Of a stretch of DNA of 32,000 nt, positions 1 to 32,000 are shown piece by piece (the stretch's first letter is position 1; the number at the start of each line of letters is the position of its first letter). Made by a program: the position numbers and the translations under genes. Below the pieces are notes generated by a model. That model ran no database searches, had not been told where the DNA came from, and was given only the letters and a program-made list of their open reading frames with translations. This stretch comes from Thermosulfurimonas dismutans (GTDB lineage: Bacteria > Desulfobacterota > Thermodesulfobacteria > Thermodesulfobacteriales > Thermodesulfobacteriaceae). The stretch lies in the NCBI RefSeq assembly GCF_001652585.1, contig NZ_LWLG01000013.1, positions 34,376 to 66,375 of the forward strand, in the 5' to 3' direction.

Positions 1-837
1 GAGCTCTTCTTTCCGCTTCCGAACGATCCTGGGTTATTCGAGGCCCAGAGGTTAAAACCCCTTGAACCGGTCATTAATCTTTCTGGGCTTCTGCTTCCCT
101 TTGGGAAAGACCAAAACTTGGTTATCCTCTGGGAAAAAGAAGAAGGAGCCTGGTTACGAGAAGAAAGGCTGGCCGCCATGGGCAAACTGGCCGGAGAAAT
201 CGCTCACGAGATAAACAATCCCTTGGGAGGTATCCTTCTCTATAGCAATCTCCTTAAAGAAGATCTGCCACCGGAAAGCCCCCTTCACACTCACGTGGAA
301 AAGATCATCAAGCTGGCCACCCGCTGTCGCATAATTGCCAAAGCCCTCCTCAATTTTGGACGTCCAGAGGACGTTCACAAGGAGCCTCTAAATCTAAATT
401 CTCTCCTGAAAGAAATGTATGAGCTGGTCTCAGACTATAGAATCCTTCGCCGTGTAAAACCCTATTGGCAACTCCAACCAGATCTCCCTCCCGTGGAAGC
501 CGTAAGACCCCAACTAGAGCAGGTAGTTCTAAACCTTATCATCAATGCCGGGGAAGCCATGGAAGGTCAAGGTGAGATCCATTTTAAGACCGGCCAAACG
601 GAAACCGAGGTCTTCTTCGAGATTCGCGATACCGGTCCGGGGATACCGGAAGATCTCCTCCCCCTTATCTTCGAACCCTTTTTCACCACCAAAAAGAGCG
701 GAAAGGGCACAGGGCTTGGGCTTTCCATATGTCACGGTATAGTTAGACAACATGGGGGCCGAATAGAGGTAAGAAACGTCAAACCCCAGGGGGCAGCTTT
801 TAGGGTGTTTTTACCTCTGAAGACCTATGAAGACTAA
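1..837 (+). CDS. Sensor histidine kinase, C-terminal part (HisKA + HATPase_c); 5' end lies outside the window
   Basis: Frame 1 is open from nt 1, with no stop before the listed TTG at 118. H-box 'GEIAHEINNPLGG', N-box 'LNLIINAGEAM', G1 'DTGPGI', G2 'GKGTGLGLS'. Overlaps the downstream response regulator by 11 nt. Confidence 0.85.
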   Translation, partial: ELFFPLPNDPGLFEAQRLKPLEPVINLSGLLLPFGKDQNLVILWEKEEGAWLREERLAAMGKLAGEIAHEINNPLGGILLYSNLLKEDLPPESPLHTHVEKIIKLATRCRIIAKALLNFGRPEDVHKEPLNLNSLLKEMYELVSDYRILRRVKPYWQLQPDLPPVEAVRPQLEQVVLNLIINAGEAMEGQGEIHFKTGQTETEVFFEIRDTGPGIPEDLLPLIFEPFFTTKKSGKGTGLGLSICHGIVRQHGGRIEVRNVKPQGAAFRVFLPLKTYED

Positions 838-2179
838 AGCTCGGATCCTCATTGTAGATGACGACCCTGGAATTAGAGATGCCTGTTTTCAGGTGTTAAG
901 CCGTGAAGGCTACGAGATAGAACTGGCCGGTACTGCGGAAGAGGCTCGCAAGCTTATCTCGGACTTTGAGTTCGATGTTGTCCTCCTGGATCTAAAGCTC
1001 CCAGGTGTGGAAGGATTAGAACTCCTAAAAGAAATCAGAGAAGAAGATCCCCAGGCCCAAGTCATTGTCATCACGGCTTATGGGACGGTACAGGTAGCAG
1101 TTTCGGCCATGAAATTGGGGGCCACCGACTTCTTGCAGAAACCCTTCAGCCCTCAGGAATTAAGGCTGGCCGTAGAAAAGGCCCTAGAGAAACGACGGTT
1201 GACTCTTGAAAACCTCTACCTCAAACGCACTCTAGCCGAAAAGGAAGGCACTATCGAATTCATAGGTCAGAGTCCGGCTATAAAGCGCGTCCTTGAGAGA
1301 GCGGCGCTTGCGGCCCAAACCGATTCCACCGTACTCCTCACTGGAGAATCCGGAACCGGCAAAGGCCTCTTGGCTCGGAAGATCCATGAAATGAGTCCCC
1401 GACGGGAAGGCCCCTTTGTAGCCGTAGACTGCGGCACCCTAGTACCTACCCTTTTCGAATCCGAGCTCTTCGGACACGTAAAGGGCGCTTTTACCGGAGC
1501 TACCTCTCACAAGATCGGAAAGTTCGAGTTGGCAAACAATGGTACCATCTTTTTCGATGAAATTGGCAATATATCGCCTGATATTCAGGCCAAACTCCTT
1601 AAGGCCGTTGAAGAAAAGGAAATCTCGCCGGTAGGCAGTCATCGTCTGATAAGAGTGGATGTAAGAATCATAGCCGCCACCAATAAAAATCTGAAGGAAG
1701 AGGTCCGTAAAGGAAATTTTCGCGAAGACCTTTTTTTCCGTTTAAACGTAATTTCCATCCAGCTACCACCCTTGAGGGAAAGAAGAGAAGATATTCCCCT
1801 GCTAGCCGAATATTTCCTTAAACGGTATGCGAGAAAACATGGCAAACCGGTAGAAGCTCTGTCCCCAGAAGTCATTGAAGCCTTTCAAAGCTACACCTGG
1901 CCGGGTAACGTGCGAGAACTCGAAAATACCATCGAAAGACTGGTAGTATTCGCTCGCAAGGATATCATTACCCCGGAAGACCTTTATTTTGCTGGTTTCG
2001 AGAGTGAAAAATTAGAATTCAAGCTAGAGGATGATCTACCGCTTGAAGAAGTAGAAAAACGTTATATCCTCAAGGTGCTTCGAAGCTGTGGTGGCAACAA
2101 GACCCTAGCTGCCAAACGACTGGGCATCGATCGCAAGACCTTGAGGGAAAAATTAAAACGCTGGGGAATTTCAAAATAA
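827..2179 (+). CDS. Sigma-54-dependent response regulator (NtrC/AtoC family: REC + AAA+ + Fis-type HTH)
   Basis: REC 'ILIVDDD...LLDLKLPG'; Walker A 'GESGTGKG'; 'ESELFGHVKGAFTGA' (GAFTGA loop); Walker B 'IFFDEIG'; C-terminal HTH 'GNKTLAAKRLGIDRKTLREKLKR'. Confidence 0.9.
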   Translation: MKTKARILIVDDDPGIRDACFQVLSREGYEIELAGTAEEARKLISDFEFDVVLLDLKLPGVEGLELLKEIREEDPQAQVIVITAYGTVQVAVSAMKLGATDFLQKPFSPQELRLAVEKALEKRRLTLENLYLKRTLAEKEGTIEFIGQSPAIKRVLERAALAAQTDSTVLLTGESGTGKGLLARKIHEMSPRREGPFVAVDCGTLVPTLFESELFGHVKGAFTGATSHKIGKFELANNGTIFFDEIGNISPDIQAKLLKAVEEKEISPVGSHRLIRVDVRIIAATNKNLKEEVRKGNFREDLFFRLNVISIQLPPLRERREDIPLLAEYFLKRYARKHGKPVEALSPEVIEAFQSYTWPGNVRELENTIERLVVFARKDIITPEDLYFAGFESEKLEFKLEDDLPLEEVEKRYILKVLRSCGGNKTLAAKRLGIDRKTLREKLKRWGISK

Positions 2180-3571
2180 AGGATACCAGAACACCTTGAG
2201 TCGAAACCTTCCCCCTTCCTTCCCAATAGCAAACAAGCCATGAAACAATGAAAATTCAAATTCCGAAGGTGATCGGCGCAGAGATAACAAAAATGCTATT
2301 TCTTGTACGCTTTTAGAAGGTCCAGCCTCATAACGATAAAGCCCCCATAAAAGTTTGAAGTACCGTTTTCCATCGGGAAACCGGTAATATTCAAGCAACT
2401 TTAGAAAAGGACCCCAATTTCTTTCAACACCTTCATCATAGAAAGGCAATATGGCCGGAAAGTAAAAAAGACTTTCTCCCTCGGAGCTCCTATATCGTAC
2501 AAACAAAGGCCAGAAACGAATAAAACTTTCTTTCTCCTCTCCCTCCCGATAAACCTTACGATATCTCGATAGGAGGAGAATCCTGGCGGAGGTTTCCTCT
2601 TCCTTCCCCCTCACAAGATGTTCTCCCTGGAAAATAGGCCAAAGAACAAAGTTACTCTCTTTATCCGAAGTCTTGCGGTATCCGAAAAGGGGAAAGATTC
2701 GGAATCCTTCTTTATCTTCGCCTTTCTGAATCTGAAAAATGGGCCAGGGAAGATCCCACTGTTTAAATCGCTGGTCAGTGGTCTCCAAATGCTGAAAGAA
2801 AGGCCAGAAATAGATAGTTTTGCGATAACGAGGTCCTTCCTCTCTTACCCACAAAGGGAAAAACATCCTCTTGCGGGCCGGAGGACCATCATCGTAATAC
2901 CTTTCTTCCGAGATAAAAAATGGCCAGAGGAAAAAAGAACGCCGAAATTGGCCCTTCCTTTCGCGATAACCCCATATAGGCCAGACTTTGAACCCCGAGA
3001 GTTCTGGACCACGGCTGTAGTTAAAGATGGGCCAGAGAATATTGGTGGATCGATTGGAACCCTCTCTGGCCTGGGAGTAGATCGGCCATAGTACGAATCT
3101 GATCTCGTCGTATCCGAAACGTTCCTTCATGCGGCCGTAAATAGGAAAGAGCCCCCAGTACTTCTCCCCGCTCTCAGTCCTTCCCCAGAAAACCGGAAAA
3201 TAGGTGTGGTGGGCCCCCGAAGTTTTCTCTCCCTCTACCCAGTCGTAAGAAAATAGAGGGACCAAACGAAACCTTCGGAAATCTTTCTCTTTATGATAAT
3301 GCCCGAGAGGAGAGAGAAAATAGAGATCCTCGGTTTTTTCCTCTTTGTTGGTGACCTCCGTAAAGATGGGTCTTAAAGAGAAAGAATCCTCTTTGGTGTT
3401 ACGATAACGATAAATAAAAGGCCCCAAGAGCTCAAGACGGGACCTTTCCTTTTCTTTGGCATAGAAAAGAAGGGGCCAGAGATTGATACGAAAACTATCT
3501 CCCCAACCGAGGCCCGGAAGCAGAAGACAGAGCAAAAGGCCCACAAAAACCGATCTCTTCATCTTGTCCAA
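2171..3571 (-). CDS. Secreted repeat protein ('WP-repeat'), putative outer-membrane beta-barrel; last gene of the mla operon
   Basis: Signal peptide 'MKRSVFVGLLLCLLLPGLGWG'. Nine exact W-P motifs (LWPLLF, LWPIYS, LWPIFN, VWPIWG, LWPFFI, FWPFFQ, PWPIFQ, LWPIFQ, FWPLFV) plus about 11 degenerate x-P-hydrophobic copies. C-terminal '...FWYPLF' ends in Phe, like an OMP beta-signal. Lies 7 nt downstream of mlaD. Confidence 0.65.
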   Translation of the reverse strand: MDKMKRSVFVGLLLCLLLPGLGWGDSFRINLWPLLFYAKEKERSRLELLGPFIYRYRNTKEDSFSLRPIFTEVTNKEEKTEDLYFLSPLGHYHKEKDFRRFRLVPLFSYDWVEGEKTSGAHHTYFPVFWGRTESGEKYWGLFPIYGRMKERFGYDEIRFVLWPIYSQAREGSNRSTNILWPIFNYSRGPELSGFKVWPIWGYRERKGQFRRSFFLWPFFISEERYYDDGPPARKRMFFPLWVREEGPRYRKTIYFWPFFQHLETTDQRFKQWDLPWPIFQIQKGEDKEGFRIFPLFGYRKTSDKESNFVLWPIFQGEHLVRGKEEETSARILLLSRYRKVYREGEEKESFIRFWPLFVRYRSSEGESLFYFPAILPFYDEGVERNWGPFLKLLEYYRFPDGKRYFKLLWGLYRYEAGPSKSVQEIAFLLSLRRSPSEFEFSLFHGLFAIGKEGGRFRLKVFWYPLF

Positions 3572-3577
3572 CTACCC

Positions 3578-4654
3578 TTATTGCATAGCTGCCCCGGCAA
3601 TAGTGCCTAGGATAGAAATAGGTACCTGTTCCTGAATCCCGGTGCTGGCTCTGTTCACGTTTTGAAGGGTCTTCTTGGCCTCGATGTAGAGAGAATCATC
3701 GTTGATGAGTTTACCCAAGGTACCTTCACCTCGTTCAACCTTCTTTACGATCCGATTCAGGGAGGCCGCCGTGTCCTTGAGCTCTTCATAAAGTTCGTCA
3801 TCCGTCAAAAGCTTGCCAAGAGTACCTTCCCCTTTGTTTATTCTATCCGCTACTTCTGCAATGGCCGTGGACCCCCTCTCCACGCTCTTCATGGCTTCCT
3901 TAAAGCTGAGGTAAAGCTCTTCATCCGTAAGGAGTTTGCCTAAAGTACCTTCTCCTCGCCGCATCTTTTCGGAGACCTCTTTTAAATTGGCCATAGTGAC
4001 TTTAAAGTCTGCAAAGCTGCGTCTAATATCTGTGTAAAGGGTCTCATCTACTAGGAGTTTACCCAAAGTGCCCTCACCCCGGACTACCTTTTCGCCCACC
4101 TCTTTAAAGGCCGCACTGGCATCCCTAAGATTAACGATCAATTCCTTGAGGTTATTACGTCCCTCCTCGCTTCCCAGAATCTCACTCAACCCCTCGGCCA
4201 CCTTCTTCAAATCTTTGATAGCCGGGCCAACCTCCGCAATTACCTGACTGAGATCCATAGGACTTTGTGTGTGGGCTAGGGTAGCTCCAGCCACAAGAAA
4301 TTCCGAAGATTTTCCCTGTCTAACCTCTACAAAACGATCTCCAAGAACCCCAGCCGTCCGGATAAGGGCCTCGGCGTCCCGGGTTAGCTTGAAGTCCTTG
4401 TAGATCAGGAGTTCGACCTTGGCCCGGCCTTCGGGAAGAAGCGAAATGGCCCCCACCTTTCCAATCTCTACCCCAGCCATCTCCACCCGGGCTCCCCGCA
4501 CGAGTCCCGAAACGTTATCGAATACCGCATAGACCGGATAAGTTCCTCGGGGAACCAAGGATTCTTCCGCAAGTTTGACTGTGAGATAAGCTAAAGCCAA
4601 AAGGGCCACCAAAACAAAAACGCCAACTTTAATCTCCGTGCTTTTCTTGTACAT
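3578..4654 (-). CDS. mlaD: MlaD-like MCE-domain protein with a C-terminal tandem-repeat extension
   Basis: N-terminal TM 'VGVFVLVALLALAYL'; MCE core 'VYAVFDNVSGLVRGARVEMAGVEIGKV'; four repeats of 'GEGTLGKLL.D..LY'. Start placed at ATG 4654, preceded by AGGAGG (complement of 4661-4666) with a 6-nt spacer, rather than the GTG at 4690. Confidence 0.85.
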   Translation of the reverse strand: MYKKSTEIKVGVFVLVALLALAYLTVKLAEESLVPRGTYPVYAVFDNVSGLVRGARVEMAGVEIGKVGAISLLPEGRAKVELLIYKDFKLTRDAEALIRTAGVLGDRFVEVRQGKSSEFLVAGATLAHTQSPMDLSQVIAEVGPAIKDLKKVAEGLSEILGSEEGRNNLKELIVNLRDASAAFKEVGEKVVRGEGTLGKLLVDETLYTDIRRSFADFKVTMANLKEVSEKMRRGEGTLGKLLTDEELYLSFKEAMKSVERGSTAIAEVADRINKGEGTLGKLLTDDELYEELKDTAASLNRIVKKVERGEGTLGKLINDDSLYIEAKKTLQNVNRASTGIQEQVPISILGTIAGAAMQ

Positions 4655-5405
4655 CTCTACCCTCCTCGGGATAGCATCCCTCAAAAGCACTTTTCAAGAA
4701 TTCCCTCACAAAGGGATGCTCGCTCTTTTTGATCTCTTCCGGAGTTCCCTCGGCTACCACCCTTCCTTCATTTAGGAACGCGATATAATCCGCCGCCATG
4801 AGAGCTATAGGGACATCGTGGGTAACAACTACTCCGGTAAGACCATACTGCTGTTGAGTCTTCCGGATAAGTTTCATGGTGGCGACCTGAAGCATGGGAT
4901 CAAGACCGGTAGTAGGCTCATCAAAAAGAATAATTTCGGGCTCAAGAGCCAAGGCCCGGGCAAGAGCCGCTCGTTTCTTCATACCTCCAGAAAGCTCAGC
5001 CGGATATTTGTTCCGGGCCTCAAGCAAACCCACTTGAGAAAGTTTCTCCTCCACCTTTCTTTGGATTTCTTTTTTGGAAAGCTTGGTATGTTCTATCAAA
5101 GGAAAAGCTACGTTTTCCGCCACCGTCATAGAATCAAAGAGAGCCCCCTCCTGGAAGAGGAATCCGAACTTACGCCTAAGTCTCTGCCACTCCTTTTCTG
5201 AAAGGTGGGTCACATCCTGACCGTCAATCAGGATTTGCCCTCGGTCCGGTTTGAGAAGACCTATGATATGTTTGAGGAGCACGCTCTTTCCGGTTCCGCT
5301 GCGGCCCATTATAAAAGTGAGCTTTCCCCGAGGGATCTCTAGATTGATCCCGTTTAGGACCGTCTGTTCCCCAAAACTCTTGTATAAATCGACCAATTTC
5401 ACCAT
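4629..5405 (-). CDS. mlaF: ABC transporter ATP-binding protein, MlaF-like
   Basis: Walker A 'GRSGTGKS', signature 'LSGGMKKRAALARAL', Walker B 'IILFDEPTTGLD'. Sits between the permease and MCE genes. Confidence 0.9.
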   Translation of the reverse strand: MVKLVDLYKSFGEQTVLNGINLEIPRGKLTFIMGRSGTGKSVLLKHIIGLLKPDRGQILIDGQDVTHLSEKEWQRLRRKFGFLFQEGALFDSMTVAENVAFPLIEHTKLSKKEIQRKVEEKLSQVGLLEARNKYPAELSGGMKKRAALARALALEPEIILFDEPTTGLDPMLQVATMKLIRKTQQQYGLTGVVVTHDVPIALMAADYIAFLNEGRVVAEGTPEEIKKSEHPFVREFLKSAFEGCYPEEGRDVQEKHGD

Positions 5406-5407
5406 GA

Positions 5408-6205
5408 CTAAAAAAGAAGCGAGGTCAGGATATAGTCTCCCACCAGGATACTTACCGAAGCAATGACCACGGCCTCGGTGGTGGCCCGTCCTACCCCTTC
5501 TGCTCCCCCGGAGGCGTTATAACCTTTATAGCAACCAATTATAGACAACAAACCTCCGAACACGAAGGCCTTGTATATACCGCTCGAAAGATCCAGCCAT
5601 TCCACCATTTCCTGCATCTTTCGAATAAAGATTCCGGCATCCACATTCAAGAGCATGACCCCAACCAGGTAGCCACCGGCGATCCCCACCAGATCAGCAA
5701 TGATAGTAAGAAGAGGCACCATAATCACGGCCGCCCAGAAACGGGGCACCACCAAATAGTGAACCGGGTTTACAGCCATCACCTCCAAGGCATCGATCTG
5801 TTCGGTAACCCGCATAGAGCCCAGCTCGGCCGCCATGGCAGAGCCAGCACGGGCCGTAACCATAAGACTAGTAAGCACCGGCCCCAGCTCCCGCACAAGA
5901 CTCAAAGCTACCAAACCTCCGAGAAGGCTTTCCCCTCCGAATTTGGAGAGGGCATGATACCCCTGAAAGGCCATTACCATTCCGGAAAAAAGGGCTGTAA
6001 GAACCACCACCAAAAGGGAATTGACACCAACAAACTCCATCTGTTTAAAAAAGAGCCTCAACCTAAAGGGAGGCCTAAAGGTATAAACCAGAGTAGTCAG
6101 AAAAAGAAGGGCCATCCCCCCGGCTTGAGAGATAAAATCTAACCCCACCCGCCCTAAATAAGACAAAAAGTTGAGCATTACGATCCACCTTCTCCTGGCT
6201 AGCAT
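5408..6205 (-). CDS. mlaE: ABC transporter permease, MlaE-like
   Basis: 265-aa polytopic membrane protein with the typical MlaE length and position, 2 nt upstream of mlaF. Confidence 0.85.
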   Translation of the reverse strand: MLARRRWIVMLNFLSYLGRVGLDFISQAGGMALLFLTTLVYTFRPPFRLRLFFKQMEFVGVNSLLVVVLTALFSGMVMAFQGYHALSKFGGESLLGGLVALSLVRELGPVLTSLMVTARAGSAMAAELGSMRVTEQIDALEVMAVNPVHYLVVPRFWAAVIMVPLLTIIADLVGIAGGYLVGVMLLNVDAGIFIRKMQEMVEWLDLSSGIYKAFVFGGLLSIIGCYKGYNASGGAEGVGRATTEAVVIASVSILVGDYILTSLLF

Positions 6206-6209
6206 TATT

Positions 6210-7058
6210 TTATACCTGATCCAAACTACTAAGCAAGCTTCCTATTTCATTAAAATTTGGTACTCCAGATAACCCTGGCCGGCTAACCCCGATAGCGGCC
6301 ATTCTTATGGCCTTTTCTAAGGCTTCTTCCGGACTTTTCCCTCTATAGAGAAAGGCAAAAAAGGCCCCTGCCAAGATATCTCCGGCCCCAGTAGGATCTA
6401 CGACTTCCACCTTTCGGGCCGGAACAAATTTTTCTTTTGAATTTGAATTTATAAAGAGACTTGCACCTTCCGCGCCCCTGGTCAACACAAGTATTTCCGA
6501 AATATTTTTTAGTTCTTTTAGTAACCCCTCCGGATCCGCAGAAAGATCCTCCTCACTTAGTACCAAAGCGTGAAAATGGGGAGCCTTTGATAGATCCGGA
6601 CGAGCATGAATGACGGCCCCGTCAGGGGCCACTCTCCGAAACCAACCCTGAGGATTGCCTACCAAAAAACGAAAACGAAAAAGCTCAACATAAACCTTTC
6701 CCTCTATCGGAACTTCGTCCAAGATCGGAGCCAGATGTAGGACATCCGTTTCAATAGGTCTATTTAGCAAAGAAAAATCAAGAGGTTTGGCTCTGGCATG
6801 TACCTTTTGTCTTCGTCCATAGGGGGTTTCTTGATTTTCGAAAACCGTAGTCTCCGGTGAAATTTGATTATGAATGAAGAGCTCCGGAAAAAGGTTCTTT
6901 AGTTCTTCAGGGTCTTCGGCCGAGGCCGTAATAACGTGGGTCTCGAAACCCAACCTTCTTACCATGAGACCGGCGTAAAGTACGGCCCCACCGAAACGAA
7001 AACCGCCTTTCGGTACTAGGTCCCGGGTAATGTGCCCCAATAGGAGATAGCGGGCCAT
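6210..7058 (-). CDS. PfkB-family carbohydrate kinase
   Basis: Ribokinase-fold signature 'DPTGAGDILAGAF' near the C-terminus. Abuts the ilvD stop and the mlaE start. Confidence 0.8.
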   Translation of the reverse strand: MARYLLLGHITRDLVPKGGFRFGGAVLYAGLMVRRLGFETHVITASAEDPEELKNLFPELFIHNQISPETTVFENQETPYGRRQKVHARAKPLDFSLLNRPIETDVLHLAPILDEVPIEGKVYVELFRFRFLVGNPQGWFRRVAPDGAVIHARPDLSKAPHFHALVLSEEDLSADPEGLLKELKNISEILVLTRGAEGASLFINSNSKEKFVPARKVEVVDPTGAGDILAGAFFAFLYRGKSPEEALEKAIRMAAIGVSRPGLSGVPNFNEIGSLLSSLDQV

Positions 7059-8717
7059 TTAGTCTTCGAAAACTGCTCCTTTGGCCCCTGAACTTACCAG
7101 TTTTGCGTATCGGGCAAGGACTCCGGAAACCTTTTTCTTTTTGGGCCTCCAGGCCTTGCGCCGAGTAGAAAGTTCATCCTCCGAGACCAAGAGCTCTAGT
7201 TTCCTCTCCGGAATATCTATCCGGATACGATCTCCATCTTTTACCAAGGCGATGGGGCCACCTTCGGCGGCCTCAGGAGAAACATGCCCGATACAGGCCC
7301 CCTGAGTACCACCGCTGAAACGTCCGTCCGTAATCAAAGCCACTGAGGAACCGAGTCCCATACCAATGATGGCTGAAGTGGGAGACAGCATTTCCCGCAT
7401 CCCGGGACCGCCCTTGGGTCCCTCGTAACGAATGACCACCACATCCCCCGGCTTTATCTTTCCACCAAGAATGGCCCGGTAGGCCTCCTCCTCGGAATCA
7501 AAAACTCGGGCTGGCCCCTCATGTTTCATCATTTCGGGAACCACGGCACTGGTCTTGACCACCGCCCCCTCCGGAGCCAGATTTCCCCAAAGTATGGCAA
7601 TACCCCCTTCCTCTCGATAAGCCTTCTCTACGGGCCTTATAACTTCGGGATTGAGGATGCAGGCCTCTTTTAGGATTTCTTTGAGTTTTTTACCTGTGCT
7701 GGTAAGCACACCGGTCTCTATCACCCCCACTTTGGTCAGCTCCGCCATGACCGCCGGTATGCCCCCGGCCTCATGAAGTTCGGGCACACTGTAAGGCCCG
7801 GAAGGGATAAGGCTCGCCAAAACTGGCGTCTTGCGGGAGATCTCGTCAAAGACCTCAAGAGGGAGCTCAAGACCCGCCTCCCGAGCGATGGCCGGTACAT
7901 GAAGGACGGTGTTGGTGGAACAGCCCAAGGCCATGTCCACCGCGATGGCATTACGAAAGGCCTCCGCAGTAGCGATCTTACGGGGGGTGATCCTCTTTTT
8001 AAGGAGTTCGACCACCTTCATCCCGGTCCTTTTGGCCAGACGTAGTCTTTCAGCCGTGACCGCTGGTATGGTCCCGTTTCCGGGAAGCGCCAAACCTAGA
8101 GCCTCGGAAAGGCAGTTCATGGAATTGGCCGTAAACATCCCGGCACAGGAACCGCAAGTAGGACAGGCACATTCCTCAAGCTCCGCTAGGTCCTCCTCGG
8201 TCATCTCTCCGGCCTTGACCCGCCCCACGCCTTCAAAGACCGAAATGAGATTGACCTTGCGTCCGCGGAAACTGCCGGTAAGCATGGGGCCGCCGGAGAC
8301 GAGAAGAGCCGGGATATTGAGCCTCAAAGCCGCCATGAGCATCCCCGGGGTGATCTTGTCACAGCTTGAGACCAGGACCAGGGCGTCAAAGGCATGGGCC
8401 TGAGTCATGATCTCTATGGCATCGGCGATTATTTCACGGCTCACCAGAGAATAGCGCATGCCTTCGTGGTTCATGGCAATGCCATCGCAGACCCCGATAA
8501 CCCCAAACTCAATCGGAACCCCTCCGGCCATCCGTACCCCGGCCTTAACGGCTTCGGTAATCTGACGGAGGTGCATGTGGCCGGGAACAATTTCATTAAA
8601 GGAATTGGCAATCCCTATTAAAGGTTTCTTGAGCTCCTCATCCGTGAGGCCTAAGGCCTTCAAAAGGGATCGGTGAGGGGCCCTTTCCAGCCCCTTCTTG
8701 ACACGATCACTCCGCAT
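7059..8717 (-). CDS. ilvD: Dihydroxy-acid dehydratase
   Basis: '[14 protein letters not shown]', '[16 protein letters not shown]', 'TDGRFSGGT'. Start placed at ATG 8717 with AGGAGG 7 nt upstream, not the TTG at 8735. Confidence 0.95.
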
Positions 8718-8826
8718 ATCTAAACCTCCTCCCAAGTTTCAATCACTATAATAATCTTCTTTATAACACCCTTGCTTTTTCAATAAAAGCGGTTAACTTT
8801 AGGCCAAATTGAAAAGGGGGTTCATT

Positions 8827-9051
8827 ATGCGAGAAGAGGTCGAGGCCGCTCTGGCCAAAGTCAGGCCCATGCTTCAGGCCGATGGTGGAGACGTGGAGCT
8901 GGTGGACATCACGGAGGATGGGGTGGTAAAGGTTCGTCTCCGTGGGGCCTGCGGGACCTGTCCCATGTCTCAGATGACCCTTAAGATGGGTATTGAACGT
9001 TACCTCAAAAAAGAAGTCCCAGAGGTCAAGGCTGTAGAAGCCGTAATGTAA
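8827..9051 (+). CDS. NifU C-terminal-domain (Nfu-like) Fe-S cluster protein
   Basis: '[15 protein letters not shown]...[14 protein letters not shown]'. Start at ATG 8827 after 'aaaaggggg'. Confidence 0.85.
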
Positions 9052-9063
9052 GGAGGTTGCGGG

Positions 9064-9327
9064 ATGGCCCGCGTTACAGTTGAAGATTGTCTAGAAAAGG
9101 TTCCCAGCCGCTTTAGACTTATTCATTTAACGGTAGAGCGGGTAAGACAACTGCGCAAGGGGGCCAAACCCCTGGTAGAATGTGATAACCGCGAAATTGT
9201 GACCGCTCTCAGGGAAATTGCGGCTGGTAAGGTAACCTTCGAAAATATCAAAGAATTGGCCAAGGAAGCCGAAGACTTCTCCATTTCTGACCTTCTTGAA
9301 GGTAAAGGGCCCGGTAAAGAGTCGTGA
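9064..9327 (+). CDS. rpoZ: DNA-directed RNA polymerase subunit omega
   Basis: '[30 protein letters not shown]' is a typical RpoZ N-terminus; 87 aa. Confidence 0.85.
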
Positions 9328-10445
9328 AGGAAAAAGACTACTATGCCATCCTGGGAGTTTCACGTAACGCCACCCAGGAGGAGATTAAAAAGGCCTACCG
9401 GCGTCTGGCGTTAAAATACCATCCCGACCGCAATCCTGGAGACCGGGAAGCGGAGGAACGGTTCAAGGAAATCTCCGAGGCCTATGAAGTTCTTTCGGAT
9501 CCTCAGAAAAGGGCCATCTATGATTCTCAGGGATTCTCTGGCCTACATCGGACGGGTTTTCGTGGTTTCGAAGACGTAGAGGACATCTTTTCTGCCTTTT
9601 CTGATCTCTTTGAAGAGTTCTTCGGTTTCGGCTTTAAAGAGAAACCAGGCCGACGCCCCAGGTCCGGAGCTGATCTCTCCTACGAGATCTCGCTCACCCT
9701 TGAGGAAGTCTATCGAGGCAAGGAAACCGAGGTTACCCTTGAGCTTTATCAAAAATGCGAGGAATGTGCGGGTTCAGGATTGGCGCCCGGGGCCGGCCCA
9801 CGGTATTGCCCGGTTTGTAAAGGCCGGGGGCATATCGTGCATTCGGAGGGCTTTTTTAGGCTGAGCACCACTTGTCCGCATTGTCACGGGATGGGCACTT
9901 ACGTTTCCGATCCCTGCCCCAAGTGTCACGGTGAAGGTCGGATCTGGGGGCGTAAAAAACTCCGAGTCAAGATTCCTCCCGGGGTAGAAGAAGGTTCTCT
10001 TATCCGCATTCCCGGTGAGGGCGAGGCCGGACTATATGGTGGTCCCCCGGGGGACCTCTATCTTAAGGTAAGGATCAAACCTCACGAATATTTCCGCCGG
10101 GAAGGCAAAGATCTTCATCTTGATCTCGTGGTCGGTGTGGTGGACGCCATCCTCGGAGCCGAAACAGAAGTCACCCATCTTTCCGGGGAAAGGATCAAGA
10201 TCAAGATTCCCAAGGGAAGTCAACCCGGAGATCGCATCACTATAAAGGGTAAAGGACTTCCGGATTCCCGCGGGGGGGCTCCCGGAGACCTTATCGTCCA
10301 TCTTCAAGTAAAGCTACCTTCCAAAGTAAATCGGGAGCAGGAAGAGCTTCTCCGACGGTTCGCCGAACTCGAAAAGGAAAAGGCCCCCAGGATTAAATCG
10401 CAACGCAAGAAGAGCTTTCTAGGAAAAATTTTCGGAGAAGCCTGA
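9324..10445 (+). CDS. dnaJ: Molecular chaperone DnaJ
   Basis: J-domain with 'YHPDRNP'; G/F-rich linker; four CxxCxGxG motifs ([32 protein letters not shown]). GTG start overlaps the rpoZ stop (GTGA). Confidence 0.9.
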
Positions 10446-10948
10446 TGGCATTTACGCATCTTGCCGAAGACGGTTCAGCCCGGATGGTGGATGTCTCCGA
10501 GAAAGTCCCTACGGCTAGGGAGGCCGTGGCTCGGGGACGGGTCATCTTGGGAGACAAAGTTTTTCCTCTAGTAAAAGACCGCAATCTTCCCAAAGGGGAC
10601 CTTTTCGGCGCTGCCCGGATCGCCGGAATACTAGCGGCCAAAAAAACCCCGGAACTCATCCCTCTCTGTCATCCTCTACCCATAAGCAAGATCGAAATCC
10701 ATTTTGCCCTGAACGAAGCGGAAAAAAGTCTTGAAATCGAGGCCCGGGTGAAAACCGTAGCCCAGACCGGAGTGGAAATGGAGGCCCTTACGGCCGTATC
10801 AGTAGCTGCCCTTACGATCTATGACATGTGTAAAGGTATTGACAAAGGGATACGGATAACGGATATTCGCCTTCTTGAGAAAAGAGGGGGCAAGAGCGGA
10901 GAGATCATTCTGGAAAAAGGAGGACTTCATGGATCCCAAAAAGCTTGA
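10445..10948 (+). CDS. moaC: Cyclic pyranopterin monophosphate synthase accessory protein MoaC
   Basis: 'MVDVSEK', 'LIPLCHPLP', 'GVEMEALTAVSVAALTIYDMCK'. Confidence 0.9.
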   Translation: MAFTHLAEDGSARMVDVSEKVPTAREAVARGRVILGDKVFPLVKDRNLPKGDLFGAARIAGILAAKKTPELIPLCHPLPISKIEIHFALNEAEKSLEIEARVKTVAQTGVEMEALTAVSVAALTIYDMCKGIDKGIRITDIRLLEKRGGKSGEIILEKGGLHGSQKA

Positions 10949-11291
10949 ATACTTCAAAAACCTCCTGCTTGAAAAGAGGCAAAAACTAGTTCAGGAAGCC
11001 GATCGCACCTTTCATTCTCTTGAAGGGGGGAGCGAACGCCTGGCTGATCCTACGGATATCGCCTCCAAGGAAAGTGATCTTGGTTTTGAACTCCGCATTC
11101 GTGACCGGGAGCGCAAACTTATCAGGAAGATAGACAAGGCCCTGCAGAAGATTGAAGAAGGGTCTTACGGGATCTGTGAGGCCTGCGGAGAGGAGATTGA
11201 GGAAAAGCGTCTCATGGCCCGTCCGGAGGCCACTCTCTGCATCCGCTGCAAACGAGAGCAGGAGCGTCTGGAGAAACTTCGCGGAGAATAG
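10929..11291 (+). CDS. DksA/TraR-family C4 zinc-finger protein
   Basis: 'CEACGEEIEEKRLMARPEATLCIRCK'. Start at ATG 10929, preceded by 'aaaggagga'. Overlaps the moaC 3' end by 20 nt. Confidence 0.8.
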   Translation: MDPKKLEYFKNLLLEKRQKLVQEADRTFHSLEGGSERLADPTDIASKESDLGFELRIRDRERKLIRKIDKALQKIEEGSYGICEACGEEIEEKRLMARPEATLCIRCKREQERLEKLRGE

Positions 11292-11297
11292 CCTAAA

Positions 11298-12293
11298 GTG
11301 CCGGAATTCCGGCGAGACCCTGTAAGCGGTCGCTGGGCCATCATCGCCCCCGAGAGAGGAAAAAGGCCTACTGATTTCCTTCTCCCTGAAGAAAATACCA
11401 AAGAGGGACGTTGTCCTCTATGCCCTGGGAGTGAAGACCTCACTCCTCCGGAAGTGCTAGCCCTTGGAAGACCTGAAGAAGCCCCACCTAATAGCCCCGG
11501 ATGGAAGGTAAGGGTTGTCCCTAACAAATATCCGGCCCTCATACCCGGAGAAATAGAAAAAGAAACGGAGGGGCTTTATGAAAGGTTTTCCGGGGCGGGG
11601 GTTCACGAGGTCATCGTAGAAACCCCGGAACACGGAAAGTCTCTGGTCAGGTTCAGTCCCAACGAGCTGGCCCTGGTCTTCGAGGCCTACCGTTTGAGAC
11701 TTGAGGAGCTGGCTCGAGACGGGCGATGGCGATATGTACTTATCTTCAAGAATCGAGGTGCCCGGGCTGGAGCCTCTCTGAGTCACGATCACAGCCAGCT
11801 CGTGGCTCTGCCCCTGATCCCGGAGTTGGTAAAAATTGAACTCGAAAGAAGCCGGATCTATCATGAAAGGAATGGAGAATGCCTTTTCTGTAAGCTCGTC
11901 AAAAGTGAACAGAATGGCCCCCGGCGGATTTGCGAAAACGAACGTTTTTTGGCCTTTATGGCCTACGCCCCCAGACAACCACTTGAGACCTGGATTATGC
12001 CTAAAAAGCACCGCAGCGACTTCCTAGACCATTTCGACGAAAACCTCGAGGCATTGTGTGATATTTTTCTCAAGGTCTTCGGAAAGCTTGAGGCCATTCT
12101 TCCGGGGTTGCCTTACAATTTTGTACTGCACACTGCCCCCCTCGGAAGCGCTCCCCTGCCCTACTATCACTGGCACTTTGAAATCATTCCTTGTCTAACC
12201 CGGGTGGCGGGCTTTGAATGGGGTACCGGGGCCTATATCGTGCCCTTGCTTCCCGAGGAGGCCGCGGCCTTTTTGCGTGATATCTCTCCATGA
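11298..12293 (+). CDS. galT: GalT-family (HIT superfamily) hexose-1-phosphate nucleotidyltransferase
   Basis: Zn site 'CPLCPG'; active-site 'SHDHSQ' (the HxHxQ of GalT); 331 aa. Confidence 0.7.
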   Translation: MPEFRRDPVSGRWAIIAPERGKRPTDFLLPEENTKEGRCPLCPGSEDLTPPEVLALGRPEEAPPNSPGWKVRVVPNKYPALIPGEIEKETEGLYERFSGAGVHEVIVETPEHGKSLVRFSPNELALVFEAYRLRLEELARDGRWRYVLIFKNRGARAGASLSHDHSQLVALPLIPELVKIELERSRIYHERNGECLFCKLVKSEQNGPRRICENERFLAFMAYAPRQPLETWIMPKKHRSDFLDHFDENLEALCDIFLKVFGKLEAILPGLPYNFVLHTAPLGSAPLPYYHWHFEIIPCLTRVAGFEWGTGAYIVPLLPEEAAAFLRDISP

Positions 12294-12925
12294 ATCGCAA
12301 ATTATTCCAAAACGAAATCCGAAAAATTGTCCCCGAGCTTAACGAGACTCAACTAGAGAAGCTCTTCCTTTATGCCGAACTCCTGCAAGAGGTAGCCTAC
12401 GCCCTAGGCCTCAGCAATTTGTCTCGAGAAGCGGACATCCTCGAAAAACACCTCCTCGACAGCCTCATGCTACTTCCCCATCTACCGGAAGGTCCCTTCT
12501 GTGATCTTGGAAGTGGCGCCGGGCTTCCGGGAATACCCCTAAAGATCGTCCGCCCCGAAACCGAGGTCTATCTGGTAGACTCCCGCCGGAAGGCCGTGTC
12601 CTTTTTGGAGTACGCCGCAGCAAGACTAGGTCTCGAAAGATTGGAGATCCTAAAAGCCCGGGTCGAGGCCCCCGAGGTGCCCCGCGAATACTTCGCCGCT
12701 GTGGTCTCCCGAGCGGTGACCGCCCTCTCCGAACTCTGGGATTTGGCCTACCCCCTCCTGAGACCCGGAGGAAAACTTCTGGCCTTAAAGGGCCCGCGTG
12801 GAAGAGAAGAGGTAGAGGCCTTACAGGAAAGACATCCGAAGCTTCCCATCCGGAGTCATCCCTACGAGCTCCCTTGCGGAAGACCCGGAACGGTGGTGGA
12901 GGTGCTCAAATCGTCTCCCAGTTAA
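12290..12925 (+). CDS. rsmG: 16S rRNA (guanine527-N7)-methyltransferase RsmG/GidB
   Basis: SAM motif 'DLGSGAGLPGIPLKI'; typical size. ATGA overlap with the upstream gene. Confidence 0.85.
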   Translation: MNRKLFQNEIRKIVPELNETQLEKLFLYAELLQEVAYALGLSNLSREADILEKHLLDSLMLLPHLPEGPFCDLGSGAGLPGIPLKIVRPETEVYLVDSRRKAVSFLEYAAARLGLERLEILKARVEAPEVPREYFAAVVSRAVTALSELWDLAYPLLRPGGKLLALKGPRGREEVEALQERHPKLPIRSHPYELPCGRPGTVVEVLKSSPS

Positions 12926-13139
12926 GACAGTTGGGACAAACCCAAGTGATGGCGTTACAAGAAAAGTGCTTCTGATCCTGGGATAGACATCGCTGACAAA
13001 CCGTAAAACCGCACTTCCGGCAGCGCCAAACCAGGGGCATCTCCTGGCCGCAGAACTCACATTTCCCAGCCCCGTATTTAGTCCTTCTAAAGGCTCGCAT
13101 CTTTGCGCCTGGCTTTGAGTTTGGCATCGTGAGCCGCAA
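12906..13139 (-). CDS. Cys-rich small protein (multiple CxxC, zinc-ribbon-like), hypothetical
   Basis: 'CEFCGQ..RCRKCGFTVCQRC...CPNC'. An alternative ATG at 13100 would reduce the overlap with the upstream kinase gene. Confidence 0.5.
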   Translation of the reverse strand: MRLTMPNSKPGAKMRAFRRTKYGAGKCEFCGQEMPLVWRCRKCGFTVCQRCLSQDQKHFSCNAITWVCPNCLNWETI

Positions 13140-13839
13140 TCTTGGCGATCTTTTTTTCTAACTTAATAAGTCTTTTTTCCTCCGAAAGCCAGGGGTGATA
13201 ACGAAAATAGGCCTCCAGAAACGCTTTTTCAAACTCTCGGGTTCCCGGCCCTAGAATCTGCCTGGCAGAATAAAAAAGTTCGGCGAGGTCCTTAATGACC
13301 CAGTAGGGTTTGATTTTGCGGGCTCTACGCACTCGCTGGAGATCGATCATAAAGAGTCTTTTTCCGTCCCAAAACAGATGACAAAGATAGAAATCTTGGT
13401 GGGAAAACCCCAGGGCATGAAAACGGGCCGCGGTCTCCACCAGGGGCGGAAGGAGTTTGCGGAAGAGCTCCGGACTCTCTTTAAAGAGGTCCTCAAGACG
13501 TCTTCCGGGGACCTCGCGAAACAGGCTCAAGGCCCGATGACGCCTCAGGCCGCGCTCAAGGCCAAAGGCGACGGGCTCCGGCACATGAAAACCATGGGCA
13601 GAAAGTTCCCTGGCCGCCCACCATTCCCTCTCGGCTCCACTCTTGAGAAAGCCAAAGAGTGGAAATCGAAAATACCGCTTCAAAAAAAAGCGATCGTCTC
13701 CAAGCTCAAGTAGGGCTATCTCCCGATCCTTCTTGGATTTGAAGGGCTTGGTGGGAGCCTTCCAGAGAGCTTCAAAGGTGACCAATCCCTGACCTTTAAG
13801 TAATTCTTGCCAGCGCGGGCTGATCTCAAATATCGTCAT
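13087..13839 (-). CDS. Lipopolysaccharide kinase (Kdo/WaaP)-family protein
   Basis: Catalytic-loop-like 'SHQDFYLCHLFWD' resembles WaaP/RfaP 'HRDCYICHFLL'. 250 aa. 4-nt overlap with the radical SAM gene. Confidence 0.7.
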   Translation of the reverse strand: MTIFEISPRWQELLKGQGLVTFEALWKAPTKPFKSKKDREIALLELGDDRFFLKRYFRFPLFGFLKSGAEREWWAARELSAHGFHVPEPVAFGLERGLRRHRALSLFREVPGRRLEDLFKESPELFRKLLPPLVETAARFHALGFSHQDFYLCHLFWDGKRLFMIDLQRVRRARKIKPYWVIKDLAELFYSARQILGPGTREFEKAFLEAYFRYHPWLSEEKRLIKLEKKIAKIAAHDAKLKARRKDASL

Positions 13840-15134
13840 GCCGACAACTCCCGGACATATCTTTTGAGCTCCTCTATAGCCTCCCAGTCCGGACTTTTGA
13901 AGGCCGGAAAGACGGAGTTATTGTGAAAGATAGGGTCCTCGGAAAGAGGATATCGCGAAATCCTTTCGGTCTCCTCGAAAAGAGGTGTCCCCGGAATAGG
14001 GGAAAATTCCGCAAGTACGGGTCTGGCCCCGGCCTGAGCCACGAACTCCGCGGCCTTCTTTACCTCCGCAAGGGTTTGCCCCGGAAGACCGAAGAGGAGA
14101 TAGGCCCCTAACTCCCTGGCCGTAAAACCGGCCTCCCTTAAATAGGCCACCGCCTGCCCAAACTCCTCCTCGTTCACTTTACGATCGAGCCTCTGCCCCA
14201 CGGTCTCAAGTCCTAGCCGCAGGGTAACAAATCCGGACTGCTTGAGAAACCCCGCCACCTCTCGGTTGATGAACCGCGCATGCAGGGCATTGGGCGTATG
14301 GAAGCGGACTCTAATTCCGGCTGAAAGGACGCCCTCCAGGATGACTGCCAGATGGTTCTCAAAGTCAAGAAGAAGGGCATCGTCGTAAAAGGCAAAATCC
14401 ACTACCCCGTAATGCTCGTGCCAGTAAAGGATCTCAGAGACAACCTCCTCCGGAGACCGCCTCTCAAAATCCGGAAATAGTCTCGTCGAGGCACAATAGG
14501 GACACCGAAAGGGACAGCCCCTTCCAGTAAGAAGGACAACATAGGGTATTTGCCGCTGGAGATCAAAGATTGGAAAGGAATGGGAATTAGGCTCACCTGT
14601 AGGATCGCAAAGTTCAGAGATCCTCTTCAAGATCCTTTCCTCGGCGTGCTCGGTTATGATCTCAGCCCCGGGAAAGATCTCCCTGGCGTGTTCCGGGCAG
14701 AGGCGAGCGTAAACTCCTCCAAGAAGCACGGGAGTATCTGGGAAACGGCTCCTGAGCAGCCGGAAGGCCTCAAGGGTCCCAGGATACCAGTAGGTGAGCA
14801 GACAGGTGATGAGGATGACTTTCGGGGGTTTGAGACCGGCCACTTCTTTCTCGGCCAATTTTCTGGGAAGCCCGTAGCGGGCCAAACGCCGGGGCACGTC
14901 TTCGAAGAAGATCGGCTTGGGGACCTCCTCTCGCCAGAAATGGCCGGTACCATAGGCCCGGCGTTTCGGCTTTCGGGGAAGCTCGGGGTGGAAGGGATCC
15001 AGAAGATCCAGAAATTCTACTCGATACCCTTCTTTCCTGAGAAGACCACCAAGTCTTAAAAGCCCGTAGGGTCTCAGCCAGAAATCGTAGGCCGCAAAGT
15101 CATAGATCCAAGGATTGACTAACAGAACATCCAC
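13836..15134 (-). CDS. B12-binding-domain radical SAM protein
   Basis: 'GRGCPFRCPYCAS' (CxxxCxxC). The N-terminal 'VDVLLVNPW...' is a typical class-B rSAM start. Start set to GTG 15134 because codons upstream (to ATG 15200) merely translate a tRNA fragment. Confidence 0.85.
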   Translation of the reverse strand: MDVLLVNPWIYDFAAYDFWLRPYGLLRLGGLLRKEGYRVEFLDLLDPFHPELPRKPKRRAYGTGHFWREEVPKPIFFEDVPRRLARYGLPRKLAEKEVAGLKPPKVILITCLLTYWYPGTLEAFRLLRSRFPDTPVLLGGVYARLCPEHAREIFPGAEIITEHAEERILKRISELCDPTGEPNSHSFPIFDLQRQIPYVVLLTGRGCPFRCPYCASTRLFPDFERRSPEEVVSEILYWHEHYGVVDFAFYDDALLLDFENHLAVILEGVLSAGIRVRFHTPNALHARFINREVAGFLKQSGFVTLRLGLETVGQRLDRKVNEEEFGQAVAYLREAGFTARELGAYLLFGLPGQTLAEVKKAAEFVAQAGARPVLAEFSPIPGTPLFEETERISRYPLSEDPIFHNNSVFPAFKSPDWEAIEELKRYVRELSA

Positions 15135-15144
15135 AGGAAACCAC

Positions 15145-15188
15145 TGGCGGCCCCACCGGGACTCGAACCCGGGTCTCTGGCGTGAGAG
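15145..15188 (-). tRNA. Truncated tRNA-Glu(CUC)-like 3' fragment (anticodon loop to CCA); not an intact gene; putative att remnant at the island boundary
   Basis: The minus strand reads CTCTCAC-GCCAG-AGAC-CCGGG-TTCGAGT-CCCGG-TGGGGCC-G-CCA. These parts are the anticodon loop (CU-CUC-AC), 3' anticodon stem, 4-nt variable loop, perfect T-arm, 3' acceptor strand, discriminator G and CCA. No complementary CTGGC or GGCCCCA lies upstream. Confidence 0.8.
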
Positions 15189-15203
15189 TAGGATTCGCAT
15201 TTC

Positions 15204-15230
15204 TCAATCTTAATCAATCTCATTCAATCT
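15204..15230. repeat. Three direct TCAATCT heptamers spaced exactly 10 bp apart
   Basis: TCAATCT at 15204-15210, 15214-15220 and 15224-15230, 16 bp from the tRNA-fragment edge. Confidence 0.9.
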
Positions 15231-15391
15231 TGCGATTTTAACGGGTGCTAATCGCCATGGTGGTTATAAAATTCCATTTTACGGCCACCAATATGGACAC
15301 CAAGCCCGGAACTTTTAAGTATCAAGGCTTTGTGGTCTTGAAGTGATTTTCAGTTAAGCGAAAATAATCGGCCGGAATCTGGTTTGACATT

Positions 15392-15622
15392 TTATAGAAG
15401 GTTATCAAGCTCATCAAGGCTTATTCCAGCGGCTTTAAGAATACATTTGAGGGTTTTGGGAGCTAGAATTTTTCCGCTATGAACCGGTATGGTAACCAAG
15501 ACTTCTTTCTCGTCATGATAGAGATGGTAGTGGCTTCCTTTGATTCGGACTATTCGGAAATCTGCTCGCTGTAAAGCTTTTACTAGGTCTTTCCCGGTGA
15601 TCCTAGGCAGCTTTCTGCTCAA
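15392..15622 (-). CDS. hicA: HicA-family mRNA interferase toxin
   Basis: 'LPRITGKDLVKALQRADFRIVRIKGSHYHLYH' (YcfA/HicA fold signature). TTG start. Overlaps hicB by 20 nt. Confidence 0.85.
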   Translation of the reverse strand: MSRKLPRITGKDLVKALQRADFRIVRIKGSHYHLYHDEKEVLVTIPVHSGKILAPKTLKCILKAAGISLDELDNLL

Positions 15623-15821
15623 ATTCGACCTCTATTTCGGCCTGAAAAGACTTTCTGAGTTCTGTCAGGGCTTCAAGGTGTCCTTCGATGGCTTCTTTGG
15701 CATTTCCTATGGCTTCTTCGATAGTGTCTCCCTGAGTGACGCATCCCGGAAGATCCGGGACCGTGACCGTGAAGCCGCCTTCTTCATTGGGCTCGATCAC
15801 AATTTTATAACGAAGTGTCAT
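15603..15821 (-). CDS. hicB: HicB-family antitoxin
   Basis: 'YKIVIEPNEEGGFTVTVPDLPGCVTQGDTIEEAIGNAKEAI'. ATG 15821 is preceded by 'ggagaagagaag'. Confidence 0.85.
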   Translation of the reverse strand: MTLRYKIVIEPNEEGGFTVTVPDLPGCVTQGDTIEEAIGNAKEAIEGHLEALTELRKSFQAEIEVEFEQKAA

Positions 15822-15896
15822 CTTCTCTTCTCCTGTTTTTGGGATTCGTTTTATCATTTTAGATAAAATTCAGACGGATTTGAAGTTTGAATTTGC

Positions 15897-16097
15897 TCAT
15901 CCGGTATCGATTTCCCGGAGCAAGTGCGCAGGCAGGTCAATAAAGGCAAAAAAATCTTTTGGGTAGAGGTAAGGTTCTCCACTTTCGTCTATGACTTTGA
16001 GGAGGCCGTATTCCTCTCCGAGGACGGGATAAACTTTCCACTTTTCGAGAGAAAGCTCATAGCCCTGGTTTTTGATGCAAAGGGCGATCTTACTCAT
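15897..16097 (-). CDS. Hypothetical small protein (66 aa)
   Basis: Clean ORF with an ATG start and no motif I can name. Confidence 0.45.
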   Translation of the reverse strand: MSKIALCIKNQGYELSLEKWKVYPVLGEEYGLLKVIDESGEPYLYPKDFFAFIDLPAHLLREIDTG

Positions 16098-16111
16098 GGC
16101 TTGAGACCTTG

Positions 16112-16350
16112 ATGATCCGTTTCATTTTGAATTCCTTCCCTGTGGAAAGCATCAACGCTGGACTCGAAAAATGGCTATGGAGCTCGGAAACTATTTCCCT
16201 TCGGAAAGAGCTCTAGAGGTGAACCTTTTCATCCAGATGACCAATCTCAAGGACAAATGGTGGCAAAAACCCATGTCCACCGTGCAGACCGTAAGCTATG
16301 AGCTCCAGCAGAAGTTCGTCTTGACCTATGAGCTTGAAGGGGTAGCCTAA
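16112..16350 (+). pseudogene. C-terminal remnant of an IS256/Mutator-family transposase (frameshifted)
   Basis: My translation gives 'NSFPVESINAGLEK', then a frame change at the A5 run 16167-16171, then 'MAMELGNYFPSERALEVNLFIQ...'. This matches the '..NIIESVNSKFRKATAGRRVFPTEESLLK..' block of the intact copy at 18604-19776. No N-terminal part and no terminal IR. Confidence 0.6.
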
Positions 16351-16388
16351 AATGGAAAAGAAGCTCGCTAACCTTTATGCAAAATTCC

Positions 16389-16628
16389 CTATAGGCCCCA
16401 AAGGGAAACCAGTCCCTCAAGAGCCTGTCTCTTCCACCAGGGAATAAGATTGGGATGCAGGTCAAACTGGGCCGCAAGCTCCGAAAGACTTTTCTCTTCC
16501 TTCAAAGCTTCTAAGGCTACCTTGGCTTTAAATTCCGGCGAATACCTCTTTGGCTTCTTTCTTTACATTTGGACCCCTCCTTAGTCTACTTTTTTCACCT
16601 TACCATGCTGTCCAAAATTTGGGGTCCA
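16389..16628 (-). mobile_element. IS3-family remnant: left IR plus an orfA (HTH) fragment with a nonsense codon
   Basis: The minus strand has GGAGG-N8-ATG immediately followed by TAA. It then reads 'RKKPKRYSPEFKAKVALEALKEEKSLSELAAQFDLHPNLIPWWKRQALEGL', a classic IS3 OrfA, up to a stop. The outer end 'TGGACCCCAAATTTTGGACA' (complement of 16609-16628) is IS3/IS150-like. No orfB. Confidence 0.7.
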
Positions 16629-16741
16629 CTTCTCTTGAGACGCAGTTTGCTTCTTCTCATGTTGGGGGAGTTAATTCTAGGCTCCCCCAACGTCAATATC
16701 TAGTTTTTTCGAACACCCTCATTGATTGTGCTTTGCGTTTT

Positions 16742-18573
16742 TTAGCCGCTCGAAAGCCTCTGAGTAAGCCTTTTCCACCAGCGAAAGCCTTTCTTCTCAT
16801 CCTCCAGATCCAGAAAGTTCTTAAATCTTTGGGCGTCCAAGAGGACTACCCCTTTGGTTTCCACCACCACGCCCGAGGGAAGATAGTTTACCAGCGAATC
16901 CTTATCCGGCCGGGAATGTTCCAAGAAGGCCCGGGTGATATCAAAGTACTCCCGACCGTCAATTTTTATAGTCTTTGCAAACAGTTCCTGGTGGGCGTGG
17001 TAAAAGGTAAACCAGGCCCGGCGGGCTCGCTCCCGATAGTAAAGATCTACAAGCCTTTCCTCCGTAAACCACCTCGGCCGATCCAGATCCAATTCCTCAA
17101 AATACTCCAGAAAGATTTCCCTGGCAGGTTTTAAGAAGTCTTCGGGGAAAAAGATTTCTTTCTGCCGGAATCTTCGTTCGAGTCTGAAAACGAAATCTCG
17201 GAAGAGGTCCTCTTCAAGACGGTATTCCCGTTTTACTCTCTGAGGAAACGGGACGGAAAGTGGAAGATAGTAGATTCGGCGCATGACCTCCGGAGGGGCG
17301 TGGAAGTCCTTCTCGTTTCCGGTGGCCAGGAAACAGGCATGGGGGCCGGAGAAGGTGTTGGCCATCTCTTTGATGAACTGCACGCCTTCGTATGATCTTT
17401 CCGAAGTGGTGGTGAAGTACTGCCGTTTAACCTCGTCCACCAGGACGGGAAAGAGATTTCCGTTGGTAAGAAGAAGATAAATACCGCGCGAGTTGATTTT
17501 TCCGGCCGGGAATTTGGCCTTGGGAGTATAATGGTAATGAAGGCCGTGGTTTCCCAGAAGACGACTTATGGCACGCAGAAGAAAGGTCTTTCCGGAGCCG
17601 GCCGCCCCTGCGATATAAAGGAAGATGGGTACTTCCGCTAGATACTCTTCCCCCAGAAGGGAAGCCTCTTTGCGAATGAGCCACAGAAAGGGCGACATGA
17701 AGGCGTAAAGGACGGCCTCGAAGGCAATGCGGCTAGCCCGCTCTTCGCCGGTAAGCTCGGAGTAGGAGCTCAAAAACTCATTAAGTCCCTGAAAAACCGT
17801 CTGGAGCCTCTCCAGAGGAAGCTCCCTTCCCAGAGGCTCGCCATTTCTGAAAAGTCCTTCCTCACGCCATTGGAATCTAGGCCTATCGTCCTCGAATTCC
17901 CTGGTCTCCTGGACGGTTCGCTTGAGCACCCGGAAAAGGGCCTCTTTTTTCGCATAAACCTCTCTGGGGGAGATAAGGATGGCCCCGGATTCCGTGCGCT
18001 TGGTTATGACCCGAAAAACCTCAAGGAGCTTTCTTTGTTCGCGGACGTTTTCCTCTTTTTCTTTGATCTTCTTTTCCATCTCTTCCAGAGAGTCTTTTAA
18101 GTGAGCTTCCACAAGGAGGGTTTTCACCTCCCCGATACGGTCGGCAAAAAACTCCAGGGTTTCCTTGTCTTTGACCAATAAGGCTTCAGGGAGTTTCTTT
18201 TTCTTTTGGAGAAAATCTTTAGGGAATAGGGGACGAGAAGATTTCTTTAAATGTCTTAGTACCTTTTCAAAGAGGGCAAATTTGGACGGATTCTCTTCTT
18301 CATCAAAGACTTCGAGGATCTCCCATTGGCGTCCGCCAAGGGCTCTCTCGGTGAGGTTGGCGCTTCCCCAGATAAGCCTGCGCCCAGTCTCACCTTTTAA
18401 GAGAAAGATTTTGGCATGACTGGCTTCAAAGGGTACCAATACTTGGTAATCTCCTTTGGAGAGTTTTTCGAGAATTTGGGCGTTGGCCGAAACTTCTTCA
18501 AAGAGTCGGCGATTTTCCTCCGGTTCAAAAAAGGCCGCAAGTCCTCGCGCCGATTCCGGGAAACCTACTATGA
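16742..18573 (-). pseudogene. C-terminal 608 codons of an IS-split PLD-nuclease / P-loop NTPase fusion gene
   Basis: HKD-type motif 'HAKIFLLKGETGRRLIWGSANLT'; coiled-coil-like K/E-rich linker; Walker A 'IAGAAGSGKT'; Walker B 'FPVLVDEV'; 'FLATGNE'. The first ~33 codons of the listed ORF (18574-18673) are IS-derived. Confidence 0.85.
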
Positions 18574-19830
18574 GGGACTGTCCACCCGTTTGTGTAAATT
18601 TCATTATAGCCGGTCCTCGAAGAGAATTGCTATCTGGCCGTATATCTGAGGCCAGCCCTTGATCTGGGCCCATTTCCGCTCAAGCTCCATAGCTGCCATG
18701 TACAAGCACTTTAACAGGGATTCTTCCGTCGGAAATACCCGTCTTCCGGCCGTAGCCTTACGAAATTTACTATTTACGCTCTCTATAATATTTGTCGTGT
18801 ACATTACTCGCCTAATCTCCACAGGATACCTGAAAAAGGCTGTAAGAGCCTCCCAGTTCGCCTGCCAGCTCTTCACTACGTGAGGGTATTTACTCCCCCA
18901 TTTCTCCGAAAAAGCCTCCAGCTCCCTCTCCGCCGCCTCAAGCGTGGCCGCCCCATAGATCCTCTTGAGATCCCGAGCTATTTCACGTCTCTCTTTCCAA
19001 GCCACATACCTCAAGGAATTCCTGATCTGATGCACTATGCATCTCTGGATATCCGCCCTCGGGTAAACCGCCCCTATGGCCTTCTCAAGCCCAGAAAGCC
19101 CATCCACGCTGAAAATGAAAACATCCTTCACCCCTCGAGACTTTAGGTCGTTCAATACACCAAGCCAAAATCGGCTCGATTCTGTCCCGTTTATCCAAAA
19201 ACCTAAAATCTCCTTATAACCCTCAAGATCGAGTCCTATCGCCACATATACCGCCTTGTTCCTTACCTGCCCCTCCTCCCTGGCTTTATAGAAAATACAG
19301 TCTATCCAAATCAAAAAATACTTCTCCTTGAGCGGCCTCGAACGCCATTCCTCTATCTCCGGAAGTAGCCGATCCGTAATCTTGGAAATCAAAGAAGGAC
19401 TTACGTCAAAACCATACATCTCCGAAAGGATCTCCTGGATATCCCTGGTACTCATACCTTTGGCGTAAAGGGCTACAATCTGGTTTTCGATCTCATCCAG
19501 CATAGTCTGGCGCTTCCTGACTATTTGAGGCTCAAATTCGCCCTTCCGATCCCTGGGAACCTTGATCTCCAGGGCCCCGGAAGAGGTCTTAATCGTCTTG
19601 GAACTGTAGCCGTTCCGGGAATTGTCGGTATCCGAGCGCTCGTATCTCCCGTAGCCCAAAAACTCCTCTAGTTCGGCCTCAAGGGCTTCCCTCAAAGTAC
19701 GCCGGACAAGTTCCTTAATGGTGGCCTGCACTTCTTCGGGCTGAGGTGCCTTCTTGGCTCTTGCCATAGTGTCCACCCTCCTTTTGTAATTTGCTTATTC
19801 TAAAATCTCCACAGTTGGGTGGACACTCCC
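18574..19830 (-). mobile_element. IS256-family insertion sequence, copy 1 (1257 bp), intact
   Basis: Imperfect terminal IRs: GGGACTGTCCACCCGTTTGTGTAAATTTCA (18574-18603) versus the complement of 19801-19830, GGGAGTGTCCACCCAACTGTGGAGATTTTA (23/30 match). Perfect 8-bp TSD TACTATGA at 18566-18573 and 19831-19838. Confidence 0.95.
18604..19776 (-). CDS. IS256/Mutator-family transposase (390 aa)
   Basis: 'NGYSSKTIKTSSGALEIKVPRDRKGEF', 'VDGLSGLEKAI', 'IQRCIVHQIRNS', 'YTTNIIESVNSKFRK'. Confidence 0.95.
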   Translation of the reverse strand: MDTMARAKKAPQPEEVQATIKELVRRTLREALEAELEEFLGYGRYERSDTDNSRNGYSSKTIKTSSGALEIKVPRDRKGEFEPQIVRKRQTMLDEIENQIVALYAKGMSTRDIQEILSEMYGFDVSPSLISKITDRLLPEIEEWRSRPLKEKYFLIWIDCIFYKAREEGQVRNKAVYVAIGLDLEGYKEILGFWINGTESSRFWLGVLNDLKSRGVKDVFIFSVDGLSGLEKAIGAVYPRADIQRCIVHQIRNSLRYVAWKERREIARDLKRIYGAATLEAAERELEAFSEKWGSKYPHVVKSWQANWEALTAFFRYPVEIRRVMYTTNIIESVNSKFRKATAGRRVFPTEESLLKCLYMAAMELERKWAQIKGWPQIYGQIAILFEDRL

Positions 19831-20058
19831 TACTATGAAACACAATTTTTCGAAACCAAGATTCAGGAAGAACTCCAAGGCCTTTCTTATGGAGGCCGAA
19901 TAGGTGAGCACCAGGGCCTCCTGATAGCCTGCCACTAAACTCTGAGGGTCTCCAGAGAACTCCCGCCCTTTATATAAGATCTTGAGACGGCTCTCCGAAG
20001 TGTTTTCAAAAAGCCCCGCCATCCTTTTCATCTTGAGGTCTTTTTGTTGTTTTGACAA
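19831..20058 (-). pseudogene. N-terminal 76 codons of the IS-split PLD-nuclease / P-loop NTPase gene
   Basis: Reads '...LVLTYSASIRKALEFFLNLGFEKLCFIV' up to the TSD. It joins in frame to 18565 once the IS and one TSD copy are removed. The start is ambiguous (TTG 20058, ATG 20031 or ATG 20022). Confidence 0.8.
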
Positions 20059-20079
20059 GGCGTCGCTTGGAGTTATATT
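20052..20079 (+). promoter_or_regulatory. Near-consensus sigma-70-type promoter for the plus-strand operon
   Basis: TTGACA (20052-20057), 16-nt spacer, TATATT (20074-20079), 24 nt upstream of ATG 20103. Confidence 0.4.
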
Positions 20080-20102
20080 CAGAAAATCAACTCATAGAAC
20101 CT

Positions 20103-20855
20103 ATGGCACTTGACGAAAAGATTCTCTATCGCATTTTTTCCGAGCTTTTTCCGGATGAGACGGTTGAAAATTGGGCCTTTCTCGGAGACGGCTTTACGCC
20201 TTTTGCGGACTGGAGGCGAGCCGCCGGCCCCAAAAGAGAGCTTTGCTTTCTTATCAAAACCTGCGATCCTCGAAAGTTTATCGTAAAAGCCGAGGATATT
20301 CTCGGTTCCCATTGCCGCATAGCCAAGCTCGATGAGGCCATGGGGGTCTATTCTTTCTGGGTAGGCTGGTGCGAGACGCCGATCTTTGCGGTCTCCTTTT
20401 TCGTGCCGTTTTCGGACCCGTGGCGGAAAAAGCTCTTTGAGAGGATTTTTTACGGAGATAAGGAAAAATTTCACTATTGCAAACTATTCAATCATGGGGT
20501 GCGTCTCCTTCCGGACGAAGACTTTGGGGTTCTTTCCGTGGCCCTCGGAAGACAGGTAAGACGCCCACTTGATGGATTTTACGCTCTGGTGCTGGCCTCA
20601 AATGACCGAGCCACGGCCGAGAGAATCGAGGAGCTTGCGGGGATTCTTAAAATTTTAGAAAAGTTGAAAATCTTGGAAAAGAAGGCTTCTTTATTCAATT
20701 TAGCCAAAAACAGAATGGAAAGTTACAAGGATCGTGGTATCAATCGGTTTTTTTATTTTTGGGACTATGAGGAGCGCTGGTTACGGAGCGCGAAAGCCGA
20801 AGAAGTAAGAATGTTAAAGCGTATGAAAAGCTCCCTGCTTTTCAAAGACGACTAG
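20103..20855 (+). CDS. Hypothetical protein (250 aa), first gene of the operon
   Basis: ATG 20103 chosen because the TTG at 20052 coincides with the predicted -35 box. No recognisable motif. 5-nt gap to the next gene. Confidence 0.6.
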   Translation: MALDEKILYRIFSELFPDETVENWAFLGDGFTPFADWRRAAGPKRELCFLIKTCDPRKFIVKAEDILGSHCRIAKLDEAMGVYSFWVGWCETPIFAVSFFVPFSDPWRKKLFERIFYGDKEKFHYCKLFNHGVRLLPDEDFGVLSVALGRQVRRPLDGFYALVLASNDRATAERIEELAGILKILEKLKILEKKASLFNLAKNRMESYKDRGINRFFYFWDYEERWLRSAKAEEVRMLKRMKSSLLFKDD

Positions 20856-20860
20856 GAGTT

Positions 20861-21583
20861 ATGCTAGCCTTTGCCGCGGACATTCACGGCGAGTGGCGCA
20901 GGCTTTACGAGAACCTCCCTCAGGAGGTGGAAGCGGTTTTCATCTGCGGGGACGCTGAAATGGTTCGCTCTGAGGAGGATTTGGCGCTTATACCGGCTCC
21001 CAAGAAGCATCTAAAGCTCGGAGATTTTCATTTCTTTTGGGAGCGGGGCGAGGTTCCCGTTCCGACCTATGTCCTTCTTGGAAACCACGAGCCGTACCTG
21101 TGGCTCTGGGAGCACGAAAAAAACGGACCGACGGAGGTCATTAAGAACCTATGGGTGCTGGCACGGTCGGGAGTTATTGAGCTTTGCGGGCTAAAGATTG
21201 CTTATCTTGGCAGGGTTTTTGCCCCTACTACCTATTTTGAAGGGCGAGTATGGAATCCAGAGAAAGACAAGAGGTCCAAAAAGTCGAAGCTTGCGAGCCG
21301 TTTTACACCGGAAGATGTAGAAAGACTCATTTCAGAGGCGGCTAAAGTGGAAGATGTCGATGTACTCGCTCTCCACGAAAATCCGAATTATTGCAAGGAC
21401 GCACGAGGAAGAGAAGTCTATCGGAATATTGTTGAGCTTGTGAGACCGAAACTCATCATTTGCGGACATATGCATCGTCTTTTACTGGAAACTTTTTCTG
21501 GTGTTCCTATTTTTGGGCTTCCATATGGGATTCCAGTCACTTGGCAAAAAATCGAGTGTTCGATGGAAAACACAAATCTTTGA
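20861..21583 (+). CDS. Calcineurin-fold metallophosphoesterase, Dbr1 (debranching enzyme)-like, paralog 1
   Basis: Motifs 'ADIHGE', 'CGDAE', 'LGNHEP', 'ALHENP', 'CGHMH'. The block 'GDAEMVRSEEDLALIPAPKKHLKLGDFHFFW' resembles the Dbr1 region '[31 protein letters not shown]' (from memory). Confidence 0.7.
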   Translation: MLAFAADIHGEWRRLYENLPQEVEAVFICGDAEMVRSEEDLALIPAPKKHLKLGDFHFFWERGEVPVPTYVLLGNHEPYLWLWEHEKNGPTEVIKNLWVLARSGVIELCGLKIAYLGRVFAPTTYFEGRVWNPEKDKRSKKSKLASRFTPEDVERLISEAAKVEDVDVLALHENPNYCKDARGREVYRNIVELVRPKLIICGHMHRLLLETFSGVPIFGLPYGIPVTWQKIECSMENTNL

Positions 21584-21635
21584 GCGCTAATTCGACCTCG
21601 ATGTTTCGTCCAAGCCGATAAGTTTTCAATAGGCT

Positions 21636-22505
21636 ATGCATTTCGCAGTCATCGGTGATGTTCACGGGCGATTTGAGTTGCTGGCAAGGGTGCTTGCGGT
21701 CCTGCGCGACCGCTACGGGGTAGAACTCGCCTTTCAGGTGGGCGACTTGGCCTTTCTATCCTCAAGCGACCCCAAGTACCTCAAGGCCCTGAAGATGGCC
21801 GGGCCGCAAACTCCGCCCCTCATTTACGACGTTTTTGATGATGAAGTCCAAGCCATAAGGTTCCTCCACGGCGACATCGAGCTTCCCGTCCCGGTCTACT
21901 TCGTAGGCGGAAATCACGAGGACTGGCCGTACTTAGACTTCGTGGAAGAGAAGATGCGCGAGCAGGGGATAGCACCGCCCTACGAGATTGCGCCGAACCT
22001 CTTTTTCCTGGGAAAGGCGAGCGTGGTGGAGGTGTCCGAAATGCGGGTCGTCACCCTTTCAGGGATCTACGACCGCCTCAAGTGGGAGCTCTGCGTGACC
22101 TCACCGCGGAAGCTCTACTACCACAACCAAGAAGACGAAGAGGCGCTTCTCTTCCATGCGCCCGGGGCGGACCTTTTCATCGCGCACGAGTGGCCGGTGA
22201 AGCTCGCTTCGGGCGCAACCTGGGAGGAGGCCATTTACGCAGCCGTCGGCTCTCCCACGGTGGACCGGCTCATCCACCACTTTCGGCCCGCGCTTTCGTT
22301 CCACGGGCACATGCACCGCTACGCGCAGGGCATTCGCGGCCCCATGGGAGAGCGGCCCACGAAGTGGGTGGGCCTGGACATGCTCATCGTGGACCACTAC
22401 CACAGAGTCCGCAATGTGGCCCTTTGCGAGTTCGAGGGGCCGGGTGCGGTGAGGCTCCTTTTTACCGCGGAGGCGAGGAAACTCTTAAAGGACGCTTCCG
22501 CTTAG
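21636..22505 (+). CDS. Calcineurin-fold metallophosphoesterase, Dbr1 (debranching enzyme)-like, paralog 2
   Basis: Motifs 'IGDVHGR', 'VGDLAF', 'GGNHED', 'IAHEWP', 'HGHMH'. 'APNLFFLGKASVV...LSGIY' and 'GSPTVDRLIHHFRPALSFHGHMH' parallel recalled human DBR1 blocks. The gene is clearly more GC-rich than its neighbour. Confidence 0.7.
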   Translation: MHFAVIGDVHGRFELLARVLAVLRDRYGVELAFQVGDLAFLSSSDPKYLKALKMAGPQTPPLIYDVFDDEVQAIRFLHGDIELPVPVYFVGGNHEDWPYLDFVEEKMREQGIAPPYEIAPNLFFLGKASVVEVSEMRVVTLSGIYDRLKWELCVTSPRKLYYHNQEDEEALLFHAPGADLFIAHEWPVKLASGATWEEAIYAAVGSPTVDRLIHHFRPALSFHGHMHRYAQGIRGPMGERPTKWVGLDMLIVDHYHRVRNVALCEFEGPGAVRLLFTAEARKLLKDASA

Positions 22506-22514
22506 GAGAGCACG

Positions 22515-22886
22515 ATGTCAACCCGAGACCTTTTGCGGTTTGCAAGAGAAGTGGAAAAGAGCCGTCCCCGACTGAGGCGGGTCCTCAAGGTGGAGGAGCT
22601 TTATACCGAGTACCTCACGCGTCTTCCCCGCCTTCCGGTGGTGCGGGCCGGTTTCGAGGTCCTCAACGAATTTAATCTCCGCATCGTTTCCCCGAAAGCG
22701 CTTATTGCGGTGCTCCTCTGTCTTCCCGAGCGCTCAATGGACCTCTCTGCTTTCGTGCGGGTGCTTCCCGAAGTCTTTCCAGAGGATCTTTCCAGAGCCC
22801 TGCAAGTCCTTTCGGGGGACCCCGGGGTGCTTGCAGTGGTTCTCTACGGTTCAAGGGCTCGAGGAGATGCTCGGCCGGATTCGGAC
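22515..22886 (+). pseudogene. NTase-domain protein (~100-aa N-terminal extension plus a minimal nucleotidyltransferase motif), 3'-truncated by an IS
   Basis: 'VLAVVLYGSRARGDARPDSD' is the MNT/Pol-beta-type GS-x9-D-x-D motif. It is cut directly after DSD by the IS inverted repeat starting at 22887/22888. The listed ORF tail 'WGGIQFCVSGE*' is IS sequence. Confidence 0.75.
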
Positions 22887-22887
22887 T

Positions 22888-24237
22888 GGGGTGGTATTCA
22901 ATTTTGTGTGTCTGGAGAGTAAATAAGGAAGGCCCCTGGTGAAGGGCCTTCCTAAAAGAAAAGGGGAAAAGAAGAAACTCATCAAGGAGGTAACCGCTAT
23001 GAAACAGAATAATCCCTTCACCGAAGAATTTCTAGAACAACTTAAGGACTGGGAAAACTTTGTCCCCAGAGAGTTCCTCTCCTGGCTCTTTAAAAACCTG
23101 GGCCTGGCACACCGCGCCATCCACCTCAAGAAACATCCCCATGACAAGGGAAACGGCTTCTACGAAAGAACACTACAGATAGGATACAGATAGGAAGTCT
23201 TCCTTTTCCCGTAGAGGTGGCCCGTACACGGTATGAAAAGTTCCGGCCCTTTTTCCTCCCTCCAGGACACCTCCGGTATCTCCCCGAAGATTACCTCCAC
23301 CTGACCTCCTCCCTTCTCCTGGGCTCCCGATCCATCGATAGCGCTTCCCGGGCCCTAAAAAATATGGGCCTCCCCATAAATCAAGATTACCTGGAAGAAG
23401 TGATCGAAGAGTTCGTGACCTATCTCGAGGACCTCAACTCCTGCCCGCTGCCTTCAGATTTGGCCGCCCTCATCCTGGATGCCAAACATATCCACCAGAA
23501 GCTCAAAGACGGACAGAAGGTCATGGGACATACCACCTATGTGGCCCTGGGCCTTACCCTGGATGGGCAGAAGAAGATCCTAGGCCTCTACACCTTCGAG
23601 GGCTCAGAGAGCCTCGAGGGCTGGAAGAAGACCCTGGAGAAGCTTCTTCAGCGGGGGCTGAGGGGGATCCTTATCGTGATCCATGATGACTTCCCTGGAC
23701 TCCTGGGCCTCACCTCAAGCCTTTTTCCTCAGGCGGATATTCAACTTTGTACGGTGCACCTTTGCCGGAATGCAAGAAAACACCTCTCCCAGGAGAACTA
23801 TCGCACCTTTAAGAGCTACTTCAAAAGCATCAAAGCAAGCCTCAGCTATGAGGAAGGCTTGAGGCTTTTTGATTCTCTTCTCAAGGAGCTTCCACAGGAG
23901 AACACCTTTGTGAAGCTTCTTGCAAAGAAGAAAGAGCACTATCTGGCCTTTTTGAAGTATCCGGAGGAGGTGAGACCGCTGTTTTCCTCGACCAATCTGG
24001 CCGAGGGGATCAACCGGAAGATAGAAGAGGCGGAGAGGGCCTGTGGGGGTTATTTCCATTCGGAACGGGACCGGGACTTCAGGTATGGGGTGCTAGCTAA
24101 GGAATTGCTAGAGGGCAGATGGAGGAGGGTCAACTGGAAATACCAGCGGGTGGCTCACCTCCTGAGATATCTTTTCGAGGAAAGGTTTAAAAATGAGGAC
24201 CTCTTGGTCTAGACACAGAAAACTTGACAAGCGCCCC
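22888..24237 (+). mobile_element. IS256/Mutator-family insertion sequence, copy 2 (divergent type, ~1350 bp), transposase inactivated
   Basis: IRs GGGGTGGTATTCAATTTTGTGTGTCT (22888-22913) versus the complement of 24212-24237, GGGGCGCTTGTCAAGTTTTCTGTGTCT. No matching TSD in the flanks. Internal 10-bp hairpin 22926-22935/22944-22953. Confidence 0.8.
22999..24212 (+). pseudogene. IS256/Mutator-family transposase disrupted by an 11-bp tandem duplication
   Basis: ATG 22999 follows AAGGAGG. 'NGFYERTLQIG' runs into a stop at 23191-23193, and the continuation '...SLPFPVEVARTRYEKFRPFF...' is in another frame. TACAGATAGGA occurs twice in tandem (23174-23184, 23185-23195); deleting one copy fuses the frames. 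Confidence 0.85.
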
Positions 24238-24416
24238 ATTTGGCCTCAAGGGAGAGAGCGCAAGCCTCTATCCATTGTTTCCGGGAAAACTTGGCTAACC
24301 CCTCTATCAGCTTGTCCAGCGCCCCTTCCTGGAGCTTTTCCAGACGCCCCAGGTTAGCCACGATCCTCTGGCGAACTTTTTCGCCTCACTAGCCCTTCCC
24401 TGCTGTCAAACTTGGG
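24238..24416 (-). mobile_element. IS1634/IS4-family-like fragment (copy C): IS terminus plus an internally deleted transposase 5' region
   Basis: My minus-strand translation is 'VRQRIVANLGRLEKLQEGALDKLIEGLAKFSRKQWIEACALSLEAK'. The terminal CTGTCAAACTTGGG (24403-24416) is shared with the copies at 25216-25229 and 30038-30051. The left side is cut by the IR of IS256-type copy 2. Confidence 0.6.
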
Positions 24417-24465
24417 TTAGACTTTTTTCTAGAATTCTATTTAGTGGAAGGGTTGGGAGAAGAAA

Positions 24466-24669
24466 ATGAAGATCTACGAAACGGTAGTCACGCCGGATCG
24501 AAAAATAGTCGTGGAAAATATTTCTTTGATGCCGGGAGAAAAGGTCAAGTTGCTGATACTCAGGGAAAAGTCTGGCCGGAAGGGATATCCGCTCAGGGGA
24601 AGAAGAGTAGAATATATTGATCCTTTCGAAAGCGTGGCGGAAGATGAATGGGAAGCCCTAAAATGGTAG
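24466..24669 (+). CDS. vapB: VapB-type antitoxin (AF2212/DUF104-like)
   Basis: 67 aa, 'MKIYETVV...GEKVKLLILRE', C-terminal '..DPFESVAEDEWEAL'. ATGGTAG overlap with the PIN gene. Confidence 0.65.
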   Translation: MKIYETVVTPDRKIVVENISLMPGEKVKLLILREKSGRKGYPLRGRRVEYIDPFESVAEDEWEALKW

Positions 24670-24995
24670 TTCTTGACACCCATGTCTGGGTCTGGTGGGT
24701 TCATTCTCCAGAAAAATTAACCTCCAAACAAATTAGTGTCATTCAGGCTAATGAAAACGATTTAATAGGAATCTCGGCCATTTCCTGCTGGGAGATAGCG
24801 AAGTTGGTGGAACGGGGACGGTTGCGGCTTCCCTGCACCCTGGAGGAATGGTTCGATCTGGCTTTTTCCTATCCGGGGATAGAGATAATCCCTCTGACCC
24901 CTGAAATCGCCATAGAATCGACCAGGCTACCTGGAAACTTTCACAGAGATCCGGCGGATCAGCTGATTGTGGCCACAGCTCGGGTCCTGAATTGT
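24663..24995 (+). pseudogene. vapC: PIN-domain toxin VapC, 3'-truncated at a junction with IS1634-like sequence
   Basis: 'VVLDTHVWVWW', 'CWEIAKL', 'RDPADQLIVATARVLNCPLV'. From about 24996 the ORF reads the antisense of a transposase fragment, so the final acidic PIN residue region is missing. Confidence 0.75.
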
Positions 24996-25229
24996 CCGCT
25001 TGTCCAGCGCCCCTTCCTTAAGCTTTTCCAGACGCCCCAGGTTAGCCACGATCCTCTGGCGCACTTTTCCACTAACCCGCTTGCCCTCCACGATATAGAG
25101 ATAGGTTTTTGGAGGTGGAGACGGTAGAACAGAGGCAGGGAAGGGGAAAAAAGGGGGCATTTTAGGGGTATTTTGGGCCGAAAATACTCACTTCAGATTC
25201 ACCAGCCCTTTCCGACTGTCAAACTTGAG
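24960..25229. repeat. Left arm of a ~269-bp inverted repeat (36 nt of vapC plus the IS1634-like 5' end, transposase codons 1 to ~55, UTR and IS terminus)
   Basis: 24960-25198 equals the reverse complement of 30069-30307 with 2 mismatches in 239 nt (my alignment). The outer 31 nt are related but diverged. The minus-strand ORF 'MPPFFPFPASVLPSPPPKTYLYIVEGKRVSGKVRQRIVANLGRLEKLKEGALDK' is a typical IS1634-group N-terminus. Confidence 0.9.
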
Positions 25230-25510
25230 TTTGAGGTATGTTGCGAAGAGATTGAGCCAACGCGAGAGGAGAGCTTTTCGTCAGAGGGCTAGACAGCAGC
25301 GATTTTGAAGCTAAGATCAAGATGTTGATGTTTCAAAGCGGACTTTCCCTGTTGGGTGATTTGTTGTATTGCACGAAAGATAAGTATACCAGGGGGACAC
25401 CTTTTCTTTTAGAATCTCTTAGATTGGTTGAAATAATGTTAGAAACACTGGTAATTAAGAAGAGTCAAAGTGAAAGAAGTTGAAAAAAATACAACAGAGG
25501 AGGTAAAATT

Positions 25511-26536
25511 ATGAAAAGAGCACTGATAACTGGTATAAGAGGTCAAGATGGAGCTTACTTAGCAAAACTGCTATTAGAAAAAGGATATGAAGTTTACGGT
25601 GCAGACAGGAGGAGTGGCGATTCCAGTAATTGGCGTTTAAAAGAACTTGGTATAGAAAAATACGTGAAGGTAATTTATATGGATCTTCTAGAGCTAACGA
25701 ACATACTCAGAGTAATTAAGGAAGTTCAACCTGACGAGGTATATAATCTTGCAGCACAAAGTTTTGTACAGGCTTCTTTTGAACAGCCTATACTAACGGC
25801 AGAGGTAGATGCTATTGGAGTTCTTAGATTGTTAGAAGCTCTAAGATTTTATAAATCAGATGCAAAATTTTATCAAGCATCAACGAGCGAGATGTTTGGA
25901 AAGGTTCAAGAAGTTCCTCAAAAAGAAACAACACCTTTCTACCCAAGGAGTCCTTATGCTGTAGCCAAGCTCTTTGGACACTGGATTACAGTTAACTACA
26001 GAGAATCTTATAACATGTTTGCATGCTCTGGTATTTTGTTTAATCACGAATCCCCTTTAAGAGGGTTAGAATTTGTAACAAGAAAAATTACTTACACTTT
26101 AGCACGGATTAAATATGGATTAGAAGATAAGCTTATTCTTGGAAATCTTGATGCTAAAAGAGATTGGGGTTATGCTCCCGAATATGTAGAAGTTATGTGG
26201 TTAATGCTTCAACAAGATACGCCGGATGATTATGTGATAGCAACGGGTGAAACTCATACAGTCAGAGAGTTTGTAGAAAAGGCGGCAGAAATTGCGGGAT
26301 TTCAAATAGAATGGGAAGGAGAAGGGATAAATACGAAAGGTATAGATAAGAAAACTGGAAAAATTATAATAGAGGTTTCTCCTAAGTTTTATAGACCTGC
26401 TGAAGTAGATATTTTAATAGGAGATTATTCTAAGGCAAAAACTAAGCTTGGCTGGAAACCTAAAATTAAATTCGAAGAGCTTGTTAGAATCATGATGGAG
26501 GCTGACCTTAAACGAATTGAAAAAGCGAAACAATAG
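25511..26536 (+). CDS. gmd: GDP-mannose 4,6-dehydratase
   Basis: '[25 protein letters not shown]', 'STSEMFG', 'SPYAVAKL' (YxxxK). GAGGAGG RBS. Markedly AT-rich. Confidence 0.92.
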
Positions 26537-26642
26537 ATTAATCTCAACTTATGAGAGTAAATGAAAATTGCAGTAATAGCTAATTGTTAAGCTAAACTAT
26601 TAGAGTGTTAAAACTTTTTGATTTTGAATCTAAATAACTTTT

Positions 26643-26651
26643 GGGGGGGGG
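26643..26651 (+). repeat. Homopolymeric G9 tract in the manC ribosome-binding region
   Basis: Nine consecutive G at 26643-26651, 6 nt upstream of ATG 26658. Confidence 0.95.
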
Positions 26652-26657
26652 CGTTCT

Positions 26658-28073
26658 ATGTGTCAAGTAAATTTTTTAATACTTGCGGGAGGTTCTGGAA
26701 CAAGACTTTGGCCGCTATCCAGGAAAAATTTTCCAAAACAGTTTTTAAAACTACCCCTCCCAAATTCAACTCAACCGGAAAGCTTTTTCCAGAAAACCTT
26801 GAAGCGTATAGCTTTATATCCTGATGACGCTAATTTTTACATTATTACCAATGAAAAGTATAAATTTTATATTCTAAATCAAATAAAAGAAATTTGGGAT
26901 AATCCTGACAATTCTTTCGACACGGTGTTGGAGCCGGCATCCAGAAACACTGCTCCTGCTATTGCCCTTGGAGTAAGATATGCCCTTGAAAAAGGGGCCT
27001 CTTTAGAAGATGTGTTCGTTGTAACTCCCTCAGACCATTTGATAGAGCCCAAAGAGAAGTTTGTAGAATATCTTGAACGCGCGGTAGAAATAGCAGAAAA
27101 AGGTCATATCGTTACCTTCGGTATAAAACCGACTAAACCCGAAACCGGATACGGTTATATAAAGGCAAATGAGCAATCTTTTCAGGATGGCTATTTTAAG
27201 GTTGAAAGATTCGTAGAGAAGCCGGATCTGGAAACCGCCAGGAGGTATCTTGAAGAAGGAAATTATTTCTGGAATTCTGGAATGTTCGCCTTTTCTGGTA
27301 AAACCTTTATTGAAGAACTTAAAACCTATTTACCCGAAGCATCTATAATATTTGAGAAACCCATGGAAGAGGTTTTTCAAAGATTCTCCGATCTTCCTGA
27401 TATTTCTATAGATTATGCCGTGATGGAAAAGACGAACAAGGCGGTAGTGCTTCCTTTGTCTTTATATTGGTCCGATATAGGGTCCTGGGAAAGCTTGTTC
27501 GAAGTTTTCGAAAAAGACGAGAAGGGCAACTTGTTGCTTGGCAATGTGCTCGATCTTGATGTGAGGAATTCCTTTGTTTTTGGAGATAGAAGACTTATTG
27601 CCCTTTTAGGGGTGAAAGATCTGGTGGTGATAGAAACCGAGGATGCTCTTTTGATTACCAGAAAGGGAGAGTCTCAAAGAGTAAGAGAGGTCGTGAAAGA
27701 GCTTCTGAAAAAAGGGAGATCCGAGGCCGAAGAACACCTTACTGTTTATAGGCCCTGGGGAAGTTACACGGTTCTTGAAGAAGGCCCCCGATACAAAATC
27801 AAACGAATCGTTGTAAACCCCGGAGAGAAATTGAGTTTACAGCTTCATCATCACCGTTCCGAACACTGGATCGTTGTAAGAGGAACCGCTAAAGTGAGAA
27901 TAGGTGATAAAGAAATGTTTGTCCATGAAAATGAATCCGTATATGTGCCTAAGTCCACACTTCATCGTTTAGAAAATCCCGGAAAAATTCCTCTGGAGAT
28001 TATAGAAGTCCAAAATGGAGAATATTTAGAGGAAGACGATATTGTACGGATGGATGATATATATGGCAGATAG
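26658..28073 (+). CDS. manC: Bifunctional mannose-1-phosphate guanylyltransferase / mannose-6-phosphate isomerase (type II PMI-GMP)
   Basis: 'ILAGGSGTRLWPLSR'; C-terminal cupin 'GEKLSLQLHHHRSEHWIVVRGTAKV'; 471 aa. Confidence 0.9.
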   Translation: MCQVNFLILAGGSGTRLWPLSRKNFPKQFLKLPLPNSTQPESFFQKTLKRIALYPDDANFYIITNEKYKFYILNQIKEIWDNPDNSFDTVLEPASRNTAPAIALGVRYALEKGASLEDVFVVTPSDHLIEPKEKFVEYLERAVEIAEKGHIVTFGIKPTKPETGYGYIKANEQSFQDGYFKVERFVEKPDLETARRYLEEGNYFWNSGMFAFSGKTFIEELKTYLPEASIIFEKPMEEVFQRFSDLPDISIDYAVMEKTNKAVVLPLSLYWSDIGSWESLFEVFEKDEKGNLLLGNVLDLDVRNSFVFGDRRLIALLGVKDLVVIETEDALLITRKGESQRVREVVKELLKKGRSEAEEHLTVYRPWGSYTVLEEGPRYKIKRIVVNPGEKLSLQLHHHRSEHWIVVRGTAKVRIGDKEMFVHENESVYVPKSTLHRLENPGKIPLEIIEVQNGEYLEEDDIVRMDDIYGR

Positions 28074-28075
28074 CC

Positions 28076-29848
28076 ATGCACCCTACCTCCCTCAATAAAA
28101 TGAAAGCCTTCGTAGAAGTATATCTTCACCAATTCGCCGGGCATCCTCTTATCATCGTAGACGTTGGCTCTCAGGCGGTTGGAAATATGCCGACTTATAG
28201 AGCTTTTTTTGAAAGGCCCTCCTGGAAATACTTTGGGCTCGATGTGGAGGCCGGAAATAATGTGGATATTATGGTGGAGGATCCCTATAACTGGAAAGAG
28301 ATCGAAGACGGGTTTGCCGACGTGGTCATCTCGGGCCAGGCCTTTGAGCATATAGAATTTCCATGGCTTACGATCAAAGAGATATACCGGATTTTAAAGC
28401 CTTCCGGCTTATGTTGCCTAATAGTTCCTTCTTCCGGGCCGGAGCACAAATATCCCTATGATTGCTGGAGATTCTATCCCGATGGAATGAAGGCGTTGGC
28501 AAAATGGGCGGGATTCGAGGTAGTTGAAGTATTCACGGACTGGGGGCTTGGGCCGTGGCAGGATACCTTTGCGGTTTTTCAAAAACCTGCCTCCAGAGAG
28601 GGAAAGAAGGCCCCCTTTCCGAAGTTTGAGAACCGGAGGGTTGCCGAAACGGTTTACTTGAAAGCCTTTTCGGATAGACCAGTAAATCCCGAGTATTACC
28701 TCAGGGCTTCGAAACTGTTGAGGGAGAGAGGAGAAACGGAAGAGGCCTTAAGGCTTCTGAAAACGGCCGTATCCATGTTTCCTCAGCATCCTCAATTGAG
28801 AGCTGAAACCGTCGAAGTCTATCTGGAAGACGGAAAACCGGAACTCGCCTTGGAACATGTGCTTTTCCTTCTGAAATTCCGACCCTTTTTCCCTCATACC
28901 ATAAGGGTGACCTCCGGGATACTTGAACACCTCAAGGGAGAAGATAAACAGCTGGTTCTGGATCAACTGCCGGGAGATCCCGGAGGTTTGAGGCGTATGG
29001 CCGGAATCGCCGAAAATACTGGCTCTTATCGTCTTGCGGTCGAGTGCTGGAAAAAGCTAATAGAAAAGAACCCTTCAGATATAAACGCAAAGTGTATGTT
29101 GGCGCTTTCCTTTAAGGGCGCCGGAGAGCTCGAAACCTTCAAAAAGATCTTCAAAGAAGTGTTGGCGTTTCAATTACGGGAAGAAATCCTCAACCGAACC
29201 ACGATCATTCAACTCCTCATAAACCACTTCGGCTTCGAAAGTTATCTGGAAATAGGGGTGGAGAGGGGAATAAACTTTTTCCAGATAGAGGCACCTTTCA
29301 AGTATGCTGTTGATCCCAAGTTCTTGATACCGGGAGGATATGGTGATCTCGATGGTTGCGGGTTCTTTGAAATGACGAGCGACGAATTTTTTGAGAATCC
29401 TCCCCCGGAAATAAAAGCTAGGGGAATAGATATAGTTTTTATCGACGGGCTTCACACCTATGAGCAATCCCTTCGGGATGTCGAAAACGCTTTGCGGTAT
29501 TTGAAACCGAACGGGATCATAGTGCTTCACGATTGCCTTCCCGATTCACCGGCCACGGCTGCTCCCACACTCGAAGAGGCCAAAAAACGTCCGGATTTCA
29601 AGGGAACCTGGACGGGCGAGGTTTACAAAACTGTAATGCACTTGAGAGCCGCGAGATCGGATCTGTTTGTGGCCGTAGTTGATACGGACTGGGGAGTCGG
29701 CTTGGTAAAGAGAGGCACACCGGAATCAAGTCTTGATCTTCCGCTGGAAAAGATCAGAACCATGAAATTTGAAGAGTTTGTGAGGTTCAAGGATTTTTAT
29801 CTCAATCTGAAACCCATCGGCTGGTTCTTCACCTGGCTAAACACCTAA
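28076..29848 (+). CDS. Fusion protein: N-terminal SAM-dependent methyltransferase + TPR-like middle + C-terminal class I (Methyltransf_24/TylF-like) methyltransferase
   Basis: 'IIVDVGSQ...LKPSGLCCLIVP' (N-terminal); helical repeats 'EEALRLLKTAVSMFPQHPQL...'; 'DIVFIDGLHTYEQSLRDVENALRYLKPNGIIVLHD' (C-terminal). Confidence 0.75.
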   Translation: MHPTSLNKMKAFVEVYLHQFAGHPLIIVDVGSQAVGNMPTYRAFFERPSWKYFGLDVEAGNNVDIMVEDPYNWKEIEDGFADVVISGQAFEHIEFPWLTIKEIYRILKPSGLCCLIVPSSGPEHKYPYDCWRFYPDGMKALAKWAGFEVVEVFTDWGLGPWQDTFAVFQKPASREGKKAPFPKFENRRVAETVYLKAFSDRPVNPEYYLRASKLLRERGETEEALRLLKTAVSMFPQHPQLRAETVEVYLEDGKPELALEHVLFLLKFRPFFPHTIRVTSGILEHLKGEDKQLVLDQLPGDPGGLRRMAGIAENTGSYRLAVECWKKLIEKNPSDINAKCMLALSFKGAGELETFKKIFKEVLAFQLREEILNRTTIIQLLINHFGFESYLEIGVERGINFFQIEAPFKYAVDPKFLIPGGYGDLDGCGFFEMTSDEFFENPPPEIKARGIDIVFIDGLHTYEQSLRDVENALRYLKPNGIIVLHDCLPDSPATAAPTLEEAKKRPDFKGTWTGEVYKTVMHLRAARSDLFVAVVDTDWGVGLVKRGTPESSLDLPLEKIRTMKFEEFVRFKDFYLNLKPIGWFFTWLNT

Positions 29849-29878
29849 CCTAACCACCTAACCCCCAAACCCTTTTTG

Positions 29879-29917
29879 CACCTACGAAGTGCACCTACGA
29901 GGTGCACTTCGTAAGTG
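29879..29917. other. Strong stem-loop (16-nt arms, 7-nt loop) built from direct and inverted copies of GTGCACCTACGA
   Basis: CACCTACGAAGTGCAC (29879-29894), loop CTACGAG, then GTGCACTTCGTAAGTG (29902-29917), with 15/16 pairing. No downstream U-tract on either strand. Confidence 0.8.
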
Positions 29918-30037
29918 TGAGCAATCCTTCACCGGGACGTCTCAAGTAAGTTGAAAAGCCGGGATGAAAGAGGGTTGGCTCTTCCCTCTCCCATCTTCTC
30001 ATAATTTCGCGGCAGAGGGGCGGAGAGGTTGATAAAG

Positions 30038-30307
30038 CCCAAGTTTGACAGTCAGGAAGGATTGCTGGATCTGAAGTGAGTATTTTCGGCCCAAAATACC
30101 CCTAAAATGCCCCCTTTTTTCCCCTTCCCTGCCTCTGTTCTACCGTCTCCACCTCCAAAAACCTATCTCTATATCGTGGAGGGCAAGCGGGTTAGTGGAA
30201 AAGTGCGCCAGAGGATCGTGGCTAACCTGGGGCGTCTGGAAAAACTTAAGAAAGGGGCGCTGGACAAGCGGACAATTCAGGACCCGAGCTGTGGCCACAA
30301 TCAGCTG
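30038..30307. repeat. Right arm of the ~269-bp inverted repeat (IS1634-like 5' end plus 36 nt of vapC, inverted)
   Basis: Reverse complement of 24960-25229 (see the left arm). The plus-strand ORF 30107-30313 gives 'MPPFFPFPAS...KLKKGALDKRTIQDPSCGHNQL'. Confidence 0.9.
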
Positions 30308-31530
30308 CATTAGCTCAGACTTAATCTGACAGGTAGGCCTTCCCAAAGAGGGTGGTCTAGGCTACCCTCCAGAGAGAGCTCCACCCAAAACTCAAAATAA
30401 GGAGGAATAGCCATGACCACCCAAGAGAAGCTTATCAAGAACAAGCTAGGTTTGCTAGAGTTAGCGGCGTATTTAAAGAATGTTTCCGAGGCTTGCCGGG
30501 TGATGGGTTTCAGCCGAGACACCTTCTACCGGATCAAGAAGGCTTACGAGGAAGGCGGAATAGAGGCCCTTTTTGAGAAGAGCCGCCGGAAACCGAATCT
30601 CAAGAACCGGGTTTCGGAAGAGGTAGAGCGGGCAGTGGTGGAGCTGGCTTTGGAGGATCCCTCTTTGGGACAGAAGAGGGTAAGCGACGAATTGAGGAAG
30701 CGAGGGATATTTGTATCTCCGGCCGGGGTAAGGAGCATCTGGCTTAGGCACGGGCTGGAGCGTTTTGAGAAGAGGCTCAGGGCCTTAGAGGAGAGGGTAG
30801 CGCGGACGGGGGAGATTCTTACGGAGAGGCAGCTTCGGGCGTTGGAGAAGGCGCAGGAGGAGAAGATAGCCCAGGAGGAAATCGAGACCGAGCACGTGGG
30901 ATATCTGGGGGCGCAAGACACCTATTATGTGGGCACTATCAAAGGGATAGGCCGGATCTACCAGCAGACTTTTATAGACACCTATTCAAAAGTGGCTTTT
31001 GCGAAGCTTTACACCAGCAAGCATCCTATCAACAGCGCAGATTTACTGAACGATCGGGTGATACCGTTTTTTGAGGAGCATGGACTCTCGGTATTGAGGA
31101 TATTAACAGATCGGGGGACGGAATTTTGCGGACGTATTGACCGGCACGAATACGAGCTCTTTTTGGCTTTGAACGACATAGAGCACACCAAAACCAAAGC
31201 CAAGAACCCTCAGACCAATGGAATATGCGAACGGTTCCACCGGACGATCAAAGAGGAGTTTTACTCCATAGCGTTGAGGAGGAAGCTTTATCGGAGTTTG
31301 GAGGAGCTTCAGGAGGACCTGGATTTGTGGATAGAGAGGTACAACCGGCAGAGGCCGCATCAGGGGAAGTACTGTGAAGGCAAGACGCCGATGGAGACGT
31401 TTTTGGGAAATGTGCCCTTGGCAAAGGAAAAGATGCATTCTAATGTGGAGGCGGGATTTGGGTTCTGACCGAGCCTGACAGGTGGAGACTCTGGAGGGGC
31501 CAACTGTCAGATCAAGTCTAAACTTTTACA
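30306..31530 (+). mobile_element. IS481-family insertion sequence (~1.2 kb)
   Basis: IRs TGCATTAGCTCAGACTTAATCTGACAG (30306-30332) versus the complement of 31504-31530, TGTAAAAGTTTAGACTTGATCTGACAG (20/27 match; core AGACTT.ATCTGACAG). No TSD recognisable. Confidence 0.75.
30413..31468 (+). CDS. IS481-family transposase (HTH + rve DDE integrase core)
   Basis: N-terminal HTH 'VSEACRVMGFSRDTFYRIKKAYEEGG'; 'LTDRGTEF'; 'NPQTNGICERFHRTIKEEF'. AAGGAGG RBS. Confidence 0.9.
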   Translation: MTTQEKLIKNKLGLLELAAYLKNVSEACRVMGFSRDTFYRIKKAYEEGGIEALFEKSRRKPNLKNRVSEEVERAVVELALEDPSLGQKRVSDELRKRGIFVSPAGVRSIWLRHGLERFEKRLRALEERVARTGEILTERQLRALEKAQEEKIAQEEIETEHVGYLGAQDTYYVGTIKGIGRIYQQTFIDTYSKVAFAKLYTSKHPINSADLLNDRVIPFFEEHGLSVLRILTDRGTEFCGRIDRHEYELFLALNDIEHTKTKAKNPQTNGICERFHRTIKEEFYSIALRRKLYRSLEELQEDLDLWIERYNRQRPHQGKYCEGKTPMETFLGNVPLAKEKMHSNVEAGFGF

Positions 31531-31687
31531 CATTATAGCCTATCCTCAAATAAAATTGAGAGCTGGGCGTAAATTGAAGGCCAATCCTTAATAGGGACTG
31601 TCCACCCTTCTGTGTAAATCACATTATAGCCTATCCTCAAATAAAATCGAGAGCTGGGCGTAAATTGAAGGCCAATCCTTAATAGGG
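31531..31687. repeat. 91-bp-period direct duplication across the terminus of IS256-family copy 3
   Basis: The 66-nt segment CATTATAGCCTATCCTCAAATAAAAT(T/C)GAGAGCTGGGCGTAAATTGAAGGCCAATCCTTAATAGGG occurs at 31531-31596 and 31622-31687 (1 mismatch). The two copies are separated by the IR core ACTGTCCACCCTTCTGTGTAAATCA. Confidence 0.9.
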
Positions 31688-32000
31688 CGGCGCCATTTCC
31701 TCTCAAGCTCCATGGCCGCCATGTATAGACACTTAAGCAGAGACTCCTCTGTCGGAAAAACCCTCCTGCCCGCTGTTGCCTTCCGAAATTTGCTGTTTAC
31801 GCTCTCTATGATGTTCGTGGTATACATTACCCGCCTTATTTCAACCGGATACCTGAAAAACGTCGTTAAAGCCTCCCAATTCGCCTCCCAGCTCTTTACC
31901 ACATGGGGATACTTTTCGCCCCATTTGGCCGAAAAATCTTCAAATTCTCTTTCGGCTACCTCAAGTGTAGGGGCCCCGTAAACCTTCTTGAGATCCCGGG
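31594..32000 (-). mobile_element. IS256-family insertion sequence, copy 3 (left IR plus transposase 3' part; continues beyond the window)
   Basis: IR GGGACTGTCCACCCTTCTGTGTAAATCA (31594-31621) closely matches the copy 1 IR. Confidence 0.85.
31624..32000 (-). CDS. IS256/Mutator-family transposase, C-terminal part (partial at the window edge)
   Basis: The minus-strand frame is open to nt 32000: 'RDLKKVYGAPTLEVAEREFEDFSAKWGEKYPHVVKSWEANWEALTTFFRYPVEIRRVMYTTNIIESVNSKFRK...ILFEDRL'. It parallels copy 1 with scattered substitutions. Confidence 0.9.
   Translation of the reverse strand, partial: RDLKKVYGAPTLEVAEREFEDFSAKWGEKYPHVVKSWEANWEALTTFFRYPVEIRRVMYTTNIIESVNSKFRKATAGRRVFPTEESLLKCLYMAAMELERKWRRPIKDWPSIYAQLSILFEDRL

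What the first reader, a model, noticed from the sequence alone, without database searches (positions are those of the whole stretch)
15145..15188. A 44-nt tRNA-Glu(CUC) 3' fragment marks an att-type boundary between core genome and accessory island
The minus strand gives a textbook 3' portion of a tRNA: anticodon loop CUCUCAC, stem GCCAG, 4-nt variable loop, T-arm CCGGG-TTCGAGT-CCCGG, acceptor TGGGGCC, discriminator G and CCA. E. coli tRNA-Glu shares the 4-nt variable loop and the G discriminator. No 5' half exists upstream. Homology to a tRNA breaks at the anticodon loop, a classic crossover position for tyrosine integrases. Established model: the intact tRNA sits at the far end of the element and the duplicated 3' fragment keeps the original downstream flank, here the radical SAM operon. 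The element should therefore extend rightwards from 15189 for at least 16.8 kb, and gene content changes exactly there. No integrase is visible in the window.
Basis: partly seen in the sequence, partly recalled or inferred. Interest (0 to 1): 0.65.

Follow-up and report, generated by a model that had tools for sequence, protein, structure and literature searches.

The report
Displaced tRNA-Glu fragment marking island edge
The 44 bases are a real leftover 3' piece of a glutamate tRNA gene, left behind when a mobile element inserted into that gene, so they mark where the conserved chromosome ends and imported DNA begins; this is a textbook case, not a new mechanism.

Summary
Window 15145-15188 (- strand) is identical over 44/44 nt to the 3' part, anticodon loop through CCA, of the intact tRNA-Glu(CUC) genes of related Thermodesulfobacteriota. 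No 5' half and no tRNA gene occur anywhere in the window.

In relatives, the intact tRNA sits at this position, 8-12 nt upstream of the same B12-radical-SAM gene. A contig 97% identical to the window still carries tRNA nt 19-31 where the window has foreign DNA.

A relative, L020, holds a complete element of the same family:
- an intact tRNA-Glu followed by a tyrosine integrase;
- a perfect direct repeat that starts at the same nucleotide, C32;
- a 200-nt right arm that is 76% identical to window 15189-15390, with the same GGTGTCCA repeat pair 113 nt from the core.

The fragment is therefore the attR core of a tyrosine-integrase element of the common anticodon-loop class.

Three things are not shown. 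The intact tRNA and the integrase of this island lie outside the window, and the source contig is withheld. It is also unknown whether all 16.8 kb to the right belong to one element. Only about 15189-16140 is demonstrably element DNA. The rest is a mosaic of insertion sequences, toxin-antitoxin genes and sugar-nucleotide genes. This is an ordinary finding of low interest.

The parts
15145..15188 (-). attR core: the displaced 3' 44 nt (nt 32-76, anticodon loop to CCA) of tRNA-Glu(CUC).
   Evidence: It is 44/44 identical to intact tRNA-Glu(CUC) genes in L002-L014, L020 and L028. It has the same left boundary as the perfect attL/attR repeat of L020.
15189..15391 (-). Right arm (P arm) of the integrated element, non-coding.
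   Evidence: 76% identical over 247 nt, core included, to L020 5083-5328, the arm preceding attR1 of a complete element. It is also homologous to L006 4270-4473.
15282..15301 (-). Tandem pair GGTGTCCATATTGGTGGCCG, presumed arm-type integrase binding sites. The first copy starts 113 nt from the core.
   Evidence: It is the only such pair in the window (0.02 expected). L020's attR has the same pair at the same distance. Pairs with 12-nt spacing lie 31-59 nt after the tRNA in every integrase-bearing attL of the family, including those at tRNA-Lys and tRNA-Arg. That these are binding sites is an inference.
13836..15134 (-). B12-binding radical-SAM gene: the original chromosomal flank downstream of the tRNA. 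True start is GTG 15134.
   Evidence: Synteny with L001-L005 and L014.
15392..15857 (-). hicB-hicA toxin-antitoxin pair inside the element's right end.
   Evidence: Pfam HicA_toxin at 9e-20 and HicB_lk_antitox at 4e-17. The pair is absent at the homologous position in L006 and L020.
15897..16097 (-). 66-aa ORF of unknown function, conserved near the right end of tRNA-Glu elements.
   Evidence: It has homologues at L006 4045-4275 and L020 5752-6009. Nucleotide matches cover window 15949-16138 at 76-79%. There is no Pfam hit. Homology to the relatives' elements ends near 16138.
16742..20034 (-). Accessory PLD-like/P-loop gene (PF27394) split by an IS256-family insertion sequence at 18574-19828, with the 9-bp target duplication CTACTATGA.
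   Evidence: It is 85-89% identical in DNA to L032, although core genes of that same genome assembly are only about 70% identical.
20052..32000 (.). Further accessory mosaic whose membership in the same element is not established. It holds two metallophosphoesterases, a nucleotidyltransferase, a Mutator-family transposase remnant, a PIN toxin, low-GC gmd and manC genes with a methyltransferase, an IS481 transposase, and the end of a second IS256 copy.
   Evidence: No uvrA, rsmD, integrase or tRNA is present.
1..13835 (.). Conserved core block, from the Mla transporter genes to the Kdo-kinase-like gene, syntenic with relatives.
   Evidence: tblastn and blastn colinearity with L002 and L005, ending at 15188.

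Best explanation
The 44 nt are the attR core. They are the original 3' part of the chromosomal tRNA-Glu(CUC) gene, which in this lineage lies between a divergent uvrA-family gene and a B12-binding radical-SAM gene.

The proposed mechanism is as follows. A mobile element carried an attP with its own copy of tRNA nt 32-76. That copy was flanked by arms bearing GGTGTCCA repeats. The element recombined with the tRNA gene through a tyrosine integrase, one with an N-terminal zinc ribbon, an Int_N domain and a PF00589 catalytic domain. Strand exchange took place at or just 3' of the start of the identity block, that is in the anticodon loop. This is the 'A' sublocation of Williams.

The element's copy regenerated the tRNA at the far end (attL), next to the integrase. 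The original 3' part stayed attached to its downstream flank, the radical-SAM gene, where we now see it.

What is shown: the identity to the tRNA, the boundary at C32, the empty sites, the polymorphism between close relatives, and the homology of the adjacent arm to the attR arm of a complete element.

What is inferred: the crossover position, integrase binding to the GGTGTCCA pairs, and the presence of an intact tRNA plus integrase beyond coordinate 32000.
For: 1. The block is 44/44 identical to intact tRNA-Glu(CUC) genes, and the window holds no 5' half and no tRNA gene.

2. The intact tRNA occupies this position in L002-L005 and L014. The core block is colinear with those loci up to exactly window 15188.

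3. L001 is 97.1% identical to the window over 4182 nt. Upstream of CTCTCAC it has tRNA nt 19-31, whereas the window has unrelated DNA.

4. L020 carries a tRNA-Glu at 171-246 and a 54-nt perfect direct repeat at 203-256 and 5285-5338 that starts at CTCTCAC. A third, decayed copy (69%) lies at 6052-6105, directly before the radical-SAM gene. The element between the perfect repeats carries an integrase disrupted by an IS256 copy, a Rep_1 replication protein, and a toxin-antitoxin pair.

5. Window 15145-15390 matches L020 5083-5328 at 76% identity, and the GGTGTCCA pair lies at the same distance from the core in both.

6. Integrases of this family sit directly 3' of tRNA-Glu, tRNA-Lys or tRNA-Arg genes, always with the same repeat pair.

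7. The DNA to the right of the junction has lower GC content and consists of insertion sequences, toxin-antitoxin genes and horizontally acquired genes.

8. The general principle, and the prevalence of 3' fragments and anticodon-centred attP sites, are documented: 3760 of 3919 islands have a 3' fragment and 2083 of 3919 have an anticodon-centred attP (PMC4383910).
Against: The window contains no tyrosine integrase (tblastn with three family members, best E = 0.004 and spurious). It also contains no intact tRNA.

The source contig, 66,375 nt, is withheld from the look-up tools. The attL partner of this island was therefore never seen.

Homology to known elements of the family stops at about 16138. 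Beyond that the region is broken up by at least four insertion-sequence copies or remnants, so it may not be a single element.

No other orphan copy of the 44-nt block turned up in the collections: all 14 hits were intact tRNAs. The only complete attL/attR example is L020.
Confidence: 0.9

Rival explanations
1. The fragment is a genuine attR, but of a relic. Under this reading only about 1 kb (15189 to about 16140) remains from the integrating element. The rest of the right-hand 16 kb would be later accretion: other islands in tandem, insertion-sequence-mediated insertions, or rearranged chromosome. The integrase and attL may then be far away, disrupted or lost. This differs from the main explanation only in the extent and integrity of the island.
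For: Homology to the family's elements ends at 16138, where the partner small ORF is truncated. A weak IS3 OrfA remnant lies at 16389-16505. There are also one full IS256 copy, the end of a second one, a Mutator-family remnant and an IS481 copy. Relatives show every stage of decay: L006 has both arms but no integrase and no attR core, L014 keeps only about 80 nt of the left arm, and L020 has a tandem array with a decayed third repeat and an integrase disrupted by an IS. The PLD-like gene lies next to tRNA-His in another genome, so it moves independently.
Against: The 44-nt block is still 100% identical to the functional tRNA, whereas the older copy in L020 has decayed to 69%. That argues for a recent integration event. 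The right arm with its repeat pair is intact.
Confidence: 0.4
2. The tRNA gene was truncated by an unrelated event, such as an IS insertion, a deletion or an inversion breakpoint. On this view the break at the anticodon loop is coincidental and no site-specific recombination was involved.
For: The region is rich in insertion sequences. No integrase is present in the window.
Against: The breakpoint coincides to the nucleotide with the start of the perfect attL/attR repeat in L020. The 200 nt abutting the fragment are homologous to the attR arm of that element and are not an IS end. The nearest IS terminal repeat is more than 3 kb away.
Confidence: 0.03
3. The resemblance to a tRNA is a chance or coding feature. 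On this view the 44 nt are simply the 5' end of the radical-SAM ORF that starts at ATG 15200.
For: The ORF 13836-15200 is open through the fragment. In L020 a gene caller produced a 460-aa product in the same way.
Against: Homologues are about 432 aa, and the query's first ~22 residues are not covered in any of them. Empty-site relatives have a full tRNA gene at this position. Identity of 44/44 to a tRNA cannot arise by chance.
Confidence: 0.01

Closest known systems
tDNA-integrated genomic islands as catalogued by Islander (Hudson, Lau and Williams 2015, PMC4383910), class with a 3' tDNA fragment and an anticodon-centred ('A') attP site
   Same: The 3' fragment keeps the original downstream flank. 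The identity block runs from the anticodon loop to the 3' end of the tRNA. A tyrosine integrase lies next to the regenerated tRNA in homologous elements. Tandem arrays with decaying distal fragments occur, as in L020.
   Different: For this window the regenerated tRNA and the integrase were not seen. The island interior is heavily reworked by insertion sequences.
Lambda-type attP architecture: a core flanked by arms that carry arm-type integrase sites
   Same: Short repeats (GGTGTCCA, in pairs spaced by 12 nt and in inverted copies) lie on both arms at fixed distances from the core. They are conserved across elements that target different tRNAs.
   Different: Binding was not tested. The integrase N-terminus carries a CxxC...CxxC zinc ribbon (Pfam DZR/Zn_Ribbon_1, weak hits). 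From my own knowledge, lambda Int has no zinc ribbon at its N-terminus.
Integrated rolling-circle plasmids and small integrative elements of thermophiles
   Same: The complete relative in L020 is a 5-kb element with a Rep_1 replication protein, an integrase and a toxin-antitoxin pair.
   Different: No Rep_1 homologue is present in the window. The window's cargo is different and much larger.

Membership tests
tRNA-gene-integrated genomic island (Islander definition, PMC4383910) | A fragment identical to the 3' part of a tRNA gene | tested here: met
   44/44 identity to intact tRNA-Glu(CUC) genes of relatives.
tRNA-gene-integrated genomic island (Islander definition, PMC4383910) | An intact cognate tRNA gene in the same replicon and the same orientation as the fragment | not testable with these tools
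   There is no tRNA in the window. The source contig and genome are withheld and are absent from the DNA collections.
tRNA-gene-integrated genomic island (Islander definition, PMC4383910) | A tyrosine integrase gene (PF00589) between the tRNA and the fragment | tested here: inconclusive
   None is present in the 16.8 kb of island visible in the window. One is present in homologous elements at the same site in L009, L011 and L020.
tRNA-gene-integrated genomic island (Islander definition, PMC4383910) | The fragment retains the original downstream flank, and empty sites exist in relatives | tested here: met
   L002-L005 have the tRNA immediately upstream of the same radical-SAM gene. The 97%-identical relative L001 has more of the tRNA upstream of the block.
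Anticodon-loop ('A') sublocation attP class (Williams 2002, as cited in PMC4383910) | The attP/attB identity block begins in the anticodon loop and extends to the tRNA 3' end | tested here: met
   The boundary is at C32 in the window, and it is the same in the perfect attL/attR repeat of L020.
Anticodon-loop ('A') sublocation attP class (Williams 2002, as cited in PMC4383910) | Strand exchange occurs within the 7-nt anticodon loop | not testable with these tools
   This needs in vitro recombination or sequence polymorphism between the att sites. All copies are identical across the block.
Zinc-ribbon tyrosine-integrase elements at tRNA-Glu, tRNA-Lys and tRNA-Arg of Thermodesulfobacteriota (a grouping made here) | Right arm homologous to that of a complete member | tested here: met
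   76% identity over 247 nt to L020 5083-5328.
Zinc-ribbon tyrosine-integrase elements at tRNA-Glu, tRNA-Lys and tRNA-Arg of Thermodesulfobacteriota (a grouping made here) | A GGTGTCCA repeat pair with 12-nt spacing at a fixed distance from the core | tested here: met
   The pair is at 15282-15301, with the second copy degenerate (GGTGGCCG). It lies 113 nt from the core, as in L020.
Functional tRNA gene | A complete cloverleaf with acceptor 5' strand, D arm and anticodon stem | tested here: not met
   ARAGORN and Rfam find nothing, and the 5' half is absent.

The most novel reading that the evidence does not exclude
The integrase family behind this junction may be a modular, thermophile-specific system. 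Its members have an N-terminal zinc ribbon and use the same GGTGTCCA arm-site pairs, while their cores are swapped among tRNA-Glu(CUC), tRNA-Lys(CTT) and tRNA-Arg(ACG). It would then be a set of closely related thermostable integrases whose target choice is set only by the 44-nt core. Such a set could be useful for targeted insertion in thermophiles. Separately, this genome may have lost attL, so that it lives without tRNA-Glu(CUC).
Probability: 0.3. Interest if true: 0.4.

Novelty: new member of a known kind. Interest (0 to 1): 0.22.

Why it matters
The junction gives a nucleotide-precise boundary, 15188/15189, between the conserved chromosome and acquired DNA in a poorly studied thermophilic lineage. 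It explains a likely annotation error, the radical-SAM gene being extended through the tRNA fragment. It also points to a family of tyrosine integrases that use tRNA-Glu, tRNA-Lys and tRNA-Arg genes in Thermodesulfobacteriota. It does not reveal a new mechanism: this is the commonest known way for islands to integrate.

Tried and rejected
- Rfam with permissive thresholds on 15000-15400 gave only a weak T-arm hit to tmRNA and a tRNA-like mascRNA hit (E = 0.84). These were not informative.
- The exact 44-nt block was scanned in reference genomes, metagenomes and viral contigs. It returned only intact tRNAs and no viral hits. No second orphan fragment and no copy of the source genome was found.
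- Four look-ups by exact protein for window genes failed, including P0241, which the protein database lists as the window's own. The far end of the island could therefore not be reached.
- I tested whether L011/L020 continue the window's right end through the shared IS256 copy (96.8% identical). I rejected this because the orientation is wrong, and the window's flank there is an IS481 copy rather than an integrase.
- I looked for a decayed attR core in L014 and L006 and found none.
- Scans of island proteins against PADLOC and NCBIfam gave no defence-system or function assignment beyond generic domains.
- The promoter and terminator scan around the junction was at background level.

Full report
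**Observation**

On the minus strand, window 15188 to 15145 reads CTCTCAC-GCCAG-AGAC-CCGGG-TTCGAGT-CCCGG-TGGGGCC-G-CCA. This is the only copy in the window even when 3 mismatches are allowed, with 0 expected from shuffles. ARAGORN finds no tRNA in the 32 kb. Rfam finds nothing at gathering thresholds and only a weak T-arm match at permissive thresholds. The 5' half of the cognate tRNA is absent. A mechanical ORF (13836-15200, 454 aa) runs in frame through the fragment. The roughly 120 closest homologues are mostly 430-450 aa, and none of them covers the query's first ~22 residues. The radical-SAM gene therefore starts at GTG 15134, and the fragment is non-coding.

**What the relatives show**

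The radical-SAM protein places the window in the Thermodesulfobacteriota, among Thermosulfurimonas, Thermodesulfatator and Thermodesulfobacterium relatives. Contigs encoding the closest homologues are colinear with window positions from about 3800 up to 15188. In L002, L003, L004 and L005 an intact 76-nt tRNA-Glu(CUC) lies 8-12 nt upstream of the radical-SAM start. Its last 44 nt are identical to the window block. Upstream of that tRNA lies a divergent uvrA-family gene. The window contains no uvrA or rsmD homologue.

L001 is 97.1% identical to the window over 4182 nt. Its alignment with the window begins exactly at CTCTCAC. Upstream of that point L001 has CCTAGGATACTGGC, which is tRNA nt 19-31, whereas the window has GCGAATCCTA. 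A near-conspecific genome thus has the tRNA contiguous with the radical-SAM gene, and the window does not.

**The element**

Scanning the 44-nt block through reference genomes and metagenomes returned 14 loci, all of them intact tRNA-Glu(CUC) genes. The viral collection gave none. In L009 and L011 the tRNA is followed by a conserved arm of about 150 nt and then by a tyrosine integrase. The integrase has a zinc ribbon, an Int_N domain, a SAM-like domain and the PF00589 catalytic domain. It is frameshifted in L009 and cut by an IS256 copy in L011.

Homologues of this integrase led to L020, a 7460-nt contig. L020 holds a complete element:
- tRNA-Glu at 171-246;
- a 54-nt perfect direct repeat at 203-256 and 5285-5338, which starts at CTCTCAC;
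- a third copy, decayed to 69%, at 6052-6105, directly before the radical-SAM gene.

Between the perfect repeats lie the integrase (disrupted by an IS256 copy), a Rep_1 replication protein and a ParE/YoeB toxin-antitoxin pair. Between the second and third copies lie two small ORFs. L020 is thus a tandem array at the same chromosomal site.

Window 15145-15390 aligns with L020 5083-5328, that is the right arm plus the attR core, at 76% identity. The alignment runs right up to the core (...GAATCCTA|CTCTCAC in the window...GGATCCCA|CTCTCAC in L020). L006 carries the same arm, and the same small ORF as window 15897-16097, downstream of its intact tRNA-Glu. L006 has lost both the integrase and the attR core. 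L014 keeps only about 80 nt of the left arm between the tRNA and the radical-SAM gene.

**Arm repeats**

Every integrase-bearing attL of the family has a pair GGTGTCCA-N4-GGTGTCCA lying 31-59 nt after the tRNA end. Several also have inverted copies near the integrase start. This holds for elements at tRNA-Glu (L009, L020, L028), tRNA-Lys(CTT) (L026) and tRNA-Arg(ACG) (L029, L030). The right arms of L020 and of the window carry the pair 113 nt from the core. In the window it is at 15282-15301, with a degenerate second copy, and it is the only such pair in the 32 kb. I take these to be arm-type integrase binding sites. That is an inference from their conservation and position, not a tested fact.

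**Mechanism**

The data fit the established model (PMC4383910). An integrase recombines an attP that carries the 3' part of a tRNA gene with the chromosomal gene. The tRNA is regenerated at attL, beside the integrase, and the original 3' part is displaced to attR, where it keeps its downstream flank. In that survey, 3760 of 3919 islands have a 3' fragment and 2083 have an anticodon-centred attP. The C32-to-CCA block places this element in that class. The window block is still 100% identical to the tRNA, whereas the older copy in L020 has decayed to 69%. That suggests a fairly recent insertion, or continuing gene conversion.

**What lies to the right**

Synteny with relatives stops at 15188, and GC content drops from 0.55-0.57 to 0.45-0.47. 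The region contains, in order:
- hicBA;
- the 66-aa conserved ORF;
- possible IS3 debris;
- a PLD-like/P-loop gene (PF27394) split by an IS256 copy at 18574-19828, with the 9-bp duplication CTACTATGA;
- two metallophosphoesterases, a nucleotidyltransferase, a Mutator-family remnant and a PIN toxin;
- low-GC gmd, manC and methyltransferase genes;
- an IS481 transposase, and the start of a second IS256 copy.

The PLD-like gene is 85-89% identical in DNA to L032. Core genes of that same assembly (L003) are only about 70% identical to the window, so the gene was transferred recently. No integrase is present.

Homology to the relatives' tRNA-Glu elements ends near 16138. I can therefore assign only about 15189-16140 to the integrating element with confidence. 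The remaining ~16 kb is clearly accessory. It could be element cargo, older islands in tandem, or insertion-sequence-driven accretion.

**Limits**

The source contig is 66,375 nt according to the protein database, but it is withheld from the look-up tools. It is also absent from the DNA collections. The intact tRNA, the integrase and the size of this island remain predictions.

**Verdict**

The finding is a well-understood kind of feature, a new example in an understudied thermophilic lineage, and is of low general interest.

Noticed in passing
window 16742-20034 (-), with the IS at 18574-19828: A PLD-like/P-loop gene (PF27394; 675 aa in relatives) is split by an IS256-family element with the 9-bp target duplication CTACTATGA. 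The gene is 85-89% identical in DNA to L032 7523-9546, although core genes of that same genome assembly are only about 70% identical. This implies recent horizontal transfer. In L032 the gene lies about 1.2 kb from a tRNA-His.
   Followed up: partly
window 31531-32000: The left end of a second IS256-family copy starts at about 31597. It is 96.8% identical to the IS that disrupts the integrase in L020, L011, L021 and L023. It is preceded by a 66-nt partial duplicate of the same IS at 31531-31596.
   Followed up: partly
window 13836-15200 (-); L020 6020-7402: The open reading frame of the radical-SAM gene extends upstream through the tRNA fragment. In L020 a gene caller annotated the over-long product (460 aa, against about 432 aa for homologues). 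The same annotation artefact is likely here.
   Followed up: yes
window 15897-16097 (-); L006 3786-4275; L020 5511-6009: A pair of small overlapping ORFs (about 80 aa each, no Pfam hit) recurs near the right end of tRNA-Glu elements. In the window only the second ORF is intact, and the first is truncated near 16138. Their function is unknown.
   Followed up: partly
L009, L020, L026, L028, L029, L030 (regions between the tRNA and the integrase): One integrase family, with an N-terminal CxxC...CxxC zinc ribbon, sits 3' of tRNA-Glu(CUC), tRNA-Lys(CTT) or tRNA-Arg(ACG). In every case a GGTGTCCA pair spaced by 12 nt follows the tRNA. This suggests conserved arm sites combined with interchangeable cores.
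   Followed up: partly
L020 257-5284: The complete 5-kb element in this relative encodes a Rep_1 rolling-circle replication protein. It looks like an integrated small plasmid rather than a prophage.
   Followed up: no
L002 326-334; L020 247-256: In the 'empty' site of L002, the 9 nt after CCA (TTTTCAAAG) resemble the first bases of the element's left arm (TAATTTTCAAGG). This may be a trace of past excision, an extension of attB identity, or chance.
   Followed up: no
window 25511-28073: The gmd and manC genes sit in a stretch of 0.35-0.41 GC, against about 0.5 elsewhere, between transposase genes. This is probably a separately acquired surface-polysaccharide module.
   Followed up: no
L002, L005 and window 15134-15147: In this lineage the radical-SAM and Kdo-kinase-like gene pair starts only 8-12 nt after the tRNA's CCA. 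That implies co-transcription with the tRNA in empty-site genomes. In the window the gene must now be transcribed from within the island; hicBA points the same way.
   Followed up: no

What the first reader, a model, noticed from the sequence alone, without database searches (positions are those of the whole stretch)
16742..22886. Candidate undescribed defence-type module: a PLD-nuclease/P-loop ATPase gene divergent from an operon with two Dbr1-like phosphoesterases and an NTase
The locus sits inside a tRNA-flanked island rich in toxin-antitoxin genes and IS elements. One gene (683 codons after reconstruction) combines a single-HKD PLD nuclease motif (HAKIFLL...GSANLT) with a P-loop NTPase (GAAGSGKT, FPVLVDEV, FLATGNE). 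It starts back-to-back, about 45-70 bp, with a plus-strand operon. That operon encodes a 250-aa protein with no motif I recognise and two calcineurin-fold phosphoesterases with a whole-length Dbr1-like pattern. Its last gene encodes a protein ending in a minimal NTase motif (GSRARGDARPDSD). Nuclease, NTPase, nucleotidyltransferase and 2'-5'-type phosphodiesterase is a parts list typical of signalling or abortive-infection immunity. I cannot map this combination to any named system. Both edges are IS-damaged, which is common for costly defence cargo.
Basis: partly seen in the sequence, partly recalled or inferred. Interest (0 to 1): 0.85.

Follow-up and report, generated by a model that had tools for sequence, protein, structure and literature searches.

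The report
Two unrelated broken cassettes, not one system
The supposed five-gene defence module is two unrelated gene cassettes that only happen to be neighbours in a transposon-riddled island; the more interesting one is an insertion-disrupted gene of a widespread, uncharacterised family that fuses a restriction-type nuclease to a virus-type ring helicase.

Summary
The sequence features are real. Removing an IS256-family element (18574-19830, 8-bp duplication TCATAGTA) restores one open frame of 683 codons, or 674 from the ATG shared with homologs. It has a single HKD motif and a P-loop. Beside it lie a 250-aa orphan, two Dbr1-like metallophosphoesterases, and an MNT-type nucleotidyltransferase cut by a second IS.

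- About 60 loci carry a homolog of the PLD gene (26 non-redundant groups, 655 kb). None has a homolog of any operon gene nearby.
- The one close copy of the operon (L008, 91% nt) has no PLD gene.
- More distant homologs of the second phosphoesterase stand alone.
- Homology to the two kinds of relatives switches at 20034/20035.

The PLD protein belongs to Pfam PF27394 (Aq_aa27), with 787 clusters at 50% identity. A confident model shows a BfiI/NgoAVII/SauUSI-like PLD nuclease joined to a D5/P4-type SF3 helicase. The gene is solitary, patchily distributed, on plasmids that have their own Rep, absent from phage collections, and near restriction-modification genes in about a quarter of groups. It matches no named system in PADLOC 2.0 or NCBIfam 20.

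My best reading is a single-protein ATP-dependent restriction-like nuclease, inactivated here. The role of the Dbr1-like operon stays unknown.

The parts
16742..18565 (-). 3' part (607 codons plus stop) of the PLD-nuclease/SF3-helicase gene (Pfam PF27394, Aq_aa27). HKD His codon at 18418-18416. SF3 ATPase core at about 17231-17632.
   Evidence: ORF list and reconstruction. 85% nt / 88% aa identity to the intact homolog P0002. Invariant motifs. Fold matches.
18574..19830 (-). IS256-family insertion sequence (1257 bp) with an intact 390-aa transposase (18604-19776). It interrupts the PLD domain between codons 76 and 77. The 8-bp target duplication TCATAGTA lies at 18566-18573 and 19831-19838.
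   Evidence: Sequence reading and inverted repeat I1. Transposase_mut E 9.7e-125.
19831..20031 (-). 5' part of the PLD-helicase gene. The start is the ATG at 20031 shared with homologs.
20034..20035 (.). Homology breakpoint. To the left the window matches PLD-helicase loci (L001-L004). To the right it matches the operon-only contig L008.
   Evidence: blastn end points and the three-way comparison.
20103..20855 (+). g1: 250-aa protein of unknown function (alternative TTG start at 20052). Only one homolog was found.
   Evidence: No hit in Pfam, NCBIfam, PADLOC or PHROGs. One homolog, P0006, at 86%. The AF2 model is unusable, pLDDT 44.9.
20861..21583 (+). g2: Dbr1-like metallophosphoesterase core, 240 aa, without the Dbr1 C-terminal domain.
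   Evidence: Metallophos 6.4e-14. Best PDB sequence hit is Dbr1 4peh, 6.9e-12. phrog_1649.
21636..22505 (+). g3: second Dbr1-like metallophosphoesterase, 289 aa, paralog of g2.
   Evidence: Metallophos 7.9e-13. Aligns to Dbr1 4peh over residues 2-236, 3.3e-8. UniRef names it RNA lariat debranching enzyme.
22515..22887 (+). g4': 5' third of an MNT/Pol-beta-type nucleotidyltransferase gene. It is cut just after GSRARGDARPDSDW. The intact protein would be about 350 aa.
   Evidence: NTP_transf_2/Polbeta and MntA-type hits. Comparison with L008 and the repaired L008 protein.
22888..24240 (+). Second, degenerate IS256-like element. The transposase is split into 22939-23193 and 23217-24212. It has imperfect inverted ends and no target duplication. 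The g4 3' part is missing beyond it.
   Evidence: Transposase_mut 3.4e-39. Sequence and inverted repeat I3. No g4 C-terminal match in the window.
15145..15195 (-). tRNA 3' fragment (T arm, acceptor strand, CCA). Probably an attachment-site remnant at the left border of the variable island.
   Evidence: No intact tRNA.

Best explanation
The region holds two evolutionarily independent cassettes that abut at 20034/20035 inside an IS-riddled variable island. Both are inactivated.

Cassette A is one gene of the uncharacterised family PF27394 (Aq_aa27). It has an N-terminal single-HKD PLD nuclease of the restriction-endonuclease type (BfiI, NgoAVII, SauUSI). A poorly conserved linker and small beta domain follow. 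The C-terminal two thirds form an SF3 helicase module of the viral D5/P4 primase-helicase type. In effect a nuclease takes the place of the primase.

I propose that it acts alone as an ATP-dependent, restriction-like defence nuclease. The SF3 domains would form a ring that loads on and translocates along DNA. Neighbouring single-HKD domains would pair to form active sites that cut it. How it tells foreign from own DNA is unknown. In this genome a recent IS256 insertion has split the PLD domain.

Cassette B (g1-g4) is a small lineage-restricted operon of two Dbr1-like phosphodiesterases, an orphan protein and an MNT-type nucleotidyltransferase. Its role is unknown. It is not a partner of cassette A, and it is decaying in both known copies.

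Shown: the gene structures, domain and fold identities, conserved catalytic residues, and lack of co-localisation.
Inferred: hexamer formation, DNA cleavage, and the defence role.
For: Independence of the two cassettes:
- The closest intact homologs of A (P0002 at 88%, P0003 at 72%, P0005 distant) share only the gene itself with the window.
- 60 A-bearing loci (26 groups at 70% identity or more, 655 kb) contain no g1-g4 homolog. The single marginal hit is a generic phosphoesterase 7 kb away on an Arcobacter plasmid, E 0.008.
- Neither Metallophos nor an NTase appears among the families listed in the two Pfam censuses of neighbours.
- L008 carries g1-g3 at 91% nt and g4 at 67% but no A gene.
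- The homology switch is sharp.
- g3 homologs stand alone.

Nature of A:
- Invariant H, K, GS.N, Walker A GK, Walker B D, motif C N and an Arg across 55 diverse members.
- AF2 model with pLDDT 84.9.
- Foldseek against PDB gives vaccinia D5, ASFV PrimPol, MPXV E5, AAV Rep40, the SaPI5 primase-helicase and papillomavirus E1 for the C-terminal part. It gives NgoAVII R, SauUSI, BfiI, Zucchini and Tdp1 for the N-terminal domain.
- BFVD gives only D5/P4 primase-helicases.

Defence-like behaviour of A:
- The family is sizeable and of uniform length: 787 clusters, 473 of them at E 1e-10 or better.
- There is no conserved partner gene.
- The most recurrent neighbours are restriction-modification parts (N6_N4 or type III MTase in 4 groups, HsdM, HsdR, a PLD-ResIII fusion), in about 7 of 26 groups.
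- It is spread patchily over many phyla and sits at different loci in close relatives.
- The Athalassotoga and Arcobacter plasmids that carry it have their own replication initiators.
- It is absent from 50,697 phage records, from IMG/VR (a pattern-limited scan) and from PHROGs.
Against: - No experiment supports a defence role.
- The restriction-modification association is modest (about a quarter of groups) and has no background control.
- SF3 helicases are otherwise hallmarks of mobile-element replication. One copy lies next to parAB, two lie next to integrases, and one lineage sits in a PcfJ/Macro/UDG block typical of conjugative elements.
- No target-recognition domain was identified.
- The locus sample came from one or two peptide patterns and is not exhaustive.
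- In L008 an IS abuts the operon at the very nucleotide where the window switches to the A gene. An ancestral adjacency erased by that IS cannot be strictly excluded for this one lineage.
Confidence: 0.62

Rival explanations
1. One reading: the PLD/P-loop gene and the divergent g1-g4 operon form one multi-gene signalling or abortive-infection system. The NTase would make a signal, the Dbr1-like enzymes would clear it, and the nuclease-ATPase would be the effector.
For: The two are back to back in this genome, with 71 bp between the start codons. The parts list resembles signalling systems. All parts lie in an island with toxin-antitoxin genes. In L008 an IS sits exactly at the junction position, so a lost adjacency there cannot be excluded.
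Against: No co-localisation in 60 loci / 26 groups of the PLD-helicase family. The operon occurs without the PLD gene in L008. g3 homologs occur without any of the other genes. The homology breakpoint is sharp, 3-4 nt from the start codon. The ATPase is a translocating SF3 helicase, not a signal-sensing NTPase.
Confidence: 0.05
2. The PLD-SF3 protein is a replication or maintenance protein of a cryptic mobile element. The SF3 helicase would unwind the element's origin and the PLD domain would nick or resolve DNA. It would not be a defence enzyme.
For: All structural relatives of the helicase part are replicative helicases of viruses, satellites and plasmids. Copies occur on plasmids and next to parAB. 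An integrase lies nearby in two groups, and one lineage has a PcfJ/Macro/UDG block. The family's founding member lies on the A. aeolicus plasmid ece1.
Against: The Athalassotoga and Arcobacter plasmids encode separate replication initiators, and the Arcobacter one also a DnaB-like helicase. Most chromosomal copies are single genes among housekeeping genes, without integrase, primase or other element genes. There is no primase or origin-binding domain. The family has no relatives in phage collections or PHROGs. The PLD domain resembles restriction endonucleases.
Confidence: 0.25
3. The g1-g4 operon is a self-contained nucleic-acid-processing or small defence module. The MNT-type NTase would add nucleotides to, or make 2'-5'-linked products on, a target. 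The two Dbr1-like phosphodiesterases would reverse or process that, for example by debranching lariat-like or 2'-5'-linked RNA.
For: The cluster is tight and co-directional, and its order is kept at 91% nt identity in L008. g2 and g3 align with Dbr1 over the whole catalytic core, including the stretch between motifs II and III and a loop at the position of the lariat-recognition loop. There are weak hits to the PADLOC candidates PDC-S10 and PDC-S09. L008 has a third paralog nearby.
Against: The cluster was seen only in two close relatives, and both are damaged: an IS cut here, and a stop in g2 plus a frameshift in g4 in L008. More distant g3 homologs lack the other genes. No effector or sensor is evident. 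g1 is an orphan. The Dbr1 Cys in motif I and the Dbr1 C-terminal domain are absent.
Confidence: 0.2

Closest known systems
SauUSI (ATP-dependent type IV restriction endonuclease, PDB 7clg)
   Same: It is a single polypeptide that joins an N-terminal single-HKD PLD nuclease to an ATP-driven DNA motor. The PLD domains match by fold (E 1.3e-4).
   Different: The SauUSI motor is an SF2 helicase, and it has an SRA-like reader of modified cytosine. Here the motor is a ring-forming SF3 helicase and no reader domain was found.
NgoAVII / CglI and BfiI restriction enzymes (PDB 4rct, 2c1l)
   Same: The PLD catalytic domain is of the same subtype, HxK...GSxN without the Asp at +4 (Pfam RE_NgoFVII weak hit; Foldseek 1.2e-4 and 2.7e-3). 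By established knowledge, NgoAVII and CglI also need a separate ATPase.
   Different: Those enzymes carry a B3-like DNA-binding domain and, where ATP-dependent, a separate ATPase subunit. Here the nuclease and an SF3 motor are fused.
D5/P4-type primase-helicases of viruses, satellites and plasmids (vaccinia D5, ASFV PrimPol, SaPI5 Pri-Rep, P4 alpha)
   Same: The whole C-terminal two thirds (collar helices, SF3 core with motifs A, B, C and Arg finger, C-terminal domain) superposes on them.
   Different: The N-terminal primase, TOPRIM or origin-binding part is replaced by a PLD nuclease. There is no sequence-level hit to any PHROG or phage record.
Mokosh, DISARM and Azaca (defence systems that include PLD nucleases)
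   Same: They combine a PLD nuclease with helicase or ATPase functions. There is a weak local PADLOC hit to ZacB at the HKD motif (2.6e-6).
   Different: Only this motif-level ZacB hit reached E<=1 among the PADLOC models for PLD-containing systems, and it is too short and weak for membership. By my own knowledge, the motors of those systems are SF1 or SF2, not SF3, and they are mostly multi-gene.
Dbr1, the eukaryotic RNA lariat debranching enzyme (PDB 4peh)
   Same: g2 and g3 have Dbr1 as their best and almost only PDB sequence relative. The alignment covers the whole metallophosphoesterase core.
   Different: Motif I has Asp rather than the Dbr1 Cys. There is no Dbr1 C-terminal domain (PF05011). 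The proteins are 240 and 289 aa, against the roughly 350-aa Dbr1 chains in the PDB. They are bacterial, paralogous and operon-encoded.
MntA-type minimal nucleotidyltransferases (MNT-HEPN toxin-antitoxin, PDB 7ae2)
   Same: g4 has the GSxxRG...D.D motif and hits MntA/Polbeta profiles.
   Different: g4 would be about 350 aa, with an extra 95-aa N-terminal region and a roughly 170-aa C-terminal region of unknown fold. No HEPN partner is present.

Membership tests
PLD superfamily nuclease (single HKD, restriction-endonuclease subtype) | HxK(x)nGSxN catalytic motif | tested here: met
   HAKIFLL...GSANLT in the window. H, K, G, S and N are invariant in 55 family members. Pfam PLDc_2 scores 4e-4 and RE_NgoFVII 0.014, both below their cut-offs.
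PLD superfamily nuclease (single HKD, restriction-endonuclease subtype) | PLD fold | tested here: met
   The model of P0002 (pLDDT 84.9) matches NgoAVII R, SauUSI, BfiI, Zucchini and Tdp1 with probability 1.00.
PLD superfamily nuclease (single HKD, restriction-endonuclease subtype) | Dimerisation of two HKD domains and nuclease activity | not testable with these tools
   Needs biochemistry or a multimer structure.
SF3 helicase (D5/P4 type) | Motifs A (GxxxxGK[ST]), B (hhhDE), C (hhTxN) and a downstream Arg | tested here: met
   GAAGSGKT, VLVDEV, LATGNE and RRIYY. G, K, D, N and R are invariant.
SF3 helicase (D5/P4 type) | SF3 fold with collar and C-terminal domain | tested here: met
   Foldseek: vaccinia D5 5e-5, ASFV PrimPol, MPXV E5, AAV Rep40, SaPI5 and E1. 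91 BFVD matches at E<=1e-3; the named top hits are almost all D5/P4 primase-helicases.
SF3 helicase (D5/P4 type) | Hexameric ring and DNA translocation | not testable with these tools
   Inferred from the family only.
Pfam PF27394 (Aq_aa27) | Match to the family profile | tested here: met
   PF27394 is the precomputed Pfam annotation of P0001 (the window's own product) and of P0002-P0005. The local Pfam copy does not hold this model.
Any named anti-phage system (PADLOC-DB 2.0, NCBIfam 20.0) | Significant full-length match of the proteins to the system's models | tested here: not met
   Only local, motif-level hits: ZacB 2.6e-6, mad8 7.6e-5, PDC-S10 1.8e-6, PDC-S09 3.7e-6, MntA 1.2e-5, HalB 5.7e-4. 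The NCBIfam hits are far below their curated cut-offs, and the PADLOC hits are short or weak.
   0 of 60 loci / 26 groups. L008 has the operon without the PLD gene. g3 homologs are solitary.
Dbr1 lariat debranching enzyme | Metallophosphoesterase core with the Dbr1-type sequence between motifs II and III | tested here: met
   phmmer against Dbr1 4peh: g2 6.9e-12, g3 3.3e-8 over residues 2-236.
Dbr1 lariat debranching enzyme | Cys in place of Asp in motif I (GCxHG) | tested here: not met
   g2 has AADIHG and g3 has IGDVHG. That the Cys is diagnostic rests on my own knowledge of Dbr1 structures.
Dbr1 lariat debranching enzyme | C-terminal domain (Pfam DBR1, PF05011) | tested here: not met
   No PF05011 hit. 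The proteins end soon after motif V. Eukaryote-like hits P0174-P0178 do carry it.
Dbr1 lariat debranching enzyme | Lariat-recognition loop and 2'-5' debranching activity | tested here: inconclusive
   A loop of similar length aligns at the right position in g3. Neither its function nor the enzyme's activity can be tested here.
MNT/Pol-beta minimal nucleotidyltransferase | hG[GS]x9-13Dh[DE]h motif | tested here: met
   The window has GSRARGDARPDSD and is then cut. The repaired L008 copy reads PDSDWDFLVL and matches NTP_transf_2 at 5.6e-9.
IS256 family insertion sequence | Mutator-type DDE transposase, terminal inverted repeats, 8-9 bp target duplication | tested here: met
   Transposase_mut 9.7e-125, 36-nt inverted ends, 8-bp TCATAGTA duplication.

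The most novel reading that the evidence does not exclude
PF27394 proteins are a new class of single-polypeptide, ATP-dependent restriction or defence nucleases. They would be built by replacing the primase of a viral D5/P4-type primase-helicase with a restriction-type PLD nuclease. To my knowledge this would be the first restriction-like enzyme driven by a hexameric SF3 ring motor, with three PLD dimers per ring. It would also be a clear case of a mobile-element replication engine recruited for immunity.
Probability: 0.4. Interest if true: 0.65.

Novelty: new variant of a known kind. Interest (0 to 1): 0.4.

Why it matters
If the PLD-SF3 family is a defence nuclease, it adds a fourth motor type (SF3) to the ATP-dependent restriction enzymes, next to SF2, AAA+/McrB and ABC/OLD. 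It would also show a virus-type replicative helicase turned against invaders. The family is widespread (787 clusters at 50% identity), has a single gene of about 675 aa, and could be tested directly.

The paired bacterial Dbr1-like phosphodiesterases are a smaller curiosity. To my knowledge no bacterial debranching enzyme is known, so they would be worth an activity test.

For this particular locus the practical message is negative. The five genes are not a system. Both cassettes are dead copies in an IS graveyard, so synthesising a 'repaired locus' as one unit would test the wrong hypothesis.

Tried and rejected
- A family-wide locus search with the 55-sequence alignment failed because no stretch was conserved enough. 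A 12-sequence alignment worked, but it used only one or two peptide patterns, so the locus sample is partial.
- The AF2 model of g1 from a two-sequence alignment had pLDDT 44.9 and was not used for fold search.
- A PDB sequence search with the PLD-helicase protein gave only spurious ubiquitin matches to its coiled linker.
- Searches for small conserved partner genes next to the PLD-helicase gene found none.
- Plasmid searches with g3 and with full-length g4 gave nothing useful.
- Literature searches for a PLD+SF3 defence system, for bacterial Dbr1 homologs, for ece1 and for 'aa27' gave nothing relevant.
- Plasmid replication initiator: considered and rejected, because the Athalassotoga and Arcobacter host plasmids have their own Rep.
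- Phage replication helicase: considered and rejected, because there are no phage, IMG/VR or PHROG relatives.
- HEPN partner in g4: I saw no Rx4-6H motif on reading the repaired C-terminal half of g4 by eye.

Full report
**What is in the sequence**

The minus-strand ORF at 16742-18673 and the short ORF at 19795-20058 are two halves of one gene. An insertion sequence splits them. Reading the minus strand shows the element at 18574-19830. It has 36-nt imperfect inverted ends and a perfect 8-bp target duplication, TCATAGTA. Its 390-aa ORF matches Transposase_mut at E 1e-124, so it belongs to the IS256 family.

Homologs begin at MKRMAG, which corresponds to the ATG at 20031. The native protein is therefore more likely 674 aa.

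On the plus strand there are four close-packed genes, separated by 5, 52 and 9 nt.
- g1 (20103-20855) has no hit in Pfam, NCBIfam, PADLOC or PHROGs.
- g2 (20861-21583) and g3 (21636-22505) match Metallophos at 6e-14 and 8e-13.
- g4 (22515 onward) has a Pol-beta/MNT-type nucleotidyltransferase motif.

g4 is cut after ...GSRARGDARPDSDW at about 22887 by a second, degenerate IS256-like element (about 22888-24240). This element has a split transposase and no target duplication. The rest of g4 is nowhere in the window.

The surroundings hold HicA/HicB, a PIN gene and further transposase fragments. ARAGORN and Rfam find no tRNA in the window. Only a tRNA 3' fragment lies at 15145-15195.

**Are the five genes one module?**

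The protein database holds the window's own truncated product, named phospholipase D family protein of Thermosulfurimonas dismutans. It also holds intact homologs at 88% (P0002), 72% (P0003) and about 30% (P0005) identity. All carry the precomputed Pfam family PF27394, 'Aq_aa27'.

None of their contigs has a phosphoesterase or nucleotidyltransferase next to the gene. At the nucleotide level only the gene itself is shared with the window. No small neighbour is shared either.

Conversely, the single homolog of g1 (P0006, 86%) lies on contig L008. That contig matches the window at 91% nt over g1-g3 and at 67% over g4. It has no PLD gene, and an IS lies upstream instead.

A three-way comparison shows the window following the PLD-gene loci up to 20034 and following L008 from 20035.

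I enlarged the sample through plasmid records and pattern scans of genome and metagenome collections. This gave 60 loci, 655 kb, falling into 26 groups at 70% identity or more.
- tblastn with g1-g4, an HMM of the Dbr1-like subfamily, and phmmer with the NTase domain found nothing. The one exception is a marginal hit (E 0.008) to a generic phosphoesterase 7 kb away on an Arcobacter plasmid.
- Among the families listed by two Pfam censuses of neighbours within 5 kb, there was neither Metallophos nor an NTase.
- Homologs of g3 at 77%, 48% and 30% identity have no g1, g2, g4 or PLD gene beside them.

One caveat applies. In L008 the IS abuts the operon at the same nucleotide as the junction. An erased adjacency in that one lineage therefore cannot be ruled out. 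It would not change the family-wide picture.

**What the PLD/P-loop protein is**

A profile search of 1.84 billion cluster representatives finds 787 clusters at E 1e-3 or better and 473 at 1e-10 or better. Nearly all are 650-750 aa and match over most of their length.

In an alignment of 55 diverse members the invariant residues are:
- H, K and GS.N of a single HKD motif;
- G and GK of Walker A;
- D of Walker B;
- N of a 'TTN' motif;
- an Arg in 'RRIYY'.

The last four are the A, B and C motifs and the arginine finger of SF3 helicases. The least conserved part is the linker and small beta domain between the two halves.

An AlphaFold model of P0002 is confident, with mean pLDDT 84.9. Foldseek against the PDB matches the C-terminal part to vaccinia D5, ASFV PrimPol, mpox E5, AAV Rep40, the SaPI5 primase-helicase, PriRep1, papillomavirus E1 and B19 NS1. 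It matches the N-terminal domain to the NgoAVII R protein, SauUSI, BfiI, Zucchini and Tdp1. Against predicted viral structures, the named top matches are D5/P4-type primase-helicases and related viral primases and helicases.

The protein is thus a restriction-type PLD nuclease sitting where viral primase-helicases carry their primase.

**Context of the family**

No partner gene is conserved.

The most recurrent neighbours are restriction-modification components. These are N6_N4/type III methyltransferases in four groups, HsdM, HsdR, and a PLD-ResIII fusion, found in roughly 7 of 26 groups. Many other copies sit alone among housekeeping genes.

The family is scattered over Thermodesulfobacteriota, Thermotogota, Campylobacterota, Spirochaetota, Nitrospirota, Gracilibacteria, Gammaproteobacteria, Firmicutes and a haloarchaeal plasmid. 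It sits at different loci in close relatives.

It occurs on plasmids, and the Athalassotoga and Arcobacter ones have their own replication initiators. The copy on A. aeolicus ece1 is fragmented.

It has no relatives in 50,697 phage records, in IMG/VR (a pattern-limited scan) or in PHROGs. It matches no named system in PADLOC-DB 2.0 or NCBIfam 20.0 beyond motif-level hits.

**Most likely mechanism**

I read the protein as a solitary ATP-dependent, restriction-like nuclease. An SF3 ring would load on DNA and translocate along it. Single-HKD domains of neighbouring subunits would pair, as in Nuc and BfiI (established knowledge of PLD nucleases), and cut the DNA.

The closest functional analogues are SauUSI (PLD plus an SF2 motor) and NgoAVII/CglI (a PLD nuclease with a separate ATPase).

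The domain identities and conserved catalytic residues are shown. Oligomerisation, DNA cleavage, target discrimination and a defence role are inferred.

The main rival is a replication or maintenance role in a cryptic mobile element. I put it at about 0.25. It is favoured by the SF3 ancestry, the parAB, integrase and PcfJ neighbours in a few loci, and the plasmid copies. It is disfavoured by the solitary occurrence, the separate Rep genes, the absence of a primase or origin-binding domain, and the absence from phages.

In this window the gene is dead. The IS splits the PLD domain at codon 76/77. The element and its duplication are intact and the rest of the frame is unbroken, so the insertion looks recent.

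**The g1-g4 operon**

g2 and g3 are paralogs. Apart from a weak CWF19L1 hit each, their only significant PDB sequence relative is the Entamoeba RNA lariat debranching enzyme Dbr1. The alignments run through the whole catalytic core. They include the Dbr1-typical stretch between motifs II and III and, in g3, a loop at the position of the lariat-recognition loop.

They differ from Dbr1 in two ways. They have Asp rather than Cys in motif I, and they lack the Dbr1 C-terminal domain. They are therefore Dbr1-like cores, not demonstrable Dbr1 orthologs.

The repaired L008 copy of g4 is a 349-aa protein. Only residues 93-178 are recognisable, as an MNT/Pol-beta nucleotidyltransferase. No HEPN partner is present. 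g1 remains an orphan, and its structure prediction failed.

The cluster was found only in the window and in L008. In L008, g2 carries an in-frame stop and g4 a frameshift within about 12 nt of the place where the window's g4 is cut.

A role in making and removing 2'-5'-linked or nucleotidylated nucleic acid is conceivable but untested. I rate it at about 0.2.

**Verdict**

The interpretation as one defence module is not supported.

The part worth following up is the PLD-SF3 helicase family, an uncharacterised and testable candidate for a new variant of ATP-dependent restriction enzyme. This locus holds only a broken copy of it, next to an unrelated, decaying operon.

Noticed in passing
window 15145-15195 (-): A tRNA 3' fragment (T arm, acceptor strand, CCA). 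It overlaps the 5' end of the long radical-SAM ORF call. There is no intact tRNA in the window. It is probably an attachment-site remnant marking the left border of the variable island (about 15.2-25.5 kb).
   Followed up: partly
window 22888-24240: The second IS256-like element has a transposase split into two ORFs, imperfect inverted ends and no target duplication. The 3' two thirds of g4 are missing, which points to an IS-associated deletion or rearrangement rather than a simple insertion.
   Followed up: partly
window 24307-24380 and 24995-25068: A 74-nt direct repeat (95% identical). On the minus strand it encodes the same transposase-like N-terminal peptide (..ANLGRLEKL..). The PIN gene at 24648-25127 runs into one copy. 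These are further IS debris.
   Followed up: no
L008 6700-6790 vs window 22875-22890: The two known copies of g4 are broken within about 12 nt of each other, at the catalytic motif. L008 has a 1-nt deletion at ..PDS|D.. and the window has an IS junction after ..PDSDW. This may be coincidence, or repeated selection against an active NTase.
   Followed up: no
L008 4546-5268 and 8116-9080: In L008, g2 has an in-frame TAG. A third Dbr1-like phosphoesterase paralog (255 aa) follows a MazE/PIN pair. A short duplicated piece of the g2 3' end lies just after it. DUF2357 and AAA genes lie beyond.
   Followed up: partly
L049 3522-5900: Directly after the PLD-SF3 gene lies a second PLD nuclease, fused to a ResIII/SF2 helicase (a SauUSI-like layout). 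Two different PLD-motor fusions sit side by side.
   Followed up: no
L055-L065 (e.g. L057 3226-13537): One lineage of the family sits in a conserved block with a PcfJ-like protein, two Macro-domain proteins and a uracil-DNA-glycosylase-family protein. This suggests a conjugative-element accessory region.
   Followed up: partly
L023 5925-10076; L005 and L012: In L023 a type III-like N6_N4 methyltransferase lies directly downstream on the same strand as the PLD-SF3 gene. In L005 and L012 similar methyltransferases with helicase genes lie divergently upstream. In some lineages the protein might work with a methyltransferase.
   Followed up: partly
L011 (A. aeolicus plasmid ece1) 7054-8991: The copy that gave the Pfam family its name appears fragmented into several short ORFs. 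Only the ATPase segment matches.
   Followed up: no
window 15897-16097 (-): A 66-aa ORF between the HicAB pair and the PLD-helicase gene matches a PHROG of unknown function (phrog_34144, 4.5e-5).
   Followed up: no

What the first reader, a model, noticed from the sequence alone, without database searches (positions are those of the whole stretch)
16742..20058. Single-chain fusion of a PLD-family nuclease with an SF3/AAA-like P-loop NTPase, with no methyltransferase nearby
Established knowledge: single-HKD PLD nucleases (Nuc, BfiI) act as dimers. As I recall, CglI/NgoAVII-type restriction enzymes pair a PLD-type R protein with a separate NTPase N protein and need NTP hydrolysis. Here both activities appear fused in one polypeptide, separated by a K/E-rich, probably coiled-coil linker ('EEMEKKIKEKEENVREQRK'). 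No DNA methyltransferase gene lies within the island portion visible here. This could be an NTP-driven, modification-independent or modification-dependent nuclease. The alternative is a replication helicase-nuclease of the integrated element, because the Walker A/B plus 'TGN' arrangement resembles SF3/primase-associated ATPases.
Basis: partly seen in the sequence, partly recalled or inferred. Interest (0 to 1): 0.7.

Follow-up and report, generated by a model that had tools for sequence, protein, structure and literature searches.

The report
IS-broken PLD nuclease–SF3 helicase gene
This is one gene, recently split by a jumping element, that fuses a DNA-cutting PLD nuclease to a ring-helicase-type ATP motor; it belongs to a widespread, never-characterised family that most likely attacks foreign DNA without a partner methylase.

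Summary
Removing a 1257-bp IS256/Mutator-family element (18574-19830) and one copy of its 8-bp target duplication (TCATAGTA) restores one uninterrupted minus-strand ORF. It probably starts at ATG 20031 (674 aa), not TTG 20058 (683 aa).

The N-terminal ~190 aa form a single-HKD PLD nuclease domain of the NgoAVII-R/BfiI/SauUSI/Zucchini type. H117, K119, N137 and E149 are conserved.

The C-terminal ~365 aa form a D5/P4-type SF3 helicase module: helical collar, Walker A, Walker B, sensor-1 Asn, Arg finger and a winged-helix-like tail. A ~120-aa helical linker joins the two.

The fusion is not a one-off. It defines a family (Pfam PF27394 'Aq_aa27', function unknown) with about 1300 clusters at 50% identity across many phyla. 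The PLD domain was found in nearly every member checked.

There is no conserved partner gene. A DNA methyltransferase lies within three genes in 2 of 25 loci. No replication or integrase genes recur. Homology to the nearest intact ortholog stops at the gene borders, and dN/dS is 0.10.

My best reading is a stand-alone, horizontally mobile, ATP-driven PLD endonuclease used in defence, inactivated here by the IS. The function is inferred, not shown. Novelty: a new variant of the known ATP-dependent PLD restriction enzymes.

The parts
19831..20031 (-). 5' fragment of the PLD-SF3 gene (codons 1-67, MKRMAGLF...CFIV).
   Evidence: Translation. Ortholog starts. Nucleotide homology to L001 begins at window 20034.
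19831..19838 (.). Target-site duplication, copy 1 (TCATAGTA on the minus strand)
   Evidence: The empty site in L001 has a single copy.
18574..19830 (-). IS256/Mutator-family insertion sequence, 1257 bp. Imperfect terminal inverted repeats of about 35 nt lie at 19796-19830 and 18574-18608.
   Evidence: Inverted repeat I1. End sequences. Absent from the orthologous gene in L001.
18604..19776 (-). Transposase ORF of the IS (390 aa)
   Evidence: Pfam Transposase_mut E=8.7e-125.
18566..18573 (.). Target-site duplication, copy 2 (TCATAGTA)
16742..18565 (-). 3' fragment of the PLD-SF3 gene (codons 68-674 plus stop at 16742-16744)
   Evidence: 85% nucleotide identity to L001 7719-9546.
18197..18565 (-). 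C-terminal two thirds of the PLD nuclease domain (aa 68-190). The whole domain is aa ~14-190 and is split by the IS after aa 67.
   Evidence: AF2 model mb300ededb103, pLDDT mostly 77-98 in this domain. Foldseek hits to SauUSI, NgoAVII-R, BfiI, Zucchini and Tdp1. Profile hits to Zucchini/MitoPLD at 1.5e-6 and NucT at 1e-4.
18320..18418 (-). PLD catalytic motif H117-x-K119 ... G134-S-x-N137 ... Q147-x-E149
   Evidence: H117 and N137 are invariant; K119, G134, S135, Q147 and E149 are at least 90% conserved in 103 family representatives. E149 aligns with the conserved Glu of Zucchini.
17840..18196 (-). Helical linker region (aa 191-309). It includes the K/E-rich helix EEMEKKIKEKEENVREQRK (18029-18085) and two small beta-hairpins.
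   Evidence: AF2 shows a long helix at aa 220-254, pLDDT 57-79. Sequence conservation across the family is poor.
17627..17839 (-). Helical 'collar' preceding the ATPase (aa 310-380)
   Evidence: AF2 helices 318-339 and 342-371, pLDDT above 90. The collar role is inferred from the helical domains that precede the ATPase core in SF3 helicases (established knowledge). I did not inspect per-residue Foldseek alignments.
17222..17626 (-). SF3-type AAA+ ATPase core (aa 381-515): Walker A 17585-17608, Walker B 17432-17446, sensor-1 ATGN 17315-17326, Arg pair R496/R497 17276-17281
   Evidence: G392, K393, N484 and R497 are invariant; D444 is at least 90% conserved. Foldseek hits to vaccinia D5, SaPI5 primase-helicase, E1, Rep40, PriRep1 and B19V NS1. 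73 viral models at E<=1e-3, and the named ones are mostly D5/P4-type primase-helicases. hhalign to the P4 alpha helicase domain gives E=1.8e-4 with the motifs in register.
16745..17221 (-). C-terminal helix/beta-hairpin domain (aa 516-674), winged-helix-like; a possible DNA-binding or recognition module
   Evidence: AF2 secondary structure H546-558, H573-591, E599-602, E605-609, pLDDT about 86-97 to aa 650. The winged-helix assignment is inferred from that pattern and from the known C-terminal domains of D5/P4 helicases. It was not tested on its own.

Best explanation
The locus is a single gene encoding a ~674-aa protein with three parts. The N-terminus is a single-HKD PLD nuclease domain. The middle is a helical linker. 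The C-terminus is a D5/P4-type SF3 (AAA+) helicase module with a winged-helix-like tail.

In this genome (Thermosulfurimonas dismutans) the gene was recently knocked out. An IS256-family element inserted after codon 67, inside the PLD fold.

Proposed mechanism for the intact protein (inferred, not shown):
- The collar and AAA+ core oligomerise into a ring, as SF3 helicases do, and translocate on or unwind DNA using ATP.
- The tethered PLD domains pair up. One HKD per chain means two chains are needed for one active site.
- The paired PLD domains cut the DNA the motor is threading, without metal ions and through a phosphohistidine intermediate.

The gene travels alone, has no cognate methyltransferase, and is scattered across unrelated phyla. 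In a minority of loci it sits beside restriction-modification and toxin-antitoxin genes. The most likely role is therefore a stand-alone anti-foreign-DNA nuclease: Type IV-like (modification-dependent), or one that recognises a DNA structure or replication intermediate.
For: **Shown:**
- One ORF is restored by precise IS excision, and the ortholog has an empty site.
- PLD nuclease domain:
  - Pfam PLDc_2 matches 62 of 65 members and RE_NgoFVII 57 of 65.
  - The family profile hits Zucchini at 1.5e-6, NucT at 1e-4 and BfiI at 5e-3.
  - Foldseek hits SauUSI at 1.4e-4, NgoAVII-R at 1.8e-4 and BfiI at 2.4e-3.
  - H117 and N137 are invariant, and K119 and E149 are at least 90% conserved, in 103 representatives.
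- SF3 module, from an AF2 model with pLDDT 87.8:
  - It matches vaccinia D5, SaPI5 primase-helicase, E1, Rep40, PriRep1 and NS1.
  - It matches 73 viral models; the named ones are mostly D5/P4 primase-helicases.
  - Walker A K393, sensor-1 N484 and R497 are invariant, and Walker B D444 is at least 90% conserved.
  - hhalign aligns these motifs with the P4 alpha helicase.
- The family is large and full-length: 1298 clusters at E<1e-3 and 395 at E<1e-30. All but one of ten divergent members checked keep the PLD domain.
- Purifying selection acts on all three segments, dN/dS 0.09-0.10.
- It behaves as a single-gene cassette. Homology to the 88%-identical ortholog stops at the gene borders. No neighbour family is shared across 35 loci except within genus-level synteny.
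- Methyltransferases lie within three genes in 2 of 25 non-redundant loci, and no integrase or replication family recurs.
- Defence or toxin-antitoxin neighbours occur in some loci:
  - Type III R-M, HD, Nmad2 and ParE (L005)
  - a helicase-MTase-helicase cluster (L010)
  - PLD-SNF2 plus an Eco57I-type MTase (L067)
  - DUF2283 (L001)
  - HicAB and PIN in this window
- No homolog was found in 50,697 phage records.
- Experimentally shown defence endonucleases share the layout 'N-terminal BfiI/NgoAVII-like PLD + variable C-terminal domain': SauUSI (PMC7913695) and the END nucleases (PMC12191111).
Against: - There is no experimental evidence for any member.
- The family has no full-length match in PADLOC v2.
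- Most neighbourhoods are ordinary housekeeping genes, not defence islands. The defence-island signal is therefore weak and was not tested statistically.
- One Limosilactobacillus subfamily is syntenic across at least 10 species. That looks more like stable vertical inheritance than a typical accessory defence gene.
- All close structural relatives of the ATPase are replication proteins of viruses, plasmids and satellites.
- Foldseek E-values are modest (1e-4 to 1e-6).
- Pfam SF3 models are not matched above threshold.
Confidence: 0.55

Rival explanations
1. The protein is a replication or maintenance factor of a mobile element. It would be a Rep-like initiator in which a PLD nuclease, which also works through a covalent enzyme-DNA intermediate, replaces the HUH nickase or primase usually fused to an SF3 helicase. 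It would nick and unwind an origin.
For: - The ATPase module's structural relatives are all replication helicases: D5, P4/SaPI primase-helicases, E1, Rep40/68, NS1 and PriRep1.
- The layout 'N-terminal nuclease/primase + collar + SF3 helicase + winged-helix tail' mirrors those proteins.
- The family occurs on 16 plasmids, once directly beside ParAB and Rep, and on Aquifex plasmid ece1.
Against: - Most copies are solitary chromosomal genes between housekeeping genes, with no integrase, recombinase or other element genes nearby.
- Those plasmids already carry their own Rep genes.
- The unit of transfer is the gene alone, with no flanking origin-like DNA shared between orthologous loci.
- No phage carries it.
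- The PLD domain is closest to restriction-enzyme PLDs (RE_NgoFVII in 57 of 65 members).
Confidence: 0.12
2. The protein is a host DNA-repair or DNA-processing enzyme. For example, it could be a motor-coupled Tdp1/Nuc-like phosphodiesterase that removes protein-DNA adducts or processes stalled forks.
For: - Neighbours are mainly housekeeping genes.
- The gene is syntenic in at least 10 Limosilactobacillus species.
- 7 of 65 members give weak Pfam Tyr-DNA_phospho matches (best E 9.7e-7), and Tdp1 appears among the fold hits.
- One locus lies beside an SbcCD-like pair and another beside AddAB-like genes.
- All segments are under strong purifying selection.
Against: - The distribution is extremely patchy: 54 loci among 185,579 species genomes, scattered over unrelated phyla including one archaeon.
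- Close orthologs sit in unrelated loci.
- The gene tolerates knockout here by an IS, and the Aquifex copy is fragmented.
- Tdp1 has two HKN motifs per chain; this family has one HKD.
- The best PLD matches are restriction-type nucleases.
Confidence: 0.15
3. The 'fusion' is an artefact: two unrelated gene fragments brought together by joining sequence across the IS.
For: The gene is physically split in this window, and the public annotation calls only a 620-aa product that starts inside the IS.
Against: - Intact orthologs (675 and 673 aa, 88% and 72% identity) are colinear over the whole length.
- The join restores the frame exactly, with an 8-bp target duplication and an empty site in L001.
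- Hundreds of full-length family members share the architecture.
Confidence: 0.01

Closest known systems
[quoted passage not shown]
   Same: - It is a single polypeptide with an N-terminal single-HKD PLD nuclease followed by an NTP-driven DNA motor and a C-terminal DNA-recognition region.
- It has no cognate methyltransferase.
- The PLD domain is the top or second-best Foldseek hit.
- Function and mechanism are described in PMC3141236 and PMC7913695.
   Different: - SauUSI's motor is a two-lobed SF2 helicase-like ATPase, and its sensor is a DUF3427-type target-recognition domain.
- It works as a dimer.
- Here the motor is a single AAA+/SF3 domain with a collar, expected to form rings.
- No DUF3427, SRA or PUA-type sensor was detected.
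CglI / NgoAVII ATP-dependent restriction enzymes (R + N/H + M)
   Same: The PLD domain is of the R.NgoAVII type: Pfam RE_NgoFVII in 57 of 65 members and 4RCT at E=1.8e-4. Cleavage in those systems depends on NTP hydrolysis by an associated motor (PMC4267653).
   Different: - There the nuclease and motor are separate proteins.
- R carries a B3-like site-recognition domain (PMC4267654).
- A methyltransferase is always present.
- None of these features holds here.
D5/P4-alpha/SaPI primase-helicases (SF3 helicases of viruses, satellites and plasmids)
   Same: The C-terminal two thirds (collar, SF3 ATPase with Walker A, Walker B, motif C Asn and Arg finger, and a C-terminal tail) matches these proteins structurally. 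It also matches weakly by profile (phrog 'DNA primase' in 3 of 65 members).
   Different: - The N-terminal primase (AEP or Toprim) is replaced by a PLD nuclease.
- The genes are not found in phages, and their neighbours do not form replication modules.
END nucleases and BfiI (N-terminal PLD + variable C-terminal domain)
   Same: They share the modular logic: a BfiI/NgoAVII-like PLD catalytic N-terminus with an exchangeable C-terminal module that determines the target. END nucleases are single-gene defence systems missed by PADLOC and DefenseFinder (PMC12191111).
   Different: Their C-terminal domains are passive DNA binders (inactive EndoIII-like, B3-like pseudobarrel) with no NTPase. Here the C-terminal part is an ATP motor.
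McrBC (Type IV restriction)
   Same: Conceptually it is a ring-forming AAA+ NTPase that drives a nuclease against DNA, without a methyltransferase.
   Different: - McrB is a GTP-specific AAA+ protein of a different clade.
- The nuclease (McrC) is a separate PD-(D/E)xK protein.
- No sequence or structural match was seen here.

Membership tests
PLD superfamily, single-HKD nuclease clade (Nuc/BfiI/NgoAVII-R/Zucchini) | HxK...(G)SxN motif plus the downstream conserved Glu | tested here: met
   H117, K119, G134-S-A-N137 and E149 are present in the window protein. They are invariant or at least 90% conserved in 103 representatives. E149 aligns to the Zucchini Glu.
PLD superfamily, single-HKD nuclease clade (Nuc/BfiI/NgoAVII-R/Zucchini) | PLD fold recognised by profile and structure comparison | tested here: met
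   The window protein alone is below the Pfam threshold (PLDc_2 20.7 bits against a cutoff of 27). The family profile hits Zucchini at 1.5e-6 and NucT at 1e-4. 62 of 65 members hit PLDc_2. The AF2 model hits SauUSI, NgoAVII-R, BfiI, Zucchini and Tdp1.
PLD superfamily, single-HKD nuclease clade (Nuc/BfiI/NgoAVII-R/Zucchini) | Homodimerisation to build one active site; metal-independent cleavage through a phosphohistidine intermediate | not testable with these tools
   Requires multimer modelling or biochemistry.
SF3 helicases (AAA+; D5/P4 clade) | Motifs A (Walker A), B (Walker B) and C (sensor-1 Asn), with an Arg finger shortly after motif C | tested here: met
   GxxxSGKT (K393 invariant), hhhhDE (D444 at least 90% conserved), TTN/TGN (N484 invariant), and R497 invariant 13 residues after N484. 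The same register is seen against P4 alpha.
SF3 helicases (AAA+; D5/P4 clade) | Fold similarity to solved SF3 helicases, including the helical collar | tested here: met
   Foldseek hits to 8APM (D5) at 3.3e-4, 7OLA (SaPI5 primase-helicase) at 4.8e-4, and to 1TUE/2GXA (E1), Rep40, PriRep1 and NS1. 73 BFVD hits at E<=1e-3; the named ones are mostly D5/P4 primase-helicases. E-values are modest.
SF3 helicases (AAA+; D5/P4 clade) | Sequence-profile membership in curated SF3 families | tested here: inconclusive
   There are only weak, sub-threshold hits: Pfam RNA_helicase (PF00910) in 3 of 65 members, phrog_1139 'DNA primase' in 3 of 65, and hhalign to P4 alpha at probability 48%, E=1.8e-4.
SF3 helicases (AAA+; D5/P4 clade) | Hexameric ring; 3'-5' DNA unwinding or translocation | not testable with these tools
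   Requires multimer modelling, cryo-EM or biochemistry.
Pfam PF27394 (Aq_aa27) | Match to the family model | tested here: met
   Precomputed PF27394.1 hits on the window's own annotated product P0001 and on all homologs. The model is absent from the local Pfam copy, so it was not re-scored. The name derives from a fragmentary Aquifex ece1 ORF.
[not shown]
   The motor is fused and SF3-like. No conserved partner gene exists. A methyltransferase is found in 2 of 25 loci and none in this window.
SauUSI-type Type IV restriction enzymes | PLD + SF2 helicase + DUF3427 target-recognition domain | tested here: not met
   Only the PLD domain matches SauUSI. No SF2 or DUF3427 Pfam hits occur in 65 members.
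Known anti-phage defence systems (PADLOC v2.0) | Full-length match to a defence-system protein model | tested here: not met
   Only local hits were found: ZacB at 2.6e-6 over the PLD motif (aa 126-188 of the 683-aa query), and P-loop-only hits to mad8, PtuA and GajA.
Rep-type initiators / primase-helicases | HUH nickase or AEP/Toprim primase domain N-terminal to the SF3 helicase | tested here: not met
   The N-terminus is a PLD domain in 62 of 65 members and in 9 of 10 divergent members. One member has a weak RepD-like_N hit only.

The most novel reading that the evidence does not exclude
PF27394-type proteins would be a previously unrecognised class of single-polypeptide restriction or defence enzymes. 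In them a ring-forming SF3 replicative-helicase module, recruited from virus or plasmid primase-helicases, drives paired PLD nuclease domains along foreign DNA without any methyltransferase. That would make them the first restriction-like nucleases powered by an SF3 helicase. Target choice (modified bases or replication intermediates) would be made by the helicase's winged-helix tail.
Probability: 0.4. Interest if true: 0.7.

Novelty: new variant of a known kind. Interest (0 to 1): 0.5.

Why it matters
If the family is a defence nuclease, it adds a widespread single-gene system: about 1300 clusters at 50% identity, across Thermodesulfobacteriota, Campylobacterota, Spirochaetota, Nitrospirota, Firmicutes, Thermotogota and at least one archaeon. 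PADLOC v2.0 does not detect it.

It would also show a replicative SF3 helicase module, typical of viruses and plasmids, turned into the motor of a host nuclease. That differs from the SF2 motors of Type I/III, CglI and SauUSI enzymes.

Thermophilic members could be useful as robust, metal-independent, ATP-gated nucleases.

For this particular genome the practical message is modest. The gene is a recent IS-generated pseudogene, and the public annotation (a 620-aa product starting inside the IS) is misleading.

Tried and rejected
- **Partner gene.** I compared the immediate neighbours of the three closest orthologs with the window and clustered three genes either side of 35 loci. Nothing is shared except within genus-level synteny (Limosilactobacillus, Desulfurellales).
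- **Methyltransferase or replication linkage.** Pfam and PADLOC scans of 147 neighbour proteins and of 10 large neighbours gave methyltransferases in 2 of 25 loci. No integrase or Rep family recurred. Several large neighbours were plain housekeeping genes (UbiD, P-type ATPase, SpoIID, HflX-like, AddAB-like).
- **Known defence family.** PADLOC gave only local motif hits.
- **Literature.** Searches for PF27394, aq_aa27, and PLD + SF3 + defence found nothing on this family.
- **Phage homologs.** None were found.
- **Searches that did not work.**
  - The first shallow-alignment AF2 model was mediocre (pLDDT 66.8) and was replaced by a 103-sequence model.
  - The search for related loci failed with the most divergent alignment.
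  - The third word-indexed homolog search added no new members.
- **tRNA or integrase boundaries.** No tRNA gene lies in the window. I cannot confirm that the gene sits in a discrete integrated element, only in a variable stretch rich in toxin-antitoxin modules and IS elements.
- **Promoter and terminator scan.** The number of sites did not exceed the shuffled expectation.

Full report
**1. The observation**

The minus strand between 20058 and 16742 does not hold one continuous ORF. It holds an 87-aa ORF (19795-20058), a 390-aa ORF (18604-19776) and a 643-aa ORF (16742-18673).

The middle ORF is a Mutator/IS256-family transposase (Pfam Transposase_mut, E=8.7e-125). It sits in a 1257-bp element (18574-19830). 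The element has imperfect terminal inverted repeats, GGGAGTGTCCACCC... and GGGACTGTCCACCC.... It is flanked by an 8-bp direct repeat, TCATAGTA, at 19831-19838 and 18566-18573.

Deleting the element and one repeat copy joins the outer ORFs in frame, with no stop or frameshift.

The nearest intact ortholog locus (L001, a Thermosulfurimonas MAG) has a single TCATAGTA at the corresponding position, a classical empty site.

Orthologs start at MKRMAGLF or MNGLF, and nucleotide homology to L001 begins 3 nt upstream of ATG 20031. The true start is therefore probably ATG 20031, giving 674 aa rather than the 683 aa counted from TTG 20058.

With that start the window protein has the same residue numbering as the ortholog P0002.

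**2. What the protein is**

*N-terminal domain.* Taken alone, the window protein gives only sub-threshold Pfam hits: PLDc_2 at E=4e-4 and RE_NgoFVII at 0.014. The family context makes the assignment secure.
- 62 of 65 diverse members hit PLDc_2, and 57 of 65 hit the NgoFVII restriction-endonuclease PLD domain.
- A 103-sequence family profile hits Zucchini/MitoPLD (1.5e-6), NucT (1e-4), BfiI (5e-3) and Nuc in the PDB.
- The AF2 model hits SauUSI (1.4e-4), R.NgoAVII (1.8e-4), BfiI, Zucchini and Tdp1.
- H117 and N137 are invariant, and K119, G134, S135, Q147 and E149 are at least 90% conserved.

There is one HKD motif per chain. As in Nuc and BfiI, two chains would be needed for one active site (established knowledge; not tested here).

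*C-terminal two thirds.* At sequence level only the P-loop is recognised. An AF2 model built on 6 sequences was mediocre (pLDDT 66.8). A model built on 103 family representatives reached pLDDT 87.8 and pTM 0.71.
- Apart from the PLD hits, its best PDB matches are SF3 helicases: vaccinia D5 (8APM, 3.3e-4), the SaPI5 primase-helicase (7OLA, 4.8e-4), papillomavirus E1, AAV Rep40/68, PriRep1 and B19V NS1.
- Against predicted viral structures there are 73 hits at E<=1e-3. The named ones are mostly D5/P4-type primase-helicases, with alignments of about 340-680 columns.
- The SF3 motif set is conserved: Walker A (K393 invariant), Walker B (D444), motif C/sensor-1 (N484 invariant), and an invariant arginine 13 residues later (R497). 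That is the position of the SF3 arginine finger (spacing compared with E1 and LTag from my own knowledge).
- hhalign places these motifs in register with the helicase domain of phage P4 alpha (E=1.8e-4, probability 48%).
- A two-helix bundle (aa 318-371) precedes the core, where SF3 helicases have their oligomerisation collar. A helix/beta-hairpin tail (aa 516-674) follows, where D5/P4 helicases have winged-helix domains. Both assignments are inferences from the secondary-structure pattern.

*Linker.* Between the PLD domain and the collar lies a poorly conserved, largely helical region of about 120 aa.

**3. It is a family, not a one-off**
- The window's own annotated product and all homologs carry Pfam PF27394 'Aq_aa27'. 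This model is newer than the local Pfam copy.
- It is named after an Aquifex aeolicus ece1 plasmid ORF. That ORF turns out to be one of three fragments of a degraded family member.
- An exhaustive HMMER search found 1298 clusters (50% identity) at E<1e-3 and 395 at E<1e-30. Most of the 150 best hits listed are 650-800 aa and match end to end.
- Nine of ten divergent members checked retain a recognisable PLD N-terminus.
- A scan of one genome per species found 54 loci. They fall in Thermodesulfobacteriota, Campylobacterota, Spirochaetota, Nitrospirota, Bacillota, Thermotogota (on a plasmid), Bacteroidota and an Aenigmatarchaeote.
- 16 PLSDB plasmids carry a homolog. No phage record does.

**4. 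Genomic behaviour**

*A single-gene unit.* Homology between the window and the 88%-identical ortholog locus is confined to the gene itself (L001 7523-9546), and the flanks are unrelated. The three closest orthologs have no neighbour in common with the window. Across 35 loci, the three genes on either side share no family except within genus-level synteny.

*Neighbour content.* In 25 non-redundant loci (147 neighbour proteins), DNA methyltransferases occur in 2. No integrase, recombinase or replication family recurs. Many neighbours are ordinary housekeeping genes.

*Defence or mobile-element company in a minority of loci:*
- Type III R-M, HD, Nmad2, DUF2283 and ParE (L005)
- a helicase-methyltransferase-helicase cluster on pATS1
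- a PLD-SNF2 helicase plus an Eco57I-type methyltransferase (L067)
- a DUF2283 gene with a small unassigned ORF beside it, possibly a toxin-antitoxin pair (L001)
- ParAB and Rep on an Arcobacter plasmid

*This window.* The gene lies in a roughly 10-kb stretch of slightly lower G+C. That stretch also holds HicAB, a PIN gene, an MntA-like fragment, two metallophosphoesterases and two IS256-family transposase genes. No tRNA gene is present and no DNA methyltransferase was found.

*Selection.* dN/dS between the reconstructed window gene and L001 is 0.10 overall, and 0.09-0.10 in each of the PLD, linker and ATPase segments. The gene was under purifying selection until recently, so the IS insertion is young.

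**5. Mechanism (inferred)**

Both catalytic centres are conserved throughout the family, so the ATPase and nuclease activities are presumably coupled.

The most economical model is as follows. The SF3 module oligomerises into a ring on DNA and translocates or unwinds at the expense of ATP. The PLD domains, tethered by the helical linker, pair across protomers to form active sites. These cut the DNA being threaded.

What triggers loading is unknown. The candidates are modified bases, free ends, or replication intermediates of invaders. The winged-helix-like tail is the obvious candidate sensor.

Several observations favour a restriction-like defence role:
- there is no cognate methyltransferase;
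- the gene transfers horizontally on its own;
- its distribution is patchy;
- it sometimes has R-M or toxin-antitoxin neighbours;
- its PLD domain is kin to restriction-enzyme PLDs.

Experimentally shown defence nucleases already follow the pattern of an N-terminal PLD with a variable C-terminal domain: SauUSI (PMC3141236, PMC7913695) and the END nucleases (PMC12191111).

I put this reading at about 0.55. It has two main rivals:
- **A Rep-like replication function on mobile elements (about 0.12).** The SF3 kinship and some plasmid contexts favour it. Solitary chromosomal copies, and plasmids that already have their own Rep, argue against it.
- **A host repair or processing role (about 0.15).** Housekeeping neighbours and synteny across at least 10 Limosilactobacillus species favour it. 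The extreme patchiness and dispensability argue against it.

**6. Comparison with known systems**

It works most like SauUSI, a single-chain PLD plus ATP motor with no methyltransferase, and like CglI/NgoAVII, a PLD of the same subtype whose cleavage is NTP-dependent (PMC4267653).

It is a member of neither. Their motors are SF2 (PMC5861437, PMC7913695). Their recognition domains (B3-like, PMC4267654; DUF3427-type) are absent here. CglI/NgoAVII also need a separate motor subunit and a methyltransferase.

The ATPase module belongs structurally with D5/P4 primase-helicases, but the primase is replaced by a nuclease.

PADLOC v2 has no model for the family, and I found no paper on it.

**7. Verdict**
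- The particular copy is an IS-inactivated pseudogene.
- The fusion is the hallmark of a large uncharacterised family already catalogued in Pfam and annotated as 'phospholipase D family protein'.
- I rate it a new variant of a known kind: ATP-dependent PLD restriction-type nucleases, here with an SF3 ring-helicase motor.
- Interest is 0.5. It is a good candidate for an unrecognised single-gene defence family, but the function is entirely inferred and the defence-context signal is weak.

Noticed in passing
window 16742-18673 (minus), especially 18602-18604: The public annotation of this gene (P0001, 620 aa, 'phospholipase D family protein') starts at an ATG inside the right end of the IS. That ATG overlaps the transposase stop codon (taATGa). 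The annotated protein is therefore a chimera: its first 10 residues are IS-encoded and it lacks PLD residues 1-67. Read-through from the transposase gene could in principle express this truncated product.
   Followed up: partly
window 31594-31998; 23217-24212; 30413-31468: Further IS elements are present. A copy 77% identical in nucleotides to the first ~400 bp of the inserted IS runs off the window end. A second IS256-family transposase ORF is only 26% identical in protein to the first. An rve/IS481-like transposase is also present. This stretch of the genome is IS-rich.
   Followed up: partly
window 20052-22505 (plus strand): Divergent from the PLD-SF3 gene lie a 267-aa ORF with no family match and two tandem paralogous metallophosphoesterases (20861-21583 and 21636-22505). 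One gives a weak match to the PADLOC candidate PDC-S10 (1.8e-6). A near-consensus promoter-like site (TTGACA-16-TATATT) lies at 20052-20079. Metallophosphoesterases also lie next to family members in Arcobacter: an SbcD-like plus AAA_27/SMC-like operon directly downstream in L013, and one on plasmid p82. This could be coincidence.
   Followed up: partly
window 15392-15857; 24648-25127; 22515-22922; 15897-16097: Toxin-antitoxin-type genes flank the region: a HicA/HicB pair, a PIN-domain gene and an MntA-like nucleotidyltransferase fragment. A 66-aa orphan ORF lies just downstream of the PLD-SF3 gene.
   Followed up: no
window 25500-27500: A sharply lower G+C block (0.35-0.41 against about 0.50) carries GDP-mannose 4,6-dehydratase and a ManC-type mannose-1-phosphate guanylyltransferase. 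A TPR/SAM-methyltransferase protein follows at 28076-29848. This is probably a horizontally acquired polysaccharide cluster.
   Followed up: no
L045-L060 (Limosilactobacillus spp.), match about 10001-11700: A divergent subfamily (~770 aa, about 24% identity) sits at a syntenic locus in at least 10 Limosilactobacillus species. A conserved ~281-aa gene lies downstream (immediately downstream in 8 of the 10 loci), and DUF915 alpha/beta-hydrolase hits occur among the neighbours. This looks more vertically inherited than the rest of the family.
   Followed up: partly
L066 (Aquifex aeolicus plasmid ece1) 5102-7039: The ORF that gave Pfam PF27394 its name (aq_aa27) appears to be the middle piece of a family member broken into three ORFs of 147, 259 and 182 aa. 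Only aa 324-479 of the query matched by tblastn.
   Followed up: partly
L042 716-2746; PLSDB hits H10-H14 (Ligilactobacillus salivarius megaplasmids): Other family copies look disrupted or truncated. One is split into two ORFs in a low-coverage Desulfurellales MAG. Others cover only about 40% of the query and are annotated 'hypothetical protein' on L. salivarius plasmids. Assembly error is not excluded for the MAG.
   Followed up: no

Follow-up and report, generated by a model that had tools for sequence, protein, structure and literature searches.

The RNA debranching enzyme Dbr1 is described in two papers as the sole enzyme for which cleavage of the 2'-5' bond in RNA lariats is known (PMC9202583, PMC10470207). 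Debranching in yeast by the Entamoeba histolytica enzyme required each of three elements, namely its C-terminal domain, the lariat-recognition loop and Cys14; Cys14 lies in the alpha pocket, is invariant and replaces the usual Asp, and the C14A and C14S variants were inactive in vivo (PMC4176325). The lariat-recognition loop is an insertion of ~28 aa (residues 130–158) with the invariant Arg158. Besides Dbr1, the same metallophosphoesterase (MPE) subclade has as its second member the N-terminal domain of CWF19L1 and yeast Drn1 (8RO1, 8RO2, chain L1). This is a pseudo-MPE domain in which the catalytic residues have been lost, and the protein carries additional C-terminal CwfJ domains (PMC4105757). 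Dbr1 has been treated purely as a eukaryotic enzyme in review, and our literature search for prokaryotic Dbr1-like enzymes retrieved boilerplate superfamily mentions but no study.

Here, two adjacent genes of the thermophilic vent bacterium Thermosulfurimonas dismutans, MPE1 and MPE2, are compared with these systems. Dbr1 (E. histolytica structures 4PEF-4PEI and 5K71-5K78, and the yeast and human enzymes) is their best and nearly sole relative in the PDB. Both share with it the MPE catalytic set except for the Cys of the first motif, the GHMH, SGIY and HDWP motifs, a 'VRxExDL...PxKY...GDF' block and an insertion at the site of the lariat-recognition loop. Unlike Dbr1, which acts in a spliceosomal setting, they are encoded in a bacterium, as part of a mobile cassette. 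Unlike CWF19L1/Drn1, they retain all catalytic residues and have no CwfJ domains as judged by Pfam. The locus resembles the eukaryotic Dbr1/Drn1 pair in that two paralogs of the clade occur together.

Cassette organization, genomic context and composition

The window analysed is the whole stretch of 32,000 nt to which all coordinates refer. The two open reading frames reported in the first-pass annotation exist exactly as given, MPE1 at 20861–21583 (+, 240 aa) and MPE2 at 21636–22505 (+, 289 aa). A sigma-70-like promoter is predicted at 20052–20079 (+; TTGACA, 16 nt, TATATT; 11/12 matches), and the 'TTG start' at 20052 in the list of reading frames is its -35 hexamer. DNA homology to the sister cassette on metagenome contig L004 starts at 20035. 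The first cassette gene encodes a lineage-specific orphan protein of 250 aa (20103–20855, +), with the ATG at 20103 as the likely true start. MPE1 begins 5 nt behind its stop codon, MPE2 follows after a spacer of 52 nt (21584–21635, +), and 9 nt further downstream lies the 5' remnant of an MNT-type nucleotidyltransferase gene (22515–22922, +; Pfam PF01909 and PF18765, NCBIfam MntA). Because the promoter matches at 11/12 positions, the gaps are short and the cassette recurs complete with all four genes in L004 and L007, promoter, orphan, MPE1, MPE2 and nucleotidyltransferase gene appear to form one co-transcribed operon. MPE1 and MPE2 are also neighbours in L004, L005 and L007, all of them metagenome contigs, and L024 carries the pair in the opposite order.

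The orphan protein had no match in Pfam, NCBIfam, PADLOC, PHROGs or the PDB. A single homologous cluster (P0043, 86% identity) was found among 5.8 billion, making two sequences in all, and the gene is under relaxed selection (dN/dS of 0.59 against L004). Of the nucleotidyltransferase gene, ~131 of 349 codons are left. Homology to the intact gene ends just past the 'GSRARGDARPDSDW' motif, with the alignment stopping at residue 131, and nothing of the remaining gene is present in the window. The ortholog is intact in L004 (349 aa) and frameshifted in L007. Against L004, the remnant shows 53% amino acid identity and a dS of 1.38, diverging much faster than MPE1 and MPE2. The L004 protein matched PF01909 (6e-9) and, below cut-off, MntA (3e-9; 37 bits versus a cut-off of 60) and HalB (3.5e-6). 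Its C-terminal half (170 aa) gave no family or PDB match, and no HEPN family or Rx4-6H motif as in the Type VII toxin-antitoxin system MntA/HepT was seen in these 170 aa.

An IS256/Mutator transposase remnant in two frames (22939–23193 and 23217–24212, together 22939..24212, +; Transposase_mut 3e-39) follows directly, and tblastn with the intact IS256 transposase matched the same stretch. In T. dismutans, an IS256-like element has cut off the nucleotidyltransferase gene. An intact IS256-family transposase gene lies left of the cassette (18604–19776, -; Transposase_mut 9e-125), and a third IS256 copy is found at 31536–32000. Beyond the left copy, a defence-like 643-aa protein with PLD-like nuclease and P-loop ATPase domains is encoded at 16742–18673 (-; PLDc_2, AAA_16; PADLOC ZacB 3e-6); the small reading frame at 19795–20058 (-) may be its N-terminus, split off by IS256. 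To the right, a toxin-antitoxin-like pair is present at 24466–25127 (+), consisting of a small reading frame without family match followed by a PIN-domain protein (Pfam PIN 8e-14). A different MazE-PIN pair occupies the same relative place in L004 and L007. The cassette is located on a variable island in which IS elements and toxin-antitoxin modules abound. With its nucleotidyltransferase gene truncated, the cassette is damaged in T. dismutans and as a unit may no longer work.

A sharp difference in base composition between the two MPE genes had been proposed from hand counts of single lines (26/60 and 39/60 GC). These counts are exact, and the step is real when whole genes are computed: GC is 0.490 for MPE1 and 0.607 for MPE2, and GC3 is 0.502 versus 0.776. 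Of the 27 window reading frames measured, MPE2 ranks first in GC3 (z = +4.2 relative to 14 housekeeping genes); MPE1 is host-like (z = -0.6). The step falls at ~21600–21700, which comprises the intergenic spacer and the start of MPE2. A local accident of the T. dismutans genome was rejected as its cause, since the step recurs in the sister cassette L004 (0.498 to 0.599). Against L004, dS rises from 0.10 in MPE1 to 0.63 in MPE2 and 1.38 in the nucleotidyltransferase gene, and the identity profile breaks at ~21700 and 22444, placing one breakpoint at or just after the spacer. This pattern shows the cassette to be a recombination mosaic, in which the GC-rich part with MPE2 and the nucleotidyltransferase gene is far more diverged from L004 than the MPE1 part. 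MPE1 and MPE2 are 25% identical, fall into different subclades and formed an exclusive sister grouping in 1/100 bootstraps. A recent tandem duplication was ruled out by this low identity and the bootstrap result. Together with the jump in dS, these data bear out the earlier proposal of different origins, and MPE1 and MPE2 are best described as distant paralogs from different subclades.

Affinity to Dbr1 and departures from it

The complete set of MPE motifs claimed for both proteins was confirmed residue by residue: D7-x-H9-G, G30-D31, G74-N75-H76-E77, H172 and G202-H203-M-H205 in MPE1; D8-x-H10-G, G36-D37, G92-N93-H94-E95, H184 and G224-H225-M-H227 in MPE2. The motif residues are invariant in an alignment of 104 clade members. 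Pfam PF00149 was matched at 6e-14 (MPE1) and 8e-13 (MPE2), and AF2 models were obtained with a pLDDT of 89.5 and 85.5, respectively. Both genes are under purifying selection (dN/dS of ~0.15; 0.17 for MPE1 and 0.14 for MPE2 against L004).

In phmmer searches of the PDB, Entamoeba Dbr1 was found at 7e-12 (MPE1) and 3e-8 (MPE2), with CWF19L1 as the only other MPE relative; generic MPEs were absent from the PDB sequence searches, for the single proteins even at E = 10. Family profiles found Dbr1 at 3.6e-22 (MPE1) and 1.7e-13 (MPE2), and beyond Dbr1 and CWF19L1 no MPE scored below 0.01. By Foldseek, the MPE1 model matched Dbr1 at 4e-13 (TMq 0.73–0.75) and CWF19L1 at 8e-9, the next MPE following at 2e-6. 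For the MPE2 model, CWF19L1 was the top match (1.1e-14), followed by Dbr1 (4e-14) and the next MPE (6e-8). TM-scores normalised to Dbr1 were 0.52–0.56. Generic MPE structures trailed by 3–7 orders of magnitude and ~0.2 TM units; the YfcE, Icc/CpdA/Rv0805, SbcD/Mre11, LpxH and GpdQ families came at Foldseek rank 11 or lower (TMq 0.38–0.55). NCBIfam scores were under cut-off for yfcE (15 bits versus 56) and acc_ester (21 bits versus 148). Profile and structure comparison thus put Dbr1 and CWF19L1 ahead of yfcE, CpdA and SbcD types, and the affinity to Dbr1 noted in the first-pass annotation is specific rather than that of a generic MPE.

Clade signatures shared with Dbr1 include, in Entamoeba Dbr1 numbering, R50, D54, P61, K63, Y64, F70, SGIY and HDWP. 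MPE1 keeps R36, D40, P47, K49, H50 (at the Dbr1 Tyr64 position) and F56. In MPE2, the segment around 38–80 is rearranged, most clade signature residues are replaced there, and model confidence is low in this part. The block-by-block parallels with human DBR1 drawn in the first-pass annotation also hold, e.g. 'CGDFQATRNEQDLDSMAVPDKYRQM', 'SHDWP' and 'GSP...L.', as compared here not with human DBR1 but with eukaryotic Dbr1s bearing the PF05011 C-terminal domain (P0019-P0023). On sequence and models, both proteins are assigned to the Dbr1/CWF19L1 clade. The Dbr1 label itself is not new, as both proteins are entered in UniProt under the name 'RNA lariat debranching enzyme'. According to the T. dismutans genome paper, RAST was used to annotate the coding genes, and we take the RAST annotation to be the source of this name.

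Three features of Dbr1 proper failed to appear. The Cys14 position is Asp in MPE1 (D7), MPE2 (D8) and 63/63 short relatives, and Cys in 30/30 long proteins of the eukaryotic type. No Pfam match to the PF05011 C-terminal domain was obtained for MPE1 or MPE2, whose C-termini end 35–60 residues past the last metal motif. PF05011 was found in 28 of the 104 clade members scanned, a number that does not exceed the separately counted 30 long Cys-type proteins. The Arg158 position is T in MPE1 and N in MPE2, with R in 11 of 63 short proteins. The insertion at the loop site measures 33 aa in MPE1 and 23 aa in MPE2, compared to 29 in Entamoeba Dbr1 and a eukaryotic median of 31. In MPE1 this loop is basic, with 7 Lys/Arg and the family-invariant residues W131, K143, A145 and F148. 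MPE1 is also devoid of the segment around Dbr1 Asp205, and the Tyr64 position is Y in 43, H in 9 and F in 6 of the 63 short proteins. Of the 'Dbr1-like' description, the clade affinity stands. Neither protein is a bona fide Dbr1: Asp takes the place of the alpha-pocket Cys, there is no C-terminal domain, and Arg158 is unconserved. Both are members of a prokaryotic branch, as yet uncharacterised, that is made up of short, Asp-type proteins.

Predicted function and alternative explanations

We favour, with a probability of roughly 0.55, the reading that MPE1 and MPE2 are catalytically competent binuclear metallophosphodiesterases of this uncharacterised Dbr1/CWF19L1 branch, carried by a four-gene accessory cassette and presumably acting in genetic conflict. 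A two-metal centre with Asp/His/Asp/Asn/His/His/His ligands would hydrolyse a phosphodiester next to a nucleotide, with the GNHE histidine serving as general acid. The nucleotide base would sit between the histidine of motif I and the Tyr/His that occupies the Dbr1 Tyr64 position, and the basic loop found where Dbr1 has its lariat-recognition loop would grip single-stranded nucleic acid. As substrate, RNA, another nucleic acid or a nucleotidyl adduct with an unusual linkage is predicted, with 2'-5' specificity as a possibility; bulk nucleic acid or a small metabolite is unlikely. The setting would be mobile-element conflict, e.g. defence or counter-defence. MPE1 matched the PADLOC candidate defence gene PDC-S10 weakly and over nearly its full length (1.8e-6, 25 bits), and the match of MPE2 was negligible (0.041). 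PDC-S10 is itself a mere candidate of unknown mechanism; the island setting of MPE1 looks defence-like.

That MPE1 and MPE2 are true prokaryotic debranching enzymes, equivalent to Dbr1 and cutting the 2'-5' bonds of group II lariats or msDNA, is considered unlikely. The specific Dbr1 homology in sequence and fold, the retained base-stacking pair (the His of motif I plus Tyr/His where Dbr1 has Tyr64) and a loop of the size of the lariat-recognition loop would all fit, as would the description of Dbr1 as sole known enzyme for that bond (PMC9202583, PMC10470207). However, the Cys14 to Asp exchange, the missing C-terminal domain and the unconserved Arg158 of the loop concern features that were all required in Entamoeba Dbr1 (PMC4176325). 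The genomic context also argues against debranching. The Rfam scan of the window gave no family at threshold, hence no group II intron or retron RNA, and a scan of ~136 kb around 12 homologs detected only a tmRNA and two tRNAs, which weighs little for retron RNAs given their poor coverage by Rfam. No reverse transcriptase or cGAS/OAS-type enzyme was called near any homolog examined. The link to introns or retrons was rejected on these scans, and the 2'-5' substrates suggested in the first-pass annotation (introns, retrons, signals) found no contextual support in the window or in related neighbourhoods. We are equally doubtful that the short Asp-type prokaryotic proteins in general are genuine 2'-5' phosphodiesterases, representing a missing debranching activity and the source stock of eukaryotic Dbr1. 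Mobile elements and defence islands would then carry them to process or break down branched nucleic acids (group II lariats, msDNA) or 2'-5'-linked signals, and the MPE1/MPE2 tandem might act like the eukaryotic Dbr1/Drn1 pair.

A role in nucleotide-signal degradation or reversal of nucleotidylation, with the MPEs as erasers to the MNT-type nucleotidyltransferase as writer, seems rather improbable. Targets would presumably be oligonucleotide messengers, whether cyclic or linear, or else products of the nucleotidyltransferase (AMP adducts or oligonucleotides). The cassette does couple MPE1 and MPE2, both under purifying selection in the same operon, to such a protein with its MntA and HalB matches below cut-offs. 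But the nucleotidyltransferase occurs in the Thermosulfurimonas-type cassette and not in the wider family, it diverges faster and has been lost here with both enzymes intact, and the neighbourhood encodes neither a cGAS/OAS-type synthase nor a known signal-binding effector. It is very unlikely that the two are ordinary unspecialised YfcE-, Icc/CpdA- or SbcD-like MPEs whose Dbr1 likeness is confined to superfamily motifs. Pfam and NCBIfam give only generic assignments (PF00149, and yfcE and acc_ester far under cut-offs), but this generic reading is contradicted by the PDB searches, the Foldseek gap and the rarity of hits of the family profile (see below), and the similarity reaches outside the metal-binding motifs. 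Hardly any weight is given to the locus being a decaying remnant that lost its function once disruption by the IS256-like element had truncated the nucleotidyltransferase gene. Truncation at ~codon 131, IS elements on both sides, the orphan's dN/dS of 0.59 and apparent frameshifts in MPE1 and the nucleotidyltransferase gene of L007 point in this direction, although the latter may be assembly errors. Against decay, both reading frames are full length with every catalytic residue and a dN/dS of 0.14–0.17, and MPE1-like or MPE2-like enzymes are found elsewhere alone or with other partners, so that neither needs the nucleotidyltransferase.

The locus shows prokaryotes to possess a distinct and fairly large branch of the Dbr1 enzyme clade. 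If any member cuts 2'-5' bonds, it would offer a handle on the turnover of lariats, msDNA or 2'-5' signals in bacteria, and true 2'-5' cutters would provide thermostable debranching tools and shed light on the origin of the eukaryotic enzyme. If the substrate is another, the branch would show how far Dbr1 owes its specificity to the features missing here: the C-terminal domain, the Cys and the arginine of the loop.

Distribution and neighbourhoods of the prokaryotic branch

An exhaustive hmmsearch with the MPE1-family profile gave 1611 matches among 1.84 billion cluster representatives, 703 of them at E ≤ 1e-10 with true Dbr1s included. The best 146 of the 1611 matches comprised 82 short 'GDxHG' and 32 long 'GCxHG' proteins; among the matches examined, the profile recovered only short Asp-type proteins and true Dbr1s. 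Given the rarity of the clade and the recurrence of the MPE1/MPE2 adjacency on other contigs, the observation is not due to chance. Nanoarchaeota-type long Asp proteins, which a first NJ tree suggested as sister of eukaryotic Dbr1, were dismissed in that position with only 13/100 bootstraps.

The related-locus search with the MPE1 family alignment yielded one genome locus (a Denitrovibrio MAG) and eight metagenome loci; it was not exhaustive, as T. dismutans itself was missed. In the related neighbourhoods compared, the wider family has no conserved partner gene. One family member lies in a tmRNA-adjacent island (L001) and another in a Uma2/SNF2/SMC island (L003). Plasmid-like contigs with ParA/TrwC carry family members together with adjacent AAA ATPase, OLD-TOPRIM and RES genes, and in L024 an ATPase_2 gene lies directly upstream of the MPE2 ortholog. 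Members of the branch thus tend to sit on islands, on plasmids and beside ATPases. Others have ordinary chromosomal surroundings (Blastocatellia L015, L012, haloarchaeal megaplasmids). Because no partner is conserved family-wide and some members occur in such ordinary surroundings, a housekeeping role is possible.

Among viral contigs of IMG/VR, no relatives of MPE1 and, for MPE2, only enzymes of 20–25% identity were found. Phage and plasmid records contributed a single gene from a Rhodococcus phage and four genes on haloarchaeal megaplasmids, with uninformative surroundings. Neither IMG/VR nor the phage records yielded a close relative of MPE1 or MPE2. The name 'RNA lariat debranching enzyme' is also given to short phage proteins (e.g. 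A0A8S5RWB7), and the best viral structural matches reached a TMq of 0.62. Phage metallophosphoesterases of phrog_1649 were matched weakly, at 1.5e-9 (MPE1) and 6.4e-13 (MPE2). Strong members of phrog_1649 (1e-24 to 1e-30) adjoin the Dbr1-like genes in L006 and L007, and these neighbours have a different motif style (DGNHE, GHWH). In L007, a neighbouring pair of large genes appeared McrBC-like by inspection only.

Affinity of MPE1 and MPE2 to the Dbr1 clade

The ORFs at 20861-21583 (MPE1, 240 aa) and 21636-22505 (MPE2, 289 aa) were recovered in the ORF list as the first-pass annotation had called them. They are 100% identical to WP_068671198/OAQ20301 and WP_068671200/OAQ20302, respectively. Both contain the full set of metallophosphoesterase (MPE) motifs that had been claimed for them, and the motif residues are invariant in a clade alignment of 104 sequences. 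The two proteins are already loosely labelled in databases: UniProt names each 'RNA lariat debranching enzyme'. We take the RAST annotation to be the source of this label; coding genes of the T. dismutans genome were annotated via RAST with subsequent manual correction (PMC4911364). In the literature searched, no study was found on any prokaryotic Dbr1-like protein of this type.

Pfam and NCBIfam detected only a generic MPE domain in both proteins. For sequence comparison, phmmer was run against all PDB sequences (E <= 10). Entamoeba Dbr1 and CWF19L1 were the only MPE structures found, with E-values to Dbr1 of 7e-12 for MPE1 and 3e-8 for MPE2. Searches of PDB with family profiles gave 3.6e-22 (MPE1) and 1.7e-13 (MPE2) and no other match under 0.01. 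For structure comparison, AF2 models (pLDDT 89.5 and 85.5 for MPE1 and MPE2, respectively) were submitted to Foldseek. The MPE1 model matched Dbr1 best (4e-13, TMq 0.73-0.75), followed by CWF19L1, and the list for MPE2 was led by CWF19L1 (1.1e-14) and Dbr1 (4e-14). Generic MPEs (aq_1956, GpdQ, LpxH, Rv0805, Mre11/SbcD) began at 2e-6 for MPE1 and 6e-8 for MPE2, with TMq <= 0.55. With the MPE1-family profile, 1.84 billion cluster representatives were searched by hmmsearch without filters. This yielded 1611 matches, of which the best 146 were examined; these included 82 short 'GDxHG' and 32 long 'GCxHG' proteins. The Dbr1 C-terminal domain (PF05011) was present in 28 of the 104 clade members scanned, 30 of which are of the long Cys type. 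The profile thus picks up the Dbr1 clade and little besides. The four tests agree that the likeness to Dbr1, previously noted from motif blocks, is specific.

According to Montemayor et al., three features characterize Dbr1, and each is needed for debranching in vivo: the alpha-pocket cysteine, which is invariant, a lariat-recognition loop of 28 aa around the likewise invariant Arg158, and the C-terminal domain (PMC4176325). Residues were mapped onto Entamoeba Dbr1 numbering. Cys14 is replaced by Asp in MPE1 and MPE2, as in 63/63 short prokaryotic relatives. Arg158 is T in MPE1 and N in MPE2 (R in 11 of the 63 short relatives), and PF05011 is absent from both. The loop insertion measures 33 aa in MPE1 and 23 aa in MPE2, compared to 29 aa in Entamoeba and a median of 31 aa in the short relatives. 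In MPE1 it is strongly basic, and W131, K143, A145 and F148 are family-invariant.

Common to the whole clade are R50, D54, P61, K63, Y64, F70, SGIY and HDWP. In Dbr1, Tyr64 stacks on the branch-point adenine. MPE1 retains nearly all clade signatures and has His at this position. In MPE2, most signature residues of the 40-80 segment are replaced; the same segment is the low-confidence part of the AF2 model. Unlike Drn1/CWF19L1, which has a pseudo-enzyme domain (PMC4105757), MPE1 and MPE2 keep every catalytic residue. Strict membership in Dbr1 fails on Cys14, Arg158 and PF05011, so that, judged from these sequence features, neither protein appears to be Dbr1 proper. The most fitting description is that both belong to a prokaryotic Asp-type branch of the Dbr1/CWF19L1 clade, so far uncharacterised, without the C-terminal domain.

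Cassette organization and mosaic origin

MPE1 and MPE2 are the second and third of four tightly spaced genes, which follow a sigma-70-like promoter (20052-20079, 11/12 match). The first encodes an orphan protein of 250 aa (20103-20855) and the last a nucleotidyltransferase; the gaps are 5, 52 and 9 nt. The intact form of this cassette was found in two related loci, L004 (the sister cassette, on a metagenome contig) and L007. There, the nucleotidyltransferase of the last gene is of the MNT type and 349 aa long; it has an extended N-terminus and a 170-aa C-terminal half without assignment, and the gene is followed by a MazE-PIN pair. In the window, homology of the nucleotidyltransferase ends at codon 131. 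An IS256-family remnant comes next, and no further part of the gene is found in the 32 kb.

For base composition, 27 ORFs of the window were measured. MPE1 (GC 0.490, GC3 0.502) is typical of the host genome, which has 50.1% GC (PMC4911364). MPE2 (GC 0.607) has the top GC3 of all 27 ORFs (0.776), 4.2 SD over 14 housekeeping genes. The GC of the window is patchy overall (0.33 to 0.63). Both 60-nt hand counts behind the proposed GC step were exact on recount, and the step is borne out over the full genes.

The proteins share 25% identity. By neighbour-joining they fell into separate subclades. MPE1 clustered with the Denitrovibrio type and the homologs P0027 and P0067, whereas MPE2 joined P0007 on a long branch close to the clade that occurs on plasmid-like contigs; an exclusive grouping of the two occurred in 1/100 bootstraps. 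Nucleotide identity to the L004 cassette is 96-100% over 20400-21700, 77-87% from there up to 22300, then 99% for 100 nt, and collapses past 22444. The GC step falls at the first of these breakpoints. Relative to L004, dS rises from 0.17 (orphan gene) and 0.10 (MPE1) to 0.63 (MPE2) and 1.38 (5' part of the nucleotidyltransferase gene), with dN/dS of 0.59, 0.17, 0.14 and 0.26, respectively. MPE1 and MPE2 are clearly both under purifying selection. The first-pass view of two genes of different origins rather than a recent duplication is upheld by the low identity, the separate subclades and the breakpoint.

Since L004 has the same GC step, the step is older than the split of the two cassettes. 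The MPE2 orthologs of L022 and L024, both GC-rich contigs, share 76-77% identity with MPE2 and equal their surroundings in GC, and GC-rich congeners are known (Thermosulfurimonas strain F29, 58% GC; PMC9676032). These comparisons suggest that MPE2 was acquired as an allele from a lineage of higher GC. The cassette is mobile and recombining, and the island around it contains IS elements as well as genes of toxin-antitoxin or defence-like type.

Relatives in other genomes and candidate activities

In L024, a 519-aa ATPase_2/AAA_16 gene is followed after 5 nt by the MPE2 ortholog and after another 560 nt by the start of an MPE1 homolog (282-3645). The latter shows 68% identity over 65 aa, with similarity stopping ~130 nt before the contig end, and all parts have ~60% GC. 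As relatives of both genes occur together here in reversed order, their pairing is recurrent. A stable MPE1-MPE2 heterodimer, should one form, would account for the association in both gene orders. The pairing is not obligatory. A lone MPE1 homolog is the first gene past an integrase fragment beside a tmRNA gene in L001/L002, and another follows a tRNA gene in L012. L003 has MPE2 homologs without an MPE1 partner in a Uma2/SNF2/SMC island, and in L022 a different orphan gene precedes the MPE2 homolog. L006, from a Denitrovibrio sp. MAG, has five MPE genes in a row (7303-11516): one Dbr1-like (MPE1-like), three of the phage-type family phrog_1649 and one NinI-like. L007 contains a further phrog_1649 gene, as well as two large neighbouring genes that are McrBC-like by inspection only. 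A subfamily of ~255-aa Dbr1-like proteins is encoded on contigs that also have genes for ParA and TrwC relaxase, with an AAA ATPase gene next and OLD-TOPRIM and RES genes near. Some family members have plain chromosomal or megaplasmid surroundings.

The sequences show MPE1 and MPE2 to be Dbr1-clade phosphodiesterases with complete active sites, selectively maintained and encoded in what appears to be one operon. Very little weight is left for a generic MPE, given the specific Dbr1 affinity, or for a dead remnant, given the intact motifs and purifying selection. That both are true 2'-5' debranching enzymes would fit this affinity and is unlikely with Cys14, Arg158 and the C-terminal domain missing. 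The substrates proposed earlier (group II lariats, msDNA and 2'-5' signals) found no contextual support: none of the neighbourhoods examined around MPE1, MPE2 and their homologs showed a group II intron, a retron RNA, a reverse transcriptase or a cGAS/OAS-type enzyme. That the two enzymes degrade nucleotide signals, or undo what the nucleotidyltransferase makes, would suit the gene order of the cassette and seems less probable still, the same neighbourhoods being devoid of cGAS/OAS-type enzymes.

We favour a role as nucleic-acid-directed effectors or erasers of a conflict system. MPE1 and MPE2 would hydrolyse the phosphodiester next to a nucleotide clamped between two residues, the motif-I His and the 'PxKY' Tyr/His, and the basic loop may bind single-stranded nucleic acid. 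The two genes make prokaryotic debranching-type activity a directly testable question.

Flanking genes and further family members

Housekeeping genes occupy 1-15200. Left of the cassette lie an intact IS256 transposase gene (18604-19776) and a 643-aa PLD-nuclease plus P-loop gene with a weak PADLOC ZacB match (minus strand, 16742-20058 region). The IS256 copy may have split the latter; in that case its N-terminus would originally have been the 87-aa ORF at 19795-20058, which is divergent from the cassette promoter. Two further IS256/Mutator-family copies or remnants were found in the 32 kb, one frameshifted and distant (22939-24212, 24% aa identity), the other truncated where the window stops (31536-32000, 85% aa identity to the first), as well as an rve-type IS transposase gene (30413-31468). 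To the right, a PIN pair is followed by low-GC sugar-nucleotide genes (25511-28073; GC 0.36-0.40, GC3 down to 0.25). These include a mannose-1-phosphate guanylyltransferase/isomerase gene and an ORF resembling GDP-mannose 4,6-dehydratase on reading of its translation only. The block appears to be a second segment gained by horizontal transfer, in this case for LPS or O-antigen synthesis.

The island in L001 and L002 (6571-16729 in L001, host genome ~30% GC) lies beside the tmRNA gene (6571-6928); its first elements are the integrase fragment and then the MPE1 homolog. Further genes in it encode an AAA ATPase and a protein of > 1665 aa in which RNA polymerase domains of the beta (Rpb2_6/7) and beta-prime (Rpb1_2/5) type are combined. 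In L006, the NinI-like gene is of the Ser/Thr phosphatase type; a large relaxase-like ORF, a cytosine-methylase-like gene and a large WYL-type regulator ORF were seen near the MPE row by inspection only. The ~255-aa subfamily, which includes Ferrimicrobium MAG proteins, has a conserved AAA (PF00004) ATPase gene downstream in L016 (6001-8584) and L018 (6001-8137), both on contigs with ParA, and may form a distinct two-gene module with it. TrwC relaxase occurs in L018/L019, OLD-TOPRIM and RES genes in L016.

Asp-type Dbr1-like proteins of 409-433 aa (P0071, P0117, P0119, P0140, P0171 and P0187) were obtained from metagenomes. Their ~190-aa C-terminal extension has weak TPR- or AimR-like matches only. 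Nanoarchaeota MAGs are the source of P0140 and of P0068, a shorter relative of 268 aa. The 409-433-aa proteins and two shorter relatives form one group in 96/100 bootstraps; in the first neighbour-joining tree this group stood beside eukaryotic Dbr1, a position recovered in just 13/100 bootstraps.
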